Of a stretch of DNA of 64,000 nucleotides, positions 1 to 64,000 are shown piece after piece (within the stretch, counting starts at the first letter, position 1; every line of letters begins with the position of its first letter). The DNA is taken from the NCBI GenBank assembly GCA_021163145.1, contig JAGGXH010000064.1, positions 2,197-66,196 of the forward strand, written 5' to 3'. Below the pieces are notes generated by a model. That model saw nothing but the letters and a program-made list of their open reading frames with translations. It was not told the origin of the DNA and did no database searches. The DNA comes from Candidatus Aenigmatarchaeota archaeon. GTDB taxonomy: Archaea; Aenigmatarchaeota; Aenigmatarchaeia; Aenigmatarchaeales; Aenigmatarchaeaceae. The translations under genes were made by a program, and so were the position numbers.

Positions 1-837
1 ATAGATGATAGAACATTAAAAGAAGTAAAAGAATTAATTGAAGATATAAAAATTGAAGAAAATGGATCATTCAAAAGTAGGATTAGTAGAATTAGTGGTT
101 CTCAAATAGATAATAAATATGGAGTTCTTTTATTAGGAAGTATAACACGTTACGGACAAACACAACAAGTTGTGCTTCTCCCAAAAAATATTACTAATAA
201 ATTTAAGCCAATAAACCTTTTATATCCTTATTTAAAATATTTTGGTTTTGGTTCAGAGTTTGAATATGGCGAATATTATATTCGTTTTAATGAAAGAGAA
301 GACAAAAAAGATACAATAATTAATAGAGTTGCTGATAAAATTATAGATAACTATTCCTTAATACTTACACATTATGAGGGCTCTAAAATAAGAGAATCAG
401 ACGGTAGATTGATGGGTCATGAACATATAACAATAATTCCCACACAAGAATTTGAAGAAATGTATAACAATAATCCAGATAATATTGGAGAGGATGTTTC
501 ACTATTTTATAAGAAACTTGCTCAGGAAGATGATGTAATGGAAGCACTAGCTAAAATAAGATTAAGTTTTAGAAATGCATTTGATTATGATAAATTAGAA
601 GACCAAATTTTATTAAAACATGCATTTGCATTATTGGCAAGAGATGGACCAAAAGCAGAACCATTAATAACAATAAAAAACTTAGAAGAATTAGCACTAC
701 AAAATGAACAACAAAAGACAAAAGAAAAATATTCATATAAACAATTGGAAACAATATATCAAGAATTAGAGAAAATATTAGAATCAAAAGATAGTGTTTC
801 TAGAGAAGAATTTGAAGCTATAAAGAAAAAAATCTAA
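1..837 (+). CDS. hypothetical protein, 5'-truncated by window edge (frame open from nt 1; listed ORF 172..837 is its C-terminal part)
   Basis: Frame 1 is open from position 1 through the stop at 837; no recognisable motifs. Confidence 0.45.
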   Translation: MDDRTLKEVKELIEDIKIEENGSFKSRISRISGSQIDNKYGVLLLGSITRYGQTQQVVLLPKNITNKFKPINLLYPYLKYFGFGSEFEYGEYYIRFNEREDKKDTIINRVADKIIDNYSLILTHYEGSKIRESDGRLMGHEHITIIPTQEFEEMYNNNPDNIGEDVSLFYKKLAQEDDVMEALAKIRLSFRNAFDYDKLEDQILLKHAFALLARDGPKAEPLITIKNLEELALQNEQQKTKEKYSYKQLETIYQELEKILESKDSVSREEFEAIKKKI

Positions 838-898
838 ATATAAATAATAATAAATGATTAAGAGCATTTATCTGAATTTAGACAATAATAAAATATTA

Positions 899-1837
899 TT
901 AAATTATTCCTGTTTGTAGCAATATTAACAATATTCCAAATCCAGATGCAGTCATTATAACACTATGTTTAAATCCAGCTAAAACAGAGTTCTCACTTAT
1001 TTGCCCTGCAACTAATCCACTAAATATACCTTGTATTACAACCATCATTAAAAATAATGAATGATAATAACACAATGTTCCTGTACCTAAGCTAAACATC
1101 TTACAAACAAATCCAAATACAGAACATGAAATACAAAATATATGCTTTGCTCCAATGCAAGAAACACAAGGATCTTCAAATATCAATATTCCTCCAAATG
1201 TACCACCAGTACTTATATTAAGCATTGGAACAATGGTTTTTGATAAACCAATTATAATACCAATAAATATGAAATAAATAACATACATTACCGTAATATG
1301 TTGAATCATCATTGCTTTTCTTTCTTTTTCTATTTCTTTTAACTCAATTATATCATTTGCAGTTGATTCCATAGTCTTTCCTATATCTCCCCCAGATTCA
1401 TAAGATTCTACAATGATTCTTACTATTCTTTTTATTATTATAGAATCTTTCATTCTTTTTGAAAATCTTTCAAATACTTCTTTAACAGGAATGCCCCATG
1501 AAATTTGATTATTCATTTTTTTAATCTCTTTTGTAAGTACACCATAATCTTTTTTTGAAATTGTCTTAAGAGCACTAGGCAATGTCATACCTGTTTTCTG
1601 AGCTTCTGATAAATCTAATAAAAATCCAGGAATTTGATCTTCAATTGCTTTTATTTTTTGATACCTAAGATATGATATCATAATATATGGAATTGTTCCA
1701 ACAACAGATCCAAATAATATAAAGTTTCCAATTAGTGCTGCATTACCCCAGAAAACAATTATACCAAAAAATATTATTAATGCTGCAACTATCAGTGGAA
1801 TGTGCTGATAACTTATTTTTTTGAAATCAAATTTCAT
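899..1837 (-). CDS. TadC/FlaJ-like type II/IV secretion system F-domain membrane protein (second of tandem pair)
   Basis: Hydrophobic N-terminus, cytoplasmic T2SSF-like segment, C-terminal TM helices; start ATG follows the stop of the upstream paralog; downstream of the pilus ATPase on the same strand. Confidence 0.55.
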   Translation of the reverse strand: MKFDFKKISYQHIPLIVAALIIFFGIIVFWGNAALIGNFILFGSVVGTIPYIMISYLRYQKIKAIEDQIPGFLLDLSEAQKTGMTLPSALKTISKKDYGVLTKEIKKMNNQISWGIPVKEVFERFSKRMKDSIIIKRIVRIIVESYESGGDIGKTMESTANDIIELKEIEKERKAMMIQHITVMYVIYFIFIGIIIGLSKTIVPMLNISTGGTFGGILIFEDPCVSCIGAKHIFCISCSVFGFVCKMFSLGTGTLCYYHSLFLMMVVIQGIFSGLVAGQISENSVLAGFKHSVIMTASGFGILLILLQTGII

Positions 1838-2722
1838 TTATACACCTGGTGATATTGATTTTAATATTGCAATGAAAATTATTGATGCAGCAGGTAATCC
1901 AATAAATATTACTACAAATTGTAAAAATGAAAGCAAAAGATTTAACTCACCAGCTCCAAATATAGACATAAGTGCTGACATTATTATAAAAAATATAGAT
2001 CCAACCACTACTACAGTTAAATACATTTCAATCATTAAAGATAATGTTTCTGAATAAGATTTTAATTTTCTTCGATGTTCAGCCATGAACATTTTTGATT
2101 TTTCATGTAAAAAGTCACTTAAATTACCACCAGCTCTTATAACAGTATCTAATCCCCAAAGCAATTCCCTTAATTGTGAAGATGGAGTTTTATCAGCAGC
2201 TCTTTTTATTGAATTTAAAATATCCATGCCAAATGCTTCTACATCTCTTGTTATTTTTTCTGCTTCTTTACTTATTTCTCCATATTCTTTAAATTTTGCA
2301 AGAAGTTTAAACATTGTAACAGGCGGTGCTCCTGAAGAAGCTATTGTTGCCATATATGTTGTTGCAAATGGAAGTGCAGCATCAATATTTTTTTGTCTTT
2401 TCTTTGCAATAATATTAGGATATGTATAAAACATTAAAAATAATCCTAATTCAATAAATATACTTATTGTTAAAGAAAAAATAAGTGCAATTAATGCTTT
2501 ATGAAATATTAATGCTGATATTAAAACCAATAAAGGAAATTCTATTATAAAAATAATTAACATAACAAAGAATGTAACATAAACATATTCAATTAAGCTA
2601 AGACCAATATCTGATTTTGGTAAATCAGATCTTACACTTTCAAAATATTTTTCAAATGATTCAAGACTTTTACCAAAAAATTTAAATGAAGCATCTCTTA
2701 ATTTATTCCACATTAATATCAC
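1838..2722 (-). CDS. TadB/TadC/FlaJ-like T2SS F-domain membrane protein (first of tandem pair)
   Basis: Polytopic membrane protein with cytoplasmic helical domain typical of GspF/TadC; ATGA overlap with the upstream ATPase gene. Confidence 0.55.
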   Translation of the reverse strand: MILMWNKLRDASFKFFGKSLESFEKYFESVRSDLPKSDIGLSLIEYVYVTFFVMLIIFIIEFPLLVLISALIFHKALIALIFSLTISIFIELGLFLMFYTYPNIIAKKRQKNIDAALPFATTYMATIASSGAPPVTMFKLLAKFKEYGEISKEAEKITRDVEAFGMDILNSIKRAADKTPSSQLRELLWGLDTVIRAGGNLSDFLHEKSKMFMAEHRRKLKSYSETLSLMIEMYLTVVVVGSIFFIIMSALMSIFGAGELNLLLSFLQFVVIFIGLPAASIIFIAILKSISPGV

Positions 2723-5700
2723 TGAATTGAGCTCAATAAGTCTTCTGGACGAGTATAATATAATTTTACTATTTTTGCAAAATCTTTATAATTAGTTATA
2801 TCATGTTCAACAACCCAATTTAATATTTTTTCTCTTCTTGATAATTCTAATTTTAGAAAATCTTCTTTAACACCATATTGTTCAGATATTCTTTTGAAAA
2901 CAATAGATGGACTAACTGCCTTATAAGTGTCTGTAGATGGATCCCACTTAAATACCTCATTTATTATTGGTCTATTTTCTTTTCTATCATAACCTACTAT
3001 TTCATAAACATTACTTACTTTTCTAACATATCTATTCTTATATTTTATTTTTACTAAAAATATGATTACATCAAGAGCTTCTATTAGATTTTTTGGCAAA
3101 CTTATAGGTGGTGTTGTTAATCTATCTATTAATCTATCCATTGTATCTGCATGTATTGTTGCCATAGATGGGTGACCAGTATTATGTAATAAAACTCCTC
3201 CAAATCCACCAATGAATGTATTTATTCTTGGCACATATAAGTCATATACTGGTTCAGGATTCTTTAATTCAATAACTTCTATTGATTTAACCTTATCTCT
3301 ATAATAATCATCTTGATGTATTTTACCATAATGCTTATTCAATTTTGTATTATTTTTACATTTTACATACTTAAGAAATTTTTCTTGGAATTGTTTTGTA
3401 TAAAATCTAATTTCATATTCTATTTTATTTTGTTTTCTTAGTTTTTTAGCAATCCTTGCAACAATTCCAAATTTTAATAAAAGATAACATATATCATTTA
3501 TAAGTTCTTTTGATGAGCTTGAATAATAAAATTTATCTTTTTTAAATGATCCATCACCAGCCCATAATGCAGTCAAAAAATGACCGATTTCCTTATTTGG
3601 TAAATTAAATATGAAATCAGGGATTTTTTTATTTTTTGATCCATGTTTACAATATTTTTTCAATAATTCAAATATAATTCTATGATTAAATGTTAATTCT
3701 GTACACTTCCCCCATCCATAAATTATACGTTCTCTAGCTTTCTTTCCAGTTACTTTTTCAATACATTTTCTCATATCTTCGAGTATTTTTTTATTAGAAT
3801 TATATAAGCTAATTGAACAATTTCTTTTTTCAGTATTTAAACTTCCTTCTGAAATATAATAACCTATTAATCTTAATAATTCAGGAGTTGGTTTTAATTT
3901 GGCTGGTAGCATTGGAGAATTACCGCCTCTGAATTTGACTTTGATATTTTTTAATTCCTTTCTCCAATCTATGTTAGCTTTTTTCATAAGTTTTATAAAT
4001 TTCTCAGATTTAATTGCACAATTATTTACACCATAATAATGAGAAATACATGAAACATTTGCAATCTTACTAGCTTCTTTAAAACCAAGTTTTTTACTAG
4101 CTTTTTTAATTAGTTCTGGAGAATATACTCTGATATTTTTAAACATTTTAATTAAATCTAAATCTTTAATCTCATTAGAGCTTGGCAATTTAGCAGGTAT
4201 TATAATTTCACTTCCAACTTTTAAATCTTGAACCATAATTGGAATAATTTTACCATCATATGTAAATACGGAATGTGCAGATGTTGCTATAATTTCTCTT
4301 CCTGATTTTGTTATAATTTTATATAATTTATCTACAGCTCTATGTTTTATTTTATATTTTATAGGTAATGTGCTCACTTTACCTGTAAATGGATCTAAGG
4401 TTGGTATGTTATATTGAATGCCAAATTTAAGGTTTTCTATAGCAGTTTTCTTTAAACAATTATTATCAAAATATAATACAGTTTCATATCCTGGTATTGA
4501 AGCAATTTGCTGGAATAATACATATGCTTCTTTACCTCTTACTTCACCAACAATCAAATAATCAGGTCTTTGTCTTAAGGATTCTTTAAGTAAATCAAAT
4601 AAGTCAACTTCTCCAATCTTTTTAGCACCAACTTCACTTATAGAAGTTCTAGCAACAGTTGGTACCCAATGTGGTAAAGGTAGTGATAATTCTGGTGTAT
4701 CTTCTATAGAAACAACCTTTAAATTAGGATTAATAAATAGTGATAATGCATTTAATAAAGATGTTTTACCAGAAGCAGTTCCACCTGATATTAATATTGA
4801 TCTTCCATATTCAATTAAAATCCATAAATATGATGTAAGCTTTTTATCAAGTGTACCAAAGTTTATAATATGTGTTGGAGTTAAAGGTTCTTTTGTAAAT
4901 TTTCTAATTGTTATATTGCTTCCTCTTCTTGCAATATCTGTTCCTAGTGTTGCTTGAACTCTTGATCCATCTGGTAATGCACCTTGTAACAATGGATTTG
5001 CAACAGATATTGACTTTCCACATCTTTGTGCAAGTTTATTTACAAATGTATCTAATTCATCAGCAGTTTCAAACATAATATTTGTTTTAACACTTCCAAC
5101 TAATGGATTTCTATGATAAATATATATTGGTATTCCAACTCCATCACATGATATATCTTCTATATCAGGATCTTGCATTAATGGTTCTATTTTACCCAAT
5201 CCTATAAAATCTCTTTCAATATAGTATAATAATGCATTTTGTTTTTCAATAGGAAGATCTTTGGCCATTAGCTTTACCATTTCTTTAAATTTTTCAACAA
5301 GATATTCTTTTGCTTCACCTTTTTTTAGAGTTGTAAAATCAACATCAAGCTTTTCTACTAATTCTTGTTTTATTTTTTCTAATAATTTTTTCTCTTGTTC
5401 AGTAAGTTCAGGCTCATAAACATAATAAACTAAAGAAGAATCTGCAATAGACCACTTTATATGTGCCCATGCATATGGATTTTTAGAATTTCTTGGTATT
5501 AATGCATATTTTATATTTACTTTTGTTAAATCTTCTTCCATATCTTTAAGCTTAGGCATTCTTATTGCTGAAGGCGCTTCTATTAATGATATTCCTTTTT
5601 CTATTGTTTCTGATGGTTTTGGCTTAACTTCTTCTCTTCTAAACCCTTCTTGTTGCACTTGTTGTATAATTATAGGTTGCTGAATAGTTTGTTTTTGTAT

Positions 5701-5787
5701 TACTGGTTTCTCTTCTTTTTCTTTCTTTTTCTTTGCACCTACAATAGCTTTTCTAATGACCTTTTTCATTGAAATTTTTTTCTTCAA
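2719..5787 (-). CDS. FlaI/TadA/VirB11-family type IV pilus assembly ATPase, intein-containing (1022 aa; extein ~582 aa)
   Basis: Walker A GGTASGKTS, IEDTPEL (Asp box), VGEVRGKEAYVLFQ...TGHPSMATIHAD His box; the conserved LFQA[IM]xTGH motif is interrupted between QIA and TGH by a 440-aa insert with LAGLIDADG motifs. Confidence 0.85.
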   Translation of the reverse strand: MKKKISMKKVIRKAIVGAKKKKEKEEKPVIQKQTIQQPIIIQQVQQEGFRREEVKPKPSETIEKGISLIEAPSAIRMPKLKDMEEDLTKVNIKYALIPRNSKNPYAWAHIKWSIADSSLVYYVYEPELTEQEKKLLEKIKQELVEKLDVDFTTLKKGEAKEYLVEKFKEMVKLMAKDLPIEKQNALLYYIERDFIGLGKIEPLMQDPDIEDISCDGVGIPIYIYHRNPLVGSVKTNIMFETADELDTFVNKLAQRCGKSISVANPLLQGALPDGSRVQATLGTDIARRGSNITIRKFTKEPLTPTHIINFGTLDKKLTSYLWILIEYGRSILISGGTASGKTSLLNALSLFINPNLKVVSIEDTPELSLPLPHWVPTVARTSISEVGAKKIGEVDLFDLLKESLRQRPDYLIVGEVRGKEAYVLFQQIASIPGYETVLYFDNNCLKKTAIENLKFGIQYNIPTLDPFTGKVSTLPIKYKIKHRAVDKLYKIITKSGREIIATSAHSVFTYDGKIIPIMVQDLKVGSEIIIPAKLPSSNEIKDLDLIKMFKNIRVYSPELIKKASKKLGFKEASKIANVSCISHYYGVNNCAIKSEKFIKLMKKANIDWRKELKNIKVKFRGGNSPMLPAKLKPTPELLRLIGYYISEGSLNTEKRNCSISLYNSNKKILEDMRKCIEKVTGKKARERIIYGWGKCTELTFNHRIIFELLKKYCKHGSKNKKIPDFIFNLPNKEIGHFLTALWAGDGSFKKDKFYYSSSSKELINDICYLLLKFGIVARIAKKLRKQNKIEYEIRFYTKQFQEKFLKYVKCKNNTKLNKHYGKIHQDDYYRDKVKSIEVIELKNPEPVYDLYVPRINTFIGGFGGVLLHNTGHPSMATIHADTMDRLIDRLTTPPISLPKNLIEALDVIIFLVKIKYKNRYVRKVSNVYEIVGYDRKENRPIINEVFKWDPSTDTYKAVSPSIVFKRISEQYGVKEDFLKLELSRREKILNWVVEHDITNYKDFAKIVKLYYTRPEDLLSSIQ
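3181..4500 (-). mobile_element. Intein (Ser1...His-Asn, +1 Thr) with LAGLIDADG homing-endonuclease domain inside the pilus ATPase
   Basis: Residues S430-N869 of the ORF: block A-like SIPGYETV, LAGLIDADG motifs LIGYYISEGS and FLTALWAGDGSF, C-terminal VLLHN then T; removing it restores LFQQIA|TGH matching FlaI/GspE consensus; N869 codon at 3181..3183 verified in the DNA. Confidence 0.7.
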
Positions 5788-6203
5788 CTTAATACAACCC
5801 CATCTTTATTTGCAATAATATTGATTTTACCTCTTGTACTATAAATAATTCCATCTGATTCTATATTTATGTTATATAAATTTAGAATTTTACCAATATT
5901 ATAATTATCGGTAGAATTGATATTAAGGCCATTTTCCAGTATTCTAATTGTATAAATACTACCAGATAATTTTGGAGGTATATTAATTTCATATTTTATA
6001 TTACTATTTGTATTTTTAGCTCCATAATATATTCTAATAATATTGCTTCTTATCATTTCAGATACTCTATCTATTTGTCCTTGAAGTGCTGTATCCTTTA
6101 ATTTTGAATTTATATCATTAAATGTAAAATATATCCCTATTACAAGTGATATACCAATTGCAAAGAATATTACATATTCAACTGTTAAATACTGACCTTT
6201 CAT
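5784..6203 (-). CDS. type IV pilin-like protein (class III signal peptide)
   Basis: N-terminus MKG|QYLTVEYVIFFAIGISLVIGIYF (short charged leader then hydrophobic helix); immediately upstream of the ATPase. Confidence 0.5.
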   Translation of the reverse strand: MKGQYLTVEYVIFFAIGISLVIGIYFTFNDINSKLKDTALQGQIDRVSEMIRSNIIRIYYGAKNTNSNIKYEINIPPKLSGSIYTIRILENGLNINSTDNYNIGKILNLYNINIESDGIIYSTRGKINIIANKDGVVLS

Positions 6204-6236
6204 ATAACATTAATTATTGTTACCTTATTATTAAAG

Positions 6237-6734
6237 TTATTCAAGGATAACCTTTATTTTAATAATAAAATTTGGATCATATATTACTTCACTTTTCTGA
6301 ATTTTTATTTTTCTAGGATTAGCTAATGTTGGACCATCAGTAATAAATTTAATAGAATAATCATTTTCTGGATATTCTATCTTTATTAATATTAAATTCC
6401 CTTCTTTTTTTTCTCTTATAACACCATCTTCAGTTATATTTATCCATTGTTCAGGAATATCTATATTTATAGTATCTTTAAATTCAATTGCATAATCATC
6501 TAAGATTATAACAGTTGCCGGATAATTATATTCAAGTTCAGCTTCACCACCAAATTTTATCACATCTTTTATTACAGAATCTAATTTAATTGCAAAATTT
6601 TCCAATTCATTTAACTTGTTTATATCTTGGTTTTTTTGTATAATTCCCTGGCTCCATATAAATGATGATATAAATAACACTAATCCAATTAAAAAAAGAG
6701 AAACAAAAATAATAATTTCGCTTTGTGCTTTCAT
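6237..6734 (-). CDS. type IV pilin-like protein
   Basis: N-terminus MKAQSEIIIFVSLFLIGLVLFISS, class-III-signal-like. Confidence 0.45.
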   Translation of the reverse strand: MKAQSEIIIFVSLFLIGLVLFISSFIWSQGIIQKNQDINKLNELENFAIKLDSVIKDVIKFGGEAELEYNYPATVIILDDYAIEFKDTINIDIPEQWINITEDGVIREKKEGNLILIKIEYPENDYSIKFITDGPTLANPRKIKIQKSEVIYDPNFIIKIKVILE

Positions 6735-6765
6735 GATAAATTATTCACAGACTTTGTATATAACT

Positions 6766-7227
6766 TTATACTCCTGCTTCTGGACATTCAAGTGTTTCTG
6801 ATTTATCAAGTCCTGTTTCTGTTGTTAGTTTTATTGTATGTGTTCCTGTACAACCTTCATAATCTGTTGTTAATGTAGCTACTTCTCCTGCTCTAATAGA
6901 TGTAATTTTTTCTTCTGTTTCCTCATCTACAGGAAGATTAAAATCAGTTATTTCACCATCAATATACATAGCTATTTTAGTTAAATCAATATCAGTTGTT
7001 CCTATATTTCTTATTGTTACTGATATTTGTCCTTTATCACTGTTGTATGTTGCAACTTCTATGTCAAAATCTGTTGCAATTTTCTCTGAAACACCTTCTG
7101 CAGCTTTTCCAACACCTTTAGTAATGCTTCCAAATACATCACTAAACCACACATAAGCTGCAGCTGCCAATGCTACAGTTATCATTAATATTAAGACAAC
7201 TGCAATTACAGCTGATACTGCTTTCAT
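6766..7227 (-). CDS. archaeal type IV pilin (archaeal pilin N-terminal domain)
   Basis: MKA|VSAVIAVVLILMITVALAAAAYVWF is typical of archaeal class III signal / pilin N-domain. Confidence 0.6.
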   Translation of the reverse strand: MKAVSAVIAVVLILMITVALAAAAYVWFSDVFGSITKGVGKAAEGVSEKIATDFDIEVATYNSDKGQISVTIRNIGTTDIDLTKIAMYIDGEITDFNLPVDEETEEKITSIRAGEVATLTTDYEGCTGTHTIKLTTETGLDKSETLECPEAGV

Positions 7228-7233
7228 ATTATA

Positions 7234-7737
7234 TCAACCTCTTTTTTTTAATTTTATGTTTGGATAAGATGATAATAAAGCTGAAACAGGTGTACCTCTT
7301 TTTATTTTCTTATTAATTGTTTCAAGTGCTTCCATAATAGCAGTATTATTTTCAATTAGTTTTTTATTTTCTTCAGACAGTTTTTTAATTTCTTCAATTA
7401 ATGGTTTAATAGATTCAGTACCAGGACCAACAATTTCTTCTGATCCAGCTGTTTCAATAAGATCCATAAAATCTTTCATTGTTTCAATTAATTCATCAAT
7501 TTTTTTAGGTATCTTAGATAATTCAATTCTTAAATCAGAATTTGCTTTTACTATTTCATTTATAATATTTTGATTTGTTTTTACAAGTTCAATTATTTGA
7601 GTTATTAATGATTGTAATTGTGGTATTGTACCTGCTTTTTCCAATACTTCTACTCTTTTTTGAAGTCTTCTTAAAGGGGTTACTGGTATTATCTCATAAC
7701 CTTCTTTAGTCTCTGAAAGTTCTACTTCATCTTTCAT
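7234..7737 (-). CDS. hypothetical coiled-coil protein
   Basis: Heptad-rich sequence, no catalytic motifs; sits between pilin genes and thermosome. Confidence 0.35.
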   Translation of the reverse strand: MKDEVELSETKEGYEIIPVTPLRRLQKRVEVLEKAGTIPQLQSLITQIIELVKTNQNIINEIVKANSDLRIELSKIPKKIDELIETMKDFMDLIETAGSEEIVGPGTESIKPLIEEIKKLSEENKKLIENNTAIMEALETINKKIKRGTPVSALLSSYPNIKLKKRG

Positions 7738-7800
7738 AACTTAATTTTTAATAATCCTTCTATATAAATCTATCTAAAAAACACTATTTAGAAAATAAAA

Positions 7801-9432
7801 TTAATATGGTGGCATACCACCCATACCAGACATGCCACCAGATGAACCAGAATCTTTATTTAATTTACTTGCAGCTATTATATCATCAATTCTCAATATC
7901 ATTTCAGCTGCTTCTGATGCTGATTTTATTGCCTGAGTCTTTATTTTCAAAGGCTCAATAACACCTCTTTCTTTCATATCAATAATTTTTCCATTATAAA
8001 CATCTATACCAGCATTTACATTTCCTTTTTCATGCTCAGCTCTTAAGTTTACTAATATATCAATTGGATCTAGTCCTGCATTTTCTGCAAGTGTTCGTGG
8101 GATTATTTCCATTGCATCTGCAAATGCTTGTATTGCTAGTTGTTCTCTACCAGAATATTTTTGTGAGAAATCTCTTAAACCTTTTGCAACCTCTTCTTCA
8201 GGTGACCCACCACCTGCTAATATCTTTCCTACCTCAATTGCTGATGCTATTCCACCAATTGCATCTTTTAGTGCTCTTTCAACTTCTTCAGTGTTGTGTT
8301 CAGTTCCACCTCTTATTAATATAGATACTGCTTTTGGATCTTTACATTCTCTTACAAAAATCATATTATCTCCAGCAATTTTCTTTTCTTCAACTAATCC
8401 TGCAAAACCTAAATCATTTTCAGATATATCTGATAGATTTGACAGTATTTTTCCACCTGTTGCTCTTGCAAGTTTTTCCATATCAGATTTCTTAACTCTT
8501 CTTGCTGTTAATATATCAGCTTTTGCAAGGTAATGTTGTGCAACATCATCAATACCTTTTTGACATAATAATACATTACATCCAGAATCAATTACCTTAT
8601 CTACCATATTTTTTAACATTTTCTCTTCTTGTTCCATGAATTTTTGCAATTGTTCTGGTGATGTTATTTGTATTTGAGAATCAGTTTCCATTTTTTCAAT
8701 TTCTAATGATTTATCTAATAGCAATATTTTTGCATTTTCAACTTTTCTTGGCATAGATGGATGAACAATTTCTTTATCTATTATAATTCCTTTTATTAAT
8801 TCTGTGTCTTCTGAGCTTCCACCTTGCTTTTTTTCTAATTGAATATTGTCTTGATTTACTTTATTATCAGAGATAACAGATTTAACAGCTTCAACAGCTA
8901 TTGATGCTAAATGTTCTGAAGCTTTTTCAGTTCCTTTTCCTGTCATTGCTGTTATTGCAATTTTTTTAAGTGTCTCTGTATCATCAGGTGTTATTTTTTC
9001 TGATATATTTTCTAATATTTTTAATGCTTCTTTATTTGCTAATTTAAATCCTTTTGTAATAATAGTTGGATGAACATTTTGCTCAATTAACTCACCTGCT
9101 TTTTTCAAAAATTCTCCTGCTAATACTGCTGCAGTTGTTGTTCCATCTCCTACTTCTTCATCTTGTGTTTTTGCAACTTCTAGCAGCATTTTTCCAGCAG
9201 GATGTTCTATCTGCATTTCTTCTAATATAGTAACACCATCATTTGTAATTACTATATCACCTAATGAATCAACAAGCATTTTATCCATACCTTTTGGTCC
9301 TAATGTTGTTCTAACAGCATCTGCTACTTGTTTAGCTGCAGCTATATTTGCAGCTTGTGCACCTTTTCCTAATGTTCTTAATGTTCCTTCTGGTAGAACC
9401 AAAATAGGTTGGTTAGCTTGTTGAGTATTCAT
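7801..9432 (-). CDS. ths: thermosome subunit (group II chaperonin)
   Basis: [26 protein letters not shown]-repeat C-terminal tail. Confidence 0.9.
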
Positions 9433-9507
9433 TACATCACCTCATAAATGTCATATTATTGAAATAGCTATTATAAATCTATTAAATCTAACCTTTTTAA
9501 ACTTTAA

Positions 9508-9888
9508 TTATTGTCCTAGAATTTCTCTTGCTTTTGCAAGATTATCAACTTTAAAAGCTATATTAACTGTTCCTTTATTTCGATCCAGAAGAAATATAGA
9601 TTGTATATTGATTCCAAGATTTGCTAATATTCTTGAAAATTTTGCTAATTCACCTGGTTTATCTAATAATTTTGCAGGAATTATTTCAAATTCGTTGAAA
9701 TCATGTCCTGCTTTTTTTAAAGCTTCTCTTGTTAAATCTTCATTATCTGTTATAAATTTTATTATACCATGATCACCCCTCTCTTCTGTAGCAATTGCTT
9801 TTAGACTTACACCTGCTGCTGCAATTGCTTCTGTTACATTTGCTAAATCACCAATATTATTTTTTACTTTAACTTCAAATTGTCTCAT
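9508..9888 (-). CDS. ACT-domain protein
   Basis: Two short ACT-like beta-alpha-beta-beta-alpha-beta repeats (IGDLANVTEAIAAAGVSL...; PGELAKFSRILANLGINI). Confidence 0.5.
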   Translation of the reverse strand: MRQFEVKVKNNIGDLANVTEAIAAAGVSLKAIATEERGDHGIIKFITDNEDLTREALKKAGHDFNEFEIIPAKLLDKPGELAKFSRILANLGINIQSIFLLDRNKGTVNIAFKVDNLAKAREILGQ

Positions 9889-9982
9889 AATAATAATTGA
9901 TTAAAAAGATATTTAAATTAAAAATTCTTAAGATATTGATAATTTATAAGTGATTATATTTTCTGAATTATTATTAAATCTT

Positions 9983-9996
9983 TTTAAAGATATAAT
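9983..9996 (+). promoter_or_regulatory. putative TATA box for tRNA-Ile(UAU)
   Basis: tttaaagatataat about 20-33 nt upstream of tRNA position 1; background is AT-rich so specificity is low. Confidence 0.2.
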
Positions 9997-10015
9997 ATAT
10001 TAATAATTAATACAT

Positions 10016-10133
10016 GGGCGGGTAGCTTAGCTTGGTTAGAGCGCTAGTCTTATAAATTAGCATTTAGCTAATTTTTTTGGCTATGCTCAATAAAAACTAG
10101 AGGTCGGGAGTTCAAATCTCCCCTCGCCCACCA
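10016..10133 (+). tRNA. tRNA-Ile (anticodon UAU) with ~40-nt canonical-position (37/38) intron
   Basis: Acceptor GGGCGGG/CUCGCCC+ACCA, D-arm GCUU/GAGC, anticodon stem CUAGU/ACUAG, loop CUUAUA|A (anticodon TAT at 10051..10053), intron ~10055..10094 forming hairpin attagc/gctaat, variable AGGUC, T-arm GGGAG-UUCAAAU-CUCCC. Confidence 0.75.
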
Positions 10134-10136
10134 TTT

Positions 10137-10162
10137 GGGCCGGTGGTCTAGTCTGGTATGAC
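10137..10162 (+). repeat. tRNA-Val 5' fragment (acceptor + D-arm, 26 nt), imperfect direct repeat of 11061..11086
   Basis: gggccggtggtctagtctggtatgac vs gggccggtggtctagcccggcatgac; no anticodon arm follows; contains the ATG of the downstream endonuclease ORF. Confidence 0.6.
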
Positions 10163-11075
10163 TATTAGAACGATTGGAAACAATATATGTAATGGAAATA
10201 AAAATAATTCTATGAAACAACTTGATAATCAAACAGTTAAAAAAATAAAAAATATGCGAAATTCCGGATACTCTTATTTCGAAATATCATCTAAGTTAAA
10301 AATAACAAAATCAACTTCATATAAATATGCAAAAAATGTTAGATTACCAGTAAAATCTAAGAAAAAAATAAGCAGAAAAATATACAAAAGGCAGAAGAAA
10401 TTTATTGAAAATTATGCAAAAACTAAAAAATTACCAAAGAATATTAAATGGAATATCAATAAAGCTAGAATAATTGGGCACTGTATTTTTGATGGGAGTG
10501 TTACTGATTTTAATGTTAATTATACCAATAGTTCTAAAAAAATAATTGACCAATTTATTAAAGATATCGAAATTGTTTATGGTTTAAAATATACAAACAT
10601 ATACATAAAAAAAGGAAGCGTGTTCGATAAATATACTGTTGCATATTCTTCAAAAAAACTATGTGAAGATTTGAAAAAATATAGTAAATCATATAATTCC
10701 ACATCAAATATGACAAAAGCTCCCAAAAAAGTTTTTATATCTGATAAAAAAATAATAAAGGAATTTATAAGAACATTTTGGGAAGATGAGGGTTGCATTA
10801 CAATTAATGGCGAGATACTTGGAAGAATAAAGAATAAAGGGCTTAGAGACGATTTATTAATACTTCATAGAAAAGTTGGAATTGCTTGTAGCCCATATAA
10901 TTGTTCAGATGGAGCATTTGGAATACGGATTATTATAAATAAGGAAAATTTAAATAAGTTTAAATCAGTATCATTTAAAGAAGCTATGATAGTTCGTGGC
11001 AACAACAAAGGAATGTTAAAGAAAAAGTTGTTAGAGAGGATATATAGACATTATTTAAATGGGCCGGTGGTCTAG
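10158..11075 (+). CDS. LAGLIDADG homing endonuclease-like protein with N-terminal HTH
   Basis: HTH-like IKNMRNSGYSYFEISSKLKITKSTSYKY; LAGLIDADG motifs ARIIGHCIFDGSV and FIRTFWEDEGCI; start codon in the tRNA-Val 5' fragment, stop TAG (11073..11075) inside the D-loop of the intact tRNA-Val. Confidence 0.6.
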   Translation: MTIRTIGNNICNGNKNNSMKQLDNQTVKKIKNMRNSGYSYFEISSKLKITKSTSYKYAKNVRLPVKSKKKISRKIYKRQKKFIENYAKTKKLPKNIKWNINKARIIGHCIFDGSVTDFNVNYTNSSKKIIDQFIKDIEIVYGLKYTNIYIKKGSVFDKYTVAYSSKKLCEDLKKYSKSYNSTSNMTKAPKKVFISDKKIIKEFIRTFWEDEGCITINGEILGRIKNKGLRDDLLILHRKVGIACSPYNCSDGAFGIRIIINKENLNKFKSVSFKEAMIVRGNNKGMLKKKLLERIYRHYLNGPVV

Positions 11076-11170
11076 CCCGGCATGACGTCACCCTTACATC
11101 CTTTCTTATGATTTATTAAGAAAGGTATGATAGGTGGATATCGCCAGTTCGAATCTGGCCCGGCCCACCA
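11061..11170 (+). tRNA. tRNA-Val (anticodon UAC) with ~33-nt anticodon-loop intron
   Basis: Acceptor GGGCCGG/CCGGCCC+ACCA, anticodon stem UCACC/GGUGG, loop CUUACA (TAC at 11095..11097), intron ~11099..11132 with hairpin cctttctta/taagaaagg, T-arm GCCAG-UUCGAAU-CUGGC. Confidence 0.75.
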
Positions 11171-11183
11171 TTTTTATTTTTAA
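11171..11183 (+). terminator. oligo-T tract after tRNA-Val
   Basis: tttttattttt immediately 3' of CCA; archaeal termination at T-runs. Confidence 0.3.
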
Positions 11184-11200
11184 TATACATAATTCTTATC

Positions 11201-12640
11201 ATGTATACTATACTAGATTGTTATACAGATGAACCATCTGGTTTAGGTGTACCACCATATATTGGAACATATCCAAGATATTTAGCAGGTGCACTTTCTA
11301 TATTAGGTAAAGAAATTGCTTATATAACAATTGATGATTTAAGATATCCGAAAAAATCAAAACTAAAAACAGATATAGCAACTTATAATAAAACAAATCA
11401 AGATATTAGAAAAATTATTTCTAATACAAAGAAATTAATTGTTGTTGCAGGTATTCATACATCTGGGAAATATTTATCAGCAATACCTGCAACTCTTAAG
11501 GAAATAATAAGAATAATTAAACCATTTAAATTCAGAAAAATATTAACAGGTCCAGCTGCATCAGTTTATGGATCTGGTATCCATGGAGGTAAGTTTTCAG
11601 AGAAAGTTGATTTGTCTGTATTTGATGAGATAAATGAAAATTATCTTGGGATTAATGACTATAACAAAATAAGAAGATATTCTATAGAAGGAGCATTTAT
11701 AGTAAAAAATAATCCAAGATATCCAAATTGTATTGTAGAAATTGAAACATCTAGGGGATGTCCTAGAAAAGTTGGATGCTCTTTTTGTACAGAATCTCTG
11801 AGAAAATTTGAAAAGAGGAATATAAATGATATTATTAATGAGGTTAAAGCGTTGTCAGATCAAGGTATTAAGTATTTTAGATTAGGAAAGCAAAGTGATT
11901 TTTTTGCTAGAAATAAAAATGAAATTGAAAAACTATTGAGATCAATAAAAGAAGATGTTTCTCCTGATGTATTGCATATTGATAATATAAATCCATCAAG
12001 TGTTACAGAAAATAAAGTTAAGATAGTAACAAAATATTGTACACCTGGAAATGTCGCAGCACTTGGTGTTGAAAGTTTTGATAAAAATGTTATAGAACAA
12101 AATAATTTAAATTCTGATCCAGATATAACAATGAATGTAATAGAAATTATAAACAAGTTTGGATCTATTAGAGGAGATAATGGGATGCCATTATTTTTAC
12201 CAGGAATAAATATTTTATTTGGATTAAAAGGAGAAACCAAAGAAACACATAAAATAAATATGAGATATCTTAAAGAAATTTTAAATAGAAAATTATTATT
12301 AAGAAGAATAAATATTAGACAAGTTGTTCTTTATCCTTATACTAAATTATATGAAACCACTAAAACCAAATTTCTTAGAAAAAATAGAAAATATTATTGG
12401 AAATGGAGAAATGAGATACGACACTCAATTGATCTTCCAATGTTAAAAAATCTGTGCCCAAAAGGAACTATTCTTAGAAATGTTTTAACTGAAATACATA
12501 ATGGCAATACTACTTTTTGCAGGCAAATAGGAACTTATCCTTTAATAATTGGGATAAAAGAGAAACTTCCATTAAACCAATTTATTAATATTGAAGTAAC
12601 TGATCATATGTTAAGAAGTCTGGTTGGTAGAAAAATCTAA
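11201..12640 (+). CDS. radical SAM domain protein with N-terminal Rossmann/B12-binding-like domain (non-canonical Cx5Cx2C cluster)
   Basis: IETSRGCPRKVGCSFCTE followed by a glycine-rich SAM-binding region; N-terminal IVVAGIHTSGKY domain; spacing checked in the DNA. Confidence 0.55.
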   Translation: MYTILDCYTDEPSGLGVPPYIGTYPRYLAGALSILGKEIAYITIDDLRYPKKSKLKTDIATYNKTNQDIRKIISNTKKLIVVAGIHTSGKYLSAIPATLKEIIRIIKPFKFRKILTGPAASVYGSGIHGGKFSEKVDLSVFDEINENYLGINDYNKIRRYSIEGAFIVKNNPRYPNCIVEIETSRGCPRKVGCSFCTESLRKFEKRNINDIINEVKALSDQGIKYFRLGKQSDFFARNKNEIEKLLRSIKEDVSPDVLHIDNINPSSVTENKVKIVTKYCTPGNVAALGVESFDKNVIEQNNLNSDPDITMNVIEIINKFGSIRGDNGMPLFLPGINILFGLKGETKETHKINMRYLKEILNRKLLLRRINIRQVVLYPYTKLYETTKTKFLRKNRKYYWKWRNEIRHSIDLPMLKNLCPKGTILRNVLTEIHNGNTTFCRQIGTYPLIIGIKEKLPLNQFINIEVTDHMLRSLVGRKI

Positions 12641-13644
12641 TTTATTTTATATCTTAAAAATCCACCAATTCCACCAAGGTTCATAAATTTTTCACCAGCT
12701 TCATGTTCATGATCAATTATTTTTATTTCTGTTCCTATTTTTTCAGCTGTTTTTAGTAAATCTTCAAGTTCTCTTACTTTAGAATCAGAAATTATTAGTA
12801 GTTTTAATGCGCCCATTTCAAGTGCTTTTTTTGTTTCATCTAGTCCATAAACAACATTTCCCTCTTTCATTATTTCTTTTAAAAATTCTTCTATTATCTT
12901 TGTTTCTTCTGTTATTCTATTTGTTTTTACTATTTTCTTTAATATACCTCTTCTTAATAACTCATTTAATCCAGGCTTCCCTATATGATTTAATTTGTCA
13001 AAAAATATACCATCTAACAATTGTTTATATTTTTGTTCTAAAATACTTTTCAAATCATCTTTTGTAAACCCTGGTCCTGCGATTACTATATTTTTATATT
13101 TTTCTTTTTTCCTTTCTAATTCATTTATTATTTTTCTAAAATATTCTGGTTTTTCAGATTTTTCACCTTGTTTTCCAGATGGCCCACCTCTAATATGTAA
13201 TAGATGCTTTATTCTATCACCTATTAAATAAAAATCACATTCTCTGTCATCTAATATAATTGCTACTATAGGATGCTGTGGCTTTTCAGCAGCTTTTATT
13301 TTATTTACTTCCCAAGATTTCCATTCTCTTTGGATTGTTAATGTATCTCCTGATTTAATGTTAAAGGAATGATAAGAATGTTCTATGTCTTCAGGCCCTT
13401 TTACTATTTTTCCATTTATCTTTAAAATATCTGATAATTCTACTTTTTCTACTAATAATGTTAGAACAACAGGTTTTTTACCTACTTTTTCTTTTCTTTC
13501 TCCTCTTTCTACTTCTATTGTTCTCAATGTTCTAGTTGTTACAAGATCACCTGGTCTTATTATATTACTAAGAATAAATAAATCATCATTATTTTCAGGA
13601 GTAATTTTTGCAATATTATGCTTCAGATCAAAGTATGATTTCAT
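12637..13644 (-). CDS. pelA: Pelota/Dom34 mRNA surveillance factor
   Basis: eRF1-like domain architecture; C-terminus FMNLGGIGGFLRYKIN parallels the aRF1 C-terminus; N-terminal DDLFILSNIIRPGDLV. Confidence 0.8.
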   Translation of the reverse strand: MKSYFDLKHNIAKITPENNDDLFILSNIIRPGDLVTTRTLRTIEVERGERKEKVGKKPVVLTLLVEKVELSDILKINGKIVKGPEDIEHSYHSFNIKSGDTLTIQREWKSWEVNKIKAAEKPQHPIVAIILDDRECDFYLIGDRIKHLLHIRGGPSGKQGEKSEKPEYFRKIINELERKKEKYKNIVIAGPGFTKDDLKSILEQKYKQLLDGIFFDKLNHIGKPGLNELLRRGILKKIVKTNRITEETKIIEEFLKEIMKEGNVVYGLDETKKALEMGALKLLIISDSKVRELEDLLKTAEKIGTEIKIIDHEHEAGEKFMNLGGIGGFLRYKIN

Positions 13645-13687
13645 GATAATAGTAATATTTAATACTTAATAAATTCATTCTGTTTTT

Positions 13688-14695
13688 ATGAAGAAAATAT
13701 TAGATAATTATGTTAATGGTGCATATTGTCTTGAAACATTTACTGGAAATGAAAATGATGTATATCATATATTAAGGCAATATACTAACAAAGATTTAGT
13801 AATTGCAAGAATATTTGTATATGGAATATTAAGAAGATATGGTGCATCAGATGAAGGATTAAATGCACTTCTTCCTGTTTCACAGCATAATATTATAGGT
13901 CCAATTGCTGTTACATGGAAAAAAATATTGTTTGGAAAAAATATAATAATAACTAAGGGTGGTATAAGAAGAACAAAATATGAACCTGGTTCTACAACAG
14001 ATCCAGGAGATTATTTAGAAGTATTCACTATTATTGGTTCAAAAAAAGATGTTGATAAATTTGTTTCTGATTGGAATAATCTAGAGATATCATTTGGATA
14101 TGTGGTAGCTCCATGCACAGTACAAGTTGGGCCACCTAAAGATAAAAATTATTTGAGTTGTTCATTATACTTAGATTCAGAAAGTAAAATACCAGCAAAT
14201 AAAACAGATATAATTATTGTTGTACCAAAGAAACCCACAGAATGGTTTATTTTATCAAGCAAAAGATTAAATAAAATTAATGAACCAAAAATTGCTAAAC
14301 CAGAAATCATTAAAGAAGAAATAACTAAAGAAGAACAAGTTGAGAAAAAAACATTTTATGATAGAATTGAGCAAGAATTGGAATCAGATAAACCAAAATT
14401 AGGTAAAATGAAGCAAATATTATATGAAAAATTATTTAATATATTTACAAGTGCTGGAATAGATCAAAAAAATGCTATTAATTTGTGTAGAGAAATAACA
14501 CAAGAATTTACAATTGATCTTTTTTCAGAGCTTGTGCTTGCAATGAAAACCATTTCATCTAGAATATCTATTGATGGTAACATTGTATCAGAAGGAAGAG
14601 AAGTAACAACTAGTGATCTTATTAATTGGATAATAGAAAATCTTGATATAAATCCAAAAATTAAAGACATATTAGCAGAAATTAAAACTTATTAA
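13688..14695 (+). CDS. hypothetical protein
   Basis: No recognised motifs. Confidence 0.35.
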   Translation: MKKILDNYVNGAYCLETFTGNENDVYHILRQYTNKDLVIARIFVYGILRRYGASDEGLNALLPVSQHNIIGPIAVTWKKILFGKNIIITKGGIRRTKYEPGSTTDPGDYLEVFTIIGSKKDVDKFVSDWNNLEISFGYVVAPCTVQVGPPKDKNYLSCSLYLDSESKIPANKTDIIIVVPKKPTEWFILSSKRLNKINEPKIAKPEIIKEEITKEEQVEKKTFYDRIEQELESDKPKLGKMKQILYEKLFNIFTSAGIDQKNAINLCREITQEFTIDLFSELVLAMKTISSRISIDGNIVSEGREVTTSDLINWIIENLDINPKIKDILAEIKTY

Positions 14696-14724
14696 TGTAA
14701 ATTAACATATATTAAGTGATATAA

Positions 14725-15513
14725 ATGCCTGATTTCATTCCTGTATTAACAGCTGCATTGATAATATTATTAGTATTGTTTATAGCAGTTGGTGGGTTAC
14801 CTGTATCAGAAGAAAAGGAAACTTCTCCTAGTAGTTTAACTTATTATTATCCTGATATATCTGGAACAATAATGCTTGGATCAAATTTTACTATATCTAA
14901 TTATGCAGATACAAAATTTTTAGCAAAATTAGATGGAAGAGTTTCTCAAGGTTTAATCTCAGGTGAAAAGAAAACCATATCATTTAAAGCACAAGATTAT
15001 CATAATTTTGATACAGGAAAAATAGTTGTAAATATAATAAACACAAATCTTTATGGAAATTTAATTGTAAAAATAAATGGAAAAACTGTTCTAAATGAAA
15101 GACCTAATATTGGTAAGCATGAATATTATTTTGATAATAATGTATTAAAAACAGAAAATACAATTACTGTATTTACAAGTGGTTCTGGATGGAGATTCTG
15201 GGCACCATCAATTTATGATTTAAATCTAAGTTTATATATGGAGACATTGGATATTAATAAAAAGTCATTTAAATTTGATCTAGATGGTAAGCCTGAAAGA
15301 GCAAGAATTGCTATTTTTGGAGACAGAATTAAAGGTGAAGGAGAAATAGTAATTAAGATTAATGATATAAAGGTGTACAAAGGTTATTTAAATGCTTATA
15401 AATATTTTGATCCAGATATTTTAAATATAGGTGAAAATTATGTTGATATATATTCTGAACAAAATTCAGAATATAATATATATTCAGCTAAAATAATATT
15501 GTGGGATGAATAA
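14725..15513 (+). CDS. membrane-anchored secreted protein (N-terminal TM helix)
   Basis: MPDFIPVLTAALIILLVLFIAVGG then a hydrophilic domain with NxS/T sequons. Confidence 0.4.
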   Translation: MPDFIPVLTAALIILLVLFIAVGGLPVSEEKETSPSSLTYYYPDISGTIMLGSNFTISNYADTKFLAKLDGRVSQGLISGEKKTISFKAQDYHNFDTGKIVVNIINTNLYGNLIVKINGKTVLNERPNIGKHEYYFDNNVLKTENTITVFTSGSGWRFWAPSIYDLNLSLYMETLDINKKSFKFDLDGKPERARIAIFGDRIKGEGEIVIKINDIKVYKGYLNAYKYFDPDILNIGENYVDIYSEQNSEYNIYSAKIILWDE

Positions 15514-15515
15514 TA

Positions 15516-17864
15516 ATGGCAGATGAAAGCAATGAAAAGAAAAAAGAAGGTTATTTAGAAAACGATGAGTTAGAGGAACCAAAAGAGAAAGTACCATCAA
15601 GATTAGCTGCTATTGGTAAACAAATCTGTCCAAAATGCGGAGCAATAAATCCTAGAAATAAACTTGTTTGTATAAAATGTGGTGCATTTCTTCCAAAAGC
15701 TTATAAAAAAGCTTCAGAAGCAAGATATGAATCTGCAGAAAAATGGAAATCTAGGTTTGGTGGTTTTGGAGAAAAAATAAAAGAATATATGCATATCATA
15801 ATCATACCAATCATACTTGGTATAATAGCTATATTATTTGGCTTTATATTTTTTGGTTCAGCATTATTTTTAATAGGATTTTATTTTGCTGCACCATATT
15901 CAAGTTATGCAAGAGGGCCATTAAAATTATTTATTTTATCTTTAATATATTTAGAATTTACAATTTTACATCCTCAAATATTAATAACTTTAATTGTTTT
16001 ATTTATAGGATATTTTTCAATGCCAACTGGTTATAGAGAATCAAGAAAATATAAAGCAGCAGAAGCATGGGGAAGAATATTTATAGGATATCTTGTGGCT
16101 ATTACCTTATATTCAGCATTGGGTGGAGCAACATCATTATATGTAATTCCATTATTAACATTATCACCAATTCAGGCGCCTTTATTTTTAATTTCATTTG
16201 CATTTTTCTTTGTATTGCCTGAAGTGAAGCCTGAAGGAGGAAGCATCAATATATATATGGGTCTTAAAGGAATTCCCCAAACTGTTGCTGGAAAAAGCAT
16301 TGGTGCAATAATATTTGTAACAATAATGTCAATAGCATTGTTATTTATATTAAATTCGTGGAAATTAGCAGAAACATCAACATTTACAATATCTATTTTC
16401 TGGATATTATCATTGATAATGGGTTTATTATCTGGTAGAGAAGGAAGACCATATACAGGAATAATAATGTTGGGAATTGCATTGCTCATGTTTTCAGTAC
16501 AATTTACAGGTGTTGTTGGAACAAATATATTTGGTCCATATTGGCCAACTGTTGAGCACTATACATCAGCAATAATAGAACCTATTAATAATGCAATTGA
16601 AAATGCTGCAAGTGGTGCAGAAGATGCATGGCTAATGATAACTTGTCCTCAATGTTATCAAGCTAAACAACAAAAAATGCAACAAATTGGAACAGGAAGA
16701 GTAAAACCAAGAGGAACTGTAAGATCAATAGAATTATCTAATTTTAATGCAATAAACTATGGAAGTGCAACACCAATAATAGATCCAGCACTTCCTTTAA
16801 TTGGAACAATAGAATTATCAAATAAAGGAGAATTTACAGGAAGAAACATTAAAGTTAAATTAGGTAAAGATGGTTCTGGTTATGTTTTATTAAAGGATCC
16901 TCAAAAAACAGGTGCAGCATATGATACATCTGTTTATTGCGATCCTAATAAAGGAAAAGAGTGTACATACACAGAACTTGAACATGATTTATGTACATTT
17001 ACATCATGTTTAGATTCAAATGAATATTATGACAATGTATTTGAAAAAAATAATCTAGTAACATCTTGTACATGGGATGAATCATTACCAGGAGATTTAA
17101 AAATGATGACATTTAAATGTGGTGATCCAAGCAAAGATTATTCTAAATGGACAGATCTTTCAATATTTGATCCAAATGCACCACCTGGATATGAAATATA
17201 TTTATATGGTCAAATGTTTGCAACAATTTTAATGGAGTATGAATTTGATTATGATGTAAATACATCTCTTGGAATAACTATAATGGATACACAATTGTTT
17301 ATAGATAAATTATCAAGAAAAGAAATAATACCAAAAGAAGAAACATCTGTATATACAGGTGGTCCAGTTCAATTAAATATATGGACACCAAAACAACCAT
17401 TAAGAGACATGGAAGAATCATATATAAGAATATCTGGAATTAATAAAGAAGATGGTGTTGTAGAAAAAGGAAGTGAACTTATTATAAAAATACCTGCAGA
17501 AAATATACCATTTGAATCTAGACCATTAATAGTAAGTAATACAGGTTTAGAAACTACAGAAAATAAATTGATTTATATCTGTAATGATAATACAGAAGTA
17601 GAAGTAAGTTCTATTCAAGAAGAAGAAAGTGCGTGTAGTAATAATGGTGGTGTAAAAGAATCATATTATGAAATAACAGGAACATTATCAAATGACTTAA
17701 ATAAAAATGACTTATTTACAATATTATTATCATTTAAATATTATTTGCCAGATCAAGTAGATGAAAAATCATTTATTCCTGTAGCAACATTTACTTATAC
17801 ATATAAAACAGATAAAAAAATTGAATTGCAAATAGCGAATGCACCAATAACAGGTGCTGGCTAA
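15516..17864 (+). CDS. large membrane protein: N-terminal cytoplasmic zinc ribbon, multi-TM core, Cys-rich extracellular C-domain
   Basis: CPKCGAINPRNKLVCIKCGA; several long hydrophobic segments; C-terminal ~450 aa with paired Cys and NxT sequons. Confidence 0.45.
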   Translation: MADESNEKKKEGYLENDELEEPKEKVPSRLAAIGKQICPKCGAINPRNKLVCIKCGAFLPKAYKKASEARYESAEKWKSRFGGFGEKIKEYMHIIIIPIILGIIAILFGFIFFGSALFLIGFYFAAPYSSYARGPLKLFILSLIYLEFTILHPQILITLIVLFIGYFSMPTGYRESRKYKAAEAWGRIFIGYLVAITLYSALGGATSLYVIPLLTLSPIQAPLFLISFAFFFVLPEVKPEGGSINIYMGLKGIPQTVAGKSIGAIIFVTIMSIALLFILNSWKLAETSTFTISIFWILSLIMGLLSGREGRPYTGIIMLGIALLMFSVQFTGVVGTNIFGPYWPTVEHYTSAIIEPINNAIENAASGAEDAWLMITCPQCYQAKQQKMQQIGTGRVKPRGTVRSIELSNFNAINYGSATPIIDPALPLIGTIELSNKGEFTGRNIKVKLGKDGSGYVLLKDPQKTGAAYDTSVYCDPNKGKECTYTELEHDLCTFTSCLDSNEYYDNVFEKNNLVTSCTWDESLPGDLKMMTFKCGDPSKDYSKWTDLSIFDPNAPPGYEIYLYGQMFATILMEYEFDYDVNTSLGITIMDTQLFIDKLSRKEIIPKEETSVYTGGPVQLNIWTPKQPLRDMEESYIRISGINKEDGVVEKGSELIIKIPAENIPFESRPLIVSNTGLETTENKLIYICNDNTEVEVSSIQEEESACSNNGGVKESYYEITGTLSNDLNKNDLFTILLSFKYYLPDQVDEKSFIPVATFTYTYKTDKKIELQIANAPITGAG

Positions 17865-17905
17865 CATTTATAATTAAATTATACTAAATAATAGTAGGTG
17901 ATGAT

Positions 17906-19741
17906 GTGAATATTAAATATTTGATTCCAATTTTTGCAATAGTTTCAATTGTTTTTGTTTCAGGTTGTATTGAAGGTTTTGATCTTTCTAGAATGGGTTT
18001 TGAAACATCAGGACCATTATCAGAACAATCTGCAGATATATTAGTAACAAAAAATATTCAGACAATCCCATCATCACCTATTTTAGCTGGAAATGAATTT
18101 TCAACAATATTTGAGCTTAAAAATAATGATAATATCAAAACAATTGAAAATGCACAAATAAAATTATTTGATTGGGGTGCATGTACACCATTAATAGATG
18201 AATTTGTTCCAAGTGGATGGGAAAAACCAGGTTCATATTATATTTACACATATGATAGTTTAGCACCAACTCAAGAAGAAAGAATTGAAATGGTATTTAA
18301 AGCACCTGACAATCAAAGAATAGGATATTTAGATGCTGATTGTAATATAAAATGGGAAACATCATATAATTTTAAAGCAATATCACAAGATGATTTTACA
18401 ATAATTTCAAAAACAAGATTAAAAGAATTGCAAAGAGCAGGTCAATCTTGGCAAGGAACAGATCAACCACAATATGTTGGTATAGGTCCAATTAAACTTT
18501 ATTTTGATTTTAAAACACCAATGCCTGTACAAAGTAAGGGCTCTATTCAATTTTCTGTAAAAGCAGTTGATAAAGGTTCTGGAACATTTGCAACTATACC
18601 AAAAGGTTTATTGCAAATAAGAGTTCCTGAAGACTGGTTAGAATATGATGAAAACGGGAACTTATTAAGTGGCTGTACAAGATTTGAACAAGCTTCTGGT
18701 GCTACTGGTGATGTTTTATTGCAAAAAACAGGAAGCTTTGTAATAATGCCAATGGCAGAATTGCAAACAGAAGAAGCTGGTGGAAAATATTGTGTATATT
18801 ATCCAATTGACACAAATCCTAATGCAGAAACAATTTTACAAAATGGTGAAACAAAGACATATTTATTAGAGACAAGTGATTTATCTAATATAAATAGTAT
18901 TACTCTTTCAGTAAAGAAACTTAGTCATAAAATCCGTAAATCTATTATTATTAAAATATTAGAAGATGGTAGAGAAATACATTACCAATCTTATATCTTG
19001 CCATTAGAAGGAGATGCAAATATTGAGTTAAATAAAAATATAGTATTAGTAAAAGGAAGAAAATATGAGCTATCAATTGAAAATCCTTATACACAATCTA
19101 AGACAGATGTTTATTTCTACAATGGAAAACAATATACACCATATTATAAATTATGTGGATCTGCAAGAGCAAAATATTTTGCTCAATCAGAGGCAAAAAC
19201 ATGGATAATTTCAGGAACAGAATATACTATAAATATGGTAGAGATATCATCTCCTAATGAAATAACATTTTATATAGATCCAAGTATAAATAATAAAAAT
19301 ATTATTACACTAAATCTTGGAGATGAAATTTCTATTGATGAAAGCAATAAATTAATATTTAGTGAATATGATAAGGCAACTGGCAAAGTTAAATTAGAAT
19401 TATTTGAAACAGGCACAGAAGTATCAGTAGTAGAATGCCAAACAAATGAAGATTGTGAAGAAGGATTTGAATGTAAAGATGGTCAATGTGTTGAAATATC
19501 AGCAACAACGCCAAGTGAAGTACCAGTTACAATAGAACAAGGATATGTAACATTTGTAAATTCTGTTCCAATAAATCTAATACAAGGTAAAACACCAGAA
19601 ATATTATGTAAATTTAAGGCACCTGATTTAGATGAGGAACAAATACCAGAAAAAACATATACTGTATTTGCAGAAATACCTGAGTATACATATAAAATAA
19701 CAAATTCAAAAACAGTTAGAATAAAACCAACAGTTGAATAA
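17906..19741 (+). CDS. secreted lipoprotein-like surface protein
   Basis: Signal peptide ending in lipobox-like VSGC (IPIFAIVSIVFVSGCIEG); Cys-knot-like CQTNEDCEEGFECKDGQC. Confidence 0.45.
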   Translation: MNIKYLIPIFAIVSIVFVSGCIEGFDLSRMGFETSGPLSEQSADILVTKNIQTIPSSPILAGNEFSTIFELKNNDNIKTIENAQIKLFDWGACTPLIDEFVPSGWEKPGSYYIYTYDSLAPTQEERIEMVFKAPDNQRIGYLDADCNIKWETSYNFKAISQDDFTIISKTRLKELQRAGQSWQGTDQPQYVGIGPIKLYFDFKTPMPVQSKGSIQFSVKAVDKGSGTFATIPKGLLQIRVPEDWLEYDENGNLLSGCTRFEQASGATGDVLLQKTGSFVIMPMAELQTEEAGGKYCVYYPIDTNPNAETILQNGETKTYLLETSDLSNINSITLSVKKLSHKIRKSIIIKILEDGREIHYQSYILPLEGDANIELNKNIVLVKGRKYELSIENPYTQSKTDVYFYNGKQYTPYYKLCGSARAKYFAQSEAKTWIISGTEYTINMVEISSPNEITFYIDPSINNKNIITLNLGDEISIDESNKLIFSEYDKATGKVKLELFETGTEVSVVECQTNEDCEEGFECKDGQCVEISATTPSEVPVTIEQGYVTFVNSVPINLIQGKTPEILCKFKAPDLDEEQIPEKTYTVFAEIPEYTYKITNSKTVRIKPTVE

Positions 19742-20597
19742 AATGAAAAAAATATTTTTTCCTTTATTATTGTCAATTGTAGTTATTTCAGGATGTATTA
19801 GTATTCCTGGTATTGGAAAGGCAAGTATAGGTGAGCAAGGAATATTTAATATCCAAAATCCTGATATTAGCATAGATATAAAACCATCTACAACTGAAGT
19901 TAAATCAGGAAGACAAATAAGTTTAAAATTTCATTTAACAAGTAATCAAAATGATTTGTTTAATATTTTACTTAATGTATATGATCAATGTATATTTACT
20001 GGTGATAATTTATATTCAATAGATAGTTTAAAGCATGGTAGATCAAAATCATGGATATGGAGATGGAAAGCTGGAAGCACAGAATTTCCTATGAATTGTA
20101 AAATAAAATATAGAGTATCATATATATCTAATTTCACATTATTTCATGATATAATATCAATGAAAGAATCTGAATATTATTCAAGACAAGAAAGAGGAAC
20201 TTTAAATGAAATAAAACTATTATCAAATAGTACAACCAATCCTTTAGACATTAAAATAAGATTCTCAGAACAACAACCATTTATTGAAGGAGAAGAATAT
20301 AATATGTATATTGATTATTCTTATTCAGGTAATGGATATATTGAGAAATTAGAAAATGTTACTATAAAAATTCCAGATTTCATAAATGATATAAAATGCA
20401 GTGGTTATGATTATGATAAAGAAACCCATACACTTAAATTAAATAGAGATCTTAATTTTTATAATAAAAAAGGTCCACAAACAACATGCACATTTACAAC
20501 ACAATTATCAGATCCATTGGAAATACAAAAAATTACATTAACAGCAAACTATATATATAAGTTTGACAATTCATTATTAATAAATGTAAAACCTTAA
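19734..20597 (+). CDS. secreted lipoprotein-like protein
   Basis: Signal peptide with ISGC motif (FFPLLLSIVVISGCISIPG). Confidence 0.45.
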   Translation: MNKMKKIFFPLLLSIVVISGCISIPGIGKASIGEQGIFNIQNPDISIDIKPSTTEVKSGRQISLKFHLTSNQNDLFNILLNVYDQCIFTGDNLYSIDSLKHGRSKSWIWRWKAGSTEFPMNCKIKYRVSYISNFTLFHDIISMKESEYYSRQERGTLNEIKLLSNSTTNPLDIKIRFSEQQPFIEGEEYNMYIDYSYSGNGYIEKLENVTIKIPDFINDIKCSGYDYDKETHTLKLNRDLNFYNKKGPQTTCTFTTQLSDPLEIQKITLTANYIYKFDNSLLINVKP

Positions 20598-20609
20598 ATG
20601 TGATTAAAA

Positions 20610-21521
20610 ATGAAAAAAATTATAATATTGATGTTATTGGTTTCAATTATATTTGTTTCAGGTTGTATTGGAGGAGGTAATAAACAAATACAACCACAAA
20701 AAGAAACAGGCCAAGGTTTAGAAATAGTTGATTTTTCATCATCTGTTTCAGATGTATATAGTGGAAAGCTAGTATCTATTCAAATGATGGTTGAAAACAA
20801 AGGTGATTATAAGATAAATAAAGATTATGGTTTAGTATATCTAATAACTGGATCTGATTGGGCATTAACTCAAGATGCAAATAAATCATATACTAAAGAC
20901 TTAAAACCAGCTGATCCTGTTTCAGGTGCACCACCAGGAAGTGCTATATTTAGATGGTCAGCAAAAGCACCTATTTTACCAGCAAGTCAAAAAAGAACAG
21001 ATACATTTATAGCAAGAGCATATTATGATTATCAAACAAAATCATTAGGAAATGTTTGGTTATATCCTGAAGTTGAAGCAACTGCAGCAAGAGATAAAAA
21101 AGAGACATTACCTTCTTCAGAATTTTCTTGTACAAAAGCACCAATAAGTTTAGATGTGAGTGTAGTACCTGATCCTGTTATAGTTGCAGAATCAGGAGAA
21201 TTGTTTTCACTTGTAATAGATATAAAAAACAATGGAAATGGAGTAGTATATAAAAATGGAACAATAACACCATATAATCATGAATTAACAGAGAATGATC
21301 TAAATAAAATTTCATTGCAAATAGAATTACCAAATGATATTATAATAACAGATCCTTCATGTTATCAAGATGTTGAATTAATTGGTGGAGAAGCTAATAT
21401 AATATGTGATTTAGAAGTTATTGACATGCCTACAACAAAGAAAACAATACCAATAACAGTCAAAGCTGATTATGGATATTATACAGATAAAACTCTTAAT
21501 ATAAAAATTCTTGGAAAATGA
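20610..21521 (+). CDS. secreted lipoprotein-like protein
   Basis: Signal peptide with VSGC motif (LMLLVSIIFVSGCIGGG). Confidence 0.45.
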   Translation: MKKIIILMLLVSIIFVSGCIGGGNKQIQPQKETGQGLEIVDFSSSVSDVYSGKLVSIQMMVENKGDYKINKDYGLVYLITGSDWALTQDANKSYTKDLKPADPVSGAPPGSAIFRWSAKAPILPASQKRTDTFIARAYYDYQTKSLGNVWLYPEVEATAARDKKETLPSSEFSCTKAPISLDVSVVPDPVIVAESGELFSLVIDIKNNGNGVVYKNGTITPYNHELTENDLNKISLQIELPNDIIITDPSCYQDVELIGGEANIICDLEVIDMPTTKKTIPITVKADYGYYTDKTLNIKILGK

Positions 21522-21522
21522 T

Positions 21523-22767
21523 TTACTTTATAAAAGCTGATAATCCTTTTTGCCTGTATTTATATATTTCCATATTTATTTTCTTTCCTGGTGGAACAGG
21601 TATCCCATAAACTCCTGCACCACCTGGAATATATTTAAATTTATCTTCTCTAAATAGCTTAATTAATTCAGCAGTTTTTTTATGAACTTTTTCAAGTTCA
21701 TTAATAGAAATATTTAATAGAACATTAGTTTCATTTTCAAATTTATTAACAAATTCTTTCCATAAATCTTGAACCCTATTTGACCAAACCTGTTTAATAT
21801 TTAAGGCAATAGCAATAATTTCTGATAATGGTATTATATGTATATATTTTGGTCTATGCTTAGGATGAATACCTTCTTTTGTGTCAGAAAGTTCCTTAAT
21901 TCTATAATCAACACCTTTTTTAATATAATTTTTACATTTTGGACATCTCCAGTTAAGTTTTTCGGCTTCTCTTGGACTAAAAAACATTAAGCAACCTCTG
22001 CATCTTGTTCGGTTATATTTGCCTTCAAGTGGATTAAGTCCAACATTTAATATACATTTTCTATTAGCTTCTCTTTTTAATGCCTTAGATATCTCATTAA
22101 AGCTAATTTCTTTTATCTTAAGTTTATTAAATTCTCTTCCCATCTTATTTGGCCAAGGACTATGAGCATCACTATTGCTAAGAAATGTTAATTTATGTAA
22201 TTCGCTAATCCTATCAGCCATATTTGTATCTGCTGATAATCCTAATTCTAGAAAATGAATTTTATTCCAGTATTTTCCATAACAATCTTTATATGAATCA
22301 AACTTAGAATATAATGAAAAATATGGAGTAAAAGCATGCGCGAATCCTATTAAACAATCTGACTCTATACACATTTCAGCTATTTGTTCAGCACTTAACC
22401 ATAATTTAGGTCTGCCATCTGTATCTAGATTTTTACAATGTTTTTTTATTTTTTCTCTTAGTTCATATACTTTTGATAAACTAGGAAATAATATAATATG
22501 ATGAACTCTGTTATTGTCTTCAACTTCAGTCTGTAAAATAAATTTTGTTCCATTTGGATGTTCAAAAATATCTTCAGTAACTGGTTTTAATTGCTGTTTT
22601 ATTAATTTGATCCATCTTTCATTTAATATATCAGCTGTTCCAACCAGTTGTAAACCTTTTAATAGAGCTTGTTCTCCGATTACTTTTGGGATCATCTTTT
22701 GACTAACTGCACCAGAATAAAGCCCATGTACATGGAGGTCGCAATTAACTTCTATAAAATCAGACAT
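21523..22767 (-). CDS. PHP-domain nuclease with C-terminal zinc ribbons, EndoQ-like
   Basis: N-terminal CDLHVHGLYSGAVS (PHP metal-binding His cluster); C-terminal CRGC...CPKC; size ~414 aa fits archaeal endonuclease Q; assignment from memory of family features. Confidence 0.4.
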   Translation of the reverse strand: MSDFIEVNCDLHVHGLYSGAVSQKMIPKVIGEQALLKGLQLVGTADILNERWIKLIKQQLKPVTEDIFEHPNGTKFILQTEVEDNNRVHHIILFPSLSKVYELREKIKKHCKNLDTDGRPKLWLSAEQIAEMCIESDCLIGFAHAFTPYFSLYSKFDSYKDCYGKYWNKIHFLELGLSADTNMADRISELHKLTFLSNSDAHSPWPNKMGREFNKLKIKEISFNEISKALKREANRKCILNVGLNPLEGKYNRTRCRGCLMFFSPREAEKLNWRCPKCKNYIKKGVDYRIKELSDTKEGIHPKHRPKYIHIIPLSEIIAIALNIKQVWSNRVQDLWKEFVNKFENETNVLLNISINELEKVHKKTAELIKLFREDKFKYIPGGAGVYGIPVPPGKKINMEIYKYRQKGLSAFIK

Positions 22768-24194
22768 TTTTTATACACCTTATACCAATTTTTATCTAAT
22801 AAATCAAATTTTCTTAGAGTTCTACAGAAATTTAGAAATTCCTTTCTAATCATAGGATAATAGTTATTCTGAAATTTTAAAATTATATTTCTTATTTCTC
22901 TACCTTCTTTTGTAAATATAATTTTATATTTTTTATTTGGTTTTGGACTTATTTGCTTTAATTTTATTAGCTCATATTTCTTGAAAACATTTATATATTT
23001 TTTTTGACCTCTTGCAATGTCAATACCCTTAATAATGTAACCGTCTTTGATTTTCATAAAAGCTTTTGTATACTGTAAATTTAAGAACAAATATATAAAT
23101 TTTAATCTATTAATCAGATTGAATTTATAAATATCATTGATTATAAGATTTATATTTTTGAACCAATCTGAATAAATTATCAATTTAGCTGTAGTAGGAT
23201 AATTACAGCATTTGATTTTTATATTTTCATTTTTAAATATTTTTTCTAATAATAAGAAATCTGAATTTAGCGTTTTTTTATTTAAGCTAATATGATGAGT
23301 TAAAAATGTTTTTGTCTGCTTTATAGGACTTCCGTCACCTGACAAAACACCTCTAATAAAATTATTATTGTCATATGGAATATTCACATCTAATAATTTT
23401 AAAAATAGTTCTTTTAGAATAATGCTACCAATATTCATTTCAAGTGTACCGCATGGTGATCTCGATTTTCTGCTTAAATGAAGCTTTGTGAATTTTTCTA
23501 TACCGGTTTGAGTTTTCCAAAATGCCTTTAATTGTTTTTCTTTTTTCTTTAGTTTGGGGTGACAATATATAGAAGCACTAATATCTTTTCTTCTTAGGTT
23601 TGATATGCTTTCTATAAAATCTAAAATAATATTAATTGTACTAGGGTCAGAATTTGTAAATGATGGTGCTTTCTTCCCACCTTCAGCGAAATATAAACCT
23701 AATGCAGCAGATGCCAATTCAGTAATTCTTATTTTTTTGTTAAAAATAATATCTTTTTTATAATATCCTCCAACTAATACTTTTAAATTGTTTAGTTGAT
23801 ATGCATAAATTGGAGTTAATCCTGTAGATTTCGGCATAATAGAAAGAATAGATATCTCGGAAGATTCTTTCTTATTTTCTCTAATTAAAGCCTCCTTTTC
23901 TGGAATTATATCTATAATCTTAATCTTCGGATTTTTAATCAACTTTTCCTTTTTGTATGAAATAATATAACTGTTTTCTGTTCTATGCATTTTTTTGAAT
24001 CTTATTGATTTATTATCTTTATTTGAAACTTCAACAACAGTTATTAAATTATTACAAGGTTTAGAAATAAAATTTTTAATGATACTCATTGGAATTGATG
24101 TAGTAAAATTAGATCTTATATGCGGTTTATATGTATTATTATTTATAATGCTATACTTGCTTCGATCCAAATTTAACTCACTAATATTTACCAC
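22752..24194 (-). CDS. LAGLIDADG homing endonuclease-like protein (free-standing)
   Basis: Motifs LGLYFAEGGK and FIRGVLSGDGSP; 3' end overlaps the start of the EndoQ-like gene by 16 nt. Confidence 0.55.
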   Translation of the reverse strand: MVNISELNLDRSKYSIINNNTYKPHIRSNFTTSIPMSIIKNFISKPCNNLITVVEVSNKDNKSIRFKKMHRTENSYIISYKKEKLIKNPKIKIIDIIPEKEALIRENKKESSEISILSIMPKSTGLTPIYAYQLNNLKVLVGGYYKKDIIFNKKIRITELASAALGLYFAEGGKKAPSFTNSDPSTINIILDFIESISNLRRKDISASIYCHPKLKKKEKQLKAFWKTQTGIEKFTKLHLSRKSRSPCGTLEMNIGSIILKELFLKLLDVNIPYDNNNFIRGVLSGDGSPIKQTKTFLTHHISLNKKTLNSDFLLLEKIFKNENIKIKCCNYPTTAKLIIYSDWFKNINLIINDIYKFNLINRLKFIYLFLNLQYTKAFMKIKDGYIIKGIDIARGQKKYINVFKKYELIKLKQISPKPNKKYKIIFTKEGREIRNIILKFQNNYYPMIRKEFLNFCRTLRKFDLLDKNWYKVYKKCLIL

Positions 24195-24253
24195 CTAATA
24201 TCTATAACAATTCAAAGTTTATATTGATTTCTACTCATAAACTAAGAAAAGTA

Positions 24254-24300
24254 AATGGGACAACTGTCCCATTAAAAAATGACGGTGCAACTGTGCCATT
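24254..24300. repeat. two tandem hairpins sharing a CAACUGU core
   Basis: aatgggaca-ac-tgtcccatt (perfect 9-bp stem) and ggtgca-ac-tgtgcc (pairs with two G-U wobbles only as plus-strand RNA). Confidence 0.4.
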
Positions 24301-24347
24301 ATAAATAATGTGAATGAATATGTAAATCAGCAATTATTTTCATTACA

Positions 24348-24542
24348 TCACGAATTATCTTCTATAAATTTTTCAAAACTTCTATCAAATGTTTTTTCAG
24401 CTTCTTTAGAAAAGCAACAAGCAGGTAGCTCATTTCTACTTAAATGAAATCGTAAACATTCACAACATATTACTTTTTTATCACATCCAGAATATGTACA
24501 AGGGCATTTTTCTAAATTTTTTTGAAAATTTGGACAGTGCAT
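24348..24542 (-). CDS. small Cys-rich protein (zinc-ribbon-like), short form of listed ORF 24348..24647
   Basis: MHCPNFQKNLEKCPCTYSGCDKKVICCECLRF...; the longer listed ORF reads into the tRNA gene so the internal Met at 24540..24542 is taken. Confidence 0.3.
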   Translation of the reverse strand: MHCPNFQKNLEKCPCTYSGCDKKVICCECLRFHLSRNELPACCFSKEAEKTFDRSFEKFIEDNS

Positions 24543-24553
24543 GAAAATCACAA

Positions 24554-24663
24554 TGGTGGGCGAGGAGAGATTTGAACTCTCGACCTCTACGTTATCAGCT
24601 ACGCCTCTATTGTATTGGAAAATACAAAGATGTAGCGCTCTAACCAAGCTAAGCTACCCGCCC
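24554..24663 (-). tRNA. tRNA-Ile (anticodon GAU) with 32-nt intron at a non-canonical position (anticodon-stem 30/31)
   Basis: 5' 31 nt identical to tRNA-Ile(UAU) at 10016; joining ...gagcgctac + gctgataacgtagaggtc gives stem CUACG/CGUAG, loop CUGAUAA (GAT at plus 24594..24596), variable AGGUC, T-arm GAGAG-UUCAAAU-CUCUC, acceptor CUCGCCC+ACCA; intron 24600..24631. Confidence 0.65.
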
Positions 24664-24720
24664 ATGTATTAATTATTAATATATTATATCTTTTTATAGT
24701 TTTGGTTTTAAATAGTTTTC

Positions 24721-24963
24721 ATGTCTCGTGAAGAAGTTCTTAATATATTAAGAAAAATAAAGGATCCTCATTTAGGTGAAAATATAGTAGATGCTAATAT
24801 GGTTAAAGATTTAGAAATTAATGATAAATTAGTAAAGTTCAAATTAATTGCACCTGCAATAGGATGTGTTGGTTGTCCAGCTGTTCAAATTATGGTAGAA
24901 GAAATAAAAGAAGAATTAAATAAACATGGCTATAAAAGTGACATAGAAGTTGTGTTTGAATAA
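24721..24963 (+). CDS. DUF59/MIP18-family Fe-S cluster assembly protein
   Basis: ILRKIKDPHLGENIVDANMVKDL...CVGCPA pattern. Confidence 0.55.
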   Translation: MSREEVLNILRKIKDPHLGENIVDANMVKDLEINDKLVKFKLIAPAIGCVGCPAVQIMVEEIKEELNKHGYKSDIEVVFE

Positions 24964-25158
24964 CTTATTTTACTGGAACCAAATCATATCCTTCTTCTCT
25001 TTCATGATTTGGTCGCTTGAAATACCACACACCCTCTACTTTTATATAATTTGGGTCATTTTCATACTTACTTGTGCACATTAAAATAAATAATTATAAT
25101 TAAAAATTTAAAAAACTTTATATGCTTAAGAATATTTATTTTCAATAGAGATGATAAT

Positions 25159-27525
25159 ATGGAAAAAAGATACGATGCAAAGCAAGTTGAGCAAAAAATA
25201 CAGAAATTTTGGTCAGATAATAATATCTTTAAATTTGATCCTAGATCCAATAAACCTATTTTTTCAATAGATGTTCCACCACCATATGCTTCTGCTGGGC
25301 ATTTGCATGTAGGTCATGCATTGCATTATACCCAATTTGAATTTATCGCAAGATACAAGAGAATGAGAGGATATAATGTGTATTTCGCTCCATGTTTTGA
25401 TAATAATGGTTTACCAACTGAAAAATATGTTGAAGAAAAATATAAAATAACAAAATCAGATATAACAAGACCAGAGTTTATTAAACTTTGTAGAGAAGAA
25501 GCATCAAAGGTTGAAAAAGAATATTCAGAAAAAGTCTTTAAGAGACTAGGACATTCATATGATTGGAGTTTATTATATACAACAATAGATCCAGAATCAC
25601 AAAGAGTTGCACAAACATCATTCTTAAGATTAATAAAACAAGGAGATTGCTATAGAAAAGAGGAGCCAACCTTATGGTGCCCTTATCATCAAACAGCATT
25701 AGCACAAGCAGAAGTAGAAGATTTGAAGAGAACTACAAAATTAAATTATATTTATTTTAAGTTAAAAGATTCTGATAAAAAAATAGAAATTGCAACAACA
25801 AGACCAGAACTATTACCTGCATGTGTTGGTATATTTGTTCATCCAGAAGATGAAAGATATAAGGATATCATCGGAAAAAAAGCAATTGTCCCTCTATTTA
25901 ATTATGAAGTAGAGATAATGACAGATGAAAAAGTAGACAAAGAATTTGGTAGTGGAATTGTTATGGTCTGTACATTTGGTGATAAGACAGATATAGAATG
26001 GTGGAAAAAACACAACTTAGATCTGAAAATTATTGTAACAAAGGATGGAAAATTAAATGAATTAGCAGGAAAATATAAAGGCAAGGATTTTTCAACAGCA
26101 CGACAAGAAATATTAGAGGATTTAGATAAACAAGGCTTTTTAATTAAACAAGAACCATTAGAGCAGACAGTTGGTGTTTGTTGGAGATGCTCTACACCTA
26201 TTGAATTTATAGTTACAAAACAATGGTTCATAAAAACAATAAAATATAAAAAAGAGTTAATTGAACAAGGAAGAAAAATTAATTGGTATCCTGAATTTTA
26301 TAGAAAAAGATATGAAGATTGGATAAATAACTTAGGATGGGATTGGTGTATATCTAGACAAAGATTTTATGGTGTTCCAATACCTGTATGGTATTGTAAA
26401 AAATGTGGTACACCAATTTTTCCAGATGAATCAGAATTACCTGTAGACCCAGTTGAGAAATCTCCGAATAAAAAATGTAAATGTGGGTCAGATGAATTTG
26501 AACCAGAATATGATGTCTTTGATACATGGATGACATCTTCTATGACACCACAAATCACAATAAGATGGTTAGAAAAACCTGATCAATTTGATAAACTATT
26601 TCCTTTATCATTACGACCACAAGCACAGGATATAATTAGAACATGGGCATTCTATACTATATTAAAATCATATTTACATTTCAAAAAAATTCCATGGTAT
26701 GATATTGCCCTTGGAACATTTGTTTTAGATGAAAAAGGAAGAGGAATGAGCAAATCCAAAGGAAATGTTGTATGGGCAGATGAATTATTAGATAAATATG
26801 ATGTTGATAGTTTTAGATATTGGGCAGGAAATGCAACATGGGGAACAGATTTATCATTTAAAGAAAAAGAGCTTATTGCAGGTAAGAAATTTATTACAAA
26901 ATTGTGGAATGCATCAAGATTTGTAATAATGAATCTTAAAGATTACAAACCACAAAAAACAGAACTATATCCAATAGATAAGTGGATATTATCAAAATTA
27001 GATGATATAATAGAACAAGCAACTGACCTAAATGATAGATATGAAACAGGAAAAGCAAAAAGATTAGTAGAACAATTTTTCTGGAAAGATTTTTGCGATA
27101 ATTATATTGAAATTGTAAAACATAGATTATATAATGAAGATCATTCTACACTAGCAGCAAAATATACGTTGTATACAGTATTACTAAAAACATTAAAATT
27201 ATTTGCACCAATTGTTCCTCATATTACAGAGGAAATATATCAAAATTACTTTAAACAGCATGAAGGAGACATTTCAATTCATGTTTCAAAATGGCCAGAA
27301 AAAGAAAATGTTGAAAAAACAAATGGAGATATTGTTATTGAAGTAATATCTAAAATAAGAAAATATAAACATTATAACAAATTACCACTAAATTCAGAGC
27401 TAAATAAGGTTATAATAATATCTAAGGAAGATATTTCTGAATTTAAAGATGATATTAAAGGCGCATTAAAAATAAAAGAAATAGAGTTTAAAAAAGGAGA
27501 AGAAACAAATATAGAAATTATTTAA
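25159..27525 (+). CDS. valS: class I aminoacyl-tRNA synthetase of the Val/Ile/Leu family, most likely valyl-tRNA synthetase
   Basis: HIGH-type motif PPPYASAGHLHVGHA, ARYKRMRGYNV...DNNGLPTE, zinc knuckles CWRC/CKKC with QWF, KMSKS (GMSKSKGN); 788 aa is closest to ValRS but Ile/Leu not excluded. Confidence 0.65.
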   Translation: MEKRYDAKQVEQKIQKFWSDNNIFKFDPRSNKPIFSIDVPPPYASAGHLHVGHALHYTQFEFIARYKRMRGYNVYFAPCFDNNGLPTEKYVEEKYKITKSDITRPEFIKLCREEASKVEKEYSEKVFKRLGHSYDWSLLYTTIDPESQRVAQTSFLRLIKQGDCYRKEEPTLWCPYHQTALAQAEVEDLKRTTKLNYIYFKLKDSDKKIEIATTRPELLPACVGIFVHPEDERYKDIIGKKAIVPLFNYEVEIMTDEKVDKEFGSGIVMVCTFGDKTDIEWWKKHNLDLKIIVTKDGKLNELAGKYKGKDFSTARQEILEDLDKQGFLIKQEPLEQTVGVCWRCSTPIEFIVTKQWFIKTIKYKKELIEQGRKINWYPEFYRKRYEDWINNLGWDWCISRQRFYGVPIPVWYCKKCGTPIFPDESELPVDPVEKSPNKKCKCGSDEFEPEYDVFDTWMTSSMTPQITIRWLEKPDQFDKLFPLSLRPQAQDIIRTWAFYTILKSYLHFKKIPWYDIALGTFVLDEKGRGMSKSKGNVVWADELLDKYDVDSFRYWAGNATWGTDLSFKEKELIAGKKFITKLWNASRFVIMNLKDYKPQKTELYPIDKWILSKLDDIIEQATDLNDRYETGKAKRLVEQFFWKDFCDNYIEIVKHRLYNEDHSTLAAKYTLYTVLLKTLKLFAPIVPHITEEIYQNYFKQHEGDISIHVSKWPEKENVEKTNGDIVIEVISKIRKYKHYNKLPLNSELNKVIIISKEDISEFKDDIKGALKIKEIEFKKGEETNIEII

Positions 27526-27601
27526 ACTTTGTAATATAATTTTAATTGTGAATAAAATGAAATACATACAAGTTTTAAACAATTGACAAACTTTTTCTAG
27601 T

Positions 27602-28801
27602 GTGAACTATATGTCAAATGATACAAATTATAAGCTAAAGAAACTATTAAAAGAACTTGAAAGTAAGAGAGGAAGGCACACAGAATTGATTAGTCTTTAT
27701 ATTCCTAAGGGATATTCTTTAAATGAAATAATGACACTGCTGTCAAATGAAATTTCATTAACACAGAACGTAAAATCTAAAACAGTTAGAAAAAATGTTA
27801 CAGATGCATTAACAAAAATAATGCAACATCTTAAGACATATAAAAAGACTCCTGAAAATGGTTTAGCTATTTTCTGTGGAAATGTTTCTGAGCAAGAAGG
27901 TAAAACAGATATTGAACTCTGGGCTGTTGAGCCACCAGAACCACTTGGTATAAAATTATATTGGTGTGATCAAAAATTTGAATTACAACCATTAAGAGAC
28001 ATGGTTAAAGAAAAAGATGTATATGGATTAGTTGTATTAGATGCAAATGAAGCAACAATTGGAATTTTAAAAGGAAAGCAAATACAAGTTAAGAAACATC
28101 TTAAATCAATTGTTCCTGGAAAGTTTATTAAAGGTGGGCAATCACAAATGAGATTTCAAAGAGTTAGAGAAGGTTTATTAAATGATTGGTTAAAAACTGT
28201 TGCAGAAAATGTTAAAAAATTCTTATCAGACACAAAAGGCATTATTATAGGTGGAGGAGGACCTGTTAAAGATAATTTTTATAATAAGCATTATCTTCCA
28301 ACAGAATTAGAAAAAAAAGTTATTGGTATAAAAGATGTTGGATATACAGATGAGCATGGCTTACAAGAACTTTTAAATAGATCAGAGGATTTATTACAAG
28401 AAGCAGCAGTTTCTAAAGAAAAAAAGATATTGAAGAAATTCTTTGATAATTTAAACACAGATAGCGGAATGGTGGTATATGGATTAGATGCTGTTATAGA
28501 TGCATTGCAAAAAGGTGCAGTGGAAACAATTCTTATATCAGAAGATCTAGATTATTTTGAAGGAGAATTTATTTGCGAATGTGGAAATTCTTTTAAAAAA
28601 ATTGTAAAAAATGAAAATATCAAATGTCCAAAATGTGGAAGTAACATGAAATTGATTGGAAAAGAAGATATAATAGATGCTATAGAAGAAATTGTTAAAA
28701 ATTATGGAACAGAAGTTATTATTATTTCTAGAACAACATCAGAGGGAGAACAATTTTATAACATTGGTGGAATAGGAGCTATCTTAAGATATAAAATATA
28801 A
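27602..28801 (+). CDS. prf1: peptide chain release factor aRF1
   Basis: GGQ motif (FIKGGQSQMRFQR), NIKS-like TQNVKSKT, C-terminal GGIGAILRYKI; contains a CxxC...CxxC insertion in domain 3. Confidence 0.85.
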   Translation: MNYMSNDTNYKLKKLLKELESKRGRHTELISLYIPKGYSLNEIMTLLSNEISLTQNVKSKTVRKNVTDALTKIMQHLKTYKKTPENGLAIFCGNVSEQEGKTDIELWAVEPPEPLGIKLYWCDQKFELQPLRDMVKEKDVYGLVVLDANEATIGILKGKQIQVKKHLKSIVPGKFIKGGQSQMRFQRVREGLLNDWLKTVAENVKKFLSDTKGIIIGGGGPVKDNFYNKHYLPTELEKKVIGIKDVGYTDEHGLQELLNRSEDLLQEAAVSKEKKILKKFFDNLNTDSGMVVYGLDAVIDALQKGAVETILISEDLDYFEGEFICECGNSFKKIVKNENIKCPKCGSNMKLIGKEDIIDAIEEIVKNYGTEVIIISRTTSEGEQFYNIGGIGAILRYKI

Positions 28802-28812
28802 AAAATGTAGAG

Positions 28813-29319
28813 TTATAAAAACTCTACAAAATCAGCTGCATGTTTTAAAGAGACAGCCAATCCTGGCTTTGCAGCAACTAAAAGTGTTTTTTTACCTTTT
28901 TCTTTTGCTTTTTGAATAAGTGCAAAAAAATCTGCATCACGACTTGCAAGAGCAATGATATCTATATTTGGATTATATATTGCCTCCATTGCATGAACAG
29001 CAACAGCAACATCTACATCTGTTTTTTGTTCAGGGTCACCAAGTGCAATTATTGTTTCAAGACCCTCATTTGTGACAGCTTCTATAAGCTTTTCAGATGC
29101 AAATTGATTTAAAAAAACTTTTCCTACCACAATTCTTCCATATTTCTCTACTTTCTTTCTCATTGCTCTTAAATCTACATTGAATTCTTTCCTAATTATA
29201 TTTGGCCCATCTACAAAAAATGCTATCCTGTTCTTTTTCTCACTAATTTTTTTAATTGCACTGAAACCCTTTTTTACATTTTCTAACATAGAAAAACACC
29301 TGTTATTAATTAGTAGCAT
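28813..29319 (-). CDS. NYN/LabA-like (PIN-fold) domain protein
   Basis: IAFFVDGPNI...LASRDADF pattern. Confidence 0.55.
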   Translation of the reverse strand: MLLINNRCFSMLENVKKGFSAIKKISEKKNRIAFFVDGPNIIRKEFNVDLRAMRKKVEKYGRIVVGKVFLNQFASEKLIEAVTNEGLETIIALGDPEQKTDVDVAVAVHAMEAIYNPNIDIIALASRDADFFALIQKAKEKGKKTLLVAAKPGLAVSLKHAADFVEFL

Positions 29320-29325
29320 TACTTT

Positions 29326-30093
29326 TTATATTGGTAGGTTAAAGAAATTTATTGCATTCTTTGTAGTTTGTTCTATTACTTGCTCTACATCTATTTTTTT
29401 AATTTCTGCGATTTTATTAGCAACAGTTTTTACAGTTGTTGAATCATTTATTACATCTTTTCCTTCTAATATTTTTTCAGGTGCTAACCATGGTGCATCT
29501 GTCTCTAGCATAATGTTTTCTAATGGCATATCTCTTATTATTTTTTTATGCTTTTTTGATCTAAGTATAATAGCATTTATTGAGATACTCCAATTATTCT
29601 CAATGACAATTGGTAATTGCTTCCATCCACCCCACATGTGTAAAAGAACATTTTTTTGATCATATAATAAATCTAAAGTATCTTCATATGCTTCTCTGCA
29701 ATGTATAATAATTGGTTTATTTAAAGTATTTGCTAAATCTAACATTTTTTCAAACAAAATCTTTTGTTTTTCTATTAAACTAGGCTCTTTTACCCAAAAA
29801 TAATCAAGACCAATTTCTCCTATACCAACTATATTGTTTTGATAATTCTTTATTTTTTCTATAAAAACATCTATTTGATTGTCTGATAAATCTTTAACAT
29901 ATTCTGGATGTATACCAACTGTAGCAAAAACAAATTTTTTATATTGATTTACAAGTTGCATTGTTAAATTAAAATCATGCGGATGGGCACAAGAAGTTAT
30001 TATAGCTTTTAATCCAAAATTCTTATATTTCTTAATTAATTTATTTCGATCTTTGTATACAGATTGTTCTAAATGGCAATGGCTATCTATCAT
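29326..30093 (-). CDS. tatD: TatD-family metal-dependent hydrolase/DNase
   Basis: MIDSHCHLE N-terminus, GEIGLDY, HCR and D motifs of TatD TIM-barrel. Confidence 0.8.
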   Translation of the reverse strand: MIDSHCHLEQSVYKDRNKLIKKYKNFGLKAIITSCAHPHDFNLTMQLVNQYKKFVFATVGIHPEYVKDLSDNQIDVFIEKIKNYQNNIVGIGEIGLDYFWVKEPSLIEKQKILFEKMLDLANTLNKPIIIHCREAYEDTLDLLYDQKNVLLHMWGGWKQLPIVIENNWSISINAIILRSKKHKKIIRDMPLENIMLETDAPWLAPEKILEGKDVINDSTTVKTVANKIAEIKKIDVEQVIEQTTKNAINFFNLPI

Positions 30094-30222
30094 AACATAA
30101 GATTAGAGAAATAGTTTAAATATTTAATTCTTATATAAGCAGAGATTATTTTTTAGCTTTCTTTTTCTTTGCTTTATTTTTACAATATTTATATTGTGCT
30201 TTTTTAACACCAAAAGGATTTC

Positions 30223-30651
30223 TCATTTTCTCACCTTTAATGCATACTTTAATGCTTTTTTATGATTATTAAAAGTTAGCAGTCTTAAAGCTTCTTCTGA
30301 ACTTACCCACTTATATTCTGTGTGTTCATATCTATCTATTTTAACATTTTCATTTGGAAGTTCAACTATAAATAATCTGTTTTCTCCACCATAATACTTA
30401 TATCCATCTTTTATAAAAGACCTTGGCCATTTATATTTAAACATATATTTTGTTCTTTTTAACTTAAATTTATTATGACCAGTTTCTTCTTTTATTTCTC
30501 TTTTTGCAGCATCTATTATTCTTTCTCCTTTTTTAACACCACCTTTCATTAATTCCCATCCTCTCCAATTTCTATATCTGTGGAATATTAATACTTTGTC
30601 TTTATGAAATATTGCTGCACACACATATTTTCTATATTTTGACTGATCCAT
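30223..30651 (-). CDS. NUDIX hydrolase
   Basis: Nudix box GGVKKGERIIDAAKREIKEETG. Confidence 0.75.
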   Translation of the reverse strand: MDQSKYRKYVCAAIFHKDKVLIFHRYRNWRGWELMKGGVKKGERIIDAAKREIKEETGHNKFKLKRTKYMFKYKWPRSFIKDGYKYYGGENRLFIVELPNENVKIDRYEHTEYKWVSSEEALRLLTFNNHKKALKYALKVRK

Positions 30652-30688
30652 AAACAGTTTAATACTATAAATAATATATAAATTTTGT

Positions 30689-31030
30689 ATGAAAATAATG
30701 TTAGATACAAGCTTTTTGATAACAGCATTAAAGTATAAAATAGATATAATATCAGAGTTAAGAGGTCATCAATTATATACAAATACTAATGTTATTAGAG
30801 AATTAGAAGGCTTATCTAAAGGTAAGGGAAAAAATGCTATGTTTGCAAGGATAGCCTTAGAACGAACTAAAAAATTTAAAATATTAACCCCTAAAATAAA
30901 AGATACTGATAAGTCACTTGTCAATTATTCAAAAAATGCCTATATTATAGCTACCCAAGACATGAAACTTAAAAAACAGCTTAAAAAATCTATTTATATT
31001 AGACAAAAGAAATATTTAGTGATGCCATGA
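30689..31030 (+). CDS. PIN-domain protein, Fcf1-like
   Basis: MLDTSFLI N-terminal Asp; YIIATQDMKLKKQL C-terminal acidic motif. Confidence 0.5.
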   Translation: MKIMLDTSFLITALKYKIDIISELRGHQLYTNTNVIRELEGLSKGKGKNAMFARIALERTKKFKILTPKIKDTDKSLVNYSKNAYIIATQDMKLKKQLKKSIYIRQKKYLVMP

Positions 31031-31485
31031 ATATAGATAATCTTTATGTGCTTATTGAAAATTTAAAAGGTTCAAAGCACCTTTACAAATATAAAGAGGA
31101 AATTGATAAGCTTATATTAGTTAAAAAGATAAAAGAACCATTTCCTGCTGCATATGGACATATACCACGAACTCATATTGATGCAGAAGCATTGGATGTA
31201 GTTGTGCTTTCATCAGAACCATTAGAAAGAGGAACACTTGTATCTATAAGAATTTTAGGTGCTATGAGACTTGAAGGAAAAATAACTGATTATATTATAA
31301 TATCAGTTGTAAATGATGATCTTAAAAACATAGAAGATATAAATGATTTATCACAAAAAGAATTTAATGATATAAAGAACTTTTTTGAAACCTTTAAAAA
31401 CCTTAAATACAAGAAATGTTTTAATGTTAGAGAAGCAAAAAAGATAATAAAAAACTCGATGGAGTTATATGAGAGGGTTGTTTAA
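31027..31485 (+). CDS. ppa: inorganic pyrophosphatase (family I)
   Basis: AAYGHIPRT...DAEALDVVVLS...GAMRLEG matches YPxNYGxIP/DGDPLDVLVL/pattern. Confidence 0.6.
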   Translation: MNIDNLYVLIENLKGSKHLYKYKEEIDKLILVKKIKEPFPAAYGHIPRTHIDAEALDVVVLSSEPLERGTLVSIRILGAMRLEGKITDYIIISVVNDDLKNIEDINDLSQKEFNDIKNFFETFKNLKYKKCFNVREAKKIIKNSMELYERVV

Positions 31486-32049
31486 ATGTATCAGATTGTA
31501 ACAATTGAAGATACCATTGCTGTGCCTCCAGAAAAATTTGGTGATAATCTTAAAAAATCAATTTCAGAATCAATTTCAGAAAAATTTGAAGGAAATATCA
31601 ACAATGAAATAGGTATAATACTATCTGTAGTTGATATTATTGAAGTAGGTGAAGGAATAGTATTACCAGGAGATCCTTCAATACACTATTCAGTAAAATT
31701 TAGTTTACTTACATGGATGCCAAAATTACAAGAAATTGTAGAAGGTTTAATTGTTGATATAACTGAGTTTGGTGCATTTGTAAGAGTTGGTGGATTTGAT
31801 GGTTTAATACATATTTCACAAGTTATGGATGATTTTGTTAGCTATGATGATAAAAATTCACAATTAGTTGGAAAGCAAACTCACAATATCTTAAAAGAAG
31901 GAGATAAAGTAAGAGCAAGAATAATTTCAATAAGTTTTAAAGAACAATCTAAATTAGGATTAACAATGAGGCAGCCATTTTTAGGAAGCTTTAAATGGTT
32001 ATCAAAGCCAGCTGAAGTAAAAAAATCTAAAAAATCAAAGAAAAAGTGA
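31486..32049 (+). CDS. rpoE: DNA-directed RNA polymerase subunit E' (Rpo7)
   Basis: N-terminal Rpb7 fold plus S1 domain (EGLIVDITEFGAFVRVGGFDGLIHISQ). Confidence 0.85.
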   Translation: MYQIVTIEDTIAVPPEKFGDNLKKSISESISEKFEGNINNEIGIILSVVDIIEVGEGIVLPGDPSIHYSVKFSLLTWMPKLQEIVEGLIVDITEFGAFVRVGGFDGLIHISQVMDDFVSYDDKNSQLVGKQTHNILKEGDKVRARIISISFKEQSKLGLTMRQPFLGSFKWLSKPAEVKKSKKSKKK

Positions 32050-32055
32050 TGAAAC

Positions 32056-32241
32056 ATGGCAACTGAAAAAGCATGTAAAATATGTAGAAGATTAGTTACT
32101 GGAAATACTTGTCCAGCATGTAAAACAAGTGATTTGAGCAAGAATTGGAAAGGTATTTTAGTAATTTTAGATTCTGATTCTGAGATTGCGAAAAAAGCAG
32201 GTATATTAGCACCAGGAAGATATGCGGTGAAGGTAAAATGA
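32056..32241 (+). CDS. spt4: transcription elongation factor Spt4 (RpoE'')
   Basis: CKICRRLVTGNTCPACKT zinc ribbon; conserved position after rpoE. Confidence 0.8.
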   Translation: MATEKACKICRRLVTGNTCPACKTSDLSKNWKGILVILDSDSEIAKKAGILAPGRYAVKVK

Positions 32242-32582
32242 ATATGGAAATATTGAATGAAAAGGAAAACAAATTGCTAAAAAGAAAAGAATATTTAATT
32301 TATGTTAAATATGAAAGTGCAACACCAAGTAAAGAACAAATGCAAGAATTAATTTCAAAATTCTTAAATGTTAATAAAGATAATATTGAAATCCATAAAA
32401 TTATTTCTGAGATAGGAAAATGTGCTGGTAAAGTATGGGCAAGAGTATGGGAAGATAAGACATTTTCATATGGAAAACCTAAGAAAGAAGAATCTAAAGA
32501 AGAAGCAGCAACTGAAGAAAAAACTTCAGAAGAAGCTTCTCAAGAACAACAGAAAAGCGAAGAAACTAAAGAGGGAGAATAA
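32238..32582 (+). CDS. rps24e: 30S ribosomal protein S24e
   Basis: N-terminal NPLLKRKE-like motif; conserved operon position; acidic C-tail. Confidence 0.8.
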
Positions 32583-32791
32583 TGGGTAAGAAAAGAAAGC
32601 AAAAAGTAAGAAAAGGAAAAAAGAAACCATCAAAATCAAAGCATAGAGTTAATAAATTATGGCAATTGTTTAAAGATAATAAAAAACCAAGATCATGTCC
32701 TAGATGTGGTCCAGGGTTTTTCATGGCAAAGCACAAAGATAGATATACTTGTGGAAAATGCGGTTATTCAGAAAAACAAGTTAAAAAATAA
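32582..32791 (+). CDS. rps27ae: 30S ribosomal protein S27ae
   Basis: [24 protein letters not shown] zinc ribbon. Confidence 0.85.
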
Positions 32792-32930
32792 AATTTATTT
32801 AAATTTTGAAAGATAGGTTCTTTTTATGATATGCTTAGGTATAGAATCAGGTTGTTCTCACTTGAACTTATTTTTAGCGTTCACTTACGCTGTTTAGAAG
32901 TGGAACTCGGTAGGTTAATAAAAATTTAGA

Positions 32931-33356
32931 GTGATGGTAGTTATTTACAAAAATGCAAAAACTTATAAATCCAAACAAATAATTAATTTCATGGCAGGTA
33001 TGAAAATAATAATACCACTTGCTTTGATATTTTCAGTAGTTCTTATTAGTGGCTGTATTCAGAGTCAAGAGACACAACAAACTCAATTTAAAGTATTTGA
33101 TCAAGCATTAAACGAAGTTGGTACATTTAATTCTGATGTTACTATTCCTTTAGACGATAGTGAAGCTTGTGAAGTCGCTAAAGATGCTGCTCAAGTTTAT
33201 GGTCAAACATCTTTTAAGGACTGTGATGAAATACAAAGGATAGAAAATATCGAAATTAATGTAATAGATAGTACTTCTATTGATGATTATACCTATGCAG
33301 AGATAGCAAAAATTGATGAAAACTTGAAGACAGTTACATTCTATAGTTCGCCTTAA
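32931..33356 (+). CDS. small secreted lipoprotein-like protein
   Basis: Signal peptide with ISGC (LALIFSVVLISGCIQSQ). Confidence 0.4.
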   Translation: MMVVIYKNAKTYKSKQIINFMAGMKIIIPLALIFSVVLISGCIQSQETQQTQFKVFDQALNEVGTFNSDVTIPLDDSEACEVAKDAAQVYGQTSFKDCDEIQRIENIEINVIDSTSIDDYTYAEIAKIDENLKTVTFYSSP

Positions 33357-33550
33357 TATTATTTCTCCAACATTCTCCTAATCCTCTCTTCAATCTCAGG
33401 AACATATTTATAGAAAGCTGGCCTGAAATGTGGTCTTGGACCATTTTGATTGTTCCAGACTCTAAAAAATAATGGCTCAACTGAACCGTTATTTTCATCA
33501 CTCATTCAAGATAAGAAAGATTTAAGTTGCTTGAGAAACAATAGATAGAT

Positions 33551-34828
33551 ATGAATACAAAGGGAAAATATATGCAACAAAAATCTGTAAAATTTGCTAA
33601 TGATTTTCTAAATAATTATAGTCATTATAAATTAGATTTTATTAATGATTTTTATGGCATAGAGCCTATTGATAAGGATTTAGAAGATTTCAAAAACTTT
33701 TTCAAAGTTATGCAGTTGAAGGCAAAAGCATTGTCGCTTAAAATTATATCTAAAAAAACTGGCCTATCCAAGTCTTCTATTGGAAAGTGGGTATTTAACA
33801 TAAGTATACCACCAATAATCCAACTTCTCAATTATCACAATAAACTAACAAAAAAATGTAATAAGAAATGGTTATCTATTAACTCTACAAGAGGCGGAAA
33901 ATTAATTGGACAATGGATAGCTGTTCCTGAAACAATTGATAATTATCAAACTATAGTGAATTTTCTAGAACAGATAAAACCATTACAAATTGCATATGAA
34001 AGAGCTAAAAAATTTAAGATAAACTTAGAAAAACAAAGAACATTACTATTTGCTTATTTACTAGGCATAATGTTGGGTGATGCGAGTAAACATGGTATTA
34101 AGAGAAGAAACAGAACTTCAAGGCGTGTACAATTGGCATTAACAGGAGCACATAAATCAAATGAGAGAATTGGTAACTTTACATCTCTATGTGCAAATTC
34201 AATAGGATTAAGAATGAATAGAATTAAAGATATGCCAGCTGGTAAAATGAACATTAAACCATTTTATAGATGGAGTTCACAGTCTTCTTTGTTAGTTCAA
34301 TGGATATTTGATGTTTGTATGGGGCTTAACAATGATCAGACAACAACATATGATAATGTTAAAATGGGCTGGCTACTAAAGATGCCTAAACAATTTAAAA
34401 TATGGTTTTTACAAGGTTTAGCAGACTCTGATGGTTATGTAGATTTCAATTCTTTTCAAGTTGGAATAATCTCTCAACCTAATACTGATTTAATTAAGAA
34501 GATTATTGAAAGTTTTGGAGTCAAATGTTCCATAAAAATTTTCAGAGAAAACAATTTAGAAGCAGTTATTGTTTCTGTTGAAGATGCATATAAATTGCAA
34601 TTATTTAACCCAATTGTAAAGAGTTACAGATATTTTGAAATGCAACGTCTTGCTACAGCAAAAAAATTATCTTGGCATATGTCAGAGGATTTAAATCTTA
34701 AAATCGTAGAATTATTGCAATCAGGATTAGATGGAACTAAATTAATTCGGAAACTCATACAAGCAGAAAATATAAGAGTAAGACCAAATGTTATAAGAAG
34801 AATAAAGAGGGTGAACAAAATTGAATAA
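33551..34828 (+). CDS. LAGLIDADG homing endonuclease-like protein with N-terminal HTH (free-standing)
   Basis: HTH-like LKIISKKTGLSKSSIGKWV; LAGLIDADG motifs LLGIMLGDASKHG and FLQGLADSDGYV; ends 17 nt before the Kae1 N-terminal remnant. Confidence 0.6.
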   Translation: MNTKGKYMQQKSVKFANDFLNNYSHYKLDFINDFYGIEPIDKDLEDFKNFFKVMQLKAKALSLKIISKKTGLSKSSIGKWVFNISIPPIIQLLNYHNKLTKKCNKKWLSINSTRGGKLIGQWIAVPETIDNYQTIVNFLEQIKPLQIAYERAKKFKINLEKQRTLLFAYLLGIMLGDASKHGIKRRNRTSRRVQLALTGAHKSNERIGNFTSLCANSIGLRMNRIKDMPAGKMNIKPFYRWSSQSSLLVQWIFDVCMGLNNDQTTTYDNVKMGWLLKMPKQFKIWFLQGLADSDGYVDFNSFQVGIISQPNTDLIKKIIESFGVKCSIKIFRENNLEAVIVSVEDAYKLQLFNPIVKSYRYFEMQRLATAKKLSWHMSEDLNLKIVELLQSGLDGTKLIRKLIQAENIRVRPNVIRRIKRVNKIE

Positions 34829-35829
34829 AAATAATATAAATAAAATTTGTCTTGGTATCGAGAGTACCGCACAATATATTTAGCGGAAATACTCTTGGTA
34901 TAGGAATAGTAAGAGGTGATAAAGTTCTAGCTAATATTAATAATATGTATAGACCTGAAGAAGGTGGGATACACCCAAGACAAGCAATGGATCATCATAT
35001 TAATGTAGCTAAAAAATTATTACAAGATGTTCTAGAAGAAGCAAAAATATCTATAAATGATATAGATTTAATTGCATTTTCAAAAGGTCCTGGATTACCA
35101 CAATGTCTAAGAGTAGGTTCAGTAATTGCAAGAACTTTATCATTAAAATTAAATAAGCCACTAATACCAGTTAATCATTGTATTGCACATATTGAAATTG
35201 GAAAACTCTTAACAGGATCAAGTGATCCAGTTACATTATATGTATCTGGTGGAAATACACAAATTATTGCTTATACAGAAAAGAGATATAGAGTATTTGG
35301 AGAAACACAAGATTTGCCAATTGGAAATGCTTTAGATATGTTTGCAAGACATGCTGGTTTTCCACACCCAGGAGCACCTGAAATAGAAAAATTAGCATTA
35401 AAGGGAAAATATATTAAAATGCCTTATGTTGTAAAAGGAATGGATGTTTCTTTTTCAGGAATAATAACACATGCAATAAAATTAATGAAAGACCATAAAT
35501 TAGAAAATATTTGTTATTCATTGCAAGAAACTTGTTTTGCAATGCTAACTGAAGTTACTGAAAGAGCAATGGCACATACTAATAAAAATGAAGTATTATT
35601 AACAGGTGGTGTTGCAGCTAATAAAAGATTAACTAGTATGCTAGATACTATGTGTAAGCAAAGAAATGCCAAATTATATGTTTGCCCAATGAAATATTCT
35701 GGTGATAATGGTGCTATGATTGCATGGACAGGTTTGCTACAATATAAAAATGGATATAAAACTACTTTGGATAATACTAAAATAGATAGATATTGGAGAA
35801 CAGAAGATGTTGAAATAAATTGGTTATAG
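34821..35829 (+). CDS. kae1: Kae1/TsaD tRNA t6A synthase, N-terminus disrupted by an apparent frameshift (listed ORF 34852..35829 lacks the GxEGTA motif, which lies upstream in another frame)
   Basis: Main ORF: HPRQAMDHH, DLIAFSKGPGL, PVNHCIAHIEIGK; upstream frame (34845..34883) encodes ICLGIESTAQYI* = Kae1 N-terminal motif, while the main frame resumes with NTLGIGIV; 16 nt (34872..34887) separate the two in-frame pieces. Confidence 0.8.
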
Positions 35830-36113
35830 ATAAGGTGAATTATAAGATGGATCATCAAATATTTTATATGCTAGTGCTGTAAGACTAGTAAAACCAAGTA
35901 CAGCACCAGTAGCAGCAAATTTTACATAACGACCATAATCACTAATAATTATCTAATGTCTCATTTGTTGATATATCATATAAAATTGAGCCAAGCATCC
36001 CTCCCATACCAGCTCCAAAAAGACCACCTGTGACTAAAGACATTGTTAAAATATCTAATTTAAGTTTGTATTTCATATTATTAGTATAAAACAAAAATAT
36101 TTAAATACATTTT

Positions 36114-37556
36114 TTAATAAGTAATAGCTATATAAACCTTTTCAACAGCTTTTTTATTACAAATAGCACATCTTGCTTTAATTTTTTCTTGTTTTCCAAA
36201 TAAAGTACCACAAACTTCTGCTCCTGTTTGTTTTTCAATTTTTTCAGCACATTTCTCATTACCACAAAAGTCAATTCTTGCAAACCCACCTTTTTTCATA
36301 ATCTCTTTAATTTCATCAATGTTCTTTGCATCTTCAATTGTTAGATATTCTCTTGCTCTTTTCAATAATTGGAATCCTATTGAATCCATTATTTCTAATA
36401 ATTGTTCTTGTAATTTATCTTCAGGAACAGTTATTCTTTCTAGAAAATCTCTTCTAACAATAGTAACTTCTCCTTTTTCAATATCTCTTGGTCCAATTTC
36501 AATTCTAATAGGAACACCTTTTAATTCCCATTCATGGAATTTATATCCAGGTGTATATTGTAATCTATCATCTAGATCAACTCTAAATCCTTTTTCTGCT
36601 AATGATCCTAGTAGTTCACCAGCTTTTTTCATTACTACAGCATTTACTTGTGCAGTATAAATTGGAACAATTACTATTTGTACTGGTGCAATTGCAGGTG
36701 GTAATATTAATCCTTTATCATCGCCATGAATAGCAATTATTGCACCTAAAATTCTTGATATACCTGGACCAAAGCATGTTTGATAAACATATTTTTTCTT
36801 ACCATCTTTATCAGTATATTTAATATTAAATGCTTTTGCAAATCTTTGTCCTAAATCATGAGTAGTTCCTATTTGTAGTGTTTTTCCATCAGGAGTTATT
36901 GTTTGAAATGCATATGTATCATCTGCACCTGGGAACTTATCCCATTCTGGTTTTTTAATTAAAATAAATGGTATGCAACAAGCTTTTTCAACAATCTTTC
37001 TAAATATTTCCATATCTTCTTTTACTTGTTCTAATGCTTCTTGCTTTGATTTAAATGCATTGTGAGCTTCAAACCATCTAAATTCTCTTGGTCGTATTAA
37101 TGGTCTTGTCATTTTAGTTTCATATCTATAAACTCTACCTTGCTGATAAAATTTCATTGGTAATTGTAAATGAGATCTTAACCATATAGAATACAATGGA
37201 TACATTGCTGTTTCAGATGTAGGTCTTAATGCTAATCTTTCATCTAATTTGTTTTTTCCAGCATGTGTTATCCAAAAAACTTCTGTTCCAAATCCTTTAA
37301 TATGCTTTTCCTCTGTTATTAAATTACTTTCTGGAATTATGTTTGGAAACATTAATGGCTTATGACCACTTGATTCTAATTCAGCTATGAACAAATTATC
37401 TATCTCTCTTATTGTTCTTACTGCAGTTGGCATATAAACATCAAATCCTTTTGTTTTAAATCTGATATCTACTACTTCTGCTTTTTTAATTACTTCTAAA
37501 TACCATTTCCAAAAATCTTCTTTTTTCTTTATAGTTAAACCAAGCTCTTCTGACAT
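36114..37556 (-). CDS. proS: prolyl-tRNA synthetase (archaeal/eukaryotic type)
   Basis: Class II motifs, anticodon-binding domain, C-terminal zinc-binding CGNEKCAEKIEKQTGAEVCG...CAICNKK. Confidence 0.9.
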   Translation of the reverse strand: MSEELGLTIKKKEDFWKWYLEVIKKAEVVDIRFKTKGFDVYMPTAVRTIREIDNLFIAELESSGHKPLMFPNIIPESNLITEEKHIKGFGTEVFWITHAGKNKLDERLALRPTSETAMYPLYSIWLRSHLQLPMKFYQQGRVYRYETKMTRPLIRPREFRWFEAHNAFKSKQEALEQVKEDMEIFRKIVEKACCIPFILIKKPEWDKFPGADDTYAFQTITPDGKTLQIGTTHDLGQRFAKAFNIKYTDKDGKKKYVYQTCFGPGISRILGAIIAIHGDDKGLILPPAIAPVQIVIVPIYTAQVNAVVMKKAGELLGSLAEKGFRVDLDDRLQYTPGYKFHEWELKGVPIRIEIGPRDIEKGEVTIVRRDFLERITVPEDKLQEQLLEIMDSIGFQLLKRAREYLTIEDAKNIDEIKEIMKKGGFARIDFCGNEKCAEKIEKQTGAEVCGTLFGKQEKIKARCAICNKKAVEKVYIAITY

Positions 37557-37632
37557 AAGAAATACTTGATATTTTTATTATTTATAGATTATAGCAAGTT
37601 AAAATAAAAGAAAAATGGTGTCTTTATGACAC

Positions 37633-37767
37633 CTATTCTTCATCTTCTTCATTTTCATCTTCAAAAATGTCATCATCTTCAGAAGGACCTTTTTCTTCTT
37701 CCTCTTCTTCATCAAGATCTTCTTCTGGAAATTCATCTTCAGTTATTGGTTCTTCTTCAAATGCCAT
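37633..37767 (-). CDS. small highly acidic protein (44 aa), not in the supplied ORF track
   Basis: MAFEEEPITEDEFPEEDLDEEEEEKGPSEDDDIFEDENEEDEE* read from the DNA between aCPSF1 and proS, same strand. Confidence 0.3.
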   Translation of the reverse strand: MAFEEEPITEDEFPEEDLDEEEEEEKGPSEDDDIFEDENEEDEE

Positions 37768-37897
37768 ATAATGACACCCCCTGATAACCAACTTAATTAC
37801 AGTAAAATCATGAAGTATTTAAAGCTTTATTTTACTCGATTATAATATAAAAATCAATAGAAAACTTTAAATATTAGAAAATATCATAAATTAGGGC

Positions 37898-39790
37898 TTA
37901 TTTAAACCTTAATGTTTCTAATAATCTAGGTGCATATGTTTCACATCTAATTGTTTTATGCACATTTCTTGCAAAATCGATACATTTTGCAGCTTCTCCA
38001 TGTACAGTAATAACTCTTTCAGGTCTTTGTTTTAATCTCTTTAAATAATTTATTAATTGCTTAACATCAGAGTGTCCAGACAATCCTTCAATTGTTTTTA
38101 TTTGACATTTTATTGGAACAGAAACAGTTTTACCATTTATTTGCATAGGAACTTCTTTCCATCCTTTTTGTATTCTTCTACCTAAAGATCCTTCTGCCTG
38201 ATAACCAATAAAGCATAAAGTGCTATTAGGATCTTCAGCTATTTGTTGTAACCACCAAACAGATGGTCCACCTACTAACATACCAGATGTTGCAATTACA
38301 ACACATGGTTCTTTTGATTGAATTATTTTTTCTCTTTCTTTCAAAGAACCAATTCTCTTAAACATAGGATTAATAAATGGATTATCATCTTGTTGCAATA
38401 TTCTATTTCTTAAGTTTTTGTTAAAATATTCTGGATATGCAGTATGTATTGCAGTTGCATCCCATACCATACCATCTAAATATACATTTCCTTTAAATCC
38501 CATTTTTTCTAATATAACCATTACATCTTGTGATCTTTCAACTGCAAATGATGGGAATAAGCATATTCCTCCTCTTTCATATGTTGATTTTGCAATTTCA
38601 AATAATTGTTTCTCAGATTCATCTCTTCTTGGTTGGATATCTTCTTTATGACCATATGTTGATTCACATATTACTGTTTCAGCTCTTGTAAAGTTTAATG
38701 ATGCAGGGTCAAATAAAGCAGTTCTATCAAATTTTATATCACCTGTATATAAGACATTGTGTAAACCATTTCCAATGTGTAAATGACAAATGCTTCCACC
38801 CAATATATGACCAGAATTTATTAAAGTCAATCTAATATCAGGAGTAATATCTGAAACTTCATTATAATCCAAGCAAATAGTATGTTTAATTGCTTGTTTA
38901 ATGTCTTTTGTTTCAAATGGTGGATCTCTACCTTCTTTTTGTGCTAATTTCATATAATCCATCCATAATAACACCATTAAATCTCTTGTAGGTGTTGTGC
39001 AATATAGTGGCACTTTACAACCAATTTTATAAAGAATAGGCACAGCTGCACAATGATCCATATGACTATGAGATATTATTATTGCATTTAATGAATTTAT
39101 ATCAAATTCAGGAACATCTAAATAAGGAAATTCATTTGTAGATGGCTTTATACCACAATCTAACAAAACTTTAGATTCAGGAGTTTGTAATAATATACAA
39201 GATCTTCCAACTTCTCTTGCACCACCTAAAAATGTTGCTCTGACCCATTTTGTTTCTTTCCATCCACTATGAATTGCTCTACCTACTTTATCTAAGAAGT
39301 TTTTCCTCCATTCAGATTCTTTGTATAAAATTTCTCTTAATACCTTTATAATATCTGAAGGTATTGCTGGTGATCTTTTTATTAATGGTGACCATAAAGT
39401 TTTTCTCTTTATTTCTTGCAATAATTCTCCTTTTTTTCCAATTACTAATCCAGGCTTATCTGCTTCTATAATAACTCTTCCAAATGCAGGTTCAAATGAT
39501 ATATTTTGCAACCCAGCTTCTTTTGGAATAATTTTCTTAAGAATTTTTTCTGCATCAGACATATCTAGGCATATTGATGGATCTGGCCTTACTTTTATTC
39601 TTTTTTTAAATTCATTTACTAGTGATTTTATAAGATCTGAATTGTTTAAGAAAAAATCTTTTGATTTTGTATATAATACTATTTCACAACCTTCAAATTT
39701 TATATCAGATATCTTACTACCTCTAGGAATATGTTTTTTAATTTTATCAAATAATTCAGTTGTTCTTTCTTCTACCATTCTAAAACACAT
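37898..39790 (-). CDS. aCPSF1 beta-CASP/KH ribonuclease (archaeal CPSF73 homolog)
   Basis: Two N-terminal KH domains, metallo-beta-lactamase HSHMDHCAA, beta-CASP and C-terminal motifs; 630 aa. Confidence 0.85.
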   Translation of the reverse strand: MCFRMVEERTTELFDKIKKHIPRGSKISDIKFEGCEIVLYTKSKDFFLNNSDLIKSLVNEFKKRIKVRPDPSICLDMSDAEKILKKIIPKEAGLQNISFEPAFGRVIIEADKPGLVIGKKGELLQEIKRKTLWSPLIKRSPAIPSDIIKVLREILYKESEWRKNFLDKVGRAIHSGWKETKWVRATFLGGAREVGRSCILLQTPESKVLLDCGIKPSTNEFPYLDVPEFDINSLNAIIISHSHMDHCAAVPILYKIGCKVPLYCTTPTRDLMVLLWMDYMKLAQKEGRDPPFETKDIKQAIKHTICLDYNEVSDITPDIRLTLINSGHILGGSICHLHIGNGLHNVLYTGDIKFDRTALFDPASLNFTRAETVICESTYGHKEDIQPRRDESEKQLFEIAKSTYERGGICLFPSFAVERSQDVMVILEKMGFKGNVYLDGMVWDATAIHTAYPEYFNKNLRNRILQQDDNPFINPMFKRIGSLKEREKIIQSKEPCVVIATSGMLVGGPSVWWLQQIAEDPNSTLCFIGYQAEGSLGRRIQKGWKEVPMQINGKTVSVPIKCQIKTIEGLSGHSDVKQLINYLKRLKQRPERVITVHGEAAKCIDFARNVHKTIRCETYAPRLLETLRFK

Positions 39791-39817
39791 TTTAATTTAA
39801 CTAAAAACTTAGAACAA

Positions 39818-40423
39818 TTATTTCAATGGTTCAGGTGGTAACAATCTAAACCCATTTTTATCAATAACAGCAATTTCAATTTCTTTTCCTCCAGAAGCAA
39901 TATCTCTTTCAACTGCTGCTTTTATTGCTCTTTTTACTAATTCAACTCCTTGCTCAACTGACATGTTTGGCTTATATTGATCTTCTAATACACCATATAC
40001 AAATGGTGATCCAGAACCAGTTGAGTGGAAGCTTTCTCTTTCATCAAATGCTCCTAAAGGATCAAATGAATAAACATGAGGCTTATTATCATAACCAGCT
40101 AAAATAAATTGATTTAAATAAGGAAAATACTTGCTTCCATGTAAAATATTTGATAATAATGTAGCAGCTGCTTTTAATGTTATTGGTCCTCTTTCTAATT
40201 TATATAATTTAAATTGTGCTCTTAATATTCTAACTATTGCTAATGCATCTGCAGCTGTTCCTGCAATTGTCATTCCGATATGATCATCTAGTTGGAATAA
40301 TTTTTGTGATCTTTTAGATGCAACCATATATCCCATAGATGCTTTTTGATCTGTTGCAATTATTACAGCATCTTTTACAAGTATTCCAACTGTAGTTGTT
40401 CCTGTTTTTTTGTTTTCACTCAT
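39818..40423 (-). CDS. psmB: proteasome subunit beta
   Basis: Propeptide then TTTVGILVKD active-site Thr. Confidence 0.9.
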   Translation of the reverse strand: MSENKKTGTTTVGILVKDAVIIATDQKASMGYMVASKRSQKLFQLDDHIGMTIAGTAADALAIVRILRAQFKLYKLERGPITLKAAATLLSNILHGSKYFPYLNQFILAGYDNKPHVYSFDPLGAFDERESFHSTGSGSPFVYGVLEDQYKPNMSVEQGVELVKRAIKAAVERDIASGGKEIEIAVIDKNGFRLLPPEPLK

Positions 40424-40504
40424 TATTTCACCAGAATTAATATCTAATATGAGTTATTAATTATAATTTATAAAGGTTATGGTTATTATATATTATAAAT
40501 AACC

Positions 40505-41260
40505 TTAAGCTATTTTTCTAGGTTCTTCTCTTTTCAAAGCAGCGATGCTACAGACAAGCCTGCCCACTGGTTTACTTGCATATATATTGGGGCAAATTTT
40601 ATCCTTGTCCCAGGCTAGCATAATAAAAGCTATCTTCGTTGGAATTAATATAGCTGGTTCAACTTGTACAGTATTTAAATCATTATCAGTTAGTTTAAGA
40701 CCAATTTTTGATTGTTCAACTAGTTTCTGTAAAACCTCTGAATCAAATTGGTGATAATCATTCATTATAGCTCTATATCGATCATCAGAATATATTAATT
40801 CAACTGCTTCTTGTGTTTTAAGATGTCTTACAGGAAAATCTAAACCAAACTCATCAGGTATTTTCTGATAAACCAATTCTTGGATTATTCTATCTGTTCC
40901 TGCTATAAAGTTTTTATCGCGACCATCTCTAAAATCTTTAGGAACATCACCATTATGCATTAAAAATGCATAATCATTTTCTTCAAGATCTTTCTTTAAT
41001 CTATTTCCATCAATAAAAGTTAATACTTGATCAACTTCTTCTTCTAATCTTTTTCTTGATTTAGAAAAACTAGGATAAAAATTAACAAATCCATTATAAA
41101 CATCTTTATCTGAATTATAAACACCTGCTTCTTTCAAATGATCTAGTGCTTTATAATCATCAGTAGGGTGAACTTCTATAGCTTTCCCAGTAAACCAAAA
41201 TTTTCCATCTTTTATTTCTAATTTGGGTTCAGGCATTACTATTGTATATTTCTTGTTCAT
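40505..41260 (-). CDS. hypothetical protein (divergent from mre11)
   Basis: No confident motif match. Confidence 0.35.
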   Translation of the reverse strand: MNKKYTIVMPEPKLEIKDGKFWFTGKAIEVHPTDDYKALDHLKEAGVYNSDKDVYNGFVNFYPSFSKSRKRLEEEVDQVLTFIDGNRLKKDLEENDYAFLMHNGDVPKDFRDGRDKNFIAGTDRIIQELVYQKIPDEFGLDFPVRHLKTQEAVELIYSDDRYRAIMNDYHQFDSEVLQKLVEQSKIGLKLTDNDLNTVQVEPAILIPTKIAFIMLAWDKDKICPNIYASKPVGRLVCSIAALKREEPRKIA

Positions 41261-41361
41261 TAATTAACACCTTATTATTATTTACTACCGAAAAATATTT
41301 AAACACAGCTTTTTCACTAGAATGCGACAATCTTATTAATTTTAGCATTACATATCATTAT

Positions 41362-42570
41362 ATGCAAATTTCTATATTTTCAGATACTCATTGTGGATTT
41401 GGATATGGTACAGAGCGAGAAGAAGATTCATTTATTGCGTTAGAAGAAGCAATAGAAAAATCATTAGATTCAGATCTAATATTAATTGCTGGTGATGTTT
41501 TTGATACAAAAATACCTAAACCAGAAATATTTGCAAGAACAGCAAGGATATTGTCAAGAGCACAACATATTCCATCAAAAACAAGATTAATTGAAATAAT
41601 AAATAAAGATAAAAAACAAATATCTCCTCTTGCATTAAGAGGAATACCTATTGTATCTATACATGGTACACATGAAAGAAGATCTCCTTATAATATAAAC
41701 CCAATACAACAATTAGAACATACAGGATTATTAATTCATTTAGATAGATCTACTGTAGTATTTGAGATTGATAATCATAAAGTTGCTGTTCATGGAATGT
41801 CTGGTGTTCCAGAACAATATGCTAAAAAATATTTAGAAGAATGGAATCCTCAACCAATTAAAGATGCAATAAATATTTTAATGATTCATCAATCTATAAC
41901 ACCATATATTTATTCTCCTAAAGATCCTCCTTCATTACATATAGATGACTTGCCAGATGGATTTGATTTATATGTTTTAGGTCATATTCATTGGCATGAA
42001 TTAAGACCATTTAAATCTGGAAATTTGTTGTTAACAGGATCAACTATTTCAACTTCTTCACATAAAAGAGAAGCTGAGTCTGAAAAATACATATTCAAAT
42101 TAGACAAAGATCATTTGAGAAAAATTCCATTAGAAAAACAAAGAAAAATAATAATAGAGGAATTTAAAATAGAAGGTGATATAAAAACTAAGATTGATAA
42201 CTTTTTAGCTACACTAGCAAAACAGCCTATAAAACCAGTTGTTATTATTAAAATTACTGGTAAAGCTCCTAAGCATGTTACATTACCAAATCTAAATTAT
42301 CTTGTTGAAAAATACAAAGATAAGTTAATAGTAAATATAAAAAAGGATTATGAAATAGAAGGTTTTGAAGAACAAGTTGAAATGTTGAGAAAATTAAGAG
42401 AAAGAAAACTTTCTCCTAAAGAACATGGATTAGAAATATTAAAACAAAAATTAGCTGAAGTAGGTTTATCAATAAATATTGATGATATTTTTGATGTATT
42501 AGCTGAAGGAGATTCAGAAATGGCTTTCAATATATTAACTGGTAAGCAAAAAACTTTGGTGAATATATGA
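41362..42570 (+). CDS. mre11: Mre11 DNA double-strand-break repair nuclease (start revised from listed 41242 to internal ATG 41362)
   Basis: Phosphoesterase motifs MQISIFSDTHCG, ILIAGDVFD, HGTHE, GHIHWHE; the listed N-terminal 40 aa overlap the divergent gene and lack homology. Confidence 0.8.
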   Translation: MQISIFSDTHCGFGYGTEREEDSFIALEEAIEKSLDSDLILIAGDVFDTKIPKPEIFARTARILSRAQHIPSKTRLIEIINKDKKQISPLALRGIPIVSIHGTHERRSPYNINPIQQLEHTGLLIHLDRSTVVFEIDNHKVAVHGMSGVPEQYAKKYLEEWNPQPIKDAINILMIHQSITPYIYSPKDPPSLHIDDLPDGFDLYVLGHIHWHELRPFKSGNLLLTGSTISTSSHKREAESEKYIFKLDKDHLRKIPLEKQRKIIIEEFKIEGDIKTKIDNFLATLAKQPIKPVVIIKITGKAPKHVTLPNLNYLVEKYKDKLIVNIKKDYEIEGFEEQVEMLRKLRERKLSPKEHGLEILKQKLAEVGLSINIDDIFDVLAEGDSEMAFNILTGKQKTLVNI

Positions 42571-44915
42571 TAACATCATTAAAATTAAAGAATTGGAGAT
42601 CTCATTTAGACACATCTCTAAAATTTGGAAAAGGAACAAATTGTTTTATAGGAAACATTGGAACTGGAAAATCTTCAATCTTATCTGCATTATGTTTTGG
42701 TTTATTTGGAACATTTCCAGAGCTTCAAAGTAAAAAAGTAAAACTAGAAGACTTAATAATGAAGAAGCCTGAGCAAAAGCAAAAAGCTGAAATAGAAGTT
42801 GGTTTTGAATTAAATGGAGACAAATACTTAGTAAAAAGAACAATTACTCCAGGAAAAACAACTGCAGAATTAAGAAAAAATAATGAATTAATAGAATCAC
42901 AAACAAGTAAAGTTACTTCTGAAATAGAAAACATCTTAAAAGTAGATTATGATTTATTTACAAGAGCTATTTATTCTGAACAAAATAATTTAGATATGTT
43001 TCTTACAATTCCAAAAGGACAAAGGATGAAAAAAATGGATCAATTATTGGCAATTGATAAATTTGAAAAAGCAAGAGCAACAGTTGGTCAAGTTAAAAAT
43101 AGATTATCTATTTTAATTAATGAAAAATATCAATTAATTAAAAACATTGAGCAAAGTGAAAATATAGAAAAATTAAATGTTCTAAAACATGAGATACATC
43201 AATTGAAAGAACAAGAACAAAAAATGATAGAAAAATTAGAATTAGTTATAAAAAGAAAAACAATAACTGCTCAGAAAATAGATGAATTAAAAGTTAAAGA
43301 AGAAAAACTTAATCAAGTAAATGTTAAAATTGAGACAAATAGAAATTTAATATCAAATTTATCAAAAGATATAGAAAAATTAAAAGAAGAACTAATGGAG
43401 CATGCTGAAAAAACAACTGATGATTTAAAAATGCATTTACAAATGTTATTAGAAGAAACAAATAAATTAAAAGAAAATAAAAAAGAAGAAGAAGAAAATT
43501 TAGAAGTTTTGACAGGATCACATAGTAAAGAAGAATTAAAAATAAAAATATTAGAAGAAGAGACCATACCAAAATTAAAAGAACAAGTAAAGGAATTTGA
43601 GAAAATACAGAAAGATTTGAAAAAACTCCCAACATTAAAAAAGAAATTAAAAGAAAAGGAAAAATTATATGATACTCAGAGAAAATTAATTGAAAAAAAT
43701 GATGCTAAAATAACTGAATTAACAGAAAGCATAGAAGAAATAAAGAAAGCAGGTTCATCTTGTCCAATATGCGATAGCAAGTTAGATGCAAAGAAGAAAT
43801 TATCTTTACTAGCTAAAAAAAGAAATCTAATAAAAAAATTAAAAGAAGAAATGAAAAAAATTAATCTAAACTCAATAAAAACTTATATTGATAAATATAA
43901 TTCAGAAATAAGAGAACTTGAATTACTTGAACAAAAAGTTAGTAATATAAAAAATTCAAAAAAAGAGCTTCTAAATGCAGAAAAACAATTAAAAGAAATA
44001 AAGGCTCAATCTTCATTTTATTTGAGAAAGAAGAAAATGTTTGAAAAAAATATAGAATTAATTCAAAAGAAAATTGATGAATTTTTGATTGAACAAGAAA
44101 GAACAAGACAATTGATTTCTAAAAGAATTGATATTGAAGAAAAAATCGAAAAACAAAAAAATCTTGTTAAAGAAATAGAACTTCTTAGAGAACAAAAATT
44201 ACAATTACAACAAATGTTCACACCATCTATGATAGAAACATTAAGGCAAGAATATAGAGATTTGATTGCAACTGAAAGAGAACTAAAAACAAGAATTGAA
44301 ACAAATAAAACAATAATTGAACAAAAATCATCTATTGTAGCTGAATTAGAAAGAACAAAGCAAATAATAGAAAAATATAAAGATGAGATAAATTACCTTG
44401 AGAACTTATCATCACAATTAGCTATACTAAAAGATGCATTAGTATTTACACAAGAACAATTAAGAATAAACTTTATAGATGCAGTAAATCAAGCAATGCA
44501 AACAATATGGAACAATATTTATCCATATAATGATTATACAAGTATAAAATTAGAGATTGAAAATGGAGATTATGTTTTAAAGCTTCAAGATATAAATGGA
44601 TGGGTAAATGCAGATGGAATTGTTTCAGGTGGTGAGAGAACAATTGCTTGCCTTGCATTAAGAATAGCATTTTCATTGGTTTTAGTTCCAACATTAAGAC
44701 TATTAATACTTGATGAGCCAACAGCTAATTTAGATGCAAATGGGGTTAAGACATTAGCAGAGGTTCTTAAAAACAATGTTGATAATATTGTTGATCAAGT
44801 ATTCTTAATTACTCACAATCCTGAAATGGAAGCAGCTGTTAGTGGTAATTTGTATAAATTAGAAAGAGATAAAAATAACAACGGCTTTAGTATAGTTAAT
44901 TTATATAATGAATAA
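42567..44915 (+). CDS. rad50: Rad50 SMC-like ATPase
   Basis: Walker A GNIGTGKSS, long coiled coil with zinc-hook CPICDSK, signature SGGERTIACLALRIAFS, Walker B LLILDEPTANLD; ATGA overlap with mre11. Confidence 0.85.
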   Translation: MITSLKLKNWRSHLDTSLKFGKGTNCFIGNIGTGKSSILSALCFGLFGTFPELQSKKVKLEDLIMKKPEQKQKAEIEVGFELNGDKYLVKRTITPGKTTAELRKNNELIESQTSKVTSEIENILKVDYDLFTRAIYSEQNNLDMFLTIPKGQRMKKMDQLLAIDKFEKARATVGQVKNRLSILINEKYQLIKNIEQSENIEKLNVLKHEIHQLKEQEQKMIEKLELVIKRKTITAQKIDELKVKEEKLNQVNVKIETNRNLISNLSKDIEKLKEELMEHAEKTTDDLKMHLQMLLEETNKLKENKKEEEENLEVLTGSHSKEELKIKILEEETIPKLKEQVKEFEKIQKDLKKLPTLKKKLKEKEKLYDTQRKLIEKNDAKITELTESIEEIKKAGSSCPICDSKLDAKKKLSLLAKKRNLIKKLKEEMKKINLNSIKTYIDKYNSEIRELELLEQKVSNIKNSKKELLNAEKQLKEIKAQSSFYLRKKKMFEKNIELIQKKIDEFLIEQERTRQLISKRIDIEEKIEKQKNLVKEIELLREQKLQLQQMFTPSMIETLRQEYRDLIATERELKTRIETNKTIIEQKSSIVAELERTKQIIEKYKDEINYLENLSSQLAILKDALVFTQEQLRINFIDAVNQAMQTIWNNIYPYNDYTSIKLEIENGDYVLKLQDINGWVNADGIVSGGERTIACLALRIAFSLVLVPTLRLLILDEPTANLDANGVKTLAEVLKNNVDNIVDQVFLITHNPEMEAAVSGNLYKLERDKNNNGFSIVNLYNE

Positions 44916-45305
44916 GTTAAAATTTTTCTAAATATTTATTCATAGGATGATTATCAGATATATTATAATCTATTCTTTTTGAATTATATTTTATATTAAG
45001 TTCCTTTTGTATTAGTTTATCAGCTGGATGTATTGGATCTATCATTGTTCTCACCATTAGCGAAATATTACATAAAGTGGAATATTTCTCTTTCTAAGCT
45101 CTTTTCTAATTGAGTCATATGCTCCTTTAACAAATTCCATACCACTGTACATTGCATATAATTCTGCTTTGTCACTGTCCATATCTTTCACCTCTTAACT
45201 CACTATCAAGAGTAATATATATAATATTAACCTTTTTAAAGCTTTCGATTTTTATGATTTCTCTAAGATTTAGTATTTACTTACCCTAAAGAATGTTAGA
45301 TAATT

Positions 45306-45491
45306 TTAAATATAACCAGTAATTTTACTATATTTTTTAGCAGCTTCTTTAGTAAAAATTGTTATTCTACCTTTACCAACACATATTTGTCCTATATATT
45401 CGCCCCTCGCATCTTCTTTAGCTTGATTTAAAACATTTCTATTATTTGTTTTATAAACATATGGTTTTTCTAAATAAGTTATATCTTCCAT
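45306..45491 (-). CDS. small hypothetical protein
   Basis: Preceded by ggtggtga RBS-like sequence; no motifs. Confidence 0.3.
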   Translation of the reverse strand: MEDITYLEKPYVYKTNNRNVLNQAKEDARGEYIGQICVGKGRITIFTKEAAKKYSKITGYI

Positions 45492-45899
45492 TAAATCACC
45501 ACCTTATGCATATTCTAACATTCCAGGTCCCCAAGGAGATTTATAACTAGCTGCTTCTTCTTGTAATTTTCTCAATTCAGCAGCTTTCCTTTTTTCTTGC
45601 ATTTCTTCAATTTGTCTATATAATTCACCTACTATACTTGACATATAATTATCACCTCTTTACTACCTAATAGTAATATGTCATTACTAGTATTTAAATC
45701 TATCGGTTTTTAATCACTTATAAGTGAAAACATATAATTTATTAAAGAAACCCAATAACAAATATTTATGCTAGAACAGATTTTAAGTATATTTATAATA
45801 ATAATCTTAATTATTCTTGGATTTAAATTATTGAAAAATATTTTACATGTTATTATTTTAGTAATTATTATAGCAATTATTCTTTATTATTTTGGATGG

Positions 45900-46865
45900 T
45901 TAATATAATTTCTTAATTTTTTTATTTAATTTTTTAGAAATAGTATTTAATATAAATTTTTCAACCTCTTCAATATTTTTGCTTTTTCCATTTGCAGATC
46001 CAGCTAAATCATGACCCCCACCACTTCCATCTATAATATGTCCAATCTCTTTAAATATCTCAGATAAGCTTATTCCAAGGTCTAATATCCTTTTTTTACC
46101 TCTAGAAGATATTCTAAGCTCATTTTTCTTTATTGCAAATACTATTGCTATGTCAACACCGTATTTAATGAATAATCTGCAAGAATAGGCTTCATGAGAA
46201 CCTATTTTTGAAAAAGAAATAAGTAAATCACCTATTTTATATAAATTGGAGTTTTTAATTGCTTTTAGGCCAGCTATAACCTCAGATACATCTTGTGGTG
46301 TTTCTAGCAACTTAAGAACATCAGAAAACATTACTCCAGTCTCCAGAAGCTCTAATATGACCTTAAATTGCTCCTTTTCTGCTAATTTAAGATGTGCAGT
46401 GTCAGCTACCATACCTGCTAAAATTATTTTAGCTATTTTCTTATTTATATTGATTTTTAATTTTTTAAGTAGAGCATAAATAAGTTCAGAACAAGATTTT
46501 TTGTTAGGATCTATTAAACTTATATTATTATTAACCAAATCTCCTTTAGGATGATGATCTATTATTATATCTGCTCTTAGATTTTTAATTGTTTTTAATT
46601 GTTCTGATACAGATGTATCTACCAATATAATATTTTTAAATTTTGAGCAATCAGGATCTATTAAAATATTATAATCATTAGCTATTTTTTTAGCAGGTCT
46701 TGATATTGACTCAGATACACCAATTGATACTGGTATTTTTAATTGCTTTAATCCAAGATACAAGGCAATTGCAGAACTTATTGCATCAATATCTGCATTA
46801 TGATGAGTTATTATTAGAGTTTTTTCATTACTAATTTTTTTGATTTTTTCAACTAATCTTTGCAT
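45900..46865 (-). CDS. DHH-family phosphoesterase (NrnA/RecJ-like, DHH + DHHA1)
   Basis: ITHHNADIDAISSA, IIIDHHP, C-terminal DGSGGGHDLAGSA (DHHA1 GGGH). Confidence 0.7.
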   Translation of the reverse strand: MQRLVEKIKKISNEKTLIITHHNADIDAISSAIALYLGLKQLKIPVSIGVSESISRPAKKIANDYNILIDPDCSKFKNIILVDTSVSEQLKTIKNLRADIIIDHHPKGDLVNNNISLIDPNKKSCSELIYALLKKLKININKKIAKIILAGMVADTAHLKLAEKEQFKVILELLETGVMFSDVLKLLETPQDVSEVIAGLKAIKNSNLYKIGDLLISFSKIGSHEAYSCRLFIKYGVDIAIVFAIKKNELRISSRGKKRILDLGISLSEIFKEIGHIIDGSGGGHDLAGSANGKSKNIEEVEKFILNTISKKLNKKIKKLY

Positions 46866-46992
46866 AATATTGCATATTCTTTATTCTTAATAAAATAATT
46901 TTTAACTCTATAACATGGGTTAAAAAACGATAAATTTAAATATATTAATTGCCAATTTTATTTTAAGTTTTTTAATTTAGGAGGTAAGAAAA

Positions 46993-47397
46993 ATGCATAT
47001 TAATGAACAATATATCATAGAAAATATACTAAAATCACTTAAAAAACAAGTAAATACCTTAGTTCCAGAAAAAATGTTAATTGAATATTTTATGAATAGA
47101 AATAATTATGATGATAATGGTAGAGTTATAGATGTATATAAAAATGAAGCAAAAGTTCTTATTGAAGCGTTTGATTTTAATATGTATAGAGGTTATAGAA
47201 CAAATGAAAATGGAGAAAAATATATTGGTAAACAATTAGGATTAATTTCAAATATTATATTTAATTCTGGCTTAAATGAAACTGAAATTATAAATAAGGC
47301 AATTGATGAAATTGAAAATTATTTAATTGAACTTGAAGAAAAAAATAAAGGGGATATGCTTTATTATCCACAAGGCGATGAAGTAGCTACGAACTAA
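46993..47397 (+). CDS. hypothetical protein
   Basis: No motifs. Confidence 0.3.
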   Translation: MHINEQYIIENILKSLKKQVNTLVPEKMLIEYFMNRNNYDDNGRVIDVYKNEAKVLIEAFDFNMYRGYRTNENGEKYIGKQLGLISNIIFNSGLNETEIINKAIDEIENYLIELEEKNKGDMLYYPQGDEVATN

Positions 47398-47753
47398 CCA
47401 GCACTAGGTTTTTCACTAGATTTTAAAAATTCTTGTAATTTTTCTTGTTGTGCTTCTATTCTTTCTTTTATTTGTTTTTCTTGATTTTCCAATGATTTTA
47501 ATCTTACATTTATTGTTTCTTGCCTTTCTTTTAATTCTTTTATCAAATCTTTATTGTTTGTTTTTATTAAAATTGGTCCAACAGCTTTGTAAACATCATC
47601 TGTTTTAGATTTTTCAAGTTCTTCTAATGCTTTTTCAATTTCCATTTTTTGTACATTTAGAGCATCTCTTTGCATTATTATTCCTTGAATTTGTTGTTGA
47701 CTTGCTTGTAATGTCATTAATGCTTGTTGTGCTTCTGGGGACATTTGTGTCAT
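47394..47753 (-). CDS. pfdB: prefoldin subunit beta
   Basis: Coiled-coil/beta-hairpin/coiled-coil; conserved position after pcc1. Confidence 0.75.
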   Translation of the reverse strand: MTQMSPEAQQALMTLQASQQQIQGIIMQRDALNVQKMEIEKALEELEKSKTDDVYKAVGPILIKTNNKDLIKELKERQETINVRLKSLENQEKQIKERIEAQQEKLQEFLKSSEKPSAG

Positions 47754-47755
47754 AT

Positions 47756-47977
47756 TTATTCAACCTCCTGAATTTCGATTGATGTTCTTATTAATTTCAA
47801 ATATGAATTTATGCCAGCTAATAATCCTGATATTTCAGGTGATTTTATTTCTATAATTATTTTATCTTTGTCATTATTAATATTAACATCAAATTTTTGA
47901 TTTTGATCAATGTCTGGTTTAATAGACTTTATTATAATATCTGGATTTTTACATTCTATTTCTATAAATGCTCTCAT
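47756..47977 (-). CDS. pcc1: KEOPS complex subunit Pcc1
   Basis: ~73 aa, conserved rpl37ae-rpoP-pcc1-pfdB context; weak sequence signal. Confidence 0.5.
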   Translation of the reverse strand: MRAFIEIECKNPDIIIKSIKPDIDQNQKFDVNINNDKDKIIIEIKSPEISGLLAGINSYLKLIRTSIEIQEVE

Positions 47978-48108
47978 TTTGATTCTACTCTTACTATTTT
48001 TTTACCAGGTATTTTAGTTATAACCCTATATCCACAATGAGGACATCTTATTTTTTCTTTTACATCTTCATCTTTAATCAATTCTTTACATTGTAAGCAT
48101 TTATACAT
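47974..48108 (-). CDS. rpoP: RNA polymerase subunit P (Rpo12), 44 aa, not in ORF track
   Basis: MYKCLQCKELIKDEDVKEKIRCPHCGYRVITKIPGKKIVRVESK* read from the DNA; CxxC...CxxCG zinc ribbon; ATGA overlap with pcc1. Confidence 0.7.
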   Translation of the reverse strand: MYKCLQCKELIKDEDVKEKIRCPHCGYRVITKIPGKKIVRVESK

Positions 48109-48342
48109 TTATTCACCTTTAGCAATATTTGATCTAGGAAAATATGCACCACCAGCAAATTTAACCCCACATTTTTTACATTTCCATATTCCTGCACAAA
48201 CTCTTTTTAATGTGTGCCTTTCACAATAAGGGCATATTTGCTTTTGCTTTTGTTTTTCTTCTATTGCAGCAATTATCTTTTTTGTTCTTCTTCCATATCT
48301 TGGACCATATCTTCCTACAGTTTGTTTTTTCTTACTAGTCAT
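48109..48342 (-). CDS. rpl37ae: 50S ribosomal protein L37ae
   Basis: GRYGPRYG...CPYC...CKKCG zinc ribbon. Confidence 0.9.
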   Translation of the reverse strand: MTSKKKQTVGRYGPRYGRRTKKIIAAIEEKQKQKQICPYCERHTLKRVCAGIWKCKKCGVKFAGGAYFPRSNIAKGE

Positions 48343-48373
48343 ATTAATCAGTTTATATATATATTTATAAAGC

Positions 48374-49150
48374 TTATAAAATTTTCCTTAATTCTTTTCC
48401 ATATTTTATTGCAAAATCAACTGCTTTTTTAATCTCATCTAATGTAAAATATCCTTCTCCTCCTTTTTGAACAGCACAAATATCTCCATTATTATTTGTT
48501 GTTATTGTTAAACGTGCATCTAATGAATCCCATTCATCTGCAGTTGTATCTAACATAAGTGTGTTACTTATTTTTACTGTTGTTATTGATATTGGTTTAT
48601 CTACTACTGGCACATTTCCAATTTTCTCATCTAAAATTATCTTTCCATCTTCAACTTTAGGCAATTTTGCATCTATTAAAGCAGCAATAGCTGCAAGTCC
48701 TGCTGCATCAATTAAATTACCATCGTGATTTAGTATATGAATATCAATATTTATCATGTAAACTTGCTCACCTTCTTTAATAACTAATTTATTTAATTCT
48801 ATACAATGACTTTCTCTTATTCCCCGATCTACAATTCTTGCTAATTCTATTGCATCTGGTCCTGGTGGACCTGGTTCAAATTCAGGAGATGCAACAGGTG
48901 ATAATTCTGCACCAACCATTAATATACCTTCGTCTGGAGTATCTGGAAATGGTTCTCCTATACCAATTTTTACTCCTGCCAATACAACAGTATTACCAAT
49001 TGTAACTTTTGCTGAGCCTTCTGCAGATTTTATCACATCTTTTTCGATTTTAATTTCCCTAAATTCATCTAATTTTCTTCCATCTACTCTTATTTGATCT
49101 TCAGCCATTTTCTTAACATAACTTTTATTTCTCAGTAACATTTTCTTCAC
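48374..49150 (-). CDS. rrp42: exosome complex component Rrp42
   Basis: RNase PH-like fold without the full catalytic motif; third gene of the rrp4-rrp41-rrp42 order. Confidence 0.8.
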   Translation of the reverse strand: MKKMLLRNKSYVKKMAEDQIRVDGRKLDEFREIKIEKDVIKSAEGSAKVTIGNTVVLAGVKIGIGEPFPDTPDEGILMVGAELSPVASPEFEPGPPGPDAIELARIVDRGIRESHCIELNKLVIKEGEQVYMINIDIHILNHDGNLIDAAGLAAIAALIDAKLPKVEDGKIILDEKIGNVPVVDKPISITTVKISNTLMLDTTADEWDSLDARLTITTNNNGDICAVQKGGEGYFTLDEIKKAVDFAIKYGKELRKIL

Positions 49151-49871
49151 CTATTATACCATATTTTTCTTTTAATGCTCTTTTTTGTTCATCATATATC
49201 TTATAACAACCTTGTCTTCCCATTTCAAGTATTTTGAAAAATTCTTCTTTTGTTACAATACCATCCATTTGCAATAACACAAATTTATCTGTTTTTCCAA
49301 TTACAGCCATTGCACAATCAACTTCTCCATAATTATCTTCTAAACCAAAAACATCTAATACTAATTTTCCATCAACTTTTCCAACAGCACAACTACTAAT
49401 AAGATCTCTCATTTCAATACCAGCATCTGCTAATGCTAAGGATGCAGCATTTATTCCAGCACATCTTGTTGATGCATCTGCTTGCAATATTTCAATAAAA
49501 ACATCAATTGCTGTTTTTGGCGAACTACTAAGATAAACAACAGAAGAAAATGCTTCTGTTATAACTTTAGATAGTTCAGTACTTCTTCTACTATGTCCAG
49601 GTCTTGCTCTTTCTTTTGTAGAAAATGGTAACAAAGAATATTTACATCTTAACACTGTTCTTGTTGGGTCTTGTAAATATCTTGGATGCATTATTTTTGG
49701 ACCATATGCTGCTGCTTGTGCTTTTGTATTTCCAAATGCAAATATAGCTGAGCCTTGTGCTCGTTTTAGATTTCCAACATCAATCATAATTGGTCTCATT
49801 TCATCTAATTTTCTTCCATCTAATCTTTTATTATCAACAATTAATTTCTCTGGTGCTCCTACCTTACTCAT
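49125..49871 (-). CDS. rrp41: exosome complex exonuclease Rrp41
   Basis: RNase PH motifs DGRKLDEMRP, GSAIFAFGNTK, RRSTE. Confidence 0.85.
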   Translation of the reverse strand: MSKVGAPEKLIVDNKRLDGRKLDEMRPIMIDVGNLKRAQGSAIFAFGNTKAQAAAYGPKIMHPRYLQDPTRTVLRCKYSLLPFSTKERARPGHSRRSTELSKVITEAFSSVVYLSSSPKTAIDVFIEILQADASTRCAGINAASLALADAGIEMRDLISSCAVGKVDGKLVLDVFGLEDNYGEVDCAMAVIGKTDKFVLLQMDGIVTKEEFFKILEMGRQGCYKIYDEQKRALKEKYGIIGEENVTEK

Positions 49872-50550
49872 TTAAATCTCCCTCCAGTAACTTTGTAACT
49901 TTATCTGTAAGACCTTCTATATGTGCTTCACTTTCAATTAATTTAATTGCTTTAGATGCAAGACTCTCTTTTTCACCCTTTATCCATACAACACCATTTT
50001 GTCCAACAACTATTTGGCAATTTGTTTTTGTTTTAATAAGTTCTATCATAGAACCCATCTTACCAATTAATCTAGGAACTTTTGATGGTGTAATAGTCAT
50101 AATTTTTCCACTTATTAATTTTTTTGTTTTTCTATCTTTCATAGTTAATGCAATGTGCTTTGATTTTGTTACAGATAAAATTTTTGCATATATTATATCT
50201 CCTATATCATAATAAGAAGATAGATCTCTTCTTCTGGTATCAATAAAATCATTTGATGCTTCTGATATTAATAATATAGCATCATATGGACTATTGATAT
50301 CAACTATCCACATATTTGGTTGAAGATCAGTTATCACACCGATTATACCATCTCCTTGACGTGGAGAATATACACCAGCTAATGGTATTATAGATATATA
50401 TCTTTCCTTTAATTTAACTAGTCCCAATAATTTTGATTTTATTTCATCTTTTTCTCTATAACATCCATTACCAGGTAAATAATCTAAACCTGTAGCTAAT
50501 ACATCTCCAGGAGTAACAAGTTGCCTATCTTTAACTAATAATTCACTCAT
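49864..50550 (-). CDS. rrp4: exosome RNA-binding subunit Rrp4 (S1 + KH)
   Basis: N-terminal domain, S1 (GDGIIGVITD), C-terminal KH (GQNGVVWIKGE). Confidence 0.75.
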   Translation of the reverse strand: MSELLVKDRQLVTPGDVLATGLDYLPGNGCYREKDEIKSKLLGLVKLKERYISIIPLAGVYSPRQGDGIIGVITDLQPNMWIVDINSPYDAILLISEASNDFIDTRRRDLSSYYDIGDIIYAKILSVTKSKHIALTMKDRKTKKLISGKIMTITPSKVPRLIGKMGSMIELIKTKTNCQIVVGQNGVVWIKGEKESLASKAIKLIESEAHIEGLTDKVTKLLEGDLNE

Positions 50551-51245
50551 TTAACCACCTTAATTTCATTATCACCATGTGTAATTGTATTTATTTTATC
50601 AACAAGAGATTTTTGCGAACCAGCATCAATTTCAATTATACATGAATAACTTCCATCAGAATTCCATTGTTCATGTATAATCTTTCCATAAGTTCTTACT
50701 ATATTAGAAATTTTTCCAGAAAATCTTGGTGCAACCATAATAGAAAGCTTCATTTTTTCAATCTTTATTGGCATTATTGATTGAATAGATTTTATTACAT
50801 TTTCAACTTGTGATTCAGCACTTGTATTTATATCTACTTTTACTTTAGCTTCTTCCATTGCTCTTAATACTCTTTCAATTGGATTAGGTAATCCTGTTTG
50901 AGGATTTATACCTCTTTTAGAAATTATAGTTGCAATTTGTTTCTTTTTATTTTCTAACATCTCATGTCTTTGTTCTGTTGTTAATTGTACATCACCTTTC
51001 AGAATAATAATTTTACATATTTCTTCAATGTTATTTGTACCAAATGCTTTGTTTAAATCTTCTTCAGATACTCTTTTTCCTTTTCTCGAATCTTCATATA
51101 CTTCTCTAGAAGCAATAAGATCATCAATTGGAATATCTTTTCCACTTCTAAACATAAAAGCTTTTTCTGGATCAACAAGAATTTCAAATTTTTTTCCATT
51201 CCTATTTATTCTAGCTACTACAGCTTTTTCTACTGAAATTACCAT
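50547..51245 (-). CDS. sdo1: SBDS/Sdo1 ribosome maturation protein
   Basis: FYSH N-domain (ARINRNGKKFEILVDPEKA) and C-terminal domain; conserved position after psmA. Confidence 0.85.
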   Translation of the reverse strand: MVISVEKAVVARINRNGKKFEILVDPEKAFMFRSGKDIPIDDLIASREVYEDSRKGKRVSEEDLNKAFGTNNIEEICKIIILKGDVQLTTEQRHEMLENKKKQIATIISKRGINPQTGLPNPIERVLRAMEEAKVKVDINTSAESQVENVIKSIQSIMPIKIEKMKLSIMVAPRFSGKISNIVRTYGKIIHEQWNSDGSYSCIIEIDAGSQKSLVDKINTITHGDNEIKVVK

Positions 51246-51258
51246 AACAATCGTCCTT

Positions 51259-51990
51259 TTACCAATACTTCTTTATAAACTTTAATGATTTTTCCCCGTA
51301 ATATTTATTAAATCCTTTATTGTTAATTATGACAAGTTCTATATCAGATGGTTTTATACCAGCTTCTGCTGCTTTTAATGCAGCTATTGCAAGACTAATT
51401 GCATCTTCTTGTTTCATACCAGATTTCCATTTCTTTTCAAGAACTTTAAGTGCTTCTGCTGCACCTCTACCAATAACTTGTGCTTTCCATCCATAATATG
51501 TTGATGATGGATCAATTTCAAATAATTGAGGACCTTTTTCATCAATTCCTCCTAATAAAAATGAAACACCAAATGGTCTTACACCGCCATATTGAGTATA
51601 TAATTGCATTTTATCTGCAATTTCCTTTACTACACCTAAAACATCAATTGGCTCATCATATGTTAGTCTATAAACCTGTGCTTTTATTCTAGCATCATTT
51701 ACTAATATTCTACCATCTGCAATAAATCCTGACATTACTAATCCTAAGTGCGAATCAATTTCATGTGTCTTGTCACTGCCTGAACATGGAACAGATAAGG
51801 AAGTCATTGGCTTTATTGCAGCCAATATAACACCATTTTCAAATATTAGTCCAAGAGATGTTGTTCCTCTTTTTACAGCTTCTCTTGCATATTCTACTTG
51901 AAACAATCGTCCATCAGGAGAAAATGTTACAATTGCTCTATCATAACCACCCATTGCTCCAATATCAGGTAATGCTTCGATAATAATCAC
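51259..51990 (-). CDS. psmA: proteasome subunit alpha
   Basis: YDRAIVTFSPDGRLFQVEYA N-terminal signature. Confidence 0.9.
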   Translation of the reverse strand: MIIIEALPDIGAMGGYDRAIVTFSPDGRLFQVEYAREAVKRGTTSLGLIFENGVILAAIKPMTSLSVPCSGSDKTHEIDSHLGLVMSGFIADGRILVNDARIKAQVYRLTYDEPIDVLGVVKEIADKMQLYTQYGGVRPFGVSFLLGGIDEKGPQLFEIDPSSTYYGWKAQVIGRGAAEALKVLEKKWKSGMKQEDAISLAIAALKAAEAGIKPSDIELVIINNKGFNKYYGEKSLKFIKKYW

Positions 51991-52418
51991 CTCAAAATGT
52001 ACTAAAGTTTAATGGAATTTCTAAGTTTATAAATGTTTTATTAGTCTTTATCATATCTTATTTTATAAATTCTTGGACCATATGGGAGCACTTTATGTTT
52101 TTTAATTTGCACACAAAAGGGGCATTTTTTCAAATACAATGATTTCAGTAGGAAAAGGCATTGACACTTTTATAAATTTGACTATCCCAGGGGCGTCGAT
52201 TTTGAAAGATCAAAGAACAAACATTGCGAATCTATTTACATATACGCTTTCTACATGACATAATATAAGGAAAGTAATGTATATTTAAAGAGGATGCATG
52301 AGAGATTAAATAATGGAACTTATGTCCCAATTTTCTTTATTTTTTGGTAATTAATTACCTTAAATTATAAAACTGATATTACCATAATCTTTATAAATAT
52401 TGGATTATAACTATAGTT

Positions 52419-53216
52419 ATGCCTAATAATGATGACACATCAAAAAAGAAGAAGTATGTAGCAAAGAATCTAGTGAAGGAATTGAATTATCCGGCAATAG
52501 GGATAAAGGAAGCGGTTAAATTGATCAAAAAGGCAGCTAAACATGGTAAAGATAAAGTAATGACATTTGATGAGATATGTAGATATATGGGTATTAAAGG
52601 AGGATCTAGATCTCGATACATGGCCTCTCTAAGATTATATGGACTTGTTGAAAAAATTGGTACAGGGTGGATATTAACAGATATAGGTAAAGGTGTGGCC
52701 GATGAGAATAAACAATGTATAATTGATTCATTCCTTACTCCCAGGATTAACAAACTTATTAGAGAAAACTTCAAAATGTCACCATCTCTTGCCTCACTTA
52801 TATCATTCTTAAATAAACAACATTTAAAGATAAATTCTAAAATAATAGCAAAACGATATCTAGAAGGCATGGAATTTATTAAGGATCTACTTTCTTCAGA
52901 AGAACTTAATATTCCAAGAGATGAGCAAATTGAAATAAAAACATATATGGATATATTCAAAGCAGTCAGAATTATAGGTTGTTTTTCCCCCGTTGAAGAT
53001 ATGAAAGATGAAAAAATAGCTGCAAATGCATTATACAAATTAGCAAAGAAGAATAATTGGCAAAGGTTAACTTGGCTACTAGAAGCTCTTAAGGATCAAG
53101 AATCTGAAATAATTAAAAAATCCTCACAGAAAATTATTGAAGCATTTGAAAAGGATTCGAAAATAAAAATTAGCGATATTGATATTACTGAGAATAATAA
53201 AAATGCAGAAACCTAA
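52419..53216 (+). CDS. hypothetical protein (island gene)
   Basis: No motifs; locally higher G+C than neighbouring genes. Confidence 0.35.
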   Translation: MPNNDDTSKKKKYVAKNLVKELNYPAIGIKEAVKLIKKAAKHGKDKVMTFDEICRYMGIKGGSRSRYMASLRLYGLVEKIGTGWILTDIGKGVADENKQCIIDSFLTPRINKLIRENFKMSPSLASLISFLNKQHLKINSKIIAKRYLEGMEFIKDLLSSEELNIPRDEQIEIKTYMDIFKAVRIIGCFSPVEDMKDEKIAANALYKLAKKNNWQRLTWLLEALKDQESEIIKKSSQKIIEAFEKDSKIKISDIDITENNKNAET

Positions 53217-53234
53217 CTGATAAAGGCGTTTTTA

Positions 53235-53480
53235 ATGGGAAAAAAGTATAAAAGACCAACCTGGTTGGAAATTCGGAAGGTTTTAATCAAGGAATTTGGT
53301 TTTAATGAGATAAAGGGAACAAAGCATATATTATTAGAGAAGAAAGTTGGGAATAAGACGCGTCCTCTAGCTCTTGAAAGAAAAAATCAAATTCTTGGTA
53401 AAAAGGCATTAGGAATAATAATAAGAGAACTCAGACAAGATTTTGGTATAGACAAAGATGAATTCCTTTCTAAATTTTAA
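53235..53480 (+). CDS. hicA: HicA-like mRNA interferase toxin
   Basis: LEIRKVLIKEFGFNEIKGTKHILL (HicA dsRBD-like with His) and C-terminal LGKKALGIIIRELRQDFGI. Confidence 0.5.
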   Translation: MGKKYKRPTWLEIRKVLIKEFGFNEIKGTKHILLEKKVGNKTRPLALERKNQILGKKALGIIIRELRQDFGIDKDEFLSKF

Positions 53481-53793
53481 TTCTTTGTGGCTCTAGAATA
53501 TGGTTATAATTTTCTCTTATTAGGTTTATTGATATTTTTGGTCTTGGCATTTTCCTCTTTATTACATCATCTATATTTTTGTGCTTGAAATAATCATTGC
53601 ACATTTCTTTTAAGATTTTTACTGCTTGTTCTTTTGTTCTTGCTTGCGATACTATTGGGAATATTGGGATGAATGCTACAAAAAACTCATCCTCTTTTTC
53701 GATAAATATTGGCAACTCTAAATAAGACTTGAAATTTCTTCTATTGATACTAATTTGAATTCTTTCTGTTGAACCTTCCTTTATATTAGCCAT
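53470..53793 (-). CDS. hicB: HicB-like (UPF0150) antitoxin-domain protein
   Basis: EKEDEFFVAFIPIFPIVSQARTKEQAVKILKEMCNDY resembles the HicB N-domain; no C-terminal DNA-binding domain seen; convergent with hicA and overlaps it by 11 nt. Confidence 0.4.
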   Translation of the reverse strand: MANIKEGSTERIQISINRRNFKSYLELPIFIEKEDEFFVAFIPIFPIVSQARTKEQAVKILKEMCNDYFKHKNIDDVIKRKMPRPKISINLIRENYNHILEPQRIKI

Positions 53794-54054
53794 GTGCTTT
53801 TACCTCTTTTTCAGCTTTCATAGGATATATTGAAAATCCAATATACCCTTGAAATTAATTGGATTCTAATATTTTTAAGACTTTTGTAGTATTTATTTGT
53901 TTCCCTTTTCAACTGTGTGTAGTAGTATACATTTTACTAAAACAGATACAAATAGTTTATTGACTGATTTTATAACGAAGGAATTCAATAAATAATATTA
54001 ATTGTCTTATTAGACACGTTAAATTTATAAATATAGAAATACTACTATATAGTA

Positions 54055-54864
54055 GTGGTATATATGGAAGGTACTAATGCTTCAGAGCAAATGCAACAAA
54101 TTAGACATGAAAATATAGGAGAGCAGAGATCTATAAGTTGCTGTTATAAAAGAAGATTTATAAGCAATGATTCAGTCGACACTGCATTAGAATGGGGTAT
54201 TTGGAAAAGAGGAAAAAGTGGTACATTAGAGTTTATTAATAGTGATGATGAGAAAATCCCAGAAAAAGAGAAGGCACGATTATCTCAATTCGCAGAGCAG
54301 TATATATTATACAATGGAACAAGACAACATCCATGGATAGGCACAGATGATAAAGGTTGGGGGTTATGGTGGAAGAAAGAGGAAAATGATTTATATTTAG
54401 GCACTATTTATATCAAAGAAACTGATTTATCATTGTTATGGGAATGTTCATGCATTAAGGATTATAGAAAATCATCAACAAAATTAATGAAAGATCTTTA
54501 TCTTAGTATGAGGGAGCATTTATCAGAAGTAAATAATTTAAACGATACTCCAGGTAAAATAGAAAATTCTCATATAAGTAATGCATCTATATTTATAAAG
54601 CATATGATTGATAGTTTTGAAAGATTACGACTTCGGACTAAGAGAAAAGATAATAATCTACTCTTCGAGGCGGTTCTGAAAATGTTAGATTATTTTGATT
54701 TAGAAACGCTCCCTAATTCATTAACAACTTATAGTGAAAGAAATGATCAAGTTTTTCAATATGAAATTGGTGAATTTTCAGATTATGATTTAAGAATAAA
54801 TAATTTTACTAAATTACCAAAATTAAAAAGACATAAGATAAATTATTCTCTTTATTCTAAATAA
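54055..54864 (+). CDS. hypothetical protein (island gene)
   Basis: No motifs. Confidence 0.35.
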   Translation: MVYMEGTNASEQMQQIRHENIGEQRSISCCYKRRFISNDSVDTALEWGIWKRGKSGTLEFINSDDEKIPEKEKARLSQFAEQYILYNGTRQHPWIGTDDKGWGLWWKKEENDLYLGTIYIKETDLSLLWECSCIKDYRKSSTKLMKDLYLSMREHLSEVNNLNDTPGKIENSHISNASIFIKHMIDSFERLRLRTKRKDNNLLFEAVLKMLDYFDLETLPNSLTTYSERNDQVFQYEIGEFSDYDLRINNFTKLPKLKRHKINYSLYSK

Positions 54865-54961
54865 ATTGTTAAGGTATTAAAAGATGATTAAGAATCCTTC
54901 CCGCAATCTTTAAATACTTTAATATTAATTAATAGGTAAAGCTCGAAGACCTGAGGTCGAT

Positions 54962-55501
54962 GTGAGAATGGGACTTACAAAATACTTAAAAAAACTTTAT
55001 AGAAGCAAAGAATATAAGCAAGAATTAAAGAAAAAACTAATTCTATGGAGAAAAGAAAATGTAATTACAAAAATAAAGAGACCAACAAGACTAGATAGAG
55101 CACATGCACTTGGTTGGAAAGCAAAACAAGGATTTATATTAGTACGAACAAAAATAGGAAAAGGTACTAGTAAAAGAGAAACTCCTTCTGGAGGAAGAAA
55201 GCCTTTAAGAGCAGGTAAGACAAAGCATACTCCAAAAATGAATTTACAACATATTGCTGAAATGAGAGTTGCTAGAAAATTCCCAAATTTAGAAGTATTA
55301 AATTCATATTATGTTGCAGAAGATGGTAAGCATAAATGGTATGAAGTTATATTAGTTGATCCTAATCATCCTGCAATTAAAAAAGATAAGACAATAAATT
55401 GGATCAAGAATCAGACAAGAAGAGTATTTAGAGGTTTAACATCTGCTGGTAAACGTTCAAGAGGATTAGGCAGAGGCATGGGATTTGAGCATAAAAAATA
55501 G
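54962..55501 (+). CDS. rpl15e: 50S ribosomal protein L15e
   Basis: HALGWKAKQGFILVRTKIGKG...RAGKTKHTPK pattern. Confidence 0.85.
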   Translation: MRMGLTKYLKKLYRSKEYKQELKKKLILWRKENVITKIKRPTRLDRAHALGWKAKQGFILVRTKIGKGTSKRETPSGGRKPLRAGKTKHTPKMNLQHIAEMRVARKFPNLEVLNSYYVAEDGKHKWYEVILVDPNHPAIKKDKTINWIKNQTRRVFRGLTSAGKRSRGLGRGMGFEHKK

Positions 55502-55769
55502 ATAAATTATAGACTAAAGGAATATCGTTCTTCATTTAAGAAACCATTTCTTTCAGCATATTCTATTATTCCTCTACATAAATCTATGCTGGTATTATCT
55601 TTAACAGGCTTACCATTTATATAATACTCTTTTTCAAATTGTGTTGAAATACATTCTACAGTTTTTCCTAAAGGAGTTTTTACTGTTTGTATCAATGTAC
55701 CATTACACATATTAATTACCTAATAATAGTATAACATTAATCTTTAAATATTTAATTATTTTAAAACTT

Positions 55770-56480
55770 TTGAATCTAATTATAATTATGAAGTTTTATG
55801 ACATGCATATTCAGCCAGTAGAAGCATCAATAGATGAAATAATTAATACTGCTATTGAAATGAAATATGAGGGAATTTGCATAGTTGTAAAACCAGAAAA
55901 TTTTGAAAGATTAGAAAAAGCAAAAAACAATCAAAAACCAATAAAATTATATACAGGAATATTAATTGATACAGATAATATAGATAATATGAAAAAGCAA
56001 ATAAATGCTTATAGAGAAAAAGTAGATATTATAATTGTAGCAGGTGGAAATTATAAGATAAATAGAGCTGCTTGTGAAAATCCAAAAGTGGATATATTAG
56101 CTCATCCAGAAAAAGATAGAAATGATAATGGATTAGATGAAATTTGTTTAAGAGCTGCTAAAGAAAATAATGTTGCTATTGAAATAAATTTTAGAGAAAT
56201 ATTATATTCATATAGAAGATTAAGAGCTTCTTTGATACAAAGAATATCTAAAAATATACACTTATGTAATGAACTAAAAGTCCCAATGATAATAACTTCA
56301 GGTGCTAAAACAAGCTGGGATATGAGACAGCCTAGAGAGCTAATATCAGTTGCAAATTTATTAGGTGTTGAACTTGGTCATGCATTTAATATGATTACTA
56401 TTATTCCTGAAGAAATATTAAAGACAAATAAAATGAAACTTGAAAATAAAATTATTTCAGATGGTGTTGAAATTGTCTGA
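55770..56480 (+). CDS. rnp3: RNase P protein component 3 (Rpp30)
   Basis: PHP/TIM-barrel fold; conserved rpl15e-rnp3-rnp2 context; DMHIQP start. Confidence 0.65.
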   Translation: MNLIIIMKFYDMHIQPVEASIDEIINTAIEMKYEGICIVVKPENFERLEKAKNNQKPIKLYTGILIDTDNIDNMKKQINAYREKVDIIIVAGGNYKINRAACENPKVDILAHPEKDRNDNGLDEICLRAAKENNVAIEINFREILYSYRRLRASLIQRISKNIHLCNELKVPMIITSGAKTSWDMRQPRELISVANLLGVELGHAFNMITIIPEEILKTNKMKLENKIISDGVEIV

Positions 56481-56853
56481 TAAACCAAAAACACTTTCAC
56501 CAACATTAAGATCTAAACATAGGTATATAGCATATAAAGTAAAATCAGAAAGAGAATTAACATATGATGATTTAGTTAATTCTATTTGGCATTCTGTAAT
56601 GAATTTTTTAGGAGAATTAGGAGCATCAAAAACAAATCTTTGGGTAATTAAAAATACATATAATGAGAAAAATAAAACAGGACTTATTAGATGTGATCAT
56701 ACTCAAGTAGAACAAGTTAGAGCTAGTTTAGCTTTAATACAAAGAATTGGTGATGTAAGAGTTATAATAAATGTTTTAGGAGTTTCTGGAACAATAAAAG
56801 CTGCAAGAAAGAAGTTCTTTAATGATGTAGATCTAAAAGATTTTACTCAATAA
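56440..56853 (+). CDS. rnp2: RNase P protein component 2 (Pop5)
   Basis: RSKHRYIAYKV motif; true start probably downstream of the listed overlapping ATG. Confidence 0.65.
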   Translation: MKIKLFQMVLKLSDKPKTLSPTLRSKHRYIAYKVKSERELTYDDLVNSIWHSVMNFLGELGASKTNLWVIKNTYNEKNKTGLIRCDHTQVEQVRASLALIQRIGDVRVIINVLGVSGTIKAARKKFFNDVDLKDFTQ

Positions 56854-57027
56854 TTTAATTAATTTTATGCATTTAACTATGATGGGTTTTTGAAGATTCT
56901 TCAACAATAAGTTTATTTGAAAATATTAGGAAAAACTATTTATAATTAAGAATTGTGATAATATGGTTCCTATCCTTTTATATACATACTCTTGAACATT
57001 TAAATTCATATAAATAATACAATAATT

Positions 57028-58371
57028 ATGAAAAAAGAGACTACAAACAAAGCACTAAAGAATTTAACCTTAGATGGAATATTTTCTCAAGCAAGAATAG
57101 GTATTACAGCTAATTATTTAATACCATTAGCACTTATGTTAGGAGCTACAAATGAATTTATAGGAATATTAAATGCAATACCTCATTTAATGGGAATGGT
57201 ATTTCAACCAATGGCAGCAAAGATAAATAGATTTTTTAATAATAAGAAATTTGTTACTGTATTTTTTTCCTTGCTACATAGATTATTTTGGATCCCATTA
57301 GTTATTGTTCCATTTGTTGTTCCTAATGGATTAATTTGGCTATTATTATTCTTAGCAATATCAAGTATATTTAGTCATATTGCTACAACAACATGGACAT
57401 CTTGGATGATGCATTTAGTACCAAAGAAAATAAGAGGAATATATTTTGGTAAAAGAAATATGATTTCTAATTTAAGTGCATTTGTAACAAGTTTATTAGC
57501 AGGATGGTATCTTGGAATTATAGATGGAGCATTTGGATTTATAACATTGTTTATTTTTGCAACATTTCTTGGTTTGATATCAAGTTATTATCTATCAAAG
57601 ATACCAAATATAAAATCAAAAGCAAAACCATATTTTCATTTTAGTTTTAAAAAATTCTTTAAAGGATATGTGGATCATGAAAATTATTCTAATTTTGTAA
57701 TATTCATGTCATTAGCATATTTTTCAATAACAATTGCTTCGCCATTTGTTGTAGTATACATACTAAGAGATCTAAATCTTAGTTATTCTTTATTTGCTAT
57801 TGCAATAGCTATTCAAGCATTATTTGACATGATATCGCAACCATATTGGGGAAAGTTTTCAGATAAATTTGGAGATAGGACAACATTAATTATTTGCTTT
57901 TCAATGGCACCATTTAGCATACTTGCATGGGCATTTATTTCTTCATTTTGGCAAATTATAATACTTCAAGTATTTACTGGTTTTATCTGGGCAGGATTTA
58001 ATTTATCTGTATTTAATTATCTTTTAGATAGTACACCAAGTATTGATAGTGTAAGGTTTATAGGAAACTATAGAATGTTTACTGCATTTGGTAATTTCTT
58101 TGGTCCATTAACAGGTGGATTATTAGCAACATATTTTGCATCTCAAACATTTTTCATTTTCTCTGGATTACAATTATTATTTATTCTTGCATTTGTTATG
58201 AGACTCTTATTGGCAATTTATATGATTCCACGAGTAAAAGAAATAAGAGTTAAAGCAAAAACAAGAGATTTCAAAAATATTTATTTAAAAGCTCTTGTTA
58301 AATATCCTTTACATTCAGTATCAAGAGAAATTCTTCATATTATACAACATGTGCATTATGAAAAGAAATAA
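57028..58371 (+). CDS. MFS-type transporter (~12 TM)
   Basis: Alternating hydrophobic helices over 447 aa; GxxxxR-type inter-helix loops. Confidence 0.5.
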   Translation: MKKETTNKALKNLTLDGIFSQARIGITANYLIPLALMLGATNEFIGILNAIPHLMGMVFQPMAAKINRFFNNKKFVTVFFSLLHRLFWIPLVIVPFVVPNGLIWLLLFLAISSIFSHIATTTWTSWMMHLVPKKIRGIYFGKRNMISNLSAFVTSLLAGWYLGIIDGAFGFITLFIFATFLGLISSYYLSKIPNIKSKAKPYFHFSFKKFFKGYVDHENYSNFVIFMSLAYFSITIASPFVVVYILRDLNLSYSLFAIAIAIQALFDMISQPYWGKFSDKFGDRTTLIICFSMAPFSILAWAFISSFWQIIILQVFTGFIWAGFNLSVFNYLLDSTPSIDSVRFIGNYRMFTAFGNFFGPLTGGLLATYFASQTFFIFSGLQLLFILAFVMRLLLAIYMIPRVKEIRVKAKTRDFKNIYLKALVKYPLHSVSREILHIIQHVHYEKK

Positions 58372-59577
58372 TTATTTCGCAGTTGAAACAATTTCTATGA
58401 TATCCCTATGCTTTAATTTATAATCACCTTTTACTTTCATTTTTGTTCTAACATCAATTGCATAAAGAAATCCTTTTGCAAGATCAGTATGTATTTTTCT
58501 TGCGAAATCTAATACAGTTGATCCAGGTGGCATTAAGAATACATCTGGTAATATTCTTCCTTCTTTATCAGCAAGTTTATTTACTCCACCAGGAAATACA
58601 GCAATATATTTTAGAAAATCAAATACTGATGCATCTAAAGTTGACTGAACACCTGTTGATCCATATTTCTTAAGAACATTTTCTCTTATAAATTCTAATG
58701 CTTTTAATTGCTTTTCATTCATTGCTTCTTTATTAATAATCTTAAAATCAGAATCACCTGGATTATATTCAATCCAGCCTTTTTTAGCAGCTTCTCTTAA
58801 TGCTAATTCAGACTCAGCTGAGCATGGTGTAAAATAATAATTTGGAAACTCTTTTTTTAATCTTTCGTAATTTTCAGATGCACCTGGAATATCAATTTTA
58901 TTGCATGCAATTAATATTGGTTTTGTTTTCTTTCTTAAAGAAATTGCTATTTGCTTTAATTGATCTTCTGTCCATTTAGTTGGATCACTTTTATCAATAT
59001 TTAATCCATTTAATGTATCTTTTATCATTTCAGGTTTAATATTAAAAACATCCATTTGTTTGGATAATTGTTCTTCTATTTCTATTTCTTTATTTTGCTT
59101 TAATTTTCTTGCAAATTTATCCCATCCTTTTTTTAATATTCCAAAATACCACATATCTAACTCATTTTCTAAAAACCTTACATCATTTGCTGGATCATAT
59201 GACCCTGGTTTTGATATTTCCCCTTTTTCATTTGCTGATCCTGAAATATCTACAATATGAATAAGAACATCAGCCATGTTCAGATCATTAAGAAATTGAT
59301 TACCTAATCCTTTTCCTTCATGTGCTCCAGGAACTAGACCAGCAACATCAATTATTTTAACAGGAACATATCTTATACCATCTTTACAATATCCTTGTCT
59401 TGGATTACATTGAACATTAAATTCTTTATCTACACATTCTACTCTTACAAAACCAACGCCATGATTTGGTTTTATAGTTGTGAATGGATATGCAGCTATT
59501 TCTATATCTACTAATGTTGCTGCTTTAAAAAATGTCGATTTTCCACATGAAGGTTTTCCTACAATACCTATTAGCAT
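58372..59577 (-). CDS. Obg-like ATPase/GTPase of the YchF/OLA1 family with C-terminal TGS domain
   Basis: G1 GIVGKPSCGKST, G3/G4 motifs, C-terminal TGS-like beta-grasp. Confidence 0.6.
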   Translation of the reverse strand: MLIGIVGKPSCGKSTFFKAATLVDIEIAAYPFTTIKPNHGVGFVRVECVDKEFNVQCNPRQGYCKDGIRYVPVKIIDVAGLVPGAHEGKGLGNQFLNDLNMADVLIHIVDISGSANEKGEISKPGSYDPANDVRFLENELDMWYFGILKKGWDKFARKLKQNKEIEIEEQLSKQMDVFNIKPEMIKDTLNGLNIDKSDPTKWTEDQLKQIAISLRKKTKPILIACNKIDIPGASENYERLKKEFPNYYFTPCSAESELALREAAKKGWIEYNPGDSDFKIINKEAMNEKQLKALEFIRENVLKKYGSTGVQSTLDASVFDFLKYIAVFPGGVNKLADKEGRILPDVFLMPPGSTVLDFARKIHTDLAKGFLYAIDVRTKMKVKGDYKLKHRDIIEIVSTAK

Positions 59578-59686
59578 ATTATCACTATTAAAATAATAGA
59601 ATTTAAACTTTAATAATCAATGTAATAGAAATTTGATAAAATATTTTCAGTAAAACTTTTAAACTTTATTTGATTTATATACTTGT

Positions 59687-60187
59687 ATGAAAGCACCTAT
59701 ATGTGAAAATTGTTTGCAAAGTGAATCATTGTGTGATCAATGCAAACAAAAATTAGATGATAACATAATTACACAAAAAGATATAGAAGTATCTAGATTT
59801 ATTAATACACTTTCTCAAAAAATAAAGAGTCTAAAAAATGTAACTATTGTTAAAGCAATAGATGCTACTATATTAACAATTGTATGCGGGTTAGGAGATG
59901 GGCCAATGTTAGTTGGTAGAAATGGGTCAGTTGTTAAAGTATTGGCAAAAAAATTTAAGAAAAATATAAAGATAATTGAATATTATGATAATTTTGAAGA
60001 ATTTGCACGAAAGTTATTAGAACCAGCTGAAATAACAATTTCATCTGTATTCTCTCCTGAGGGACAATATTATAAGATAAAAATACCTTCTCAGCAAGAA
60101 TCAAACATTGGTTTTACTAATCAATGTCTTGAAAAAATATTCAAGGATGTGTGCAATAAGAATGTGAAGGTTGTTTTTGAAAATTAG
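59687..60187 (+). CDS. zinc-ribbon + KH-domain RNA-binding protein
   Basis: CENCLQSESLCDQC then KH-like IVCGLGDGPMLVGRNGSVVKVLAKK; immediately upstream of ABCE1. Confidence 0.4.
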   Translation: MKAPICENCLQSESLCDQCKQKLDDNIITQKDIEVSRFINTLSQKIKSLKNVTIVKAIDATILTIVCGLGDGPMLVGRNGSVVKVLAKKFKKNIKIIEYYDNFEEFARKLLEPAEITISSVFSPEGQYYKIKIPSQQESNIGFTNQCLEKIFKDVCNKNVKVVFEN

Positions 60188-61910
60188 TGATTATATGAGA
60201 ATAGCTGTTATAGATAAAGAATTATGTAAGTCAGACAAATGTCAGAAAGAGTGTATTGCAGTTTGTCCAATAAATAGGACAGGAAAAAGGTGCATATATT
60301 TAGGAGAAGATACAAAATCAGTGATAGATGAAACTCTTTGTATTGGTTGTGGTATATGTGTTAAGAAATGTCCATTTAAAGCAATTAGTGTTGTCAATAC
60401 CCCTGAAAAATTAAAAGAAGATCCTGTTTATAGATATGGACAAAATGGTTTTACATTATTTAGATTACCTTTTCCTATCAAAGGAGAAGTTGTTGGATTA
60501 CTTGGACCAAATGGTGTTGGTAAAACAACTGCACTTAATATTCTTTCTGGTAAGATAAAAATCAAAGAAGATATAATAAAAGCATTTAGAGGAACAGAGC
60601 TACAATCGCATTTAGAGAAGATAAAGCATAATGAAATAAAGAGTGTAATAAAACCACAACAAATTGAAATATTCTCAAAAATAGATAAAACAGTAAATGA
60701 AATTTTAGATGATAATGATGAAAAAAATATAAAACAAGATATTATTGATAAATTACATTTATATAATTTCTTAAATAGAAAATTATCACAATTATCTGGT
60801 GGAGAATTGCAAAGGGTTGCAATTGCAACTACAATAATGAAAAAAGCAGATATATATTATATTGATGAACCAACATCTTATTTAGATGTTTATCAAAGAT
60901 TAAATGTTGCAAAAATAATTAGAGAATTAAGTAAAGATGCTGCAGTTTTAGTAGTTGAACATGATCTTGCAACACTTGATTTTCTAGCAGATAGAATACA
61001 TATTTTCTATGGAGTTCCTGGTGTTTATGGGATTGTTTCAAAACCATATGGAGTAAGAGTTGGTATAAATACGTTTTTAGATGGTTATATTAAAGAAGAT
61101 AATGTAAGAATAAGAGATAAAATTGATTTCAATATAGGAAAAACAACAGAGATAACAGAACATACAATAATACTGCAATGGCCTGAAATAGAAAAAAAGC
61201 TTGATGGTTTTGAACTAAGAGTGGAAAAAGGACACATATATGATTCTGAGGTATTAGGGATATTTGGATCTAATGCATTAGGTAAAACAACATTTGCTAA
61301 AATATTAGCAGGTGAGATAAAGCCTGACAAAGGAAATATTGATAAAGAAATAAAAATTGCTTATAAACCTCAATATATTCAAAATAATTTTGATACAATT
61401 GTAAAAGATGTTATATCATCTGTAACAAAAATAGATAATGATTTTATGAATATTATTGGAAAGCCACTTAATTTGGAAAAAATTTTTGAGCAAAATATAA
61501 GAAATCTATCTGGTGGAGAATTACAAAGAGTTGCAATTGCAATTGCATTATCAAGAAAATCAGATATGATTCTGATGGATGAGCCATCTGCATTTTTAGA
61601 TGTAGAACAAAGACTTCATGTTGCAAAATTAATAAGACATATATCTGAAATGAGAAAATGCCCTATTATAATTATTGATCATGATCTTCTATTTTTAAGT
61701 TATTTAGCAGATAGAGCAATGTTATTTTCTGGTGAACCATCTAAAAAAGGTTTTGCAATTCAAACAACTCTACAAGATGGATTTAATAAATTTTTGAAAG
61801 ATCTTAATATAACATTTAGAAAAGATGAAACTGGAAGACCAAGAGCAAATAAACCTGGTTCTGTAAAAGATAATGAGCAAAAACAAAAGAACATTTACTT
61901 TTATATTTAG
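60171..61910 (+). CDS. abcE1: ABCE1/Rli1 ribosome-recycling ATPase
   Basis: N-terminal 4Fe-4S ferredoxin (CIGCGICVKKCP), two ABC cassettes with Walker A GPNGVGKTT/GSNALGKTT and signatures LSGGELQRVAIA x2. Confidence 0.9.
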   Translation: MFLKISDYMRIAVIDKELCKSDKCQKECIAVCPINRTGKRCIYLGEDTKSVIDETLCIGCGICVKKCPFKAISVVNTPEKLKEDPVYRYGQNGFTLFRLPFPIKGEVVGLLGPNGVGKTTALNILSGKIKIKEDIIKAFRGTELQSHLEKIKHNEIKSVIKPQQIEIFSKIDKTVNEILDDNDEKNIKQDIIDKLHLYNFLNRKLSQLSGGELQRVAIATTIMKKADIYYIDEPTSYLDVYQRLNVAKIIRELSKDAAVLVVEHDLATLDFLADRIHIFYGVPGVYGIVSKPYGVRVGINTFLDGYIKEDNVRIRDKIDFNIGKTTEITEHTIILQWPEIEKKLDGFELRVEKGHIYDSEVLGIFGSNALGKTTFAKILAGEIKPDKGNIDKEIKIAYKPQYIQNNFDTIVKDVISSVTKIDNDFMNIIGKPLNLEKIFEQNIRNLSGGELQRVAIAIALSRKSDMILMDEPSAFLDVEQRLHVAKLIRHISEMRKCPIIIIDHDLLFLSYLADRAMLFSGEPSKKGFAIQTTLQDGFNKFLKDLNITFRKDETGRPRANKPGSVKDNEQKQKNIYFYI

Positions 61911-61931
61911 GAAAAAACGCAATATATATAG

Positions 61932-64000
61932 GTGTTAACCCTGAAAAAAGCAATATTATTCATATTAGTATTTTTGCTTATAATTCCAATGAGTTTGGCA
62001 GCTAAAACTATCGTGTATGTTTCTCAGTTTAATGAATGTTATTTATCTGATTGTGAATGCTTAAATGGAAAAGGAGAAGATTATTATTTTTGTAAAGAAC
62101 TAGAAGATCTTGGGTATGACATAAAAATACTTTCTGGAGCAGATGCAGCTGCAAATAACAGTGCATGGGTATCTGCTTATAAAGATGCTGATATGATATT
62201 TTTAGGAAATATTTCACAAGATTTATTTTCTACTCAAATGTGTGACTATATAAATAAATCTTATAATGTAAATACAGGCAATATTAGCATATTTGCAGCT
62301 CTTACAAATGTTAATAAAACAAATAATATTATTGGATGTATATTCCATATGTTAAATGAACAAATAACCTATGATAGCACACAAGAAAATACATGTAGTG
62401 GCCCATTTGTGATTCTTCAAGGAAGTTCATATATCACTTATGGATATAGTGGAACAGTTTCATTATATGATGAAAACGGTGCTATAAGCATTTATGATAC
62501 TGGAACTACTCCAGGCTTTATAGGAGTACATTGTGAACCAAATGGAAAAACAATTGATGATTATCCTTTATTAACAATTTATACAAATGAGACAGGTGAG
62601 CATAAATATGCTTTCTGGGGTCTTGGAACACCTTCTAATTTTACATCATTGGCATGGAATTTTTTTGATAGAACAGTATTTATGATGATGGGTGATATTC
62701 AAGAAGAAATAACAGGAGAAGTAATAACTGATAAAGAAACATATAAGCCTCATGATACAATTGAAGTTAGTTTTACTACAGATTCCTATGTTACTGATGT
62801 TGAATTTGAATTATTTTTAGGAGAAAATGAGATAGCATCAATTCCATTTGATGAAACTAAAAAAGATGGAAATACGTGGAAATTAAATTATTCTATACCA
62901 GGTAATTCATTAAATGGCACTTATTCTATAAAAGTATTGGCTAAATCTGGATATGTAGAAGAAGAATTTGAAAAGACAGTTGATATTATTCCTTATAATA
63001 TATTTTATACTCTTGATAAAACAAATTATATTGTCGGAGATAATATAATAGTTAATTTATATATAATAAATCCATATTCTGATGAAATTAATTATACTGC
63101 AAATATTACAATACCTGATATAGGAGAAATAGTTAGTGATATTAATAAAACATTTAATTATACTTTTATAATTCCAGAAGATGCTTATGGTGGTAAATAT
63201 AATCTTTATATAAATCTTAATGATTCAGATGGTAGAACATTTGTTCTTAGAAAAGATTTCTTAATAAAAACAATAGGTGCTTTAGATGTAATACCACCAG
63301 AATGGAATATTCAAACCCCAACAGATGGATCATATGAAAAAATGTTTACTATCACCAACATTGGCCAAACAGATTTATATAATATTTCTATAGAAGCAAT
63401 AGGTGATTTGAACATACTGATATCAAACAATACAATAGATAAATTAGAACCATCTGATTCTGCATCATTTGTTGCAAGTGTTTCAATAGACCAAGAAGGA
63501 AGTTATAATGCAACAATTGTAATAAGCTCAGAACAAACAGCTTATAATATTCCTGTAAGTATTGAATATAACAAAGAAGTCATTAAAGATAATCTAGAAA
63601 TAACCCCATCATACTTAAATATAATATCTATACCAGGAAAAGAAATTGAAAAAATTATAACATTAACAAACAAAGGAGATTATGATATAACATCATTATC
63701 ATATAATATGGATGATAATCTATTAGGTATAATATCATTTGAATTGCCATCTATAATTAGTGCACATTCAGAAGAAGAGACTAGTGTTGTGATAGATACA
63801 AGTGCATTACAACAAGGAACATATACTGGTAAATTAAATATATCAAGTAGTTTAGGATATGGTATTGTTATATTTAACATAGAAATAATAGGAGATTTGA
63901 CAATTGATGCAAATCAAAAACTAAGCGAATTAAGCTTACTTGAAGAAAAAATAAATAATTTAAAGAAAAAAAGAAAAGATACGTCATCATTAGAAGCATC
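61932..64000 (+). CDS. large secreted surface protein, 3'-truncated by window edge (GTG start inferred; ATG at 61989 is in frame)
   Basis: Frame open from 61932 to window end; signal-peptide-like LTLKKAILFILVFLLIIPMSLA|AKT; many NxT/NxS sequons. Confidence 0.5.
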   Translation, partial: MLTLKKAILFILVFLLIIPMSLAAKTIVYVSQFNECYLSDCECLNGKGEDYYFCKELEDLGYDIKILSGADAAANNSAWVSAYKDADMIFLGNISQDLFSTQMCDYINKSYNVNTGNISIFAALTNVNKTNNIIGCIFHMLNEQITYDSTQENTCSGPFVILQGSSYITYGYSGTVSLYDENGAISIYDTGTTPGFIGVHCEPNGKTIDDYPLLTIYTNETGEHKYAFWGLGTPSNFTSLAWNFFDRTVFMMMGDIQEEITGEVITDKETYKPHDTIEVSFTTDSYVTDVEFELFLGENEIASIPFDETKKDGNTWKLNYSIPGNSLNGTYSIKVLAKSGYVEEEFEKTVDIIPYNIFYTLDKTNYIVGDNIIVNLYIINPYSDEINYTANITIPDIGEIVSDINKTFNYTFIIPEDAYGGKYNLYINLNDSDGRTFVLRKDFLIKTIGALDVIPPEWNIQTPTDGSYEKMFTITNIGQTDLYNISIEAIGDLNILISNNTIDKLEPSDSASFVASVSIDQEGSYNATIVISSEQTAYNIPVSIEYNKEVIKDNLEITPSYLNIISIPGKEIEKIITLTNKGDYDITSLSYNMDDNLLGIISFELPSIISAHSEEETSVVIDTSALQQGTYTGKLNISSSLGYGIVIFNIEIIGDLTIDANQKLSELSLLEEKINNLKKKRKDTSSLEA

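Follow-up and report, generated by a model that had tools for sequence, protein, structure and literature searches.

The window considered here, a stretch of 64,000 nucleotides from the metagenome-assembled genome of a Candidatus Aenigmatarchaeota archaeon, a tiny organism of the symbiotic type, contains five consecutive genes for membrane or secreted proteins, which raises the question of what these proteins build at the cell surface and what it serves. We know of no cultured representative of the Aenigmarchaeota with a known host, nor of any account of how these archaea build their envelope or make contact with other cells. The results described below point to a vertically inherited, membrane- and lipid-anchored hetero-oligomeric surface complex, most likely for cell contact, a reading to which a probability of about 0.5 is given. 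The anatomy, namely a conserved surface module containing lipoproteins, is highly probable, and the contact or adhesion role, taken by itself, is put forward tentatively. The outcome is a phylum-wide syntenic operon and a candidate set of archaeal lipoproteins for the recently discovered AliA pathway, with peptidoglycan-hydrolase fusions in sister lineages providing a concrete hint at partners.

Gene Organization and Synteny

All five plus-strand open reading frames (ORFs) listed in the earlier note were recovered at the positions given there. They encode a 262-aa protein (14,725–15,513), a 782-aa polytopic protein (15,516–17,864), and three predicted lipoproteins: a 611-aa protein with a GTG start (17,906–19,741), a protein of 284 aa (19,743–20,597) or of 287 aa if read from a TTG at 19,734, and a 303-aa protein (20,610–21,521). 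In the JGI gene calls, the 287-aa ORF starts 9 nt further in, from the ATG at 19,743, and this start is the more likely one. Intergenic gaps of 2–41 nt and the presence of GGTGAT/GTGAT Shine-Dalgarno-like motifs are consistent with a single operon of five genes. A further plus-strand gene (13,688–14,695) for a predicted cytosolic 335-aa protein is the first after a divergent Pelota gene and is separated by 29 nt from the 262-aa gene downstream; it may be co-transcribed with the cluster. This protein has no transmembrane (TM) segment and no Pfam, NCBIfam, or PHROG match, and no homologue was detected in the other related loci examined. It is an uncertain member of the module.

A fixed gene order is shared by loci L006, L007, and L014–L019: a minus-strand Pelota gene, the 262-like gene, a variable cytosolic insert, the 782-like gene, the 611-like and 287-like genes, one or two 303-like genes, and a minus-strand TIGR00375 PHP gene. 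Of the 14 related loci examined, 11 have the 262-like gene upstream of the 782-like gene, either immediately adjacent or with inserted genes between the two. Instead of the 335-aa gene, the other loci carry variable cytosolic genes, which are located between the 262-like and 782-like genes. Synteny of the operon extends over about 10 Aenigmarchaeota genomes, and the description of the cluster as a lineage-specific cell-surface module is thus correct at the level of the phylum. Vertical inheritance within this DPANN phylum is the best reading of the distribution.

Lipoboxes and Predicted Lipidation

The predicted signal peptides are MNIKYLIPIFAIVSIVFVSGC for the 611-aa protein, M(NKM)KKIFFPLLLSIVVISGC for the 287-aa protein, and MKKIIILMLLVSIIFVSGC for the 303-aa protein, each followed by I. 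Their basic n-regions (MNIK, M(NKM)KK, and MKK, respectively) lead into hydrophobic runs with Kyte-Doolittle means of 2.5–3.5 that end in FVSGC, VISGC, and FVSGC, giving the lipobox motifs VSGC, ISGC, and VSGC. The absence of a twin-arginine motif indicates that all three are of the Sec type. A scan of the 163 ORFs of at least 50 aa in the window for hydrophobic runs that lead into [LVIFMA][ASTVILG][GAS]C returned only the three cluster proteins, a 141-aa ORF (32,931–33,356, plus strand), and one antisense shadow ORF. The three cluster signal peptides do end in [FI][VI]SGC, in agreement with the VSGC/ISGC noticed previously, and the 141-aa ORF is the only other real gene of the 64 kb to do likewise. 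In a simulation over about 65 genes, a run of three adjacent genes out of the four with a lipobox has P about 0.006; the clustering is attributable to tandem paralogy.

Conservation gives the lipobox reading strong support. The Cys is retained in 51 of 51 lipoprotein homologues, with a canonical lipobox in 39 of them, and G18 and C19 are invariant across the 21 sequences of the 303-aa family, four of which also match Pfam LPAM_1, used as a proxy for a lipoprotein predictor (best E 0.0036). The tether of the three proteins would presumably be an archaeol thioether that AliA adds to the lipobox Cys. To our knowledge, lipidation has not been demonstrated for any DPANN protein. In DPANN archaea, proteins with a lipobox and AliA, the enzyme responsible for lipidation, are reported to be prevalent (PMC12462473).

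Alternatively, the N-terminal hydrophobic segments could be plain uncleaved signal anchors, in which the SGC carries no lipid. Some 287-family orthologues have a non-canonical [TI]S[LM]C with the Cys retained, and a tblastn search of the 64-kb window found no AliA gene (arCOG02177/PF01889) there. Nevertheless, related genomes do encode AliA, and the Cys falls exactly at the end of the h-region in every homologue even though the mature parts are only 30–40% identical; together with the canonical lipoboxes, the invariant G-C pair, and the LPAM_1 matches, this makes uncleaved anchors improbable.

Architecture of the Anchored Proteins

The 782-aa protein begins with a cytoplasmic zinc ribbon (residues 36–57, with Cys at positions 38, 41, 52, and 55), for which Pfam matches are weak and below threshold (best E 2.4e-4). 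It continues with a membrane core of about nine hydrophobic TM helices (residues 90–334), a helical stalk (331–392), and an ectodomain of tandem Ig/CARDB-like beta-sandwiches (395–773), and it contains 10 Cys beyond residue 340. The AF2 model from which the fold is predicted is of high confidence (pLDDT 88.1, pTM 0.78). Two motifs are conserved in the family, G-R-P-x-x-G (R311, P312, and G315) and F-G-x-[WY]-W-P (F339, G340, W343, and P344). No PDB relative was found by sequence; by fold, the search returned only generic beta-sandwiches, and the membrane core had no PDB match. The family comprises 268 representative clusters, 83 of them at E ≤ 1e-30, and all members with a source name are assigned to Aenigmarchaeota or to "Nanoarchaeota archaeon", which is a loose label. 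It is a previously undescribed polytopic family; the model is confident, and no structure of a relative has been solved. The window protein carries no enzymatic or recognised adhesin domain, and its polytopic core shows neither an STT3/GT-C domain match nor fold similarity to GT-C glycosyltransferases or AglB-type oligosaccharyltransferases.

The 262-aa protein is anchored by a single N-terminal hydrophobic helix (residues 4–22), into which its conserved N-terminus, MPDFIPV, leads directly. Its extracellular part is all-beta and consists of two repeats of a jelly-roll, CBM-like module. An alignment of eight orthologues starts with M-P/D-D/E-F-I/M-P and displays the repeated module as "L.I.INGxxVY...G.N.v.f", with three repeats in the orthologues of L008 and L009; three of the eight members weakly match the CBM-like PF14683 (best E 2.7e-4).

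Paralogy of the Lipoproteins and the Polytopic Ectodomain

Profile comparisons with hhalign connect the lipoprotein families to one another (611 versus 287 family, probability 97.7%; 287 versus 303 family, 98.4%, E 6e-15) and to the 782 ectodomain (611 family, 93.9%; 287 family, 97.0%; 303 family, 97.3%, E 2.5e-11, covering nearly the entire ectodomain). These sequence profiles show that the three lipoproteins are paralogous, both among themselves and with the 782-aa ectodomain. The 303-aa protein, which has 15 homologues at 34–100% identity, is composed of two beta-sandwiches, the first of them CARDB-like: CARDB PF07705 matches 9 of the 21 family sequences (best E 4.5e-6), and homologue P0011 has a precomputed PF07705 match, but the Pfam scan returned none for the window proteins themselves. 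The statement in the earlier note that none of the proteins has recognisable homology therefore holds only for direct Pfam/NCBIfam scans of the window proteins; it fails for the 782-aa protein, given the size of its family, and for the lipoproteins, given their CARDB-like kinship with its ectodomain. About 285 aa of the 611-aa protein (roughly residues 265–555) form a lineage-specific insertion that contains a small Cys-knot and is missing from its orthologues of 300–376 aa; variable insertions of this kind are typical of exposed surface proteins.

Secreted Proteins Elsewhere in the Window

Two other proteins had been proposed to belong to the module. The 141-aa ORF, a predicted small lipoprotein (LISGC, followed by I) that probably starts at the ATG at 32,991 or 33,000, resembles the cluster lipoproteins at the level of the signal peptide only, has no Pfam match, and is surrounded by genes for S24e, Rpo7-like, and Kae1 proteins. 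The ORF running from 61,932 onward does encode a large secreted, sequon-rich protein, having a signal peptide and 18 N-glycosylation sequons where 9.2 are expected (P 0.0015). Both are unlinked to the cluster and lie among housekeeping genes, and nothing ties them to it.

Distant Members of the Polytopic Family

The distant members of the 782-aa family, which represent a subfamily other than that of the window, lack the lipoprotein genes. Five of them (P0119, P0129, P0158, P0162, and P0123) carry at the distal C-terminal end either an SLT domain or a Glucosaminidase together with an Amidase_3 domain, and in the SLT domain of P0129 the catalytic E-S, GLMQ, and AYNAG motifs are readable. The window protein, which ends after its last beta-sandwich at residue 782, has no Pfam match to any of these three domains. 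In all three loci with enough flanking sequence (L008, L011, and L020), the long-type member is followed by an AliA gene (PF01889) at a distance of 0–3.5 kb. T2SSE/T2SSF genes are present in L011 on the opposite strand, beyond AliA.

Proposed Role and Alternatives

The five genes are proposed to form one operon for a membrane-tethered extracellular assembly specific to Aenigmarchaeota. The 782-aa protein would serve as the base, with its zinc ribbon in the cytoplasm, its helices in the membrane, and its stalk and sandwiches outside. The three downstream proteins, paralogues of the ectodomain, are read as ancient copies that have lost the membrane core and are exported through their Sec-type signal peptides, and the 262-aa protein would contribute an N-terminally anchored pair of CBM-like jelly-rolls as a sugar-binding-like partner. 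Paralogy and the fixed gene order suggest that the five proteins form a complex. Since each paralogue persists phylum-wide as a separate orthologue in an unchanged gene order, this would most likely be a hetero-oligomer in which every paralogue takes a distinct position around the base. The most likely role would be cell-surface contact or adhesion, given that in sister lineages the same base protein, without lipoprotein partners, bears distal muralytic enzymes; these fusions add one indirect argument for interaction with a host or another cell.

A bolder and rather doubtful extension sees the operon as a cell-cell contact apparatus of Aenigmarchaeota with a conserved base and exchangeable distal equipment, consisting of lipid-anchored paralogues and a glycan-binding partner in one branch and muralytic enzymes in the other. 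If true, a DPANN phylum without a cultured host would have its first candidate device for attachment or penetration, the lineages that bear hydrolases would be expected to have bacteria as partners or prey, and the module would serve as a marker and give experimental access to DPANN-host biology.

The same proteins could instead form a housekeeping scaffold in the pseudo-periplasmic space beneath the S-layer, acting as a support, spacer, or biogenesis platform with no part in cell contact. The cluster is inherited vertically at a single locus, always between the Pelota and TIGR00375 PHP genes, in genomes of 27–56% GC, and L006 and L010 have a gene for an S_layer_C protein within a few kb of it. 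Sequons are depleted in the five-gene cluster (8 observed, 17 expected), most clearly in the 611-aa protein (0 against 4.7, P 0.0025), and likewise in L017 and L019, whereas the protein at 61,932 is enriched. The inheritance beside housekeeping genes, the single-copy syntenic position, and the sequon depletion are at least as compatible with a scaffold as with a device for host contact. However, the depletion is not significant in the clusters of L006 and L014, the variable insertion of the 611-aa protein and the CBM-like partner suggest exposure to the outside, and distal peptidoglycan hydrolases would make little sense internally in sister lineages without murein. An internal scaffold is possible, if somewhat unlikely; even then, it would be the first surface complex built on lipoproteins to be described from DPANN archaea.

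Another explanation regards the nine-helix core as a channel or permease of an uptake or export machine, in which the lipoproteins capture or pass a substrate such as host lipids or metabolites. DPANN archaea rely on imported metabolites, the core is polytopic with the conserved R311-P312-G315 and FGxWWP motifs, and two distant homologues are labelled "MFS transporter" by NCBI. With respect to known transporter superfamilies (MFS and ABC permeases), neither a Pfam/NCBIfam domain nor a structural match of the TM core was found, and a transport function appears unlikely. It is very improbable that the 782-aa family is a lipoprotein maturation or sorting factor, such as the archaeal signal peptidase for lipoproteins, which is still unknown (PMC12462473), with the downstream lipoproteins as its clients: the proximity of AliA to long-type members and the three lipoprotein genes that follow the 782-like gene in short-type loci would fit, but the three AliA-linked loci share one arrangement and thus reflect a single evolutionary event, the family is limited to one phylum while lipoproteins and AliA occur in both Euryarchaeota and DPANN archaea (PMC12462473), the invariant TM residues include no evident conserved catalytic set such as Asp-Asp or Ser-His, and paralogy of the lipoproteins with the protein's own ectodomain argues for co-assembly rather than an enzyme-substrate relationship.

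Comparison with Known Systems

For the preferred reading of an anchored surface complex, a close parallel is found in the archaeal Sec-type lipoproteins that receive their lipid from AliA/AliB (Hong et al. 2025, PMC12462473), which share the basic n-region, the h-region, the [LVI][ASTVI][GAS]C motif, and the conserved Cys; AliA genes also occur in Aenigmarchaeota genomes near long-type homologues. Haloarchaeal lipoproteomes consist mainly of solute-binding proteins, whereas the cluster lipoproteins are Ig/CARDB-like paralogues of a polytopic protein's ectodomain. Resemblance to CARDB/NEW3-type domains (PF07705 and PF10633) lies in the first sandwich of the 303 family, and the CARDB signature N-x-G also appears in the 782 ectodomain (N436 and G438). 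The window proteins nevertheless remain below Pfam thresholds, and a two-sandwich unit with a conserved C-terminal Y-x-Y strand, fused to a nine-TM core, is undescribed.

Tandem beta-sandwich stalk adhesins, including the integrin alpha thigh/calf, MSCRAMM FnBPA, Gram-positive pilins, and transglutaminase beta-barrels, exhibit a generic likeness of fold (TM-score about 0.1, 5–12% identity), but the window proteins have no sortase or isopeptide motif and no membrane domain in common with them. The distant family members are comparable to the muralytic modules of conjugation systems (VirB1/PrgK/CwlT-type) in placing SLT, or glucosaminidase and amidase, at the distal end of an anchored stalk; the window protein differs in having no hydrolase domain, and no VirB4/VirD4-type ATPase or other secretion component occurs inside any cluster examined. 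Archaeal peptidoglycan hydrolases that target bacteria (PMC12352652) are a further point of comparison for the distant members. Finally, TcaA-like proteins display the same succession of N-terminal cytoplasmic zinc ribbon, membrane segment, and extracellular domain, although the 782-aa protein scores only 12.8 bits (E 0.038) against the TcaA NCBIfam model, whose cut-off is 550, and spans the membrane with about nine helices where TcaA uses one.

Gene content and layout of the operon

The earlier note described five consecutive plus-strand genes at 14725-21521, and these were recovered at exactly the same positions; they are referred to here by the length of their products. In the 262-aa protein (14725-15513, +), residues 4-22 form a single hydrophobic helix. 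The 782-aa protein (15516-17864, +) begins with a CxxC...CxxC arrangement (C38, C41, C52 and C55) that gives zinc-ribbon Pfam matches below threshold. Its residues 90-334 contain about nine hydrophobic helices, and its 440 C-terminal residues include ten cysteines. At their N-termini, the 611-aa (17906-19741, +), 287-aa (19734-20597, +) and 303-aa (20610-21521, +) proteins have a basic n-region, then a hydrophobic stretch leading into FVSGC|I, VISGC|I and FVSGC|I, respectively. In public gene calls, the 287-aa gene starts from the ATG at 19743 and encodes 284 aa. The cluster looks like a native operon, with intergenic gaps of 2-41 nt containing GGTGAT/GTGAT motifs and a GC content of 0.26-0.29 that is the same as that of its surroundings.

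A second open reading frame of 782 codons, at 42567-44915, was considered as a relative of the membrane protein and rejected: it is Rad50, encoded beside Mre11 (pair at 41242-44915, +), its product of exactly 782 aa shows no similarity, and the equal length is coincidental.

Homologues and conservation of gene order

Direct scans of the five proteins against Pfam, NCBIfam and PHROG gave nothing useful, and to that extent the earlier description of the cluster as lacking recognisable homology stands; beyond such scans it does not, as homologues exist for the 782-, 303- and 262-aa proteins. A Candidatus Aenigmarchaeota metagenome-assembled genome encodes an identical copy of the 782-aa protein, annotated as hypothetical, and the same contig occurs in several metagenomes. 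A k-mer-limited search yielded only one relative of this protein, and an exhaustive HMMER search was needed to reveal the family, comprising 268 representative clusters at E <= 1e-3, 83 of them at E <= 1e-30. Taxonomic range was read from the minority of matches that bear source names; all of these are Aenigmarchaeota, except two labelled "Nanoarchaeota archaeon". For the 303-aa protein 15 homologues were found, with identities down to 34%, and for the 262-aa protein three.

Contigs bearing homologues were then mapped with HMMs built from the cluster families; the search for related loci with an 8-sequence alignment and narrow patterns reached just six genomes. Eight loci (L006, L007 and L014-L019) share the order Pelota (-), 262-like gene, one or more variable cytosolic genes, 782-like gene, lipoprotein genes (611-like, 287-like and one or two 303-like) and a TIGR00375/MJ0043 PHP gene (-). 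Since this order recurs in genomes ranging from 27% to 56% GC, the module is ancient and has been passed on vertically in the phylum. The earlier term "lineage-specific" thus holds at the level of the phylum but not below it.

The stretch between the 262-like and 782-like genes is filled by different cytosolic genes in other lineages, and the 335-aa gene located between Pelota and the 262-aa gene in the window has no counterpart in the other loci examined. Unrelated, highly charged cytosolic proteins are encoded between the pair at L009:2255-3262, L006:1494-4519, L007:2482-5280 and L017:8229-9473, one of them bearing an HExxH motif (AHERMH). At L018:6839-9871, toxin-antitoxin-type genes (NTase/HEPN pairs, HicB-like) are inserted, from which it follows that the pair tolerates separation.

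At the PHP end of the cluster in the window, a 480-aa open reading frame (22752-24194, -) shares 16 nt with the beginning of the TIGR00375/MJ0043-like PHP gene. It has no Pfam match, and LAGLIDADG-like motifs (GLYFAEGGK, GVLSGDGS) can be recognised in it by eye. The orthologous PHP gene encodes 814-830 aa in L006 and L017, and the L006 copy, the one of the two included in the scan, gives a weak intein-splicing Pfam match. Together, these features suggest that the 480-aa frame may encode a homing endonuclease that has been freed or has degenerated. A 425-aa frame elsewhere (33551-34828, +), immediately upstream of the Kae1/TsaD gene (34852-35829), gives weak homing-endonuclease and LAGLIDADG_3 matches.

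Paralogy and structure of the encoded proteins

Profile-profile comparison of the lipoprotein families and the 782 ectodomain linked 287 to 303 (probability 98.4%, E 6e-15, 272 columns), 611 to 287 (probability 97.7%) and 303, with its signal peptide excluded, to residues 393-782 of the 782-aa protein (probability 97.3%, E 2.5e-11, 248 columns). By these profiles, the three lipoproteins share homology with each other and with the 782 ectodomain. A single two-sandwich extracellular unit is thus present four times in the operon, once joined to a polytopic core and three times in a form predicted to be lipid-anchored. Each copy is kept as a separate orthologue, and the order of the copies is fixed. 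The CARDB-like character of the first sandwich shows in PF07705 matches (best E 4.5e-6) for 9 of the 21 proteins in the 303-aa family. The 611-aa protein is enlarged by an insertion of about 285 aa (residues ~265-555) that is lineage-specific and absent from its orthologues of 300-376 aa; within it lies a small Cys-rich knot (CQTNEDCEEGFECKDGQCV) that gives a weak DUF7107 match.

The 262-aa protein is unrelated to the two-sandwich proteins. Its family has a conserved MPDFIPV start leading directly into the transmembrane helix and a jelly-roll-like module present in two repeats, or three in some orthologues; weak matches to the CBM-like PF14683 occur in 3 of 8 members.

Structure prediction had been proposed in the earlier note, and an AF2 model of the 782-aa protein, based on an 82-sequence alignment, was confident (pLDDT 88.1, pTM 0.78). 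It consists of zinc-ribbon beta-hairpins (36-57), helices (61-329), two long helices (331-392) that extend beyond the membrane, and an ectodomain of beta-sandwiches (395-773). The basic loops 174-187 and 238-260, the cytoplasmic zinc ribbon and the positive-inside rule point to an N-in/C-out topology with an odd number of transmembrane helices, which would place the invariant R311-P312-x-x-G315 loop on the cytoplasmic side. On the stalk, the conserved extracellular motif D-A-W-L-M-x-T-C-P-x-C-Y (residues 369-381) includes a CPxC pair in the close subfamily, replaced by T-N-P-V-G-Y in distant members; the pair could be a redox site, a metal site or a structural disulfide.

Predicted lipidation

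Across the window, a search of all 163 open reading frames of 50 aa or more for a hydrophobic run followed by a lipobox again identified the three SGC signal peptides of the cluster, and beyond them only a 141-aa frame at 32931 and one antisense shadow frame. That three of the four signature genes are consecutive among about 65 genes has a probability of ~0.006. Homologues of the three lipoprotein families have the cysteine with which the h-region ends in 51/51 cases and the canonical [LVI][ASTVI][GAS]C in 39/51; [TI]S[LM]C is frequent in the 287-aa subfamily. In the 303-aa family, G18 and C19 are invariant across 21 sequences with mature parts just 30-59% identical. According to Hong et al. 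(PMC12462473), both predicted lipoproteins and AliA (arCOG02177, now PF01889), the enzyme that lipidates them, are prevalent in DPANN. AliA was not found in the 64-kb window and was found in related Aenigmarchaeota loci. Given the conserved lipobox cysteine, this prevalence and the AliA genes of related loci, lipidation of the cluster lipoproteins is a well-supported prediction.

Long-type loci, hydrolase domains and AliA

Among the longest and most divergent members of the 782 family, five carry a C-terminal SLT lytic transglycosylase domain (four members) or Glucosaminidase plus Amidase_3 (one), placed after the ectodomain in each of the five, one of which is a named Aenigmarchaeota. In the distant homologue P0129, the SLT catalytic E-S, GLMQ and AYNAG motifs are intact. 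To our knowledge, the source organism itself has no murein. The muralytic domains form the distal tip of a stalked protein anchored in the membrane, which argues that this end of the assembly reaches the wall of another cell.

Long-type loci, with or without hydrolases (L008, L009, L011 and L020), keep Pelota and the 262-like gene and are devoid of the lipoprotein genes. AliA (PF01889) lies 0-3.5 kb downstream of the 782 homologue in all three with enough flanking sequence (L008:17553-18407, L011:13915-14754 and L020:15486-16334, all on the minus strand); as the three loci have one arrangement in common, they amount to a single evolutionary association. A single-sequence AliA model, applied to the short-type loci L006, L007 and L012-L017, returned no match. 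In L011, AliA is followed by a pilus-assembly cluster (two T2SSF genes and T2SSE).

Function of the assembly

It can be regarded as established that a conserved Aenigmarchaeota operon encodes paralogous Ig/CARDB-like units with a CBM-like partner, which would form a membrane- and lipid-anchored extracellular assembly. The 141-aa lipoprotein and a large secreted protein (61932-64000, +, extending past the window end), earlier counted as parts of the same module, are unlinked to it and lie among housekeeping genes. An SPase-I-type signal peptide is present in the large protein, along with weak matches to MG2, CARDB and HYDIN-like Ig; the protein may belong to the S-layer or be another major protein of the surface.

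The likeliest mechanism would involve a hetero-oligomer assembled around the polytopic 782-aa base and acting in surface contact or adhesion. Its main rival, a housekeeping envelope scaffold, is favoured by the strict vertical inheritance of the module and by depletion of N-glycosylation sequons in the cluster ectodomains (8 observed vs 17 expected; 0 vs 4.7 in the 611-aa protein, P 0.0025), whereas the secreted protein at 61932 is enriched (18 vs 9.2). The orthologous clusters of L017 and L019 are likewise depleted, but those of L006 and L014 are not. A role of the cluster in transport and one of the 782 family in lipoprotein maturation are weak alternatives; as the main reading, a family that is the missing archaeal lipoprotein signal peptidase was rejected, since the family is restricted to one phylum and has paralogues of its own ectodomain as partners.

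Comparison with known systems

Profile searches of the PDB with the 262, 782 and 303 families returned only noise, a search of the BFVD viral fold library with the 782 model gave generic DUF11/Ig matches only, and no recognisable relative of the membrane core emerged from Foldseek, the viral fold library or the PDB profile search. The top Foldseek match, rhodopsin-arrestin (TM-score 0.12), is an artefact of a chimera joining seven transmembrane helices to tandem sandwiches. Among characterised archaeal systems, the lipoprotein anchor of Haloferax is a thioether-linked archaeol (Hong et al., PMC12462473), and archaeal peptidoglycan hydrolases directed at bacteria have been described (PMC12352652). 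In overall fold, the 782 model is matched by Foldseek to integrin legs, arrestins and MSCRAMMs, at a TM-score of about 0.1.

Follow-up and report, generated by a model that had tools for sequence, protein, structure and literature searches.

The window analyzed here, the whole stretch of 64,000 nt, comes from a DPANN archaeon represented by a MAG that NCBI labels Candidatus Aenigmarchaeota. It has a G+C content of ∼27% and is archaeal in its gene content, with thermosome, exosome, proteasome, and RNase P proteins as well as FttA and Kae1. Apart from an identical protein, which NCBI labels Candidatus Aenigmarchaeota archaeon, the closest homologue of the valyl-tRNA synthetase (ValRS) encoded in the window shows 67% identity and has no source name, and the labeled matches at 62 to 66% identity are mostly from Woesearchaeota, with some from Nanoarchaeota and Diapherotrites. 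We focused on a tRNA-Ile(GAU) gene at positions 24554 to 24663. The initial annotation had given these limits correctly and had left the strand, which is the minus strand, unstated. The parts of the gene are as follows.

24554..24663, minus strand: whole tRNA-Ile(GAU) gene, encoded CCA included (Rfam RF00005, 49 bits, matching at 24557-24663; our own tRNA-Ile(GAU) covariance model R1, 73.9 bits)
24632..24663, minus strand: 5' exon, 32 nt, tRNA positions 1 to 30 with two extra D-loop bases (sequence, ARAGORN)
24600..24631, minus strand: intron AUCUUUGUAUUUUCCAAUACAAUAGAGGCGUA, 32 nt, between positions 30 and 31 (top-scoring excision, giving a perfect tRNA-Ile(GAU))
24557..24599, minus strand: 3' exon, positions 31 to 73 (junction contiguous in the intronless homologue L123)
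24594..24596, minus strand: anticodon GAU (sequence, ARAGORN)
24554-24556, minus strand: encoded 3' CCA (sequence reading)

The precursor consists of GGGCGGGUAGCUUAGCUUGGUUAGAGCGCUAC (5' exon), AUCUUUGUAUUUUCCAAUACAAUAGAGGCGUA (intron), and GCUGAUAACGUAGAGGUCGAGAGUUCAAAUCUCUCCUCGCCCACCA (3' exon), and the predicted spliced junction reads ...GAGCGCUAC|GCUGAUAACGUAG... The gene is colinear, being neither split nor permuted as read from the sequence, and its intron is short and contains no ORF. Apart from the intron, the exons show no defect in the ARAGORN fold. The anticodon GAU sits in a class I body that is homologous to known tRNA-Ile(GAU) genes, supporting the assignment to this isoacceptor. 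A DUF6485 gene of 64 amino acids (24348-24542, minus strand), preceded by a Shine-Dalgarno-like GTGAT, starts 11 nt past the CCA on the same strand; given that this leaves no room for a promoter of its own, the tRNA and the DUF6485 gene are probably cotranscribed.

Deletion of 24600-24631 leaves 78 nt, which are identified by ARAGORN as tRNA-Ile(GAU), with the anticodon stem CUACG/CGUAG, the loop CUGAUAA, and the variable loop AGGUC. The initial annotation had proposed that a conventional cloverleaf is obtained only when exactly this segment is removed, and both ARAGORN and an exhaustive excision analysis agree with it. In the latter, all segments of 0 to 60 nt were excised at every position, and the resulting 4,374 variants were scored with a profile built from 18 archaeal tRNA-Ile(GAU) homologues that lack introns. 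The top score, 78.2 bits, belongs to the excision of exactly 32 nt after nt 32. An excision of the 37/38 type, the placement against which the initial annotation had weighed its own, reaches 57.8 bits with the same profile and thus scores lower, not higher. This analysis served as a stand-in for the tRNAscan-SE check proposed at the outset: tRNAscan-SE 2.0, a tool built for such introns, asks that excision restore a canonical tRNA scoring above the unspliced gene (PMC8450103), and here the unspliced gene scores 23.4 bits versus the 78.2 bits of the spliced form that ARAGORN calls Ile(GAU). On inspection, neither junction has base redundancy, so that the intron can be placed only at the noncanonical site between 30 and 31, with no sequence-equivalent canonical alternative; the homologues described below have the same placement.

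Standard programs give a different picture of the locus. Default ARAGORN, run without introns, finds no tRNA in the window, and its intron mode reports three genes, two of them with misplaced introns (Leu(CAG) and Leu(UAA)). The Rfam tRNA model and R1 both cross the target region via a 41-nt local end and therefore cannot place the intron, which is why exhaustive excision was used instead. One could accordingly imagine an intron at or near the canonical anticodon-loop position in a tRNA of another identity, either a tRNA-Leu(CAG) with a 22-nt intron, as ARAGORN -i gives for 24554-24663 (i(36,22)), or an intron at 37/38 with the loop UCUUUGA, and the 41-nt skip in both covariance models, leaving the intron unplaced, would be compatible with either. 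We find this scarcely credible. The Leu(CAG) reading takes GUAG of the intron as the 3' strand of the stem, joins that stem to the D-stem with no position 26 in between, and turns UGAUAACGUAGAGGUC into a long variable arm, where no stem is seen by eye; in contrast, every one of the intronless homologues nearest to the spliced target is a tRNA-Ile(GAU), and their variable loops have 5 nt. The product of the 37/38-type excision, besides its lower score, is read by ARAGORN as an out-of-register tRNA-Gln. No BHB was found at the Leu(CAG) or the 37/38 site, either in a BHB scan or by hand, and the homologues set the junction at 30/31. Both ARAGORN Leu calls were rejected because the two bodies are class I and Ile-like.

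The geometry of the splicing motif was fixed on the canonical 33-nt intron of a tRNA-Val(UAC) gene in the same window (11061-11170, plus strand), where the cut follows the second base of each 3-nt bulge, each bulge is preceded on its 5' side by the 4-bp central helix, and 8 bp make up the inner helix h'. This tRNA-Val(UAC), which has one U·U mismatch in its central helix, was itself overlooked by the Rfam gathering-threshold scan and by default ARAGORN. With this geometry, the following elements were found in the target.

24634..24637, minus strand: 5' strand of the central helix, C25 G26 C27 U28 (pairs 4/4 with GGCG; present in the MFE fold; covaries in relatives)
24602..24605, minus strand: 3' strand of the central helix, intron GGCG, intron bases 27 to 30 (BHB scan, alignment)
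24631..24633, minus strand: 5' bulge A29 C30|A, the last A being the first intron base (unpaired 3-nt bulge in the MFE fold)
24599..24601, minus strand: 3' bulge U A|G31 (BHB scan; (A/U)A|(G/A) in relatives)
24606..24630, minus strand: inner helix h' UCU/AGA (3 bp) and 7-bp hairpin UUGUAUU-UUCC-AAUACAA (folding)

The stretch from C25 to U28 runs from the D-stem end through position 26 into the first part of the anticodon stem, and the outer helix h comprises 2 bp, A23-U33 and G24-C32. The predicted 5' cut falls between 24632 and 24631 and the predicted 3' cut between 24600 and 24599. The motif therefore has two 3-nt bulges on opposite strands around a 4-bp helix, with the splice sites inside the bulges, and the target intron forms both h and h'. 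This makes it a strict hBHBh' motif and none of the relaxed forms (HBh', hBH, and BHL), correcting the initial annotation, which had held that a relaxed BHB would be needed. That annotation had rightly described the ttgtatt/aatacaa hairpin, which folding recovers, and had also marked the intron sequence ggcgtag as a decoy. Given that GGCG pairs in the central helix and UA|G bears the 3' splice site, ggcgtag is no decoy; it supplies the BHB with its functional 3' half. Relatives keep the counterpart of ggcgtag as G(G/A)(C/U)G(A/U)A|(G/A).

Folded without constraints, the precursor has an MFE of -35.8 kcal/mol, and three BHB elements, namely, the central helix, the 5' bulge, and h', already appear in this structure. 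An alternative fold, in which the cloverleaf body is combined with a CUAC/GUAG stem that uses GUAG of the intron, comes to -34.9 kcal/mol, and since the two are nearly equal in predicted energy, the precursor probably samples both. The BHB conformer requires the D-stem to open, the outer helix h being in competition with it, and the outer-helix pairs have an ensemble probability of 0.002 in the isolated RNA. The BHB scanner alone returned many spurious motifs in 130 nt. Because BHB-like patterns are this common by chance, the presence of a motif is by itself weak evidence, and what counts is its coincidence with the junction that restores the cloverleaf. With the junction held fixed, the chance of a 4/4 central helix together with an inner helix of at least 3 bp was 3.1e-4 (200,000 composition-matched intron shuffles).

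Comparative evidence came from other tRNA-Ile(GAU) genes. The synteny around ValRS is not conserved, as the homologues P0003 and P0012 (66 to 67% identity) have other neighbors and no nearby tRNA, and the contigs with an identical ValRS are from the same strain and thus uninformative for synteny; the search was therefore made for the tRNA itself. A genome scan with the exact pattern of the 3' anticodon-stem strand gave no match, and a relaxed 3'-exon pattern gave 119 loci in species-representative genomes. Intronless tRNA-Ile(GAU) genes with the same anticodon arm occur in three Aenigmatarchaeota MAGs (L123, L082, and L122). In these genes, L123 among them, GAGCGCTACGCTGATAACGTAGAGGTC is contiguous and equals the junction predicted for the target, confirming that junction at the level of sequence. 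Introns at 30/31 were found in L053 (Aenigmatarchaeota) and L077 (uncultured archaeon), with lengths of 20 and 47 nt. A metagenome scan for the signature of the intron 3' end added at least about 15 further true cases, with introns of 12 to 117 nt; the pattern was too degenerate, such that the 120 loci listed included ∼15 true tRNA-Ile genes. As this pattern fixed the base classes of the intron 3' end, it biases the sequence of that strand of the helix, not that of its exon partner.

In all of the fifteen other tRNA-Ile(GAU) genes with an intron or a permutation at 30/31, the central helix is formed 4/4. Across the 16 sequences, 96.9% of the helix cells are paired, a value reached by none of 500 shuffles, and slid controls gave 23 to 55%. 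The pairs also covary: G26-C is replaced by A26-U in 2 of the 16 sequences, position 27 is engaged in C-G in nine, U-A in four, and U-G in three, and four pairs in this set show changes on both sides. The outer helix, being invariant in the relatives, carries no covariation signal. Relatives of the BHL type, lacking h', are found among those with introns of 12 to 13 nt (L151, L163, and L226).

L053 (4730-4843) contains, besides its 30/31 intron, an additional 9/10 intron with a strict BHB (CGGG/CCCG; bulges UA|A and AC|G), and the tRNA-Ile(GAU) of L229, at a contig end, likewise has an additional intron at 9/10. In the Aenigmatarchaeota MAGs L026 and L105 and the uncultured-archaeon MAG L060, tRNA-Ile(GAU) shows insertions of 12 to 33 nt in the D-loop or near 26/27. 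Two metagenome contigs, L134 and L145, have a 30/31 intron ending in GGCGAA|G and an acceptor stem GGGCCCG, and their proteins are labeled Thermoprotei archaeon by NCBI, showing that the 30/31 junction is not confined to DPANN. The earlier remark that noncanonical intron positions are lineage restricted is thus true only loosely here: the junction recurs in Aenigmatarchaeota MAGs, but it is also found on these Thermoprotei-labeled contigs.

Taking the cloverleaf, the BHB, the intronless homologues, and the covariation together, the proposal of a tRNA-Ile(GAU) with a 32-nt intron at the noncanonical position 30/31 is well supported. We estimate a probability of about 90% that the locus is a functional, colinear tRNA-Ile(GAU) gene carrying an archaeal BHB-type intron of this length in its anticodon stem. 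From the observed motif, exon junction, and conservation and covariation in relatives, we infer how the intron would be cleaved and ligated and by which enzymes. The precursor would fold with C25-U28 paired to intron bases 27 to 30 (GGCG), and this 4-bp helix, flanked by the bulges AC|A and UA|G, would be extended by the outer helix A23-U33/G24-C32 on one side and by the inner helix with the intron hairpin on the other. The archaeal splicing endonuclease EndA would then cleave past the second base in each bulge, and an RtcB-type ligase would connect C30 to G31, freeing the intron, probably in circular form. The body would finally refold to the cloverleaf with the anticodon stem CUACG/CGUAG. 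Among ∼50 ORFs of the window that were scanned with Pfam, no genes for EndA, RtcB, or TiaS were found.

The locus could also be viewed as a pseudogene, that is, a copy of tRNA-Ile(GAU) disabled by a 32-nt insertion that is never spliced. The genome extends beyond the window and may hold another, intact GAU copy, and the window contains one other rearrangement of a tRNA gene, the 27-nt duplicate of a tRNA-Val 5' end described below. A disabling insertion, however, would not be expected to bring a complete strict BHB in register with the exon ends (P of ∼3e-4) and to leave exons otherwise without defect. The junction and the motif are, moreover, kept with compensatory changes in many lineages, the permuted relatives described below can work only if they are processed at 30/31, and the target and its paralogue have identical upstream blocks. 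With intact exons, an in-register strict BHB, and a conserved junction, a pseudogene is very unlikely, and we retain the functional gene as our reading.

The paralogue is a second isoleucine tRNA gene in the window, with which the target shares its upstream sequence.

10016..10133, plus strand: tRNA-Ile(UAU), intron of 40 nt at 10055-10094, nominal position 37/38 (Rfam, 57.6 bits; R1, 80.9 bits)
24664..24693, minus strand: AT-rich block of 30 nt upstream of the target, identical to 9986-10015; putative promoter region (sequence identity)

ARAGORN calls the spliced form of 10016-10133 tRNA-Ile(UAU), and this fold, together with a class I, Ile-like body, led us to discard its intron-mode call of Leu(UAA). 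The two Ile genes lie 14.5 kb apart in inverted orientation. Their first 31 nt are identical, as the initial annotation had noted (10016-10046 in the paralogue), and this identity extends 30 nt upstream, generating an exact block of 61 nt (30 nt upstream plus gene nt 1 to 31), the noncoding part of which probably represents the promoter region. Also in line with that annotation, the T-arms differ by a single compensatory pair, A50-U64 versus G50-C64, which makes up the differences at 2 of 38 nt in the 3' blocks. All differences between the two genes are confined to positions 30 to 40, the introns, and this T-stem pair; the introns are unrelated and located at different positions.

These sequence relations suggest that the pair arose through duplication or gene conversion in this lineage. 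The recent duplication suggested initially is plausible and is supported by the identical 30-nt upstream block, but gene conversion between older paralogues would also account for the pair. The idea that these are old paralogues, held alike by gene conversion or selection, is a real possibility, if one falling short of probable. The identical blocks stop sharply at positions 30 and 41, and together with the unrelated and differently placed introns they form a mosaic as expected from patchy gene conversion; tRNA-Ile(UAU) is, furthermore, widespread in other DPANN lineages (ARMAN; PMC3239211). Against this, 30 nt of identical noncoding upstream sequence are more easily explained by recent common descent, even though conversion tracts can include flanks. 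No further Ile paralogues were found in the retrieved homologue loci.

The intron of tRNA-Ile(UAU) differs from that of the target in its motif. At the nominal position 37/38 there is no strict BHB, the central helix being formed 1/4. At the sequence-equivalent position 38/39, a central helix UUAU/AUAA is formed 4/4, all A·U, with an inner helix of 6/7 and no in-register outer helix, corresponding to a relaxed HBh' motif. By comparison, the pre-tRNA-Ile(UAU) of ARMAN-2 has a canonical intron of 25 nt (PMC3239211), with a strict hBHBh' at 37/38. The relaxed form seen here hints at a broad-specificity endonuclease.

Immediately downstream of tRNA-Ile(UAU), beginning 2 nt past its end, the plus strand carries a duplicate of the tRNA-Val 5' end, 27 nt long (10136-10162) and 89% identical to 11060-11086. 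Between this copy and the real tRNA-Val(UAC) is an ORF of 305 amino acids (10158-11075, plus strand) with a borderline match to LAGLIDADG_3; its start lies in the first copy and its stop in the 5' end of the real tRNA-Val. From its sequence organization, the region 10136-11086 looks like an insertion beside a tRNA gene with target duplication. Two other ORFs resemble homing endonucleases, one with LAGLIDADG-like motifs by eye (22752-24194, minus strand) and one with a weak match to Pfam Hom_end (33551-34828, plus strand). We considered whether related LAGLIDADG-like ORFs near both Ile genes might explain the duplication as the work of a mobile element, and discarded the idea, as the three ORFs show no detectable similarity to each other.

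The relatives of the target display further gene structures at the same junction. In three MAGs, two from Aenigmatarchaeota (L075 3321-3400 and L111 6331-6412; MAGs KUA_Bin01 and AUK206) and one from an uncultured archaeon (L100 1579-1660), tRNA-Ile(GAU) is circularly permuted (contigs JAGDWU010000017.1, JAGGZO010000024.1, and CAYIKG010000025.1). Positions 31 to 73 come first in these genes, followed by a linker of 2 to 5 nt and positions 1 to 30. A leader/trailer duplex of 10 to 13 bp makes the same BHB at 30/31 as the target intron does, and the halves, once joined, give a perfect tRNA-Ile(GAU). In the metagenome locus L218 (minus strand), the 5' half of tRNA-Ile(GAU) lies 717 nt upstream of the 3' half, which is located ∼5,925 nt into the reverse-complemented locus, and GTTAGGCGGG after the 5' half is complementary to CCCGCCTAAC before the 3' half. 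This arrangement represents either an intron of ∼685 nt at 30/31 or a split gene.

Aligned by state, the 30/31 site is thus uninterrupted in L123, L082, and L122, occupied by a bulge-helix-loop intron of 12 to 13 nt or a strict-BHB intron of 20 to 117 nt (including the target) in others, by the ∼685-nt intron or split of L218, and by the permutation of L075, L111, and L100. We tentatively suggest, at close to even odds, that the 30/31 BHB junction of tRNA-Ile(GAU) is an old gene-structure character, mobile in form, that is shared by Aenigmatarchaeota-type DPANN archaea and Thermoprotei-labeled MAGs.

Archaeal BHB introns at noncanonical tRNA positions are well documented (Marck & Grosjean 2003; Sugahara et al. 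2008; reviewed in PMC4090602), and 30/31 has already been published as a noncanonical intron position and split position (PMC4090602). The target shares with the known cases the hBHBh' architecture, the cuts after the second bulge base, and the listed position. It differs from them in its motif, which is strict and not relaxed, and in its host, a DPANN MAG, whereas most catalogued examples are from Crenarchaeota and Thaumarchaeota. In the text that could be searched, no paper was found that names a family of tRNA-Ile(GAU) introns at 30/31. EndA variants of DPANN archaea have been linked to disrupted tRNA genes (PMC5829648). The split tRNA-Lys(CUU) of Nanoarchaeum equitans and Staphylothermus is joined at 30/31 as well (PMC3218864, PMC4090602), with a BHB made from the sequence after the 5' part and before the 3' part; it consists, however, of two separately transcribed halves and is another isoacceptor, while the target has both exons in order within a single gene.

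Circularly permuted tRNA genes have been described in Cyanidioschyzon merolae and, for tRNA-iMet and tRNA-Tyr at 59/60, in Thermofilum pendens (PMC3218864, PMC4033280). They have the order of 3' half, linker, and 5' half that is seen in L075, L111, and L100 but not in the target gene itself. In the papers that could be searched, T. pendens is the only archaeon for which permuted tRNAs are reported, at 59/60 (PMC3218864, PMC4033280), in contrast to the permutation point of 30/31 and the DPANN-type MAGs of the relatives. No report of permuted tRNAs in DPANN was found in a literature that was partially covered, and given this, the three permuted genes may be new.

The target intron is a well-supported, ordinary case of a known intron class, a clean strict-BHB intron at 30/31 that is now added from a DPANN lineage. 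Default gene finders miss or misassign the target gene, with ARAGORN reporting either no tRNA or, with introns, Leu(CAG), and with Rfam skipping the anticodon; as a consequence for annotation, a genome of ∼27% G+C would seem to be without a tRNA reading AUU and AUC, which are expectedly among its commonest codons. The near identity of the two Ile isoacceptors outside positions 30 to 40 bears on the origin of tRNA-Ile(UAU) in archaea without the agmatidine (TiaS) route. For ARMAN, a tRNA-Ile(UAU) that substitutes for the agmatidine system has already been documented (PMC3239211). The wider value lies in the relatives, where one conserved junction appears as an intron, as a long intron or split gene, and as a permuted gene. 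If real and unreported, the permuted genes would be without precedent both in DPANN archaea and at position 30/31, and if the shared junction is indeed an old character, the series would provide a natural test of the model in which intron-containing, split, and permuted tRNA genes interconvert.

What the first reader, a model, noticed from the sequence alone, without database searches (positions are those of the whole stretch)
34821..34900. Kae1 (universal t6A synthase) has its GxEGTA N-terminal motif split off by a 16-nt out-of-frame segment, right after a homing-endonuclease gene
The frame containing ICLGIESTA (34845..34871), the Kae1 phosphate-binding N-terminus, runs into QYI-stop. The main Kae1 ORF starts only at a TTG at 34852 and resumes homology at NTLGIGIV (34888). 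The two pieces would be contiguous (LGIESTA-NTLGIGIV, compare P. abyssi GIEGTAHTLGIGIV) if 16 nt (caatatatttagcgga) were absent. That implies a genuine frameshifted pseudogene of an otherwise essential gene, a sequencing or assembly indel, or a recoding event. Pcc1 elsewhere in the window appears intact. The LAGLIDADG gene 33551..34828 ends 17 nt upstream, suggesting endonuclease activity or insertion damaged the Kae1 5' end.
Basis: seen in the sequence. Interest (0 to 1): 0.7.

Follow-up and report, generated by a model that had tools for sequence, protein, structure and literature searches.

The report
Tiny tRNA-type intron inside archaeal kae1
The 16 bases that seem to break this archaeon's essential Kae1 gene are most likely a miniature intron cut out of the mRNA by the tRNA-splicing enzyme, which in the literature searched here has been reported inside the coding sequence of only one other archaeal gene (cbf5).

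Summary
In detail: kae1 is interrupted after ...ICLGIESTA by a short out-of-frame segment. It is not a pseudogene, an assembly error or a frameshift site. The flanking bases fold into an archaeal bulge-helix-bulge (BHB) splicing motif: a 12-bp exon-exon helix, a 3-nt bulge, a 4-bp helix CCGC/GCGG, then the 5' site in a loop. Cutting after the second nucleotide of each bulge, the rule used for archaeal tRNA and cbf5 introns, removes 34873..34888 (16 nt). This gives GIESTA-H-TLGIGIV, collinear with solved Kae1 structures. The same codon is interrupted in 62 distinct kae1 sequences from metagenomes and MAGs by 47 different inserts of 12-30 nt, of all three length classes. The rule restores the reading frame and the ...GIE-STAHTFG... 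junction in every one, followed by a full-length Kae1 ORF wherever the contig allows. The central helix covaries between exon and intron. Synonymous sites in both exons are recoded to keep the outer helix, and 84 uninterrupted kae1 genes lack that helix. All three tRNA genes in the window also carry introns. Splicing itself was not observed. The upstream LAGLIDADG gene did not damage kae1, but it is non-randomly linked. Intact copies or relics lie directly upstream of many interrupted kae1 genes, which suggests an endonuclease-intron homing partnership.

The parts
34821..34872 (+). kae1 exon 1 (inferred start TTG 34821; encodes MNKNNINKICLGIESTA plus the first base of the His codon)
   Evidence: In-frame TTG lies 6 nt after a Shine-Dalgarno-like GAGGGTGA (34807..34814) and overlaps the stop of the upstream ORF. 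There is no in-frame ATG. Relatives start 3-8 codons before (I/L)CLGIE. The start codon is an inference.
34873..34888 (+). 16-nt BHB mini-intron (aatatatttagcggaa); contains the in-frame stop TAG 34881..34883
   Evidence: Boundaries come from cleavage after the second nucleotide of each 3-nt bulge (rule quoted in PMC2738675). Removal gives a product collinear with M. jannaschii Kae1 (E 3.7e-123, no gap at the junction). The same rule restores the frame and the ...GIE-STAHTFG... junction in 62 of 62 distinct homologous loci.
34889..35829 (+). kae1 exon 2 (last two bases of the His codon, then TLGIGIV... to stop)
   Evidence: Intact ORF; TIGR03722 arch_KAE1 at 497.9 bits against a 375 cutoff for the joined protein; metal-binding NHCIAHIE and GDNGAM motifs present.
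34855..34866 (+). 5' strand of the outer (exon-exon) helix, GUAUCGAGAGUA
   Evidence: Pairs with 34890..34901 in the MFE and centroid folds. Across relatives a mean of 14.1 of 15 positions pair, against 8.5 of 15 in 84 uninterrupted kae1 genes. Two covarying pairs.
34867..34870 (+). 5' strand of the central 4-bp helix, CCGC (in exon 1: Thr ACC and Ala GCa codons)
   Evidence: Pairs with GCGG 34883..34886. The second pair covaries across relatives: U-A 42, C-G 11, A-U 2, U-G 2, one mismatch.
34871..34873 (+). 5' splice-site trinucleotide ACA (cut between 34872 and 34873); in this window it opens into the 12-nt apical loop rather than being closed by an inner helix
   Evidence: This is the relaxed form of the motif. 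12 of 62 relatives have an inner helix of 3 bp or more that closes the bulge.
34883..34886 (+). 3' strand of the central helix, GCGG (inside the intron)
34887..34889 (+). 3' bulge AAA (cut between 34888 and 34889)
   Evidence: Unpaired 3-nt bulge in the MFE fold of the window and of 59 of 62 relatives. It is AAA or AGA in 59 of 62.
34890..34901 (+). 3' strand of the outer helix, UACUCUUGGUAU (exon 2)
33551..34828 (+). free-standing double-motif LAGLIDADG homing-endonuclease-like gene (425 aa) with N- and C-terminal helical extensions; physically and evolutionarily linked to the kae1 5' end
   Evidence: Pfam Hom_end 21.8 bits, cutoff 21.1. Both motif acidic residues are invariant in 48 homologs. 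AlphaFold model pLDDT 94.7, best PDB match I-DmoI with target TM 0.72. Homologs or relics lie directly upstream of interrupted kae1 in many loci.

Best explanation
The 16-nt segment (34873..34888) is an archaeal bulge-helix-bulge (BHB) intron inside the coding sequence of kae1. In the primary transcript, exon 1 and exon 2 pair over 12 bp. Stacked on this is a 4-bp helix formed between exon 1 (CCGC) and the intron (GCGG), flanked by a 3-nt bulge (AAA) on the 3' strand and by the 5' site (ACA) at the edge of the intron loop. The tRNA-splicing endonuclease (EndA) cuts after the second nucleotide at each site. An RtcB-type ligase then joins the exons, rebuilding the His codon (C|AT) and producing a normal Kae1 with an intact GxE(S/G)TA phosphate-binding N-terminus. 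Unspliced mRNA terminates at a stop codon inside the intron. Shown here: the structure, its conservation and covariation, the exact restoration of frame and sequence in all homologous cases, selection on synonymous sites, and the use of BHB introns by this genome's tRNAs. Inferred: that EndA and a ligase actually act on this mRNA, and the TTG start codon. Secondary, less certain layer: the I-DmoI-like LAGLIDADG gene immediately upstream is a homing endonuclease that is genetically coupled to the intron-bearing kae1 5' end.
For: (1) Fold: 12-bp helix, AAA bulge, 4-bp helix; -21.7 kcal/mol, z -4.68. (2) The cleavage rule documented for cbf5 and tRNA BHB introns removes exactly 16 nt and yields a product collinear with solved Kae1 that passes the archaeal Kae1 equivalog cutoff. 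(3) Recurrence: three other miscalled Kae1 proteins in the protein search and 67 of 72 metagenome hits to a junction pattern give 62 distinct sequences with 47 distinct inserts of 12-30 nt. The rule gives ...GIE-STAHTFG... in 62 of 62, followed by a 305-339 aa ORF in nearly every contig long enough to hold the gene. (4) Covariation at positions the search pattern left free: the central pair is U-A 42, C-G 11, A-U 2, U-G 2 with 1 mismatch, and the outer pairs are C-G/U-A (43/12) and A-U/G-C. 95% of cells are paired against 34-45% when slid, and 0 of 500 shuffles reach the score. RNAalifold independently predicts the same structure. (5) Synonymous-site selection: ATC 78% at the helix site against 12% elsewhere in the same genes, ACT 89% against 37%, GGT 95% against 28%, GGA+GGG 0% against 53%. 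(6) Control: 84 uninterrupted kae1 genes, including four close relatives encoding the identical peptide, pair at a mean of 8.5 of 15 positions and none has a run of 7 or more, against 14.1 of 15 and 55 of 62 for interrupted genes. (7) All three tRNA genes in the window have introns, one at a non-canonical site in the anticodon stem. DPANN EndAs are reported to carry an extra loop associated with more disrupted tRNA genes (PMC5829648). (8) Insert sizes lie within the known 11-175 nt range of archaeal tRNA introns.
Against: No transcript evidence: no spliced (cDNA-like) version of this Kae1 was found in the protein collection, and no RNA data could be examined. In the window and in most relatives the 5' site is not a closed 3-nt bulge (the inner helix is 2 bp or shorter in 50 of 62), so cleavage needs an endonuclease that accepts relaxed motifs. 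Neither EndA nor RtcB is encoded in the scanned ORFs of the window, so the enzyme type of this organism is unknown. Part of the recurrence set was collected with a pattern that fixed AGTAC, GC..GC.G and ATAC, so those columns are not independent evidence. The start codon (TTG) is inferred.
Confidence: 0.88

Rival explanations
1. Programmed +1 ribosomal frameshift: the ribosome reads ICLGIESTAQYI, stalls at AUU-UAG-C (34878..34884) and slips +1, as at the CUU-UGA-C site of bacterial prfB. This would give Kae1 with a 5-residue insertion (QYISG) in the phosphate-binding hairpin.
For: In the window the exon-1 frame ends at AUU UAG C, which resembles known +1 shift sites. A +1 shift there does enter the main ORF. 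The prfB comparison is from my own knowledge.
Against: It is not general. Homologous inserts are 0, 1 or 2 modulo 3 (9/35/18), and all nine 3n-length inserts have in-frame stops. No shift-site sequence is conserved. What is conserved is RNA pairing, including exon-intron covariation that a frameshift signal would not need. The product would also carry variable insertions in the most conserved motif of the family, which no relative shows.
Confidence: 0.03
2. Genuine pseudogene or damaged gene: kae1 was inactivated by a 16-bp insertion, perhaps caused by the neighbouring endonuclease, and the organism relies on another copy or on a host.
For: DPANN archaea have reduced genomes and are often host-dependent (my own knowledge). 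The rest of the genome could not be checked for a second kae1.
Against: Exon 2 is intact over 316 codons with the catalytic motifs present. The interruption is conserved at the same codon in 62 distinct lineages with intact ORFs. Synonymous sites are under selection to keep the helix. Exon 1 remains in frame with a start codon and the conserved peptide in all of them.
Confidence: 0.03
3. Conserved regulatory hairpin without splicing: exon 1 is a short upstream ORF, and Kae1 is translated from an internal start (such as TTG 34852) without the N-terminal motif.
For: Gene callers do find an ORF from TTG 34852. The hairpin could occlude or expose a start site.
Against: The GxE(S/G)TA hairpin belongs to the nucleotide-binding core of the fold (ASKHA family, my own knowledge) and is present in essentially all relatives. 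In other lineages the post-intron frame has no plausible start, or starts inside GIGIV (P0062). Exon 1 keeps the exact Kae1 N-terminal peptide in 62 of 62 cases, which would not be maintained in an unrelated uORF.
Confidence: 0.03
4. Sequencing or assembly indel.
For: None beyond the a priori possibility in metagenome assemblies.
Against: The identical sequence is in three further contigs from two JGI samples, and a 90%-identity cluster mate in an NCBI MAG was likewise called at 325 aa. Dozens of other lineages carry structured inserts at the same site.
Confidence: 0.01
5. Translational bypassing (hopping) over the 16 nt, as in phage T4 gene 60.
For: A stop codon and a hairpin are present near the gap, as in gene 60 (my own knowledge).
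Against: By eye, no matched take-off and landing codons give the conserved product: landing of peptidyl-tRNA-Ala on GCG 34884..34886 would read AEILLV, not AHTLGI (sequence). The conserved geometry is that of a BHB motif, not of a bypass element.
Confidence: 0.01

Closest known systems
cbf5 pre-mRNA intron of Crenarchaeota (Watanabe et al. 2002; Yokobori et al. 2009, PMC2738675)
   Same: A short BHB-type intron inside the coding sequence of an RNA-modification enzyme gene. It splits a codon of a catalytically important, highly conserved motif, and the predicted cleavage lies between the second and third bulge residues. The motif is often relaxed, the phylogenetic distribution is patchy and suggests gain and loss, and genome annotation routinely miscalls it or confuses it with frameshifting.
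   Different: A different gene (kae1, t6A synthase, rather than the pseudouridine synthase cbf5). A different part of the archaeal tree (AT-rich DPANN-type genomes; homologs annotated as Nano-, Woese- and Aenigmatarchaeota). The outer helix is an unusually long 12-15 bp exon-exon helix kept by recoded synonymous sites. It is frequently linked to a free-standing LAGLIDADG gene. cbf5 splicing has cDNA support, whereas this case has none yet.
Archaeal tRNA and rRNA BHB introns cut by EndA and joined by RtcB
   Same: The same structural signal (3-nt bulges separated by a 4-bp helix), the same cleavage register, and a size within the 11-175 nt range of tRNA introns. The window's own three tRNA genes have such introns.
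   Different: The substrate is an mRNA. The exon-exon helix is made of coding sequence on both strands. In most members the 5' site lies in a loop (relaxed motif).
BHB intron in the 5' UTR of Haloferax volcanii HVO_1309 mRNA (Schwarz et al. 2020, PMC7714728)
   Same: An mRNA that is a substrate of the tRNA-splicing endonuclease.
   Different: That intron lies in the untranslated leader and does not interrupt the reading frame.
Collaborative homing: free-standing endonuclease F-CphI plus the psbA group I intron in cyanophage S-PM2 (Zeng, Bonocora & Shub 2009, as described in PMC6083498)
   Same: A free-standing homing-endonuclease gene sits directly next to an intron-containing conserved gene. 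In the phage the intron interrupts the enzyme's target and so prevents self-cleavage, while the enzyme gives the ORF-less intron mobility. Here an I-DmoI-like gene ends 25-73 nt before the intron-bearing codon in at least 11 lineages, with relics in others.
   Different: The intron here is a protein-spliced BHB mini-intron rather than a self-splicing group I intron, the enzyme is LAGLIDADG rather than Endo VII-like, and the hosts are archaea. Target specificity and immunity are untested. One lineage (L172) has the enzyme gene next to an uninterrupted kae1.
I-DmoI, the LAGLIDADG endonuclease encoded inside the 23S rRNA intron of Desulfurococcus mobilis
   Same: Best structural match of the upstream protein's core (target TM 0.72, probability 1.0). 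Both are monomeric double-motif enzymes of archaea associated with BHB-type introns.
   Different: I-DmoI is encoded within its intron. This protein is encoded outside, upstream of the host gene, and has about 155 extra N-terminal residues (HTH-like) and about 70 extra C-terminal residues. Sequence identity is only 15-18%.

Membership tests
Archaeal BHB intron (EndA/RtcB-spliced) | 4-bp central helix flanked by a 3-nt bulge on the 3' strand and stacked on an outer helix | tested here: met
   Window: CCGC/GCGG, AAA bulge, 12-bp outer helix. MFE keeps all 4 central pairs in 59 of 62 relatives and the 3' bulge unpaired in 59 of 62. RNAalifold gives the same consensus.
Archaeal BHB intron (EndA/RtcB-spliced) | Second 3-nt bulge on the opposite strand, closed by an inner helix (strict hBHBh' form) | tested here: not met
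   In the window the 5' site opens into a 12-nt loop. Only 12 of 62 relatives have an inner helix of 3 bp or more. The element therefore fits the relaxed form, which the literature says only broad-specificity EndAs cut (PMC5829648).
Archaeal BHB intron (EndA/RtcB-spliced) | Cleavage after the second nucleotide at each site yields a functional, in-register product | tested here: met
   62 of 62 distinct sequences give ...GIE-STAHTFG... The window product aligns without a gap to PDB Kae1.
Archaeal BHB intron (EndA/RtcB-spliced) | Base pairing maintained by compensatory change | tested here: met
   Three pairs have double changes, and 0 of 500 shuffles reach the covariation score. Synonymous-site bias favours the pairing base. 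The helix is absent from 84 uninterrupted genes.
Archaeal BHB intron (EndA/RtcB-spliced) | Host uses the pathway (other BHB introns; EndA and ligase genes) | tested here: inconclusive
   3 of 3 tRNA genes in the window have introns, one at a non-canonical position. No EndA or RtcB gene lies among the 40 newly Pfam-scanned window ORFs (of 58 ORFs of 90 aa or more; most others were identified via homologous loci, a few were not examined), and the rest of the genome is unavailable.
Archaeal BHB intron (EndA/RtcB-spliced) | Intron actually excised from RNA | not testable with these tools
   No transcript data. No spliced-form protein in the collection.
Kae1 (KEOPS t6A synthase) | Full-length match to the archaeal Kae1 equivalog model and to solved Kae1 structures, including the N-terminal motif | tested here: met
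   TIGR03722 497.9 bits against a 375 cutoff. 9d85_K E 3.7e-123 over residues 9-330. This holds only for the spliced product.
LAGLIDADG homing endonuclease (upstream ORF 33551..34828) | Two LAGLIDADG motifs ending in acidic residues, and the alpha-beta-beta-alpha-beta-beta-alpha double-domain fold | tested here: met
   G176-D177 and D292-S293-D294 are invariant in 48 homologs. AlphaFold pLDDT 94.7. Foldseek top hits are I-DmoI, PI-SceI, I-SceI and others. Pfam is only borderline.
LAGLIDADG homing endonuclease (upstream ORF 33551..34828) | Site-specific DNA cleavage of an allele that lacks the element | not testable with these tools
   Needs biochemistry.
Collaborative homing (free-standing endonuclease plus ORF-less intron) | Endonuclease gene adjacent to the intron-containing gene, more often than expected | tested here: met
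   11 intact copies plus at least 4 relics among 39 interrupted loci with 1.4 kb or more of upstream sequence, against 0 of 84 uninterrupted loci. The pair is kept in a different synteny (L170). Caveats: most uninterrupted controls are distant lineages, and one endonuclease-positive locus is uninterrupted (L172).
Collaborative homing (free-standing endonuclease plus ORF-less intron) | Enzyme cuts the intron-less allele at the intron insertion site, and the intron protects the host allele | not testable with these tools
   Needs in vitro cleavage assays.
Programmed +1 frameshift site (prfB type) | Conserved slippery codon plus stop, with a fixed frame relationship between the two ORFs | tested here: not met
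   Insert lengths modulo 3 are 9/35/18, and there is no conserved shift site.

The most novel reading that the evidence does not exclude
The kae1 mini-intron and the I-DmoI-like LAGLIDADG gene immediately upstream form a mobile partnership ('collaborative homing') in archaea. The free-standing endonuclease would cut uninterrupted kae1 at the conserved GIESTAHTFG-coding site. The BHB intron, together with the recoded flanking codons (TCA to AGT and others), would destroy that site and so protect its own genome. Repair would co-convert the endonuclease gene and the intron, which lie only about 45 nt apart. After fixation the endonuclease gene would decay, as the relics in L084, L096, L107, L161, L108 and L081 suggest, and the intron would remain. 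[quoted passage not shown]
Probability: 0.3. Interest if true: 0.9.

Novelty: new member of a known kind. Interest (0 to 1): 0.8.

Why it matters
(1) In the literature searched here, introns of the tRNA-splicing (BHB) type inside archaeal coding sequences have been reported for only one gene, cbf5, and only in Crenarchaeota. A second case, in a universal and essential gene, in a distant group of archaea and present in at least 62 distinct sequences, would show that protein-spliced mRNA introns are a recurring feature of archaeal gene structure rather than a one-off. Both known hosts, cbf5 and kae1, are RNA-modification enzymes, which hints at a link between tRNA splicing capacity and RNA modification (speculative).

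(2) It has practical consequences. Public annotations of these genomes contain N-terminally truncated or garbled Kae1 proteins (for example MFQ6020894.1 at 305 aa, and 325-aa calls such as P0001 and its cluster mate MCD6477282.1). Kae1 is widely used as a universal marker gene, so such miscalls could affect trees and completeness estimates.

(3) The tight linkage with an I-DmoI-like endonuclease gene gives a directly testable hypothesis for how such introns spread.

Tried and rejected
**Tried, with no useful result**
- ARAGORN on the window found no tRNAs. It misses intron-bearing archaeal tRNAs; Rfam plus manual excision found three.
- The GTDB genome scan with the Kae1 protein returned only distant, uninterrupted kae1 genes. 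These were useful only as controls.
- A loose scan of the whole window for the same architecture (outer helix of 7 bp or more, 4-bp helix, 3-nt bulge) gave 183 hits against about 120 in shuffles. It does not discriminate in 27.6% GC sequence, so I cannot say whether other genes in the window carry such introns.
- Brute-force excision followed by ARAGORN to locate the tRNA introns was too noisy. It was replaced by explicit predictions that were then verified.
- My first version of the outer-helix control had an off-by-one register error. It was corrected.
- Pfam annotation of 40 further window ORFs found no EndA or RtcB.

**Considered and rejected or left open**
- Adjacent same-frame T2SSF ORFs at 899..2722 (-) looked like another interrupted gene but are ordinary neighbours, TAA followed by ATG.
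- The second free-standing LAGLIDADG ORF (10158..11075) is not detectably related in sequence to the one next to kae1.
- Endonuclease and Kae1 pairwise identities correlate (Pearson 0.73, Spearman 0.34). This is too weak to separate vertical co-inheritance from mobility.
- EF-1alpha next to the Nitrososphaerota members of the endonuclease family appears complete, with no intron seen.
- The sigma-70-type promoter scan is not applicable to archaea and was uninformative.
Full report
**1. The observation**

The window is AT-rich (27.6% GC) and archaeal. Around the finding lie rpoE', spt4, S24e and S27ae, then kae1, ProRS, aCPSF1 and a proteasome subunit.

- ICLGIESTA is encoded at 34845..34871 and that frame stops after QYI.
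- The long Kae1 ORF begins only at TTG 34852, in the +1 frame, and resumes homology at NTLGIGIV.
- A 425-aa ORF with LAGLIDADG-like motifs ends at 34828.
- Removing 16 nt fuses the two parts.

**2. What the bases around the gap do**

The flanks are self-complementary. RNAfold pairs 34855..34866 (GUAUCGAGAGUA) with 34890..34901 (UACUCUUGGUAU). It leaves AAA 34887..34889 as a 3-nt bulge, pairs CCGC 34867..34870 with GCGG 34883..34886, and leaves 34871..34882 as a loop. The energy is -21.7 kcal/mol, with z = -4.68 and 0 of 200 shuffles as stable.

This is the anatomy of the archaeal bulge-helix-bulge (BHB) splicing signal. The literature on the only established archaeal mRNA intron, cbf5, states that cleavage falls between the second and third residue of each bulge (PMC2738675). 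Applying that rule cuts after C34872 and after A34888. It removes aatatatttagcggaa (16 nt) and rebuilds a His codon, C|AT.

The product reads ...ICLGIESTAHTLGIGIV... It aligns without a gap across the junction to M. jannaschii Kae1 (9d85_K, E 3.7e-123). It scores 497.9 bits on TIGR03722 (arch_KAE1), whose cutoff is 375.

A likely start is TTG 34821, 6 nt after GAGGGTGA and overlapping the stop of the upstream ORF. This is an inference.

**3. Is it conserved?**

Among the 120 best Kae1 homologs, almost all begin M(I/L)CLGIESTAHTFG(V/I)GIV. Four do not: the window's own cluster and P0072, P0103 and P0062. Their DNA shows inserts at exactly the same codon, with different sequences and lengths:
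- CCGC-ACT-TGAATA-GCGG-AAA (13 nt)
- CTGC-ACA-TTAAACA-GCAG-AAA (14 nt)
- CTGC-TCT-AGTTTAACT-GCAG-AAA (16 nt)

A DNA pattern for the interrupted junction left the helix positions, the bulge and the loop free. It matched all 9 interrupted loci and none of the 80 uninterrupted loci held at that point, and has an expectation of 0.00 in shuffles of the window. In the metagenome collection it found 72 stretches. Of these, 67 are interrupted kae1 genes and 5 are GC-rich false positives.

Together with the window and the earlier loci this gives 62 distinct sequences and 47 distinct inserts of 12, 13, 14, 15, 16, 17, 18, 19, 20, 23, 29 and 30 nt. In all 62 the same cleavage rule yields ...GIE-STAHTFG.... 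An ORF of about 305-339 codons follows in nearly every contig long enough to hold the gene.

Insert lengths modulo 3 are 0, 1 and 2 in 9, 35 and 18 cases. All nine 3n-length inserts contain in-frame stops. In all 62 the unspliced exon-1 frame terminates within or just after the insert.

**4. Is the pairing selected?**

I analysed sequences in fixed register, omitting only the variable inner loop; 58 rows are distinct.
- 95% of cells form standard pairs, against 34-45% when the 3' partners are slid by 1-3 columns.
- 0 of 500 shuffles reach the observed covariation score.
- Three pairs change on both sides. The second pair of the central helix is U-A 42, C-G 11, A-U 2, U-G 2 with one mismatch; it links a synonymous Thr codon position in exon 1 to an intron base. 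An outer pair is C-G 43 and U-A 12; it links the Gly GGC/GGT third position in exon 1 to the first base of Val GTN or Ile ATN in exon 2. Another outer pair is A-U 47, G-U 8 and G-C 3; it links GAA/GAG to TTY (Phe) or CTY (Leu).

RNAalifold on 33 full-length sequences, with no structure imposed, predicts the same outer helix, 3-nt bulge and 4-bp helix with the same three covarying pairs.

Both strands of the outer helix are coding, so I controlled for coding constraint in two ways.

First, I compared codon use at the helix sites with the rest of the same genes:

| Site | Codon | At helix site | Elsewhere in the same genes |
|---|---|---|---|
| Ile | ATC | 78% | 12% |
| Ile | ATA | 2% | 40% |
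| Thr | ACT | 89% | 37% |
| Phe | TTC | 78% | 30% |
| Gly (exon 2) | GGT | 95% | 28% |
| Gly (exon 1) | GGA or GGG | 0% | 53% |

The bias is always towards the pairing base.

Second, I examined the same 15 positions in 84 uninterrupted kae1 genes. They pair at a mean of 8.5 of 15, and none has a run of 7 or more pairs from the junction. Interrupted genes pair at 14.1 of 15, and 55 of 62 have such a run. The four closest uninterrupted relatives encode the identical peptide GIESTAHTFG but use TCA/TCT, GGA and ATA and form no helix.

**5. Does this organism splice BHB introns?**

Rfam finds two over-long tRNA genes, and I found a third by eye. After removal of the predicted introns, ARAGORN gives clean cloverleaves:
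- tRNA-Ile(UAU), 10016..10130, 40-nt intron.
- tRNA-Val(UAC), 11061..11167, 33-nt intron.
- tRNA-Ile(GAU), 24557..24663 on the - strand, 32-nt intron inside the anticodon stem. This is a non-canonical position.

According to PMC5829648, non-canonical introns need broad-specificity endonucleases. The same paper reports that many DPANN EndAs carry an extra loop (L3) associated with more disrupted tRNA genes. This matters because the kae1 motif is the relaxed form in the window and in most relatives. The 3' half (helix, bulge, helix) is canonical, but the 5' site is closed by an inner helix of 3 bp or more in only 12 of 62.

I did not find EndA or RtcB among the window's scanned ORFs.

**6. Distribution**

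On a neighbour-joining tree of 159 Kae1 proteins, intron presence is clustered but patchy, with 17 parsimony changes against about 38 for shuffled labels. This recalls the gain-and-loss history described for cbf5. Only 4 of the 120 closest protein clusters are interrupted.

**7. The LAGLIDADG gene**

In the closest uninterrupted relatives, kae1 follows S27ae after about 25 nt. The window therefore carries about 2 kb of extra DNA there.

The 425-aa ORF is only borderline in Pfam (Hom_end 21.8 bits against a 21.1 cutoff). Other evidence is stronger:
- Its family of 128 archaeal proteins keeps the acidic residues of both LAGLIDADG motifs invariant.
- A confident AlphaFold model (pLDDT 94.7) matches I-DmoI best, with target TM 0.72. 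I-DmoI is the endonuclease of an archaeal rRNA BHB intron.

Homologs at 40-65% identity lie directly upstream of interrupted kae1, on the same strand, ending 25-73 nt before the Ser codon:
- 11 of the 39 distinct interrupted loci that have 1.4 kb or more of upstream sequence carry an intact copy.
- Short relics of the gene's C-terminus, or internally deleted copies, occur in L084, L096, L107, L161, L108 and L081.
- None of the 84 uninterrupted loci has it, although 80 of these are distant lineages.

I also looked up two family members independently of kae1:
- One is again upstream of an interrupted kae1, in a different synteny (L170: CCGC-TCT-AATCTAATT-GCGG-AGA, 16 nt).
- The other is upstream of an uninterrupted kae1 whose sequence at the insertion site is atypical (GIECSAHTFG; L172).

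A distant Nitrososphaerota branch of the family abuts the 3' end of EF-1alpha.

So 'endonuclease damage' is not what happened, but the linkage is real. The arrangement resembles collaborative homing, in which a free-standing endonuclease targets the intron insertion site of the neighbouring gene and the intron prevents self-cleavage (PMC6083498). I rate this reading at about 0.3, because target specificity is untested and the controls are phylogenetically uneven.

**8. Comparison with what is known, and novelty**

Searches of the held literature found no paper combining Kae1 with BHB or archaeal introns. As late as 2020, cbf5 was described as the only mRNA with a BHB intron, apart from a newly found 5'-UTR intron in Haloferax.

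The mechanism proposed here is the known one, EndA plus ligase acting on a BHB motif. I therefore file it as a new member of a known kind, not a new kind. What is new is the host gene, the lineage, the breadth (62 distinct sequences), the long recoded exon-exon helix, and the endonuclease linkage.

**9. Limits**

- Splicing is inferred, not observed.
- The endonuclease type is unknown.
- The TTG start is inferred.
- Some alignment columns were fixed by the search pattern.
- The loose motif scan could not tell whether other genes in the window are similarly interrupted.

Noticed in passing
window 11061..11167 (+): A tRNA-Val(UAC) gene with a 33-nt intron at the canonical 37/38 position. It was missed by ARAGORN and by Rfam at gathering threshold, and gives a clean cloverleaf after excision.
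   Followed up: yes
window 24557..24663 (-): tRNA-Ile(GAU) with a 32-nt intron inside the 5' strand of the anticodon stem, a non-canonical position. By eye its BHB has central helix CGCU/GGCG with bulges ACA and UAG. This implies a splicing endonuclease that accepts non-standard sites.
   Followed up: partly
window 10016..10130 (+): tRNA-Ile with anticodon UAU and a 40-nt intron. From memory, a UAU isoleucine tRNA for AUA decoding is the unusual solution known from Nanoarchaeum and Korarchaeum, in place of a modified CAU tRNA.
   Followed up: no
window 10158..11075 (+): A second free-standing LAGLIDADG_3-like ORF (305 aa, 23.3 bits) lies exactly between the two intron-bearing tRNA genes, and its 3' end overlaps the start of tRNA-Val by 15 nt. 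It is not sequence-related to the one next to kae1. It may be another endonuclease-BHB-intron neighbourhood.
   Followed up: partly
window 2719..5787 (-): A PilB/T2SSE-type ATPase of 1022 aa carries an intein with a LAGLIDADG endonuclease domain (Intein_splicing 68.9 bits, LAGLIDADG_3 76.3 bits). That makes three LAGLIDADG elements in 64 kb.
   Followed up: no
L172:5190-5330 (JGI 3300038380): A homolog of the kae1-adjacent endonuclease sits upstream of an uninterrupted kae1 whose N-terminal motif is GIECSAHTFG instead of GIESTAHTFG, altered exactly at the intron insertion site. This could be an alternative way of escaping cleavage.
   Followed up: partly
L166-L169 (Nitrososphaerota contigs): The distant branch of the same endonuclease family (29-37% identity, HTH_23/HTH_38-like N-terminus, sometimes annotated 'transposase-like') lies convergent with the 3' end of the EF-1alpha gene in two different genomes. 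EF-1alpha looks complete.
   Followed up: partly
all 62 interrupted kae1 loci; window 34881..34883: A stop codon in the exon-1 frame follows the 5' splice site almost immediately in most introns; the read-through peptide is typically ...STAL*. All nine introns whose length is a multiple of three also have in-frame stops. This is more than AT-richness alone would predict by my rough estimate, and may serve to release ribosomes from unspliced mRNA.
   Followed up: partly
window 34765..34789 and L084 about 5885..5910: 25 nt at the 3' end of the endonuclease ORF (GAAAATATAAGAGTAAGACCAAATG, TATA-like) are identical in L084. There the endonuclease is gone and this stretch forms the tail of a YbaK-type tRNA-editing gene, although the two Kae1 proteins are only about 62% identical. 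It may be kae1's own promoter, or a relic of recent conversion.
   Followed up: partly
public protein records: Interrupted kae1 genes are deposited as N-terminally truncated or garbled proteins: NCBI MFQ6020894.1 (305 aa), the 325-aa P0001 cluster including NCBI MCD6477282.1, and the P0072 and P0103 clusters. They are usually named 'bifunctional ... Kae1/Bud32' although they lack a kinase domain.
   Followed up: partly
window 13688..24194: A block of eight consecutive large ORFs (262-782 aa, both strands) has no Pfam match at E <= 1e-4.
   Followed up: no
window 12637..13644 (-) and 27602..28801 (+): Two eRF1-family proteins: a 335-aa Pelota-like one and a 399-aa aRF1. This is the ordinary archaeal complement.
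   Followed up: no

Follow-up and report, generated by a model that had tools for sequence, protein, structure and literature searches.

Two small genes in an archaeal genome of the DPANN group, at 53235-53480 on the plus strand and 53470-53793 on the minus strand, probably constitute a genuine, compact HicA/HicB-type toxin-antitoxin (TA) module, which in this DPANN clade is arranged tail to tail with an overlap around the stop codons and not as a bicistronic operon. They lie in an islet of four open reading frames (ORFs) within the window, i.e., the whole stretch of 64,000 nt that was analyzed. What is new here is the convergent, overlapping arrangement, while the HicA and HicB families and the compact type of HicB were already known. 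Judged from its sequence, the module would be of this compact kind, in which a HicA protein of ~80 amino acids is paired with a HicB protein of ~100 amino acids that consists of the toxin-binding core only and carries no DNA-binding domain.

Layout and origin of the islet

The islet is located between psmA, which heads the block psmA-SBDS-Rrp4-Rrp41-Rrp42-L37ae-RpoP-Pcc1-prefoldin, and a second block that starts with rpl15e. The positions given in the earlier note were confirmed for all four ORFs, for both spacers, which measure 428 and 261 nt, and for the overlap of 11 nt at the 3' ends. The locus comprises the following features.

51259-51990, minus strand: psmA (proteasome alpha; Pfam Proteasome, E = 4.9e-53), left flank of the islet
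51991-52418, no strand: divergent intergenic spacer of 428 nt, the longest in the window (GC 0.262)
52390-52415, plus strand: TATA-box-like element TTTATAAATA...ACTATA, with a near-copy at 54024-54049, 5' of p269
52419-53216, plus strand: p265, ORF of 265 amino acids, an ORFan (GC3 0.229)
53235-53480, plus strand: hicA, ORF of 81 amino acids, His31 at the aligned position of the catalytic His in HicA toxins
53470-53480, no strand: 11 nt shared by hicA and the hicB-like gene at their 3' ends, including both stop codons
53470-53793, minus strand: hicB-like gene, ORF of 107 amino acids, six homologues, core at about residues 25 to 75
53794-54054, no strand: divergent spacer of 261 nt (GC 0.234)
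54055-54864, plus strand: p269, ORF of 269 amino acids, an ORFan (GC3 0.196)
54962-55501, plus strand: rpl15e (Pfam L15e, E = 9.4e-65)
54962-56853, plus strand: block of rpl15e, p67 (itself on the minus strand), Rpp30, and Pop5 (RNase_P_p30, E = 2.6e-40), right flank of the islet

The order of the islet genes was identical in independent assemblies (L002-L006 and L011), and in a codon model with the window as training set, the own frame ranked as the best of six for all four ORFs. One contig with an inverted arrangement (L001) was rejected as a real alternative, since its three junctions are strand switches at microhomologies of 5 to 13 nt, a pattern typical of chimeras formed in reads or during assembly. 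Inside the 261-nt spacer, position 53933 is a breakpoint of several metagenome contigs. For p269, a gene caller set the start at the ATG at 54064, yielding 266 amino acids; the true start of psmA is probably the internal ATG at Met13.

In relatives (10 loci), L15e-Rpp30-Pop5-psmA is uninterrupted, with a gap of ~38 nt between Pop5 and psmA, and no homologue of any islet gene was found in these loci. In the genome analyzed here, the L15e-Pop5 block is inverted relative to this ancestral order, with the islet precisely at the junction, and the neighboring gene of 447 amino acids is consistent with a simple inversion. By this comparison, both flanks derive from a single ancestral superoperon, L15e-Rpp30-Pop5-psmA-SBDS-Rrp4, which the inversion of L15e-Pop5 split in two. 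The earlier description of an insertion between conserved operons holds insofar as the islet separates blocks that are contiguous in relatives, but these blocks are parts of a single split superoperon and not two operons. Searches of the inversion and islet borders for inverted repeats gave only short, imperfect AT-rich matches, and the search for an integrase, a tRNA, or flanking repeats at the islet was negative.

The earlier note had also called the islet less AT-rich than its flanks. In bulk composition it is ordinary, with a GC content of 0.28 to 0.29 at 52 to 55 kb compared to a window mean of ~0.275 and 0.316 in the psmA flank, and with spacers at 0.26 and 0.23; an anomaly is present at third codon positions only. 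GC3 was 0.229, 0.256, 0.250, and 0.196 for the four islet genes versus 0.124 ± 0.035 for the other ORFs (pooled, 0.223 versus 0.122; Fisher p = 1.4e-13), and the codon LLR was 0.27 in the islet versus 0.50 ± 0.13. The absence from relatives and the atypical codon composition fit an acquisition, in agreement with the foreign origin suggested before, and point to an islet that was acquired horizontally.

The two larger ORFs gave few clues. Only weak Pfam matches to TFIIE_beta and MarR_2 (E of 0.03 to 0.1) were obtained for p265, and none in PDB, viral sequences, or related loci; its sequence is compatible with a possible N-terminal winged helix. The gene ends 18 nt upstream of hicA, and both may be cotranscribed. 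For p269, there was no match in Pfam, NCBIfam, PADLOC, PHROG, or PDB and no relative in metagenome contigs, viral contigs, or related loci. A direct comparison ruled out that p265 and p269 are paralogues. No homologues of either gene were found beside other members of the HicA/HicB module, placing both, by sequence comparison, outside the conserved module. PADLOC returned no match at E <= 1 for five proteins (the four islet proteins and p67); with this result, and with p265 and p269 being ORFans of no detectable family, the proposed defense islet was not supported.

The 428-nt spacer holds several TTTATAAA TATA-like boxes and presumably carries a new psmA promoter as well as the p265 promoter. 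The TATA-like element in this spacer ends 3 nt before the start codon of p265, which implies a leaderless mRNA. As a promoter-like 26-mer pattern, it had two matches versus 0.01 expected, the pattern being derived from these same two sites. The promoters of the hicB-like gene (minus strand) and of p269 (plus strand) are presumed to lie in the 261-nt spacer. A noncoding RNA in the 428-nt spacer was considered and rejected (no Rfam match at E <= 1, a negative tRNA scan, and fold z-scores of +0.83 and +0.27).

The HicA and HicB-like proteins

Direct searches recognized neither of the two small proteins. The four islet proteins had no HicA or HicB match in Pfam, NCBIfam, PADLOC, and PHROGs (to E <= 10, with trimmed domains), where only weak matches to PHD_like, DUF1836, MarR_2, and TFIIE_beta appeared, and phmmer searches of PDB with single islet sequences yielded nothing meaningful. 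A word-indexed search of 5.8e9 proteins returned only self matches for the 81-, 107-, and 265-amino-acid proteins. This blank was misleading, since a HicA protein with 49% identity exists. Deeper family searches found homologues elsewhere for two of the four ORFs, those of 81 and 107 amino acids, and support their assignment as HicA- and HicB-like; had the analysis stopped at the direct profile searches, the HicA/HicB claim of the earlier note would have failed on its own terms.

The 81-amino-acid protein belongs to the HicA superfamily, as had been proposed, on the evidence of both fold and homology. It had no match to PF07927 in Pfam even at E <= 10; its counterpart at the locus L043 is 49% identical (E = 1e-21), and all five partner proteins match PF07927, with a best E value of 5.3e-11. 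The family profile matched PDB entries 1whz (E = 2.2e-4), 9svk HicA (0.02), and 5yrz HicA (0.036). His31 is invariant in the family alignment and lines up with the His of HicA sequences in PDB. The catalytic motif reads G-T-K-H, in contrast to G-S-H in HicA toxins, and the second His is missing. By analogy with the known HicAB mechanism, the protein would act as a His-dependent, translation-independent RNase.

The 107-amino-acid protein comprises a probable HicB N-terminal/UPF0150-type core at residues ~25 to 75 and short conserved extensions of ~25 amino acids at the N terminus and ~30 at the C terminus. Its own sole Pfam match was a weak one to PHD_like (E = 0.05), and no member of the family matched Pfam at the curated threshold; individual members reached UPF0150, HicB_lk_antitox (PF15919), and PHD_like with E values of 7.5e-4 to 0.06, below the gathering scores. 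The six homologues were found at E values of 1e-20 to 5e-4, and one of them is named "HicB family antitoxin" by NCBI. The family profile matched TTHA1756 (E = 4.6e-4) and E. coli HicB (E of 0.023 to 0.027) in PDB. Furthermore, hicA, as a PF07927 gene, is the immediate neighbor of the HicB-like gene in six of the seven family lineages, including the one in the window. Profile matches and adjacency speak for the HicB-like identity first suggested for this protein, and its sequence indicates membership in the HicB-like superfamily. As also noted before, it has no detectable DNA-binding domain, neither in Pfam, where no DNA-binding family matched, nor in the family alignment. In analogy to known HicAB pairs, the core would bind HicA and occlude its active site.

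Convergent arrangement and its possible causes

ORF coordinates and sequence confirmed that hicA and the hicB-like gene are convergent and overlap by 11 nt, as described previously. The overlap reads TTAAAATTTAG in the hicB sense and is identical in L043, the closest homologous locus. In five diverged lineages (28 to 50% identity), the HicB-like gene and a HicA gene converge and overlap by 11 to 20 nt, namely, 11 nt in the window and in L043/L044, 17 nt in L045-48, 17 nt in L057-60, and 20 nt in L051. Only the most distant relatives (L052-54 and L056) are codirectional, with hicB preceding hicA; L056, a canonical hicBA pair, was the sole new locus when relatives were sought in viral, plasmid, and metagenome contigs. 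No third gene is conserved beside the module, and the compared loci have no neighbors in common; their neighborhoods are variable and partly defense-like (NTP_transf_2, NYN, D12 methylase, and SLFN/AlbA_2). The same pairing and overlap in five diverged lineages with unrelated neighbors indicates a mobile two-gene module that is kept as a unit, and the tail-to-tail layout in at least four other archaeal lineages identifies it as a conserved variant of a system that is normally a one-direction operon. A literature search found no description of convergent HicAB or of any convergent type II TA system.

In this arrangement, hicA and the hicB-like gene must each have a separate promoter. TATA-like boxes or Shine-Dalgarno motifs are present upstream of both, including a GAGGT Shine-Dalgarno-like motif 9 nt upstream of the hicB-like ATG. 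Since the antitoxin lacks a DNA-binding domain and has no promoter in common with the toxin, the toxin-to-antitoxin ratio might be set by two independent convergent promoters, and it might be coupled by collision of RNA polymerases and/or by base pairing between the two complementary 3' ends. In the window, T5 runs first occur 55 and 66 nt past the stops, so that a mutual antisense overlap of at least ~130 nt is predicted.

One reading of these features, which we consider unlikely, is that the clade uses the tail-to-tail overlap for regulation. The 3' ends of both mRNAs would be antisense to each other, and transcription of one gene would titrate or truncate the transcript of the other. This could proceed via polymerase collision or via duplex formation and cleavage, possibly sensed by HicA with its dsRBD fold. 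If true, a protein-protein (type II) TA system would have a type I-like RNA coupling, and the control of HicAB modules whose antitoxin has no DNA-binding domain would find an answer. It is possible, if somewhat doubtful, that the convergent overlap of a real HicA/HicB pair is instead a neutral accident, in which a single ancestral inversion was retained as harmless and the overlap stems from compaction of the genome, with constitutive separate promoters and no coupling. Tail-to-tail overlaps of 11 nt are nothing unusual in this compact genome; 7 of the 11 convergent pairs in the window are overlapping or at most 11 nt apart, and 2 of them overlap by 4 nt. The length and sequence of the overlap also differ among lineages (11, 17, 17, and 20 nt), the positions of the T runs are not conserved, and a compact HicB without a DNA-binding domain presumably works in ordinary operons too (PMC10865869). 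However, the layout persists down to 28% identity and through repeated moves into unrelated contexts, and a return to an operon is not seen in any member of the closer clade. This persistence across divergence and relocation makes the layout at least compatible with selection, and possibly favored.

The remaining explanations question the module itself. That the two genes are orphans or remnants without relation to each other, brought together by the local rearrangement, is hardly conceivable, even with the pair at an inversion junction and with neither protein recognized by curated profiles or, beyond itself, by the word-indexed search. The same pairing, orientation, and overlap recur in four other lineages with different neighbors, the overlap sequence in the closest locus is the same, and this conservation refutes the orphan alternative of the earlier note. 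There is also little probability that the protein with the HicA fold is a nontoxic RNA-binding or regulatory protein, with the HicB-like protein as its partner and a role in RNA metabolism that is either housekeeping or regulatory. Such a role would suit the atypical catalytic motif and the location between RNA-processing operons with exosome and RNase P genes, and toxicity data are lacking for all compact HicAB systems that have no DNA-binding domain (PMC10865869). Yet the proximity to the exosome genes is not a conserved feature, the islet is absent from relatives, homologous pairs occur in variable and partly defense-like neighborhoods, and His31 is invariant. It is similarly improbable that the whole islet is one defense or addiction system in which HicAB cooperates with p269 and with p265, the latter as a possible winged-helix regulator. 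The raised GC3 of all four genes, the short distance from p265 to hicA, and the similar promoter-like 26-mer before p265 and p269 would agree with such a system, whereas neither protein has a homologue beside any other module member or a match in PADLOC, Pfam, or PDB. We favor a two-gene HicA/HicB-type module as the most plausible account of the locus.

Comparison with known systems

An autoregulated operon of two genes is almost by rule part of the definition of a type II TA system, and a convergent geometry with 3' overlap is otherwise typical of type I and not of type II systems. In contrast to the canonical codirectional, autoregulated, bicistronic operon, the genes in the window and in four other lineages are convergent on opposite strands. 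A clade with stably convergent and overlapping hicA and hicB genes shows that a HicAB pair does not need operon organization to stay together through horizontal transfer, and it is a naturally occurring case in which control by convergent transcription could be tested in archaea. In practical terms, the importance is modest, as this is a computational finding in five lineages and in a well-known toxin family.

In this reduced DPANN genome, the mobile islet coincides with the breakup of the L15e-RNase P-proteasome-exosome superoperon, which ranks among the most conserved gene arrays of archaea. The flanks have the same members as the archaeal exosome/proteasome superoperon (L15e, Rpp30, Pop5, PsmA, SBDS, Rrp4, Rrp41, Rrp42, L37ae, and RpoP; PMC2695463), but here L15e-Pop5 is inverted and a 3-kb islet lies between this part and psmA.

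Type I TA systems with convergent, 3'-overlapping transcripts, such as yonT/SR6 of B. subtilis (PMC5848175) and those reviewed for Clostridia (PMC6563280), have the same geometry. They combine a noncoding RNA antitoxin with a small hydrophobic toxin peptide, whereas both products here are soluble, conserved proteins of type II families, for which an RNA-RNA interaction is hypothetical. With the classical HicAB systems of E. coli, B. pseudomallei, Y. pestis (HicA3B3), and S. pneumoniae (PDB 6hpb, 6g26, 4p78, and 5yrz), the window family has in common the HicA fold, the position of the catalytic His, and the N-terminal core motif of HicB (..QG.T.EEA...L.EA).

The latest survey of HicA contexts distinguished 14 classes, comprising 10 bicistronic operons, 3 hicA-hicB fusions, and 1 SMC-HicA fusion, all of them codirectional or fused, with no mention of convergent hicA/hicB pairs (Gerdes 2024; PMC10865869). 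Classes 1 and 2, which are reported there as the usual ones in archaea, are experimentally untested, and the regulation of their HicB without a DNA-binding domain is flagged as an open question (PMC10865869). The module in the window resembles these two classes in the size of HicA (60 to 85 amino acids; here 81) and of HicB (~60 to 103 amino acids; here 107, slightly above), in a HicB that lacks a DNA-binding domain (in Classes 1 and 2, a partial RNase-H-like core only, with no HTH, RHH, or Phd domain), and in genes that are tightly linked or overlapping. It differs from them in the conserved N- and C-terminal extensions of the HicB-like protein and in its architecture: Classes 1 and 2 are bicistronic with probable translational coupling, whereas the genes described here are convergent with overlapping 3' ends and require two promoters.

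Gene layout of the islet

Inspection of the ORF list recovered every ORF and spacer that the earlier note had described for the islet (51991-54961), including the 11-nt overlap:

51259-51990, minus strand: psmA
428-nt spacer between psmA and the 265-aa ORF
52419-53216, plus strand: 265-aa ORF
53235-53480, plus strand: 81-aa ORF (hicA)
53470-53793, minus strand: 107-aa ORF (hicB-like), overlapping the 81-aa ORF by 11 nt
261-nt spacer between the hicB-like gene and the 269-aa ORF
54055-54864, plus strand: 269-aa ORF
54962-55501, plus strand: rpl15e, followed by a 67-aa ORF on the minus strand, Rpp30 and Pop5

Independent metagenome assemblies (L002-L006, L011) show the same gene order, and under a codon model trained on 37 long window genes each of the four islet ORFs scored best, out of six frames, in its own. 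Identical proteins are labeled "hypothetical protein" by NCBI (J7K26_04075/04080/04085, Candidatus Aenigmarchaeota archaeon MAG). Boxes reading TTTATAAATA lie ~25 nt ahead of the start of each of the two large islet genes (265 aa and 269 aa), which fits archaeal leaderless promoters. A 183-aa antisense ORF within the 265-aa gene (52487-53038, minus strand) was dismissed as spurious (codon score -0.08, purine content 0.42); long shadow ORFs arise even at 27% GC, and the window has a GC content of ~27.5%. The psmA ORF opens at a GTG 12 codons 5' of the Met preceding the conserved GYDRA N-terminal signature (51955-51990); this ATG is probably the true start, giving a spacer of ~464 nt.

In one data set, several contigs produced by different assemblers (L002-L005, L007-L010) stop at precisely the same place, window position 53933, in the spacer between the hicB-like and 269-aa genes; L011 ends at 54045 and the last piece of L001 at 54290. 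The shared ends may reflect an assembly-graph fork caused by strains that differ in the islet's right half. Elsewhere in the window, Rfam identified two intron-containing tRNA genes missed by ARAGORN (10016-10130, plus strand, 57.6 bits; 24557-24663, minus strand, 49 bits), the second of which is overlapped by a probably spurious 99-aa ORF (24348-24647).

Assignment of the islet proteins

Neither small protein matched HicA or HicB in Pfam, NCBIfam, PADLOC or PHROGs, even at E ≤ 10; as single sequences they found nothing in the PDB by phmmer and only themselves in a word-indexed search of 5.8 billion proteins. At that stage, the outcome was the one that the earlier note had itself named as refuting its HicAB idea, namely, profile searches giving no support for the folds.

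A single-sequence AlphaFold2 model of the 81-aa protein was confident (pLDDT 86.2, pTM 0.71) and showed a helix, three strands, a helix and a short C-terminal helix; Foldseek ranked Burkholderia pseudomallei HicA at the top, at a nonsignificant E value of 0.26. The HicA partner at L043, a related locus, shares 49% identity with the protein (BLASTP E = 1e-21), and each of the five partners encoded at related loci matched PF07927 (best E, 5.3e-11). A six-sequence HicA profile matched 1whz (2.2e-4) and two deposited HicA toxins (0.02 and 0.036), with whose histidine the residue His31, invariant across the HicA alignment, is aligned. Partner homology, family profile and invariant histidine together bear out the earlier call: the 81-aa protein is a HicA. 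Since its local motif reads G-T-K-H in place of G-S-H and it lacks the second "P-x-H" histidine, catalytic competence is, judged from sequence, likely but not certain.

Run exhaustively against 1.84 billion representatives, phmmer yielded six homologues of the 107-aa protein, 84 to 122 aa long (E, 1e-20 to 4.6e-4). Their alignment shows the signature D-L-P-I-x-I-x-K-E...F-V-A-x-I-P...Q-G-x-T-x-E-E-A...L-K-E-A...Y-F with short conserved N- and C-terminal extensions, and nothing in it resembles an HTH or RHH domain, in line with the DNA-binding domain that the earlier note had found missing. The family profile matched Thermus thermophilus TTHA1756 (E = 4.6e-4), Escherichia coli HicB (0.023 to 0.027) and, weakly, B. 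pseudomallei HicB. Single members gave subthreshold Pfam matches to PHD_like (best 7.5e-4), UPF0150 and HicB_lk_antitox, and one homologue, P0008, is annotated by NCBI as a HicB family antitoxin. These weak but mutually consistent profile matches, together with genomic linkage, point to a HicB-like core protein.

The 265-aa protein gave weak winged-helix hints; no relatives or families of the 265-aa and 269-aa proteins were detectable in Pfam, NCBIfam, PADLOC, PHROGs, PDB and other protein and contig searches. The two were also compared with each other and are not paralogues. With both lacking families, nothing supports labeling the islet as defence.

Convergent pairing and genomic setting

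In four lineages, or five counting the window, the HicB-like gene and a HicA gene converge and overlap at their 3' ends:

Convergent loci (homologue of the 107-aa protein, identity to it, loci, HicA length, overlap)
P0004: 48%; L043/L044; 82 aa; 11 nt, TTAAAATTTAG, identical to the window
P0005 (Nanoarchaeota MAG): 39%; L045-48; 78 aa; 17 nt
P0007/P0011 cluster (four samples): 28%; L057-60; 91 aa; 17 nt
P0008 (Nanoarchaeota MAG): 38%; L051; 80 aa; 20 nt

The most distant relatives are co-directional, hicB before hicA (P0009 in L052-54; a canonical 80-aa HicB in L056). The partial homologue P0006 (84 aa, sharing 45% identity with the window protein in its HicB-like core) has no HicA with it and lies on a contig that resembles a virus or plasmid (L049 4001-4255; JGI 3300016457 Ga0186713_162590). 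This contig, which derives from the sample that also yielded the window organism, carries a run of small co-directional ORFs and a DnaQ/PolB-exonuclease gene, and its composition (GC 0.288, GC3 0.20) is near that of the islet.

Genes neighboring the five convergent pairs show no similarity among loci, and at several loci they are variable or defence-like (NTP_transf_2, NYN, D12 methylase, DUF5655). Conserved convergent pairing amid unrelated neighbors shows the two genes to be a mobile module, with a tail-to-tail layout kept down to 28% identity, and its retention in five lineages refutes the alternative of two orphans. The 11-nt overlap by itself is unremarkable in so compact a genome, where 7 of 11 convergent gene pairs in the window lie ≤11 nt apart, with two overlaps of 4 nt; the unusual feature is that a toxin and its antitoxin are paired convergently and that this pairing is conserved. 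The copies at L051 2143-3158, L045 9508-10312 and L052 1942-6900 adjoin nucleotidyltransferase (MNT-like), NYN, D12 methylase, DUF234 ATPase and SLFN/AlbA_2 genes, a variable, defence-like setting; that of the window copy is housekeeping.

A scan for Rpp30 across GTDB species representatives gave 31 loci. In the closest relatives, L15e-Rpp30-Pop5-psmA-SBDS-Rrp4, the known exosome superoperon (PMC2695463), is contiguous and co-directional, with a Pop5/psmA gap of ~38 nt (L012/L013, with 69% identity to the window in psmA and 74% in L15e; L028; Methanobacteriaceae, L029-L035). The L15e-Pop5 block is reversed in the window. Comparison of window 54962-58371 with L014 909-3025 revealed that a 447-aa gene (57028-58371, plus strand) follows Pop5 co-directionally in the window and is the divergent upstream neighbor of L15e in L014; the window order therefore results from a simple inversion of the L15e-Rpp30-Pop5 block (~2 kb). 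At the psmA/L15e junction formed in this way lies the islet, 2,971 nt long. On contig Ga0186713_161260 (L001), positions 10300-11250 represent window 53550-57078 rearranged, with three strand-switch junctions within 1 kb at microhomologies of 13, 5 and 5 nt. We rejected this order as a real arrangement because such switches look chimeric (amplification or assembly); it happens to restore the ancestral block orientation.

Apart from the hicA/hicB-like homologue loci, neither the 31 related loci nor the other fetched loci contain homologues of the four islet proteins or the 67-aa ORF. The latter (55507-55710, minus strand; GC3 0.118, native-like) was also predicted by a metagenome gene caller and lies between rpl15e and Rpp30, where close relatives have only ~50 nt. 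The islet had been described as less AT-rich than its flanks, which does not hold as stated, its bulk GC being ordinary. The GC3 of its genes (0.229, 0.256, 0.250 and 0.196 versus a norm of 0.124 ± 0.035) is about twice the genome norm when pooled (0.223 versus 0.122; Fisher P = 1.4e-13), and the codon log-likelihood is low (0.27 versus 0.50 ± 0.13). Both support recent acquisition and, with the absence from relatives, uphold the proposed foreign origin. The islet borders showed no integrase, tRNA target, direct repeats or convincing inverted repeats. Further genes with GC3 of 0.18 to 0.20 (10158-11075, 22752-24194, 30689-31030, 33551-34828) may also be acquired or weakly expressed.

Regulation and comparison with known systems

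In classical HicAB structures, the HicB core binds HicA and masks its active site. By homology, the window HicA would be a small His-dependent RNase whose active site is covered by the bound HicB-like core. Because the antitoxin lacks a DNA-binding domain and has no promoter in common with the toxin, autoregulation of the usual operon type is ruled out and two separate promoters are required; across the various loci, both genes are preceded by TATA-like or SD elements. The 265-aa gene ends 18 nt upstream of hicA, which may also be transcribed by read-through from it. The first T5 runs in the window lie 55 nt beyond the hicA stop and 66 nt beyond the hicB stop, predicting mRNA complementarity of at least ~130 nt, and some homologous loci have no T-run within 160 nt. 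Convergent transcription could thus couple the genes via polymerase collision or RNA duplex formation. A neutral reading, historical inversion plus genome compaction and no coupling, is at least as likely.

The locus is a real, conserved convergent HicA/HicB-like module in an acquired ORFan islet at an exosome superoperon inversion breakpoint; a defence role and antisense regulation are unproven. A 2024 survey of HicA contexts distinguishes 14 classes (1-10, bicistronic operons; 11-13, fused hicA-hicB; 14, SMC-HicA fusion), and neither "convergent" nor "opposite" occurs in its text (PMC10865869). Its Classes 1/2, common in archaea, experimentally untested and regulated in a manner that the survey calls an open question (PMC10865869), resemble the window module in combining a compact HicA with a small HicB without DNA-binding domain, but the module does not share their operon organization. 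Convergent geometry with overlapping transcripts is known from type I toxin-antitoxin systems (PMC5848175, PMC6563280); targeted literature searches found no description of a convergent type II system, so that in the literature searched this geometry belongs to type I and not to type II. The family is well known, but its conserved tail-to-tail layout here breaks the type II operon rule and gives a tangible starting point for asking how HicB proteins that lack a DNA-binding domain might be controlled.
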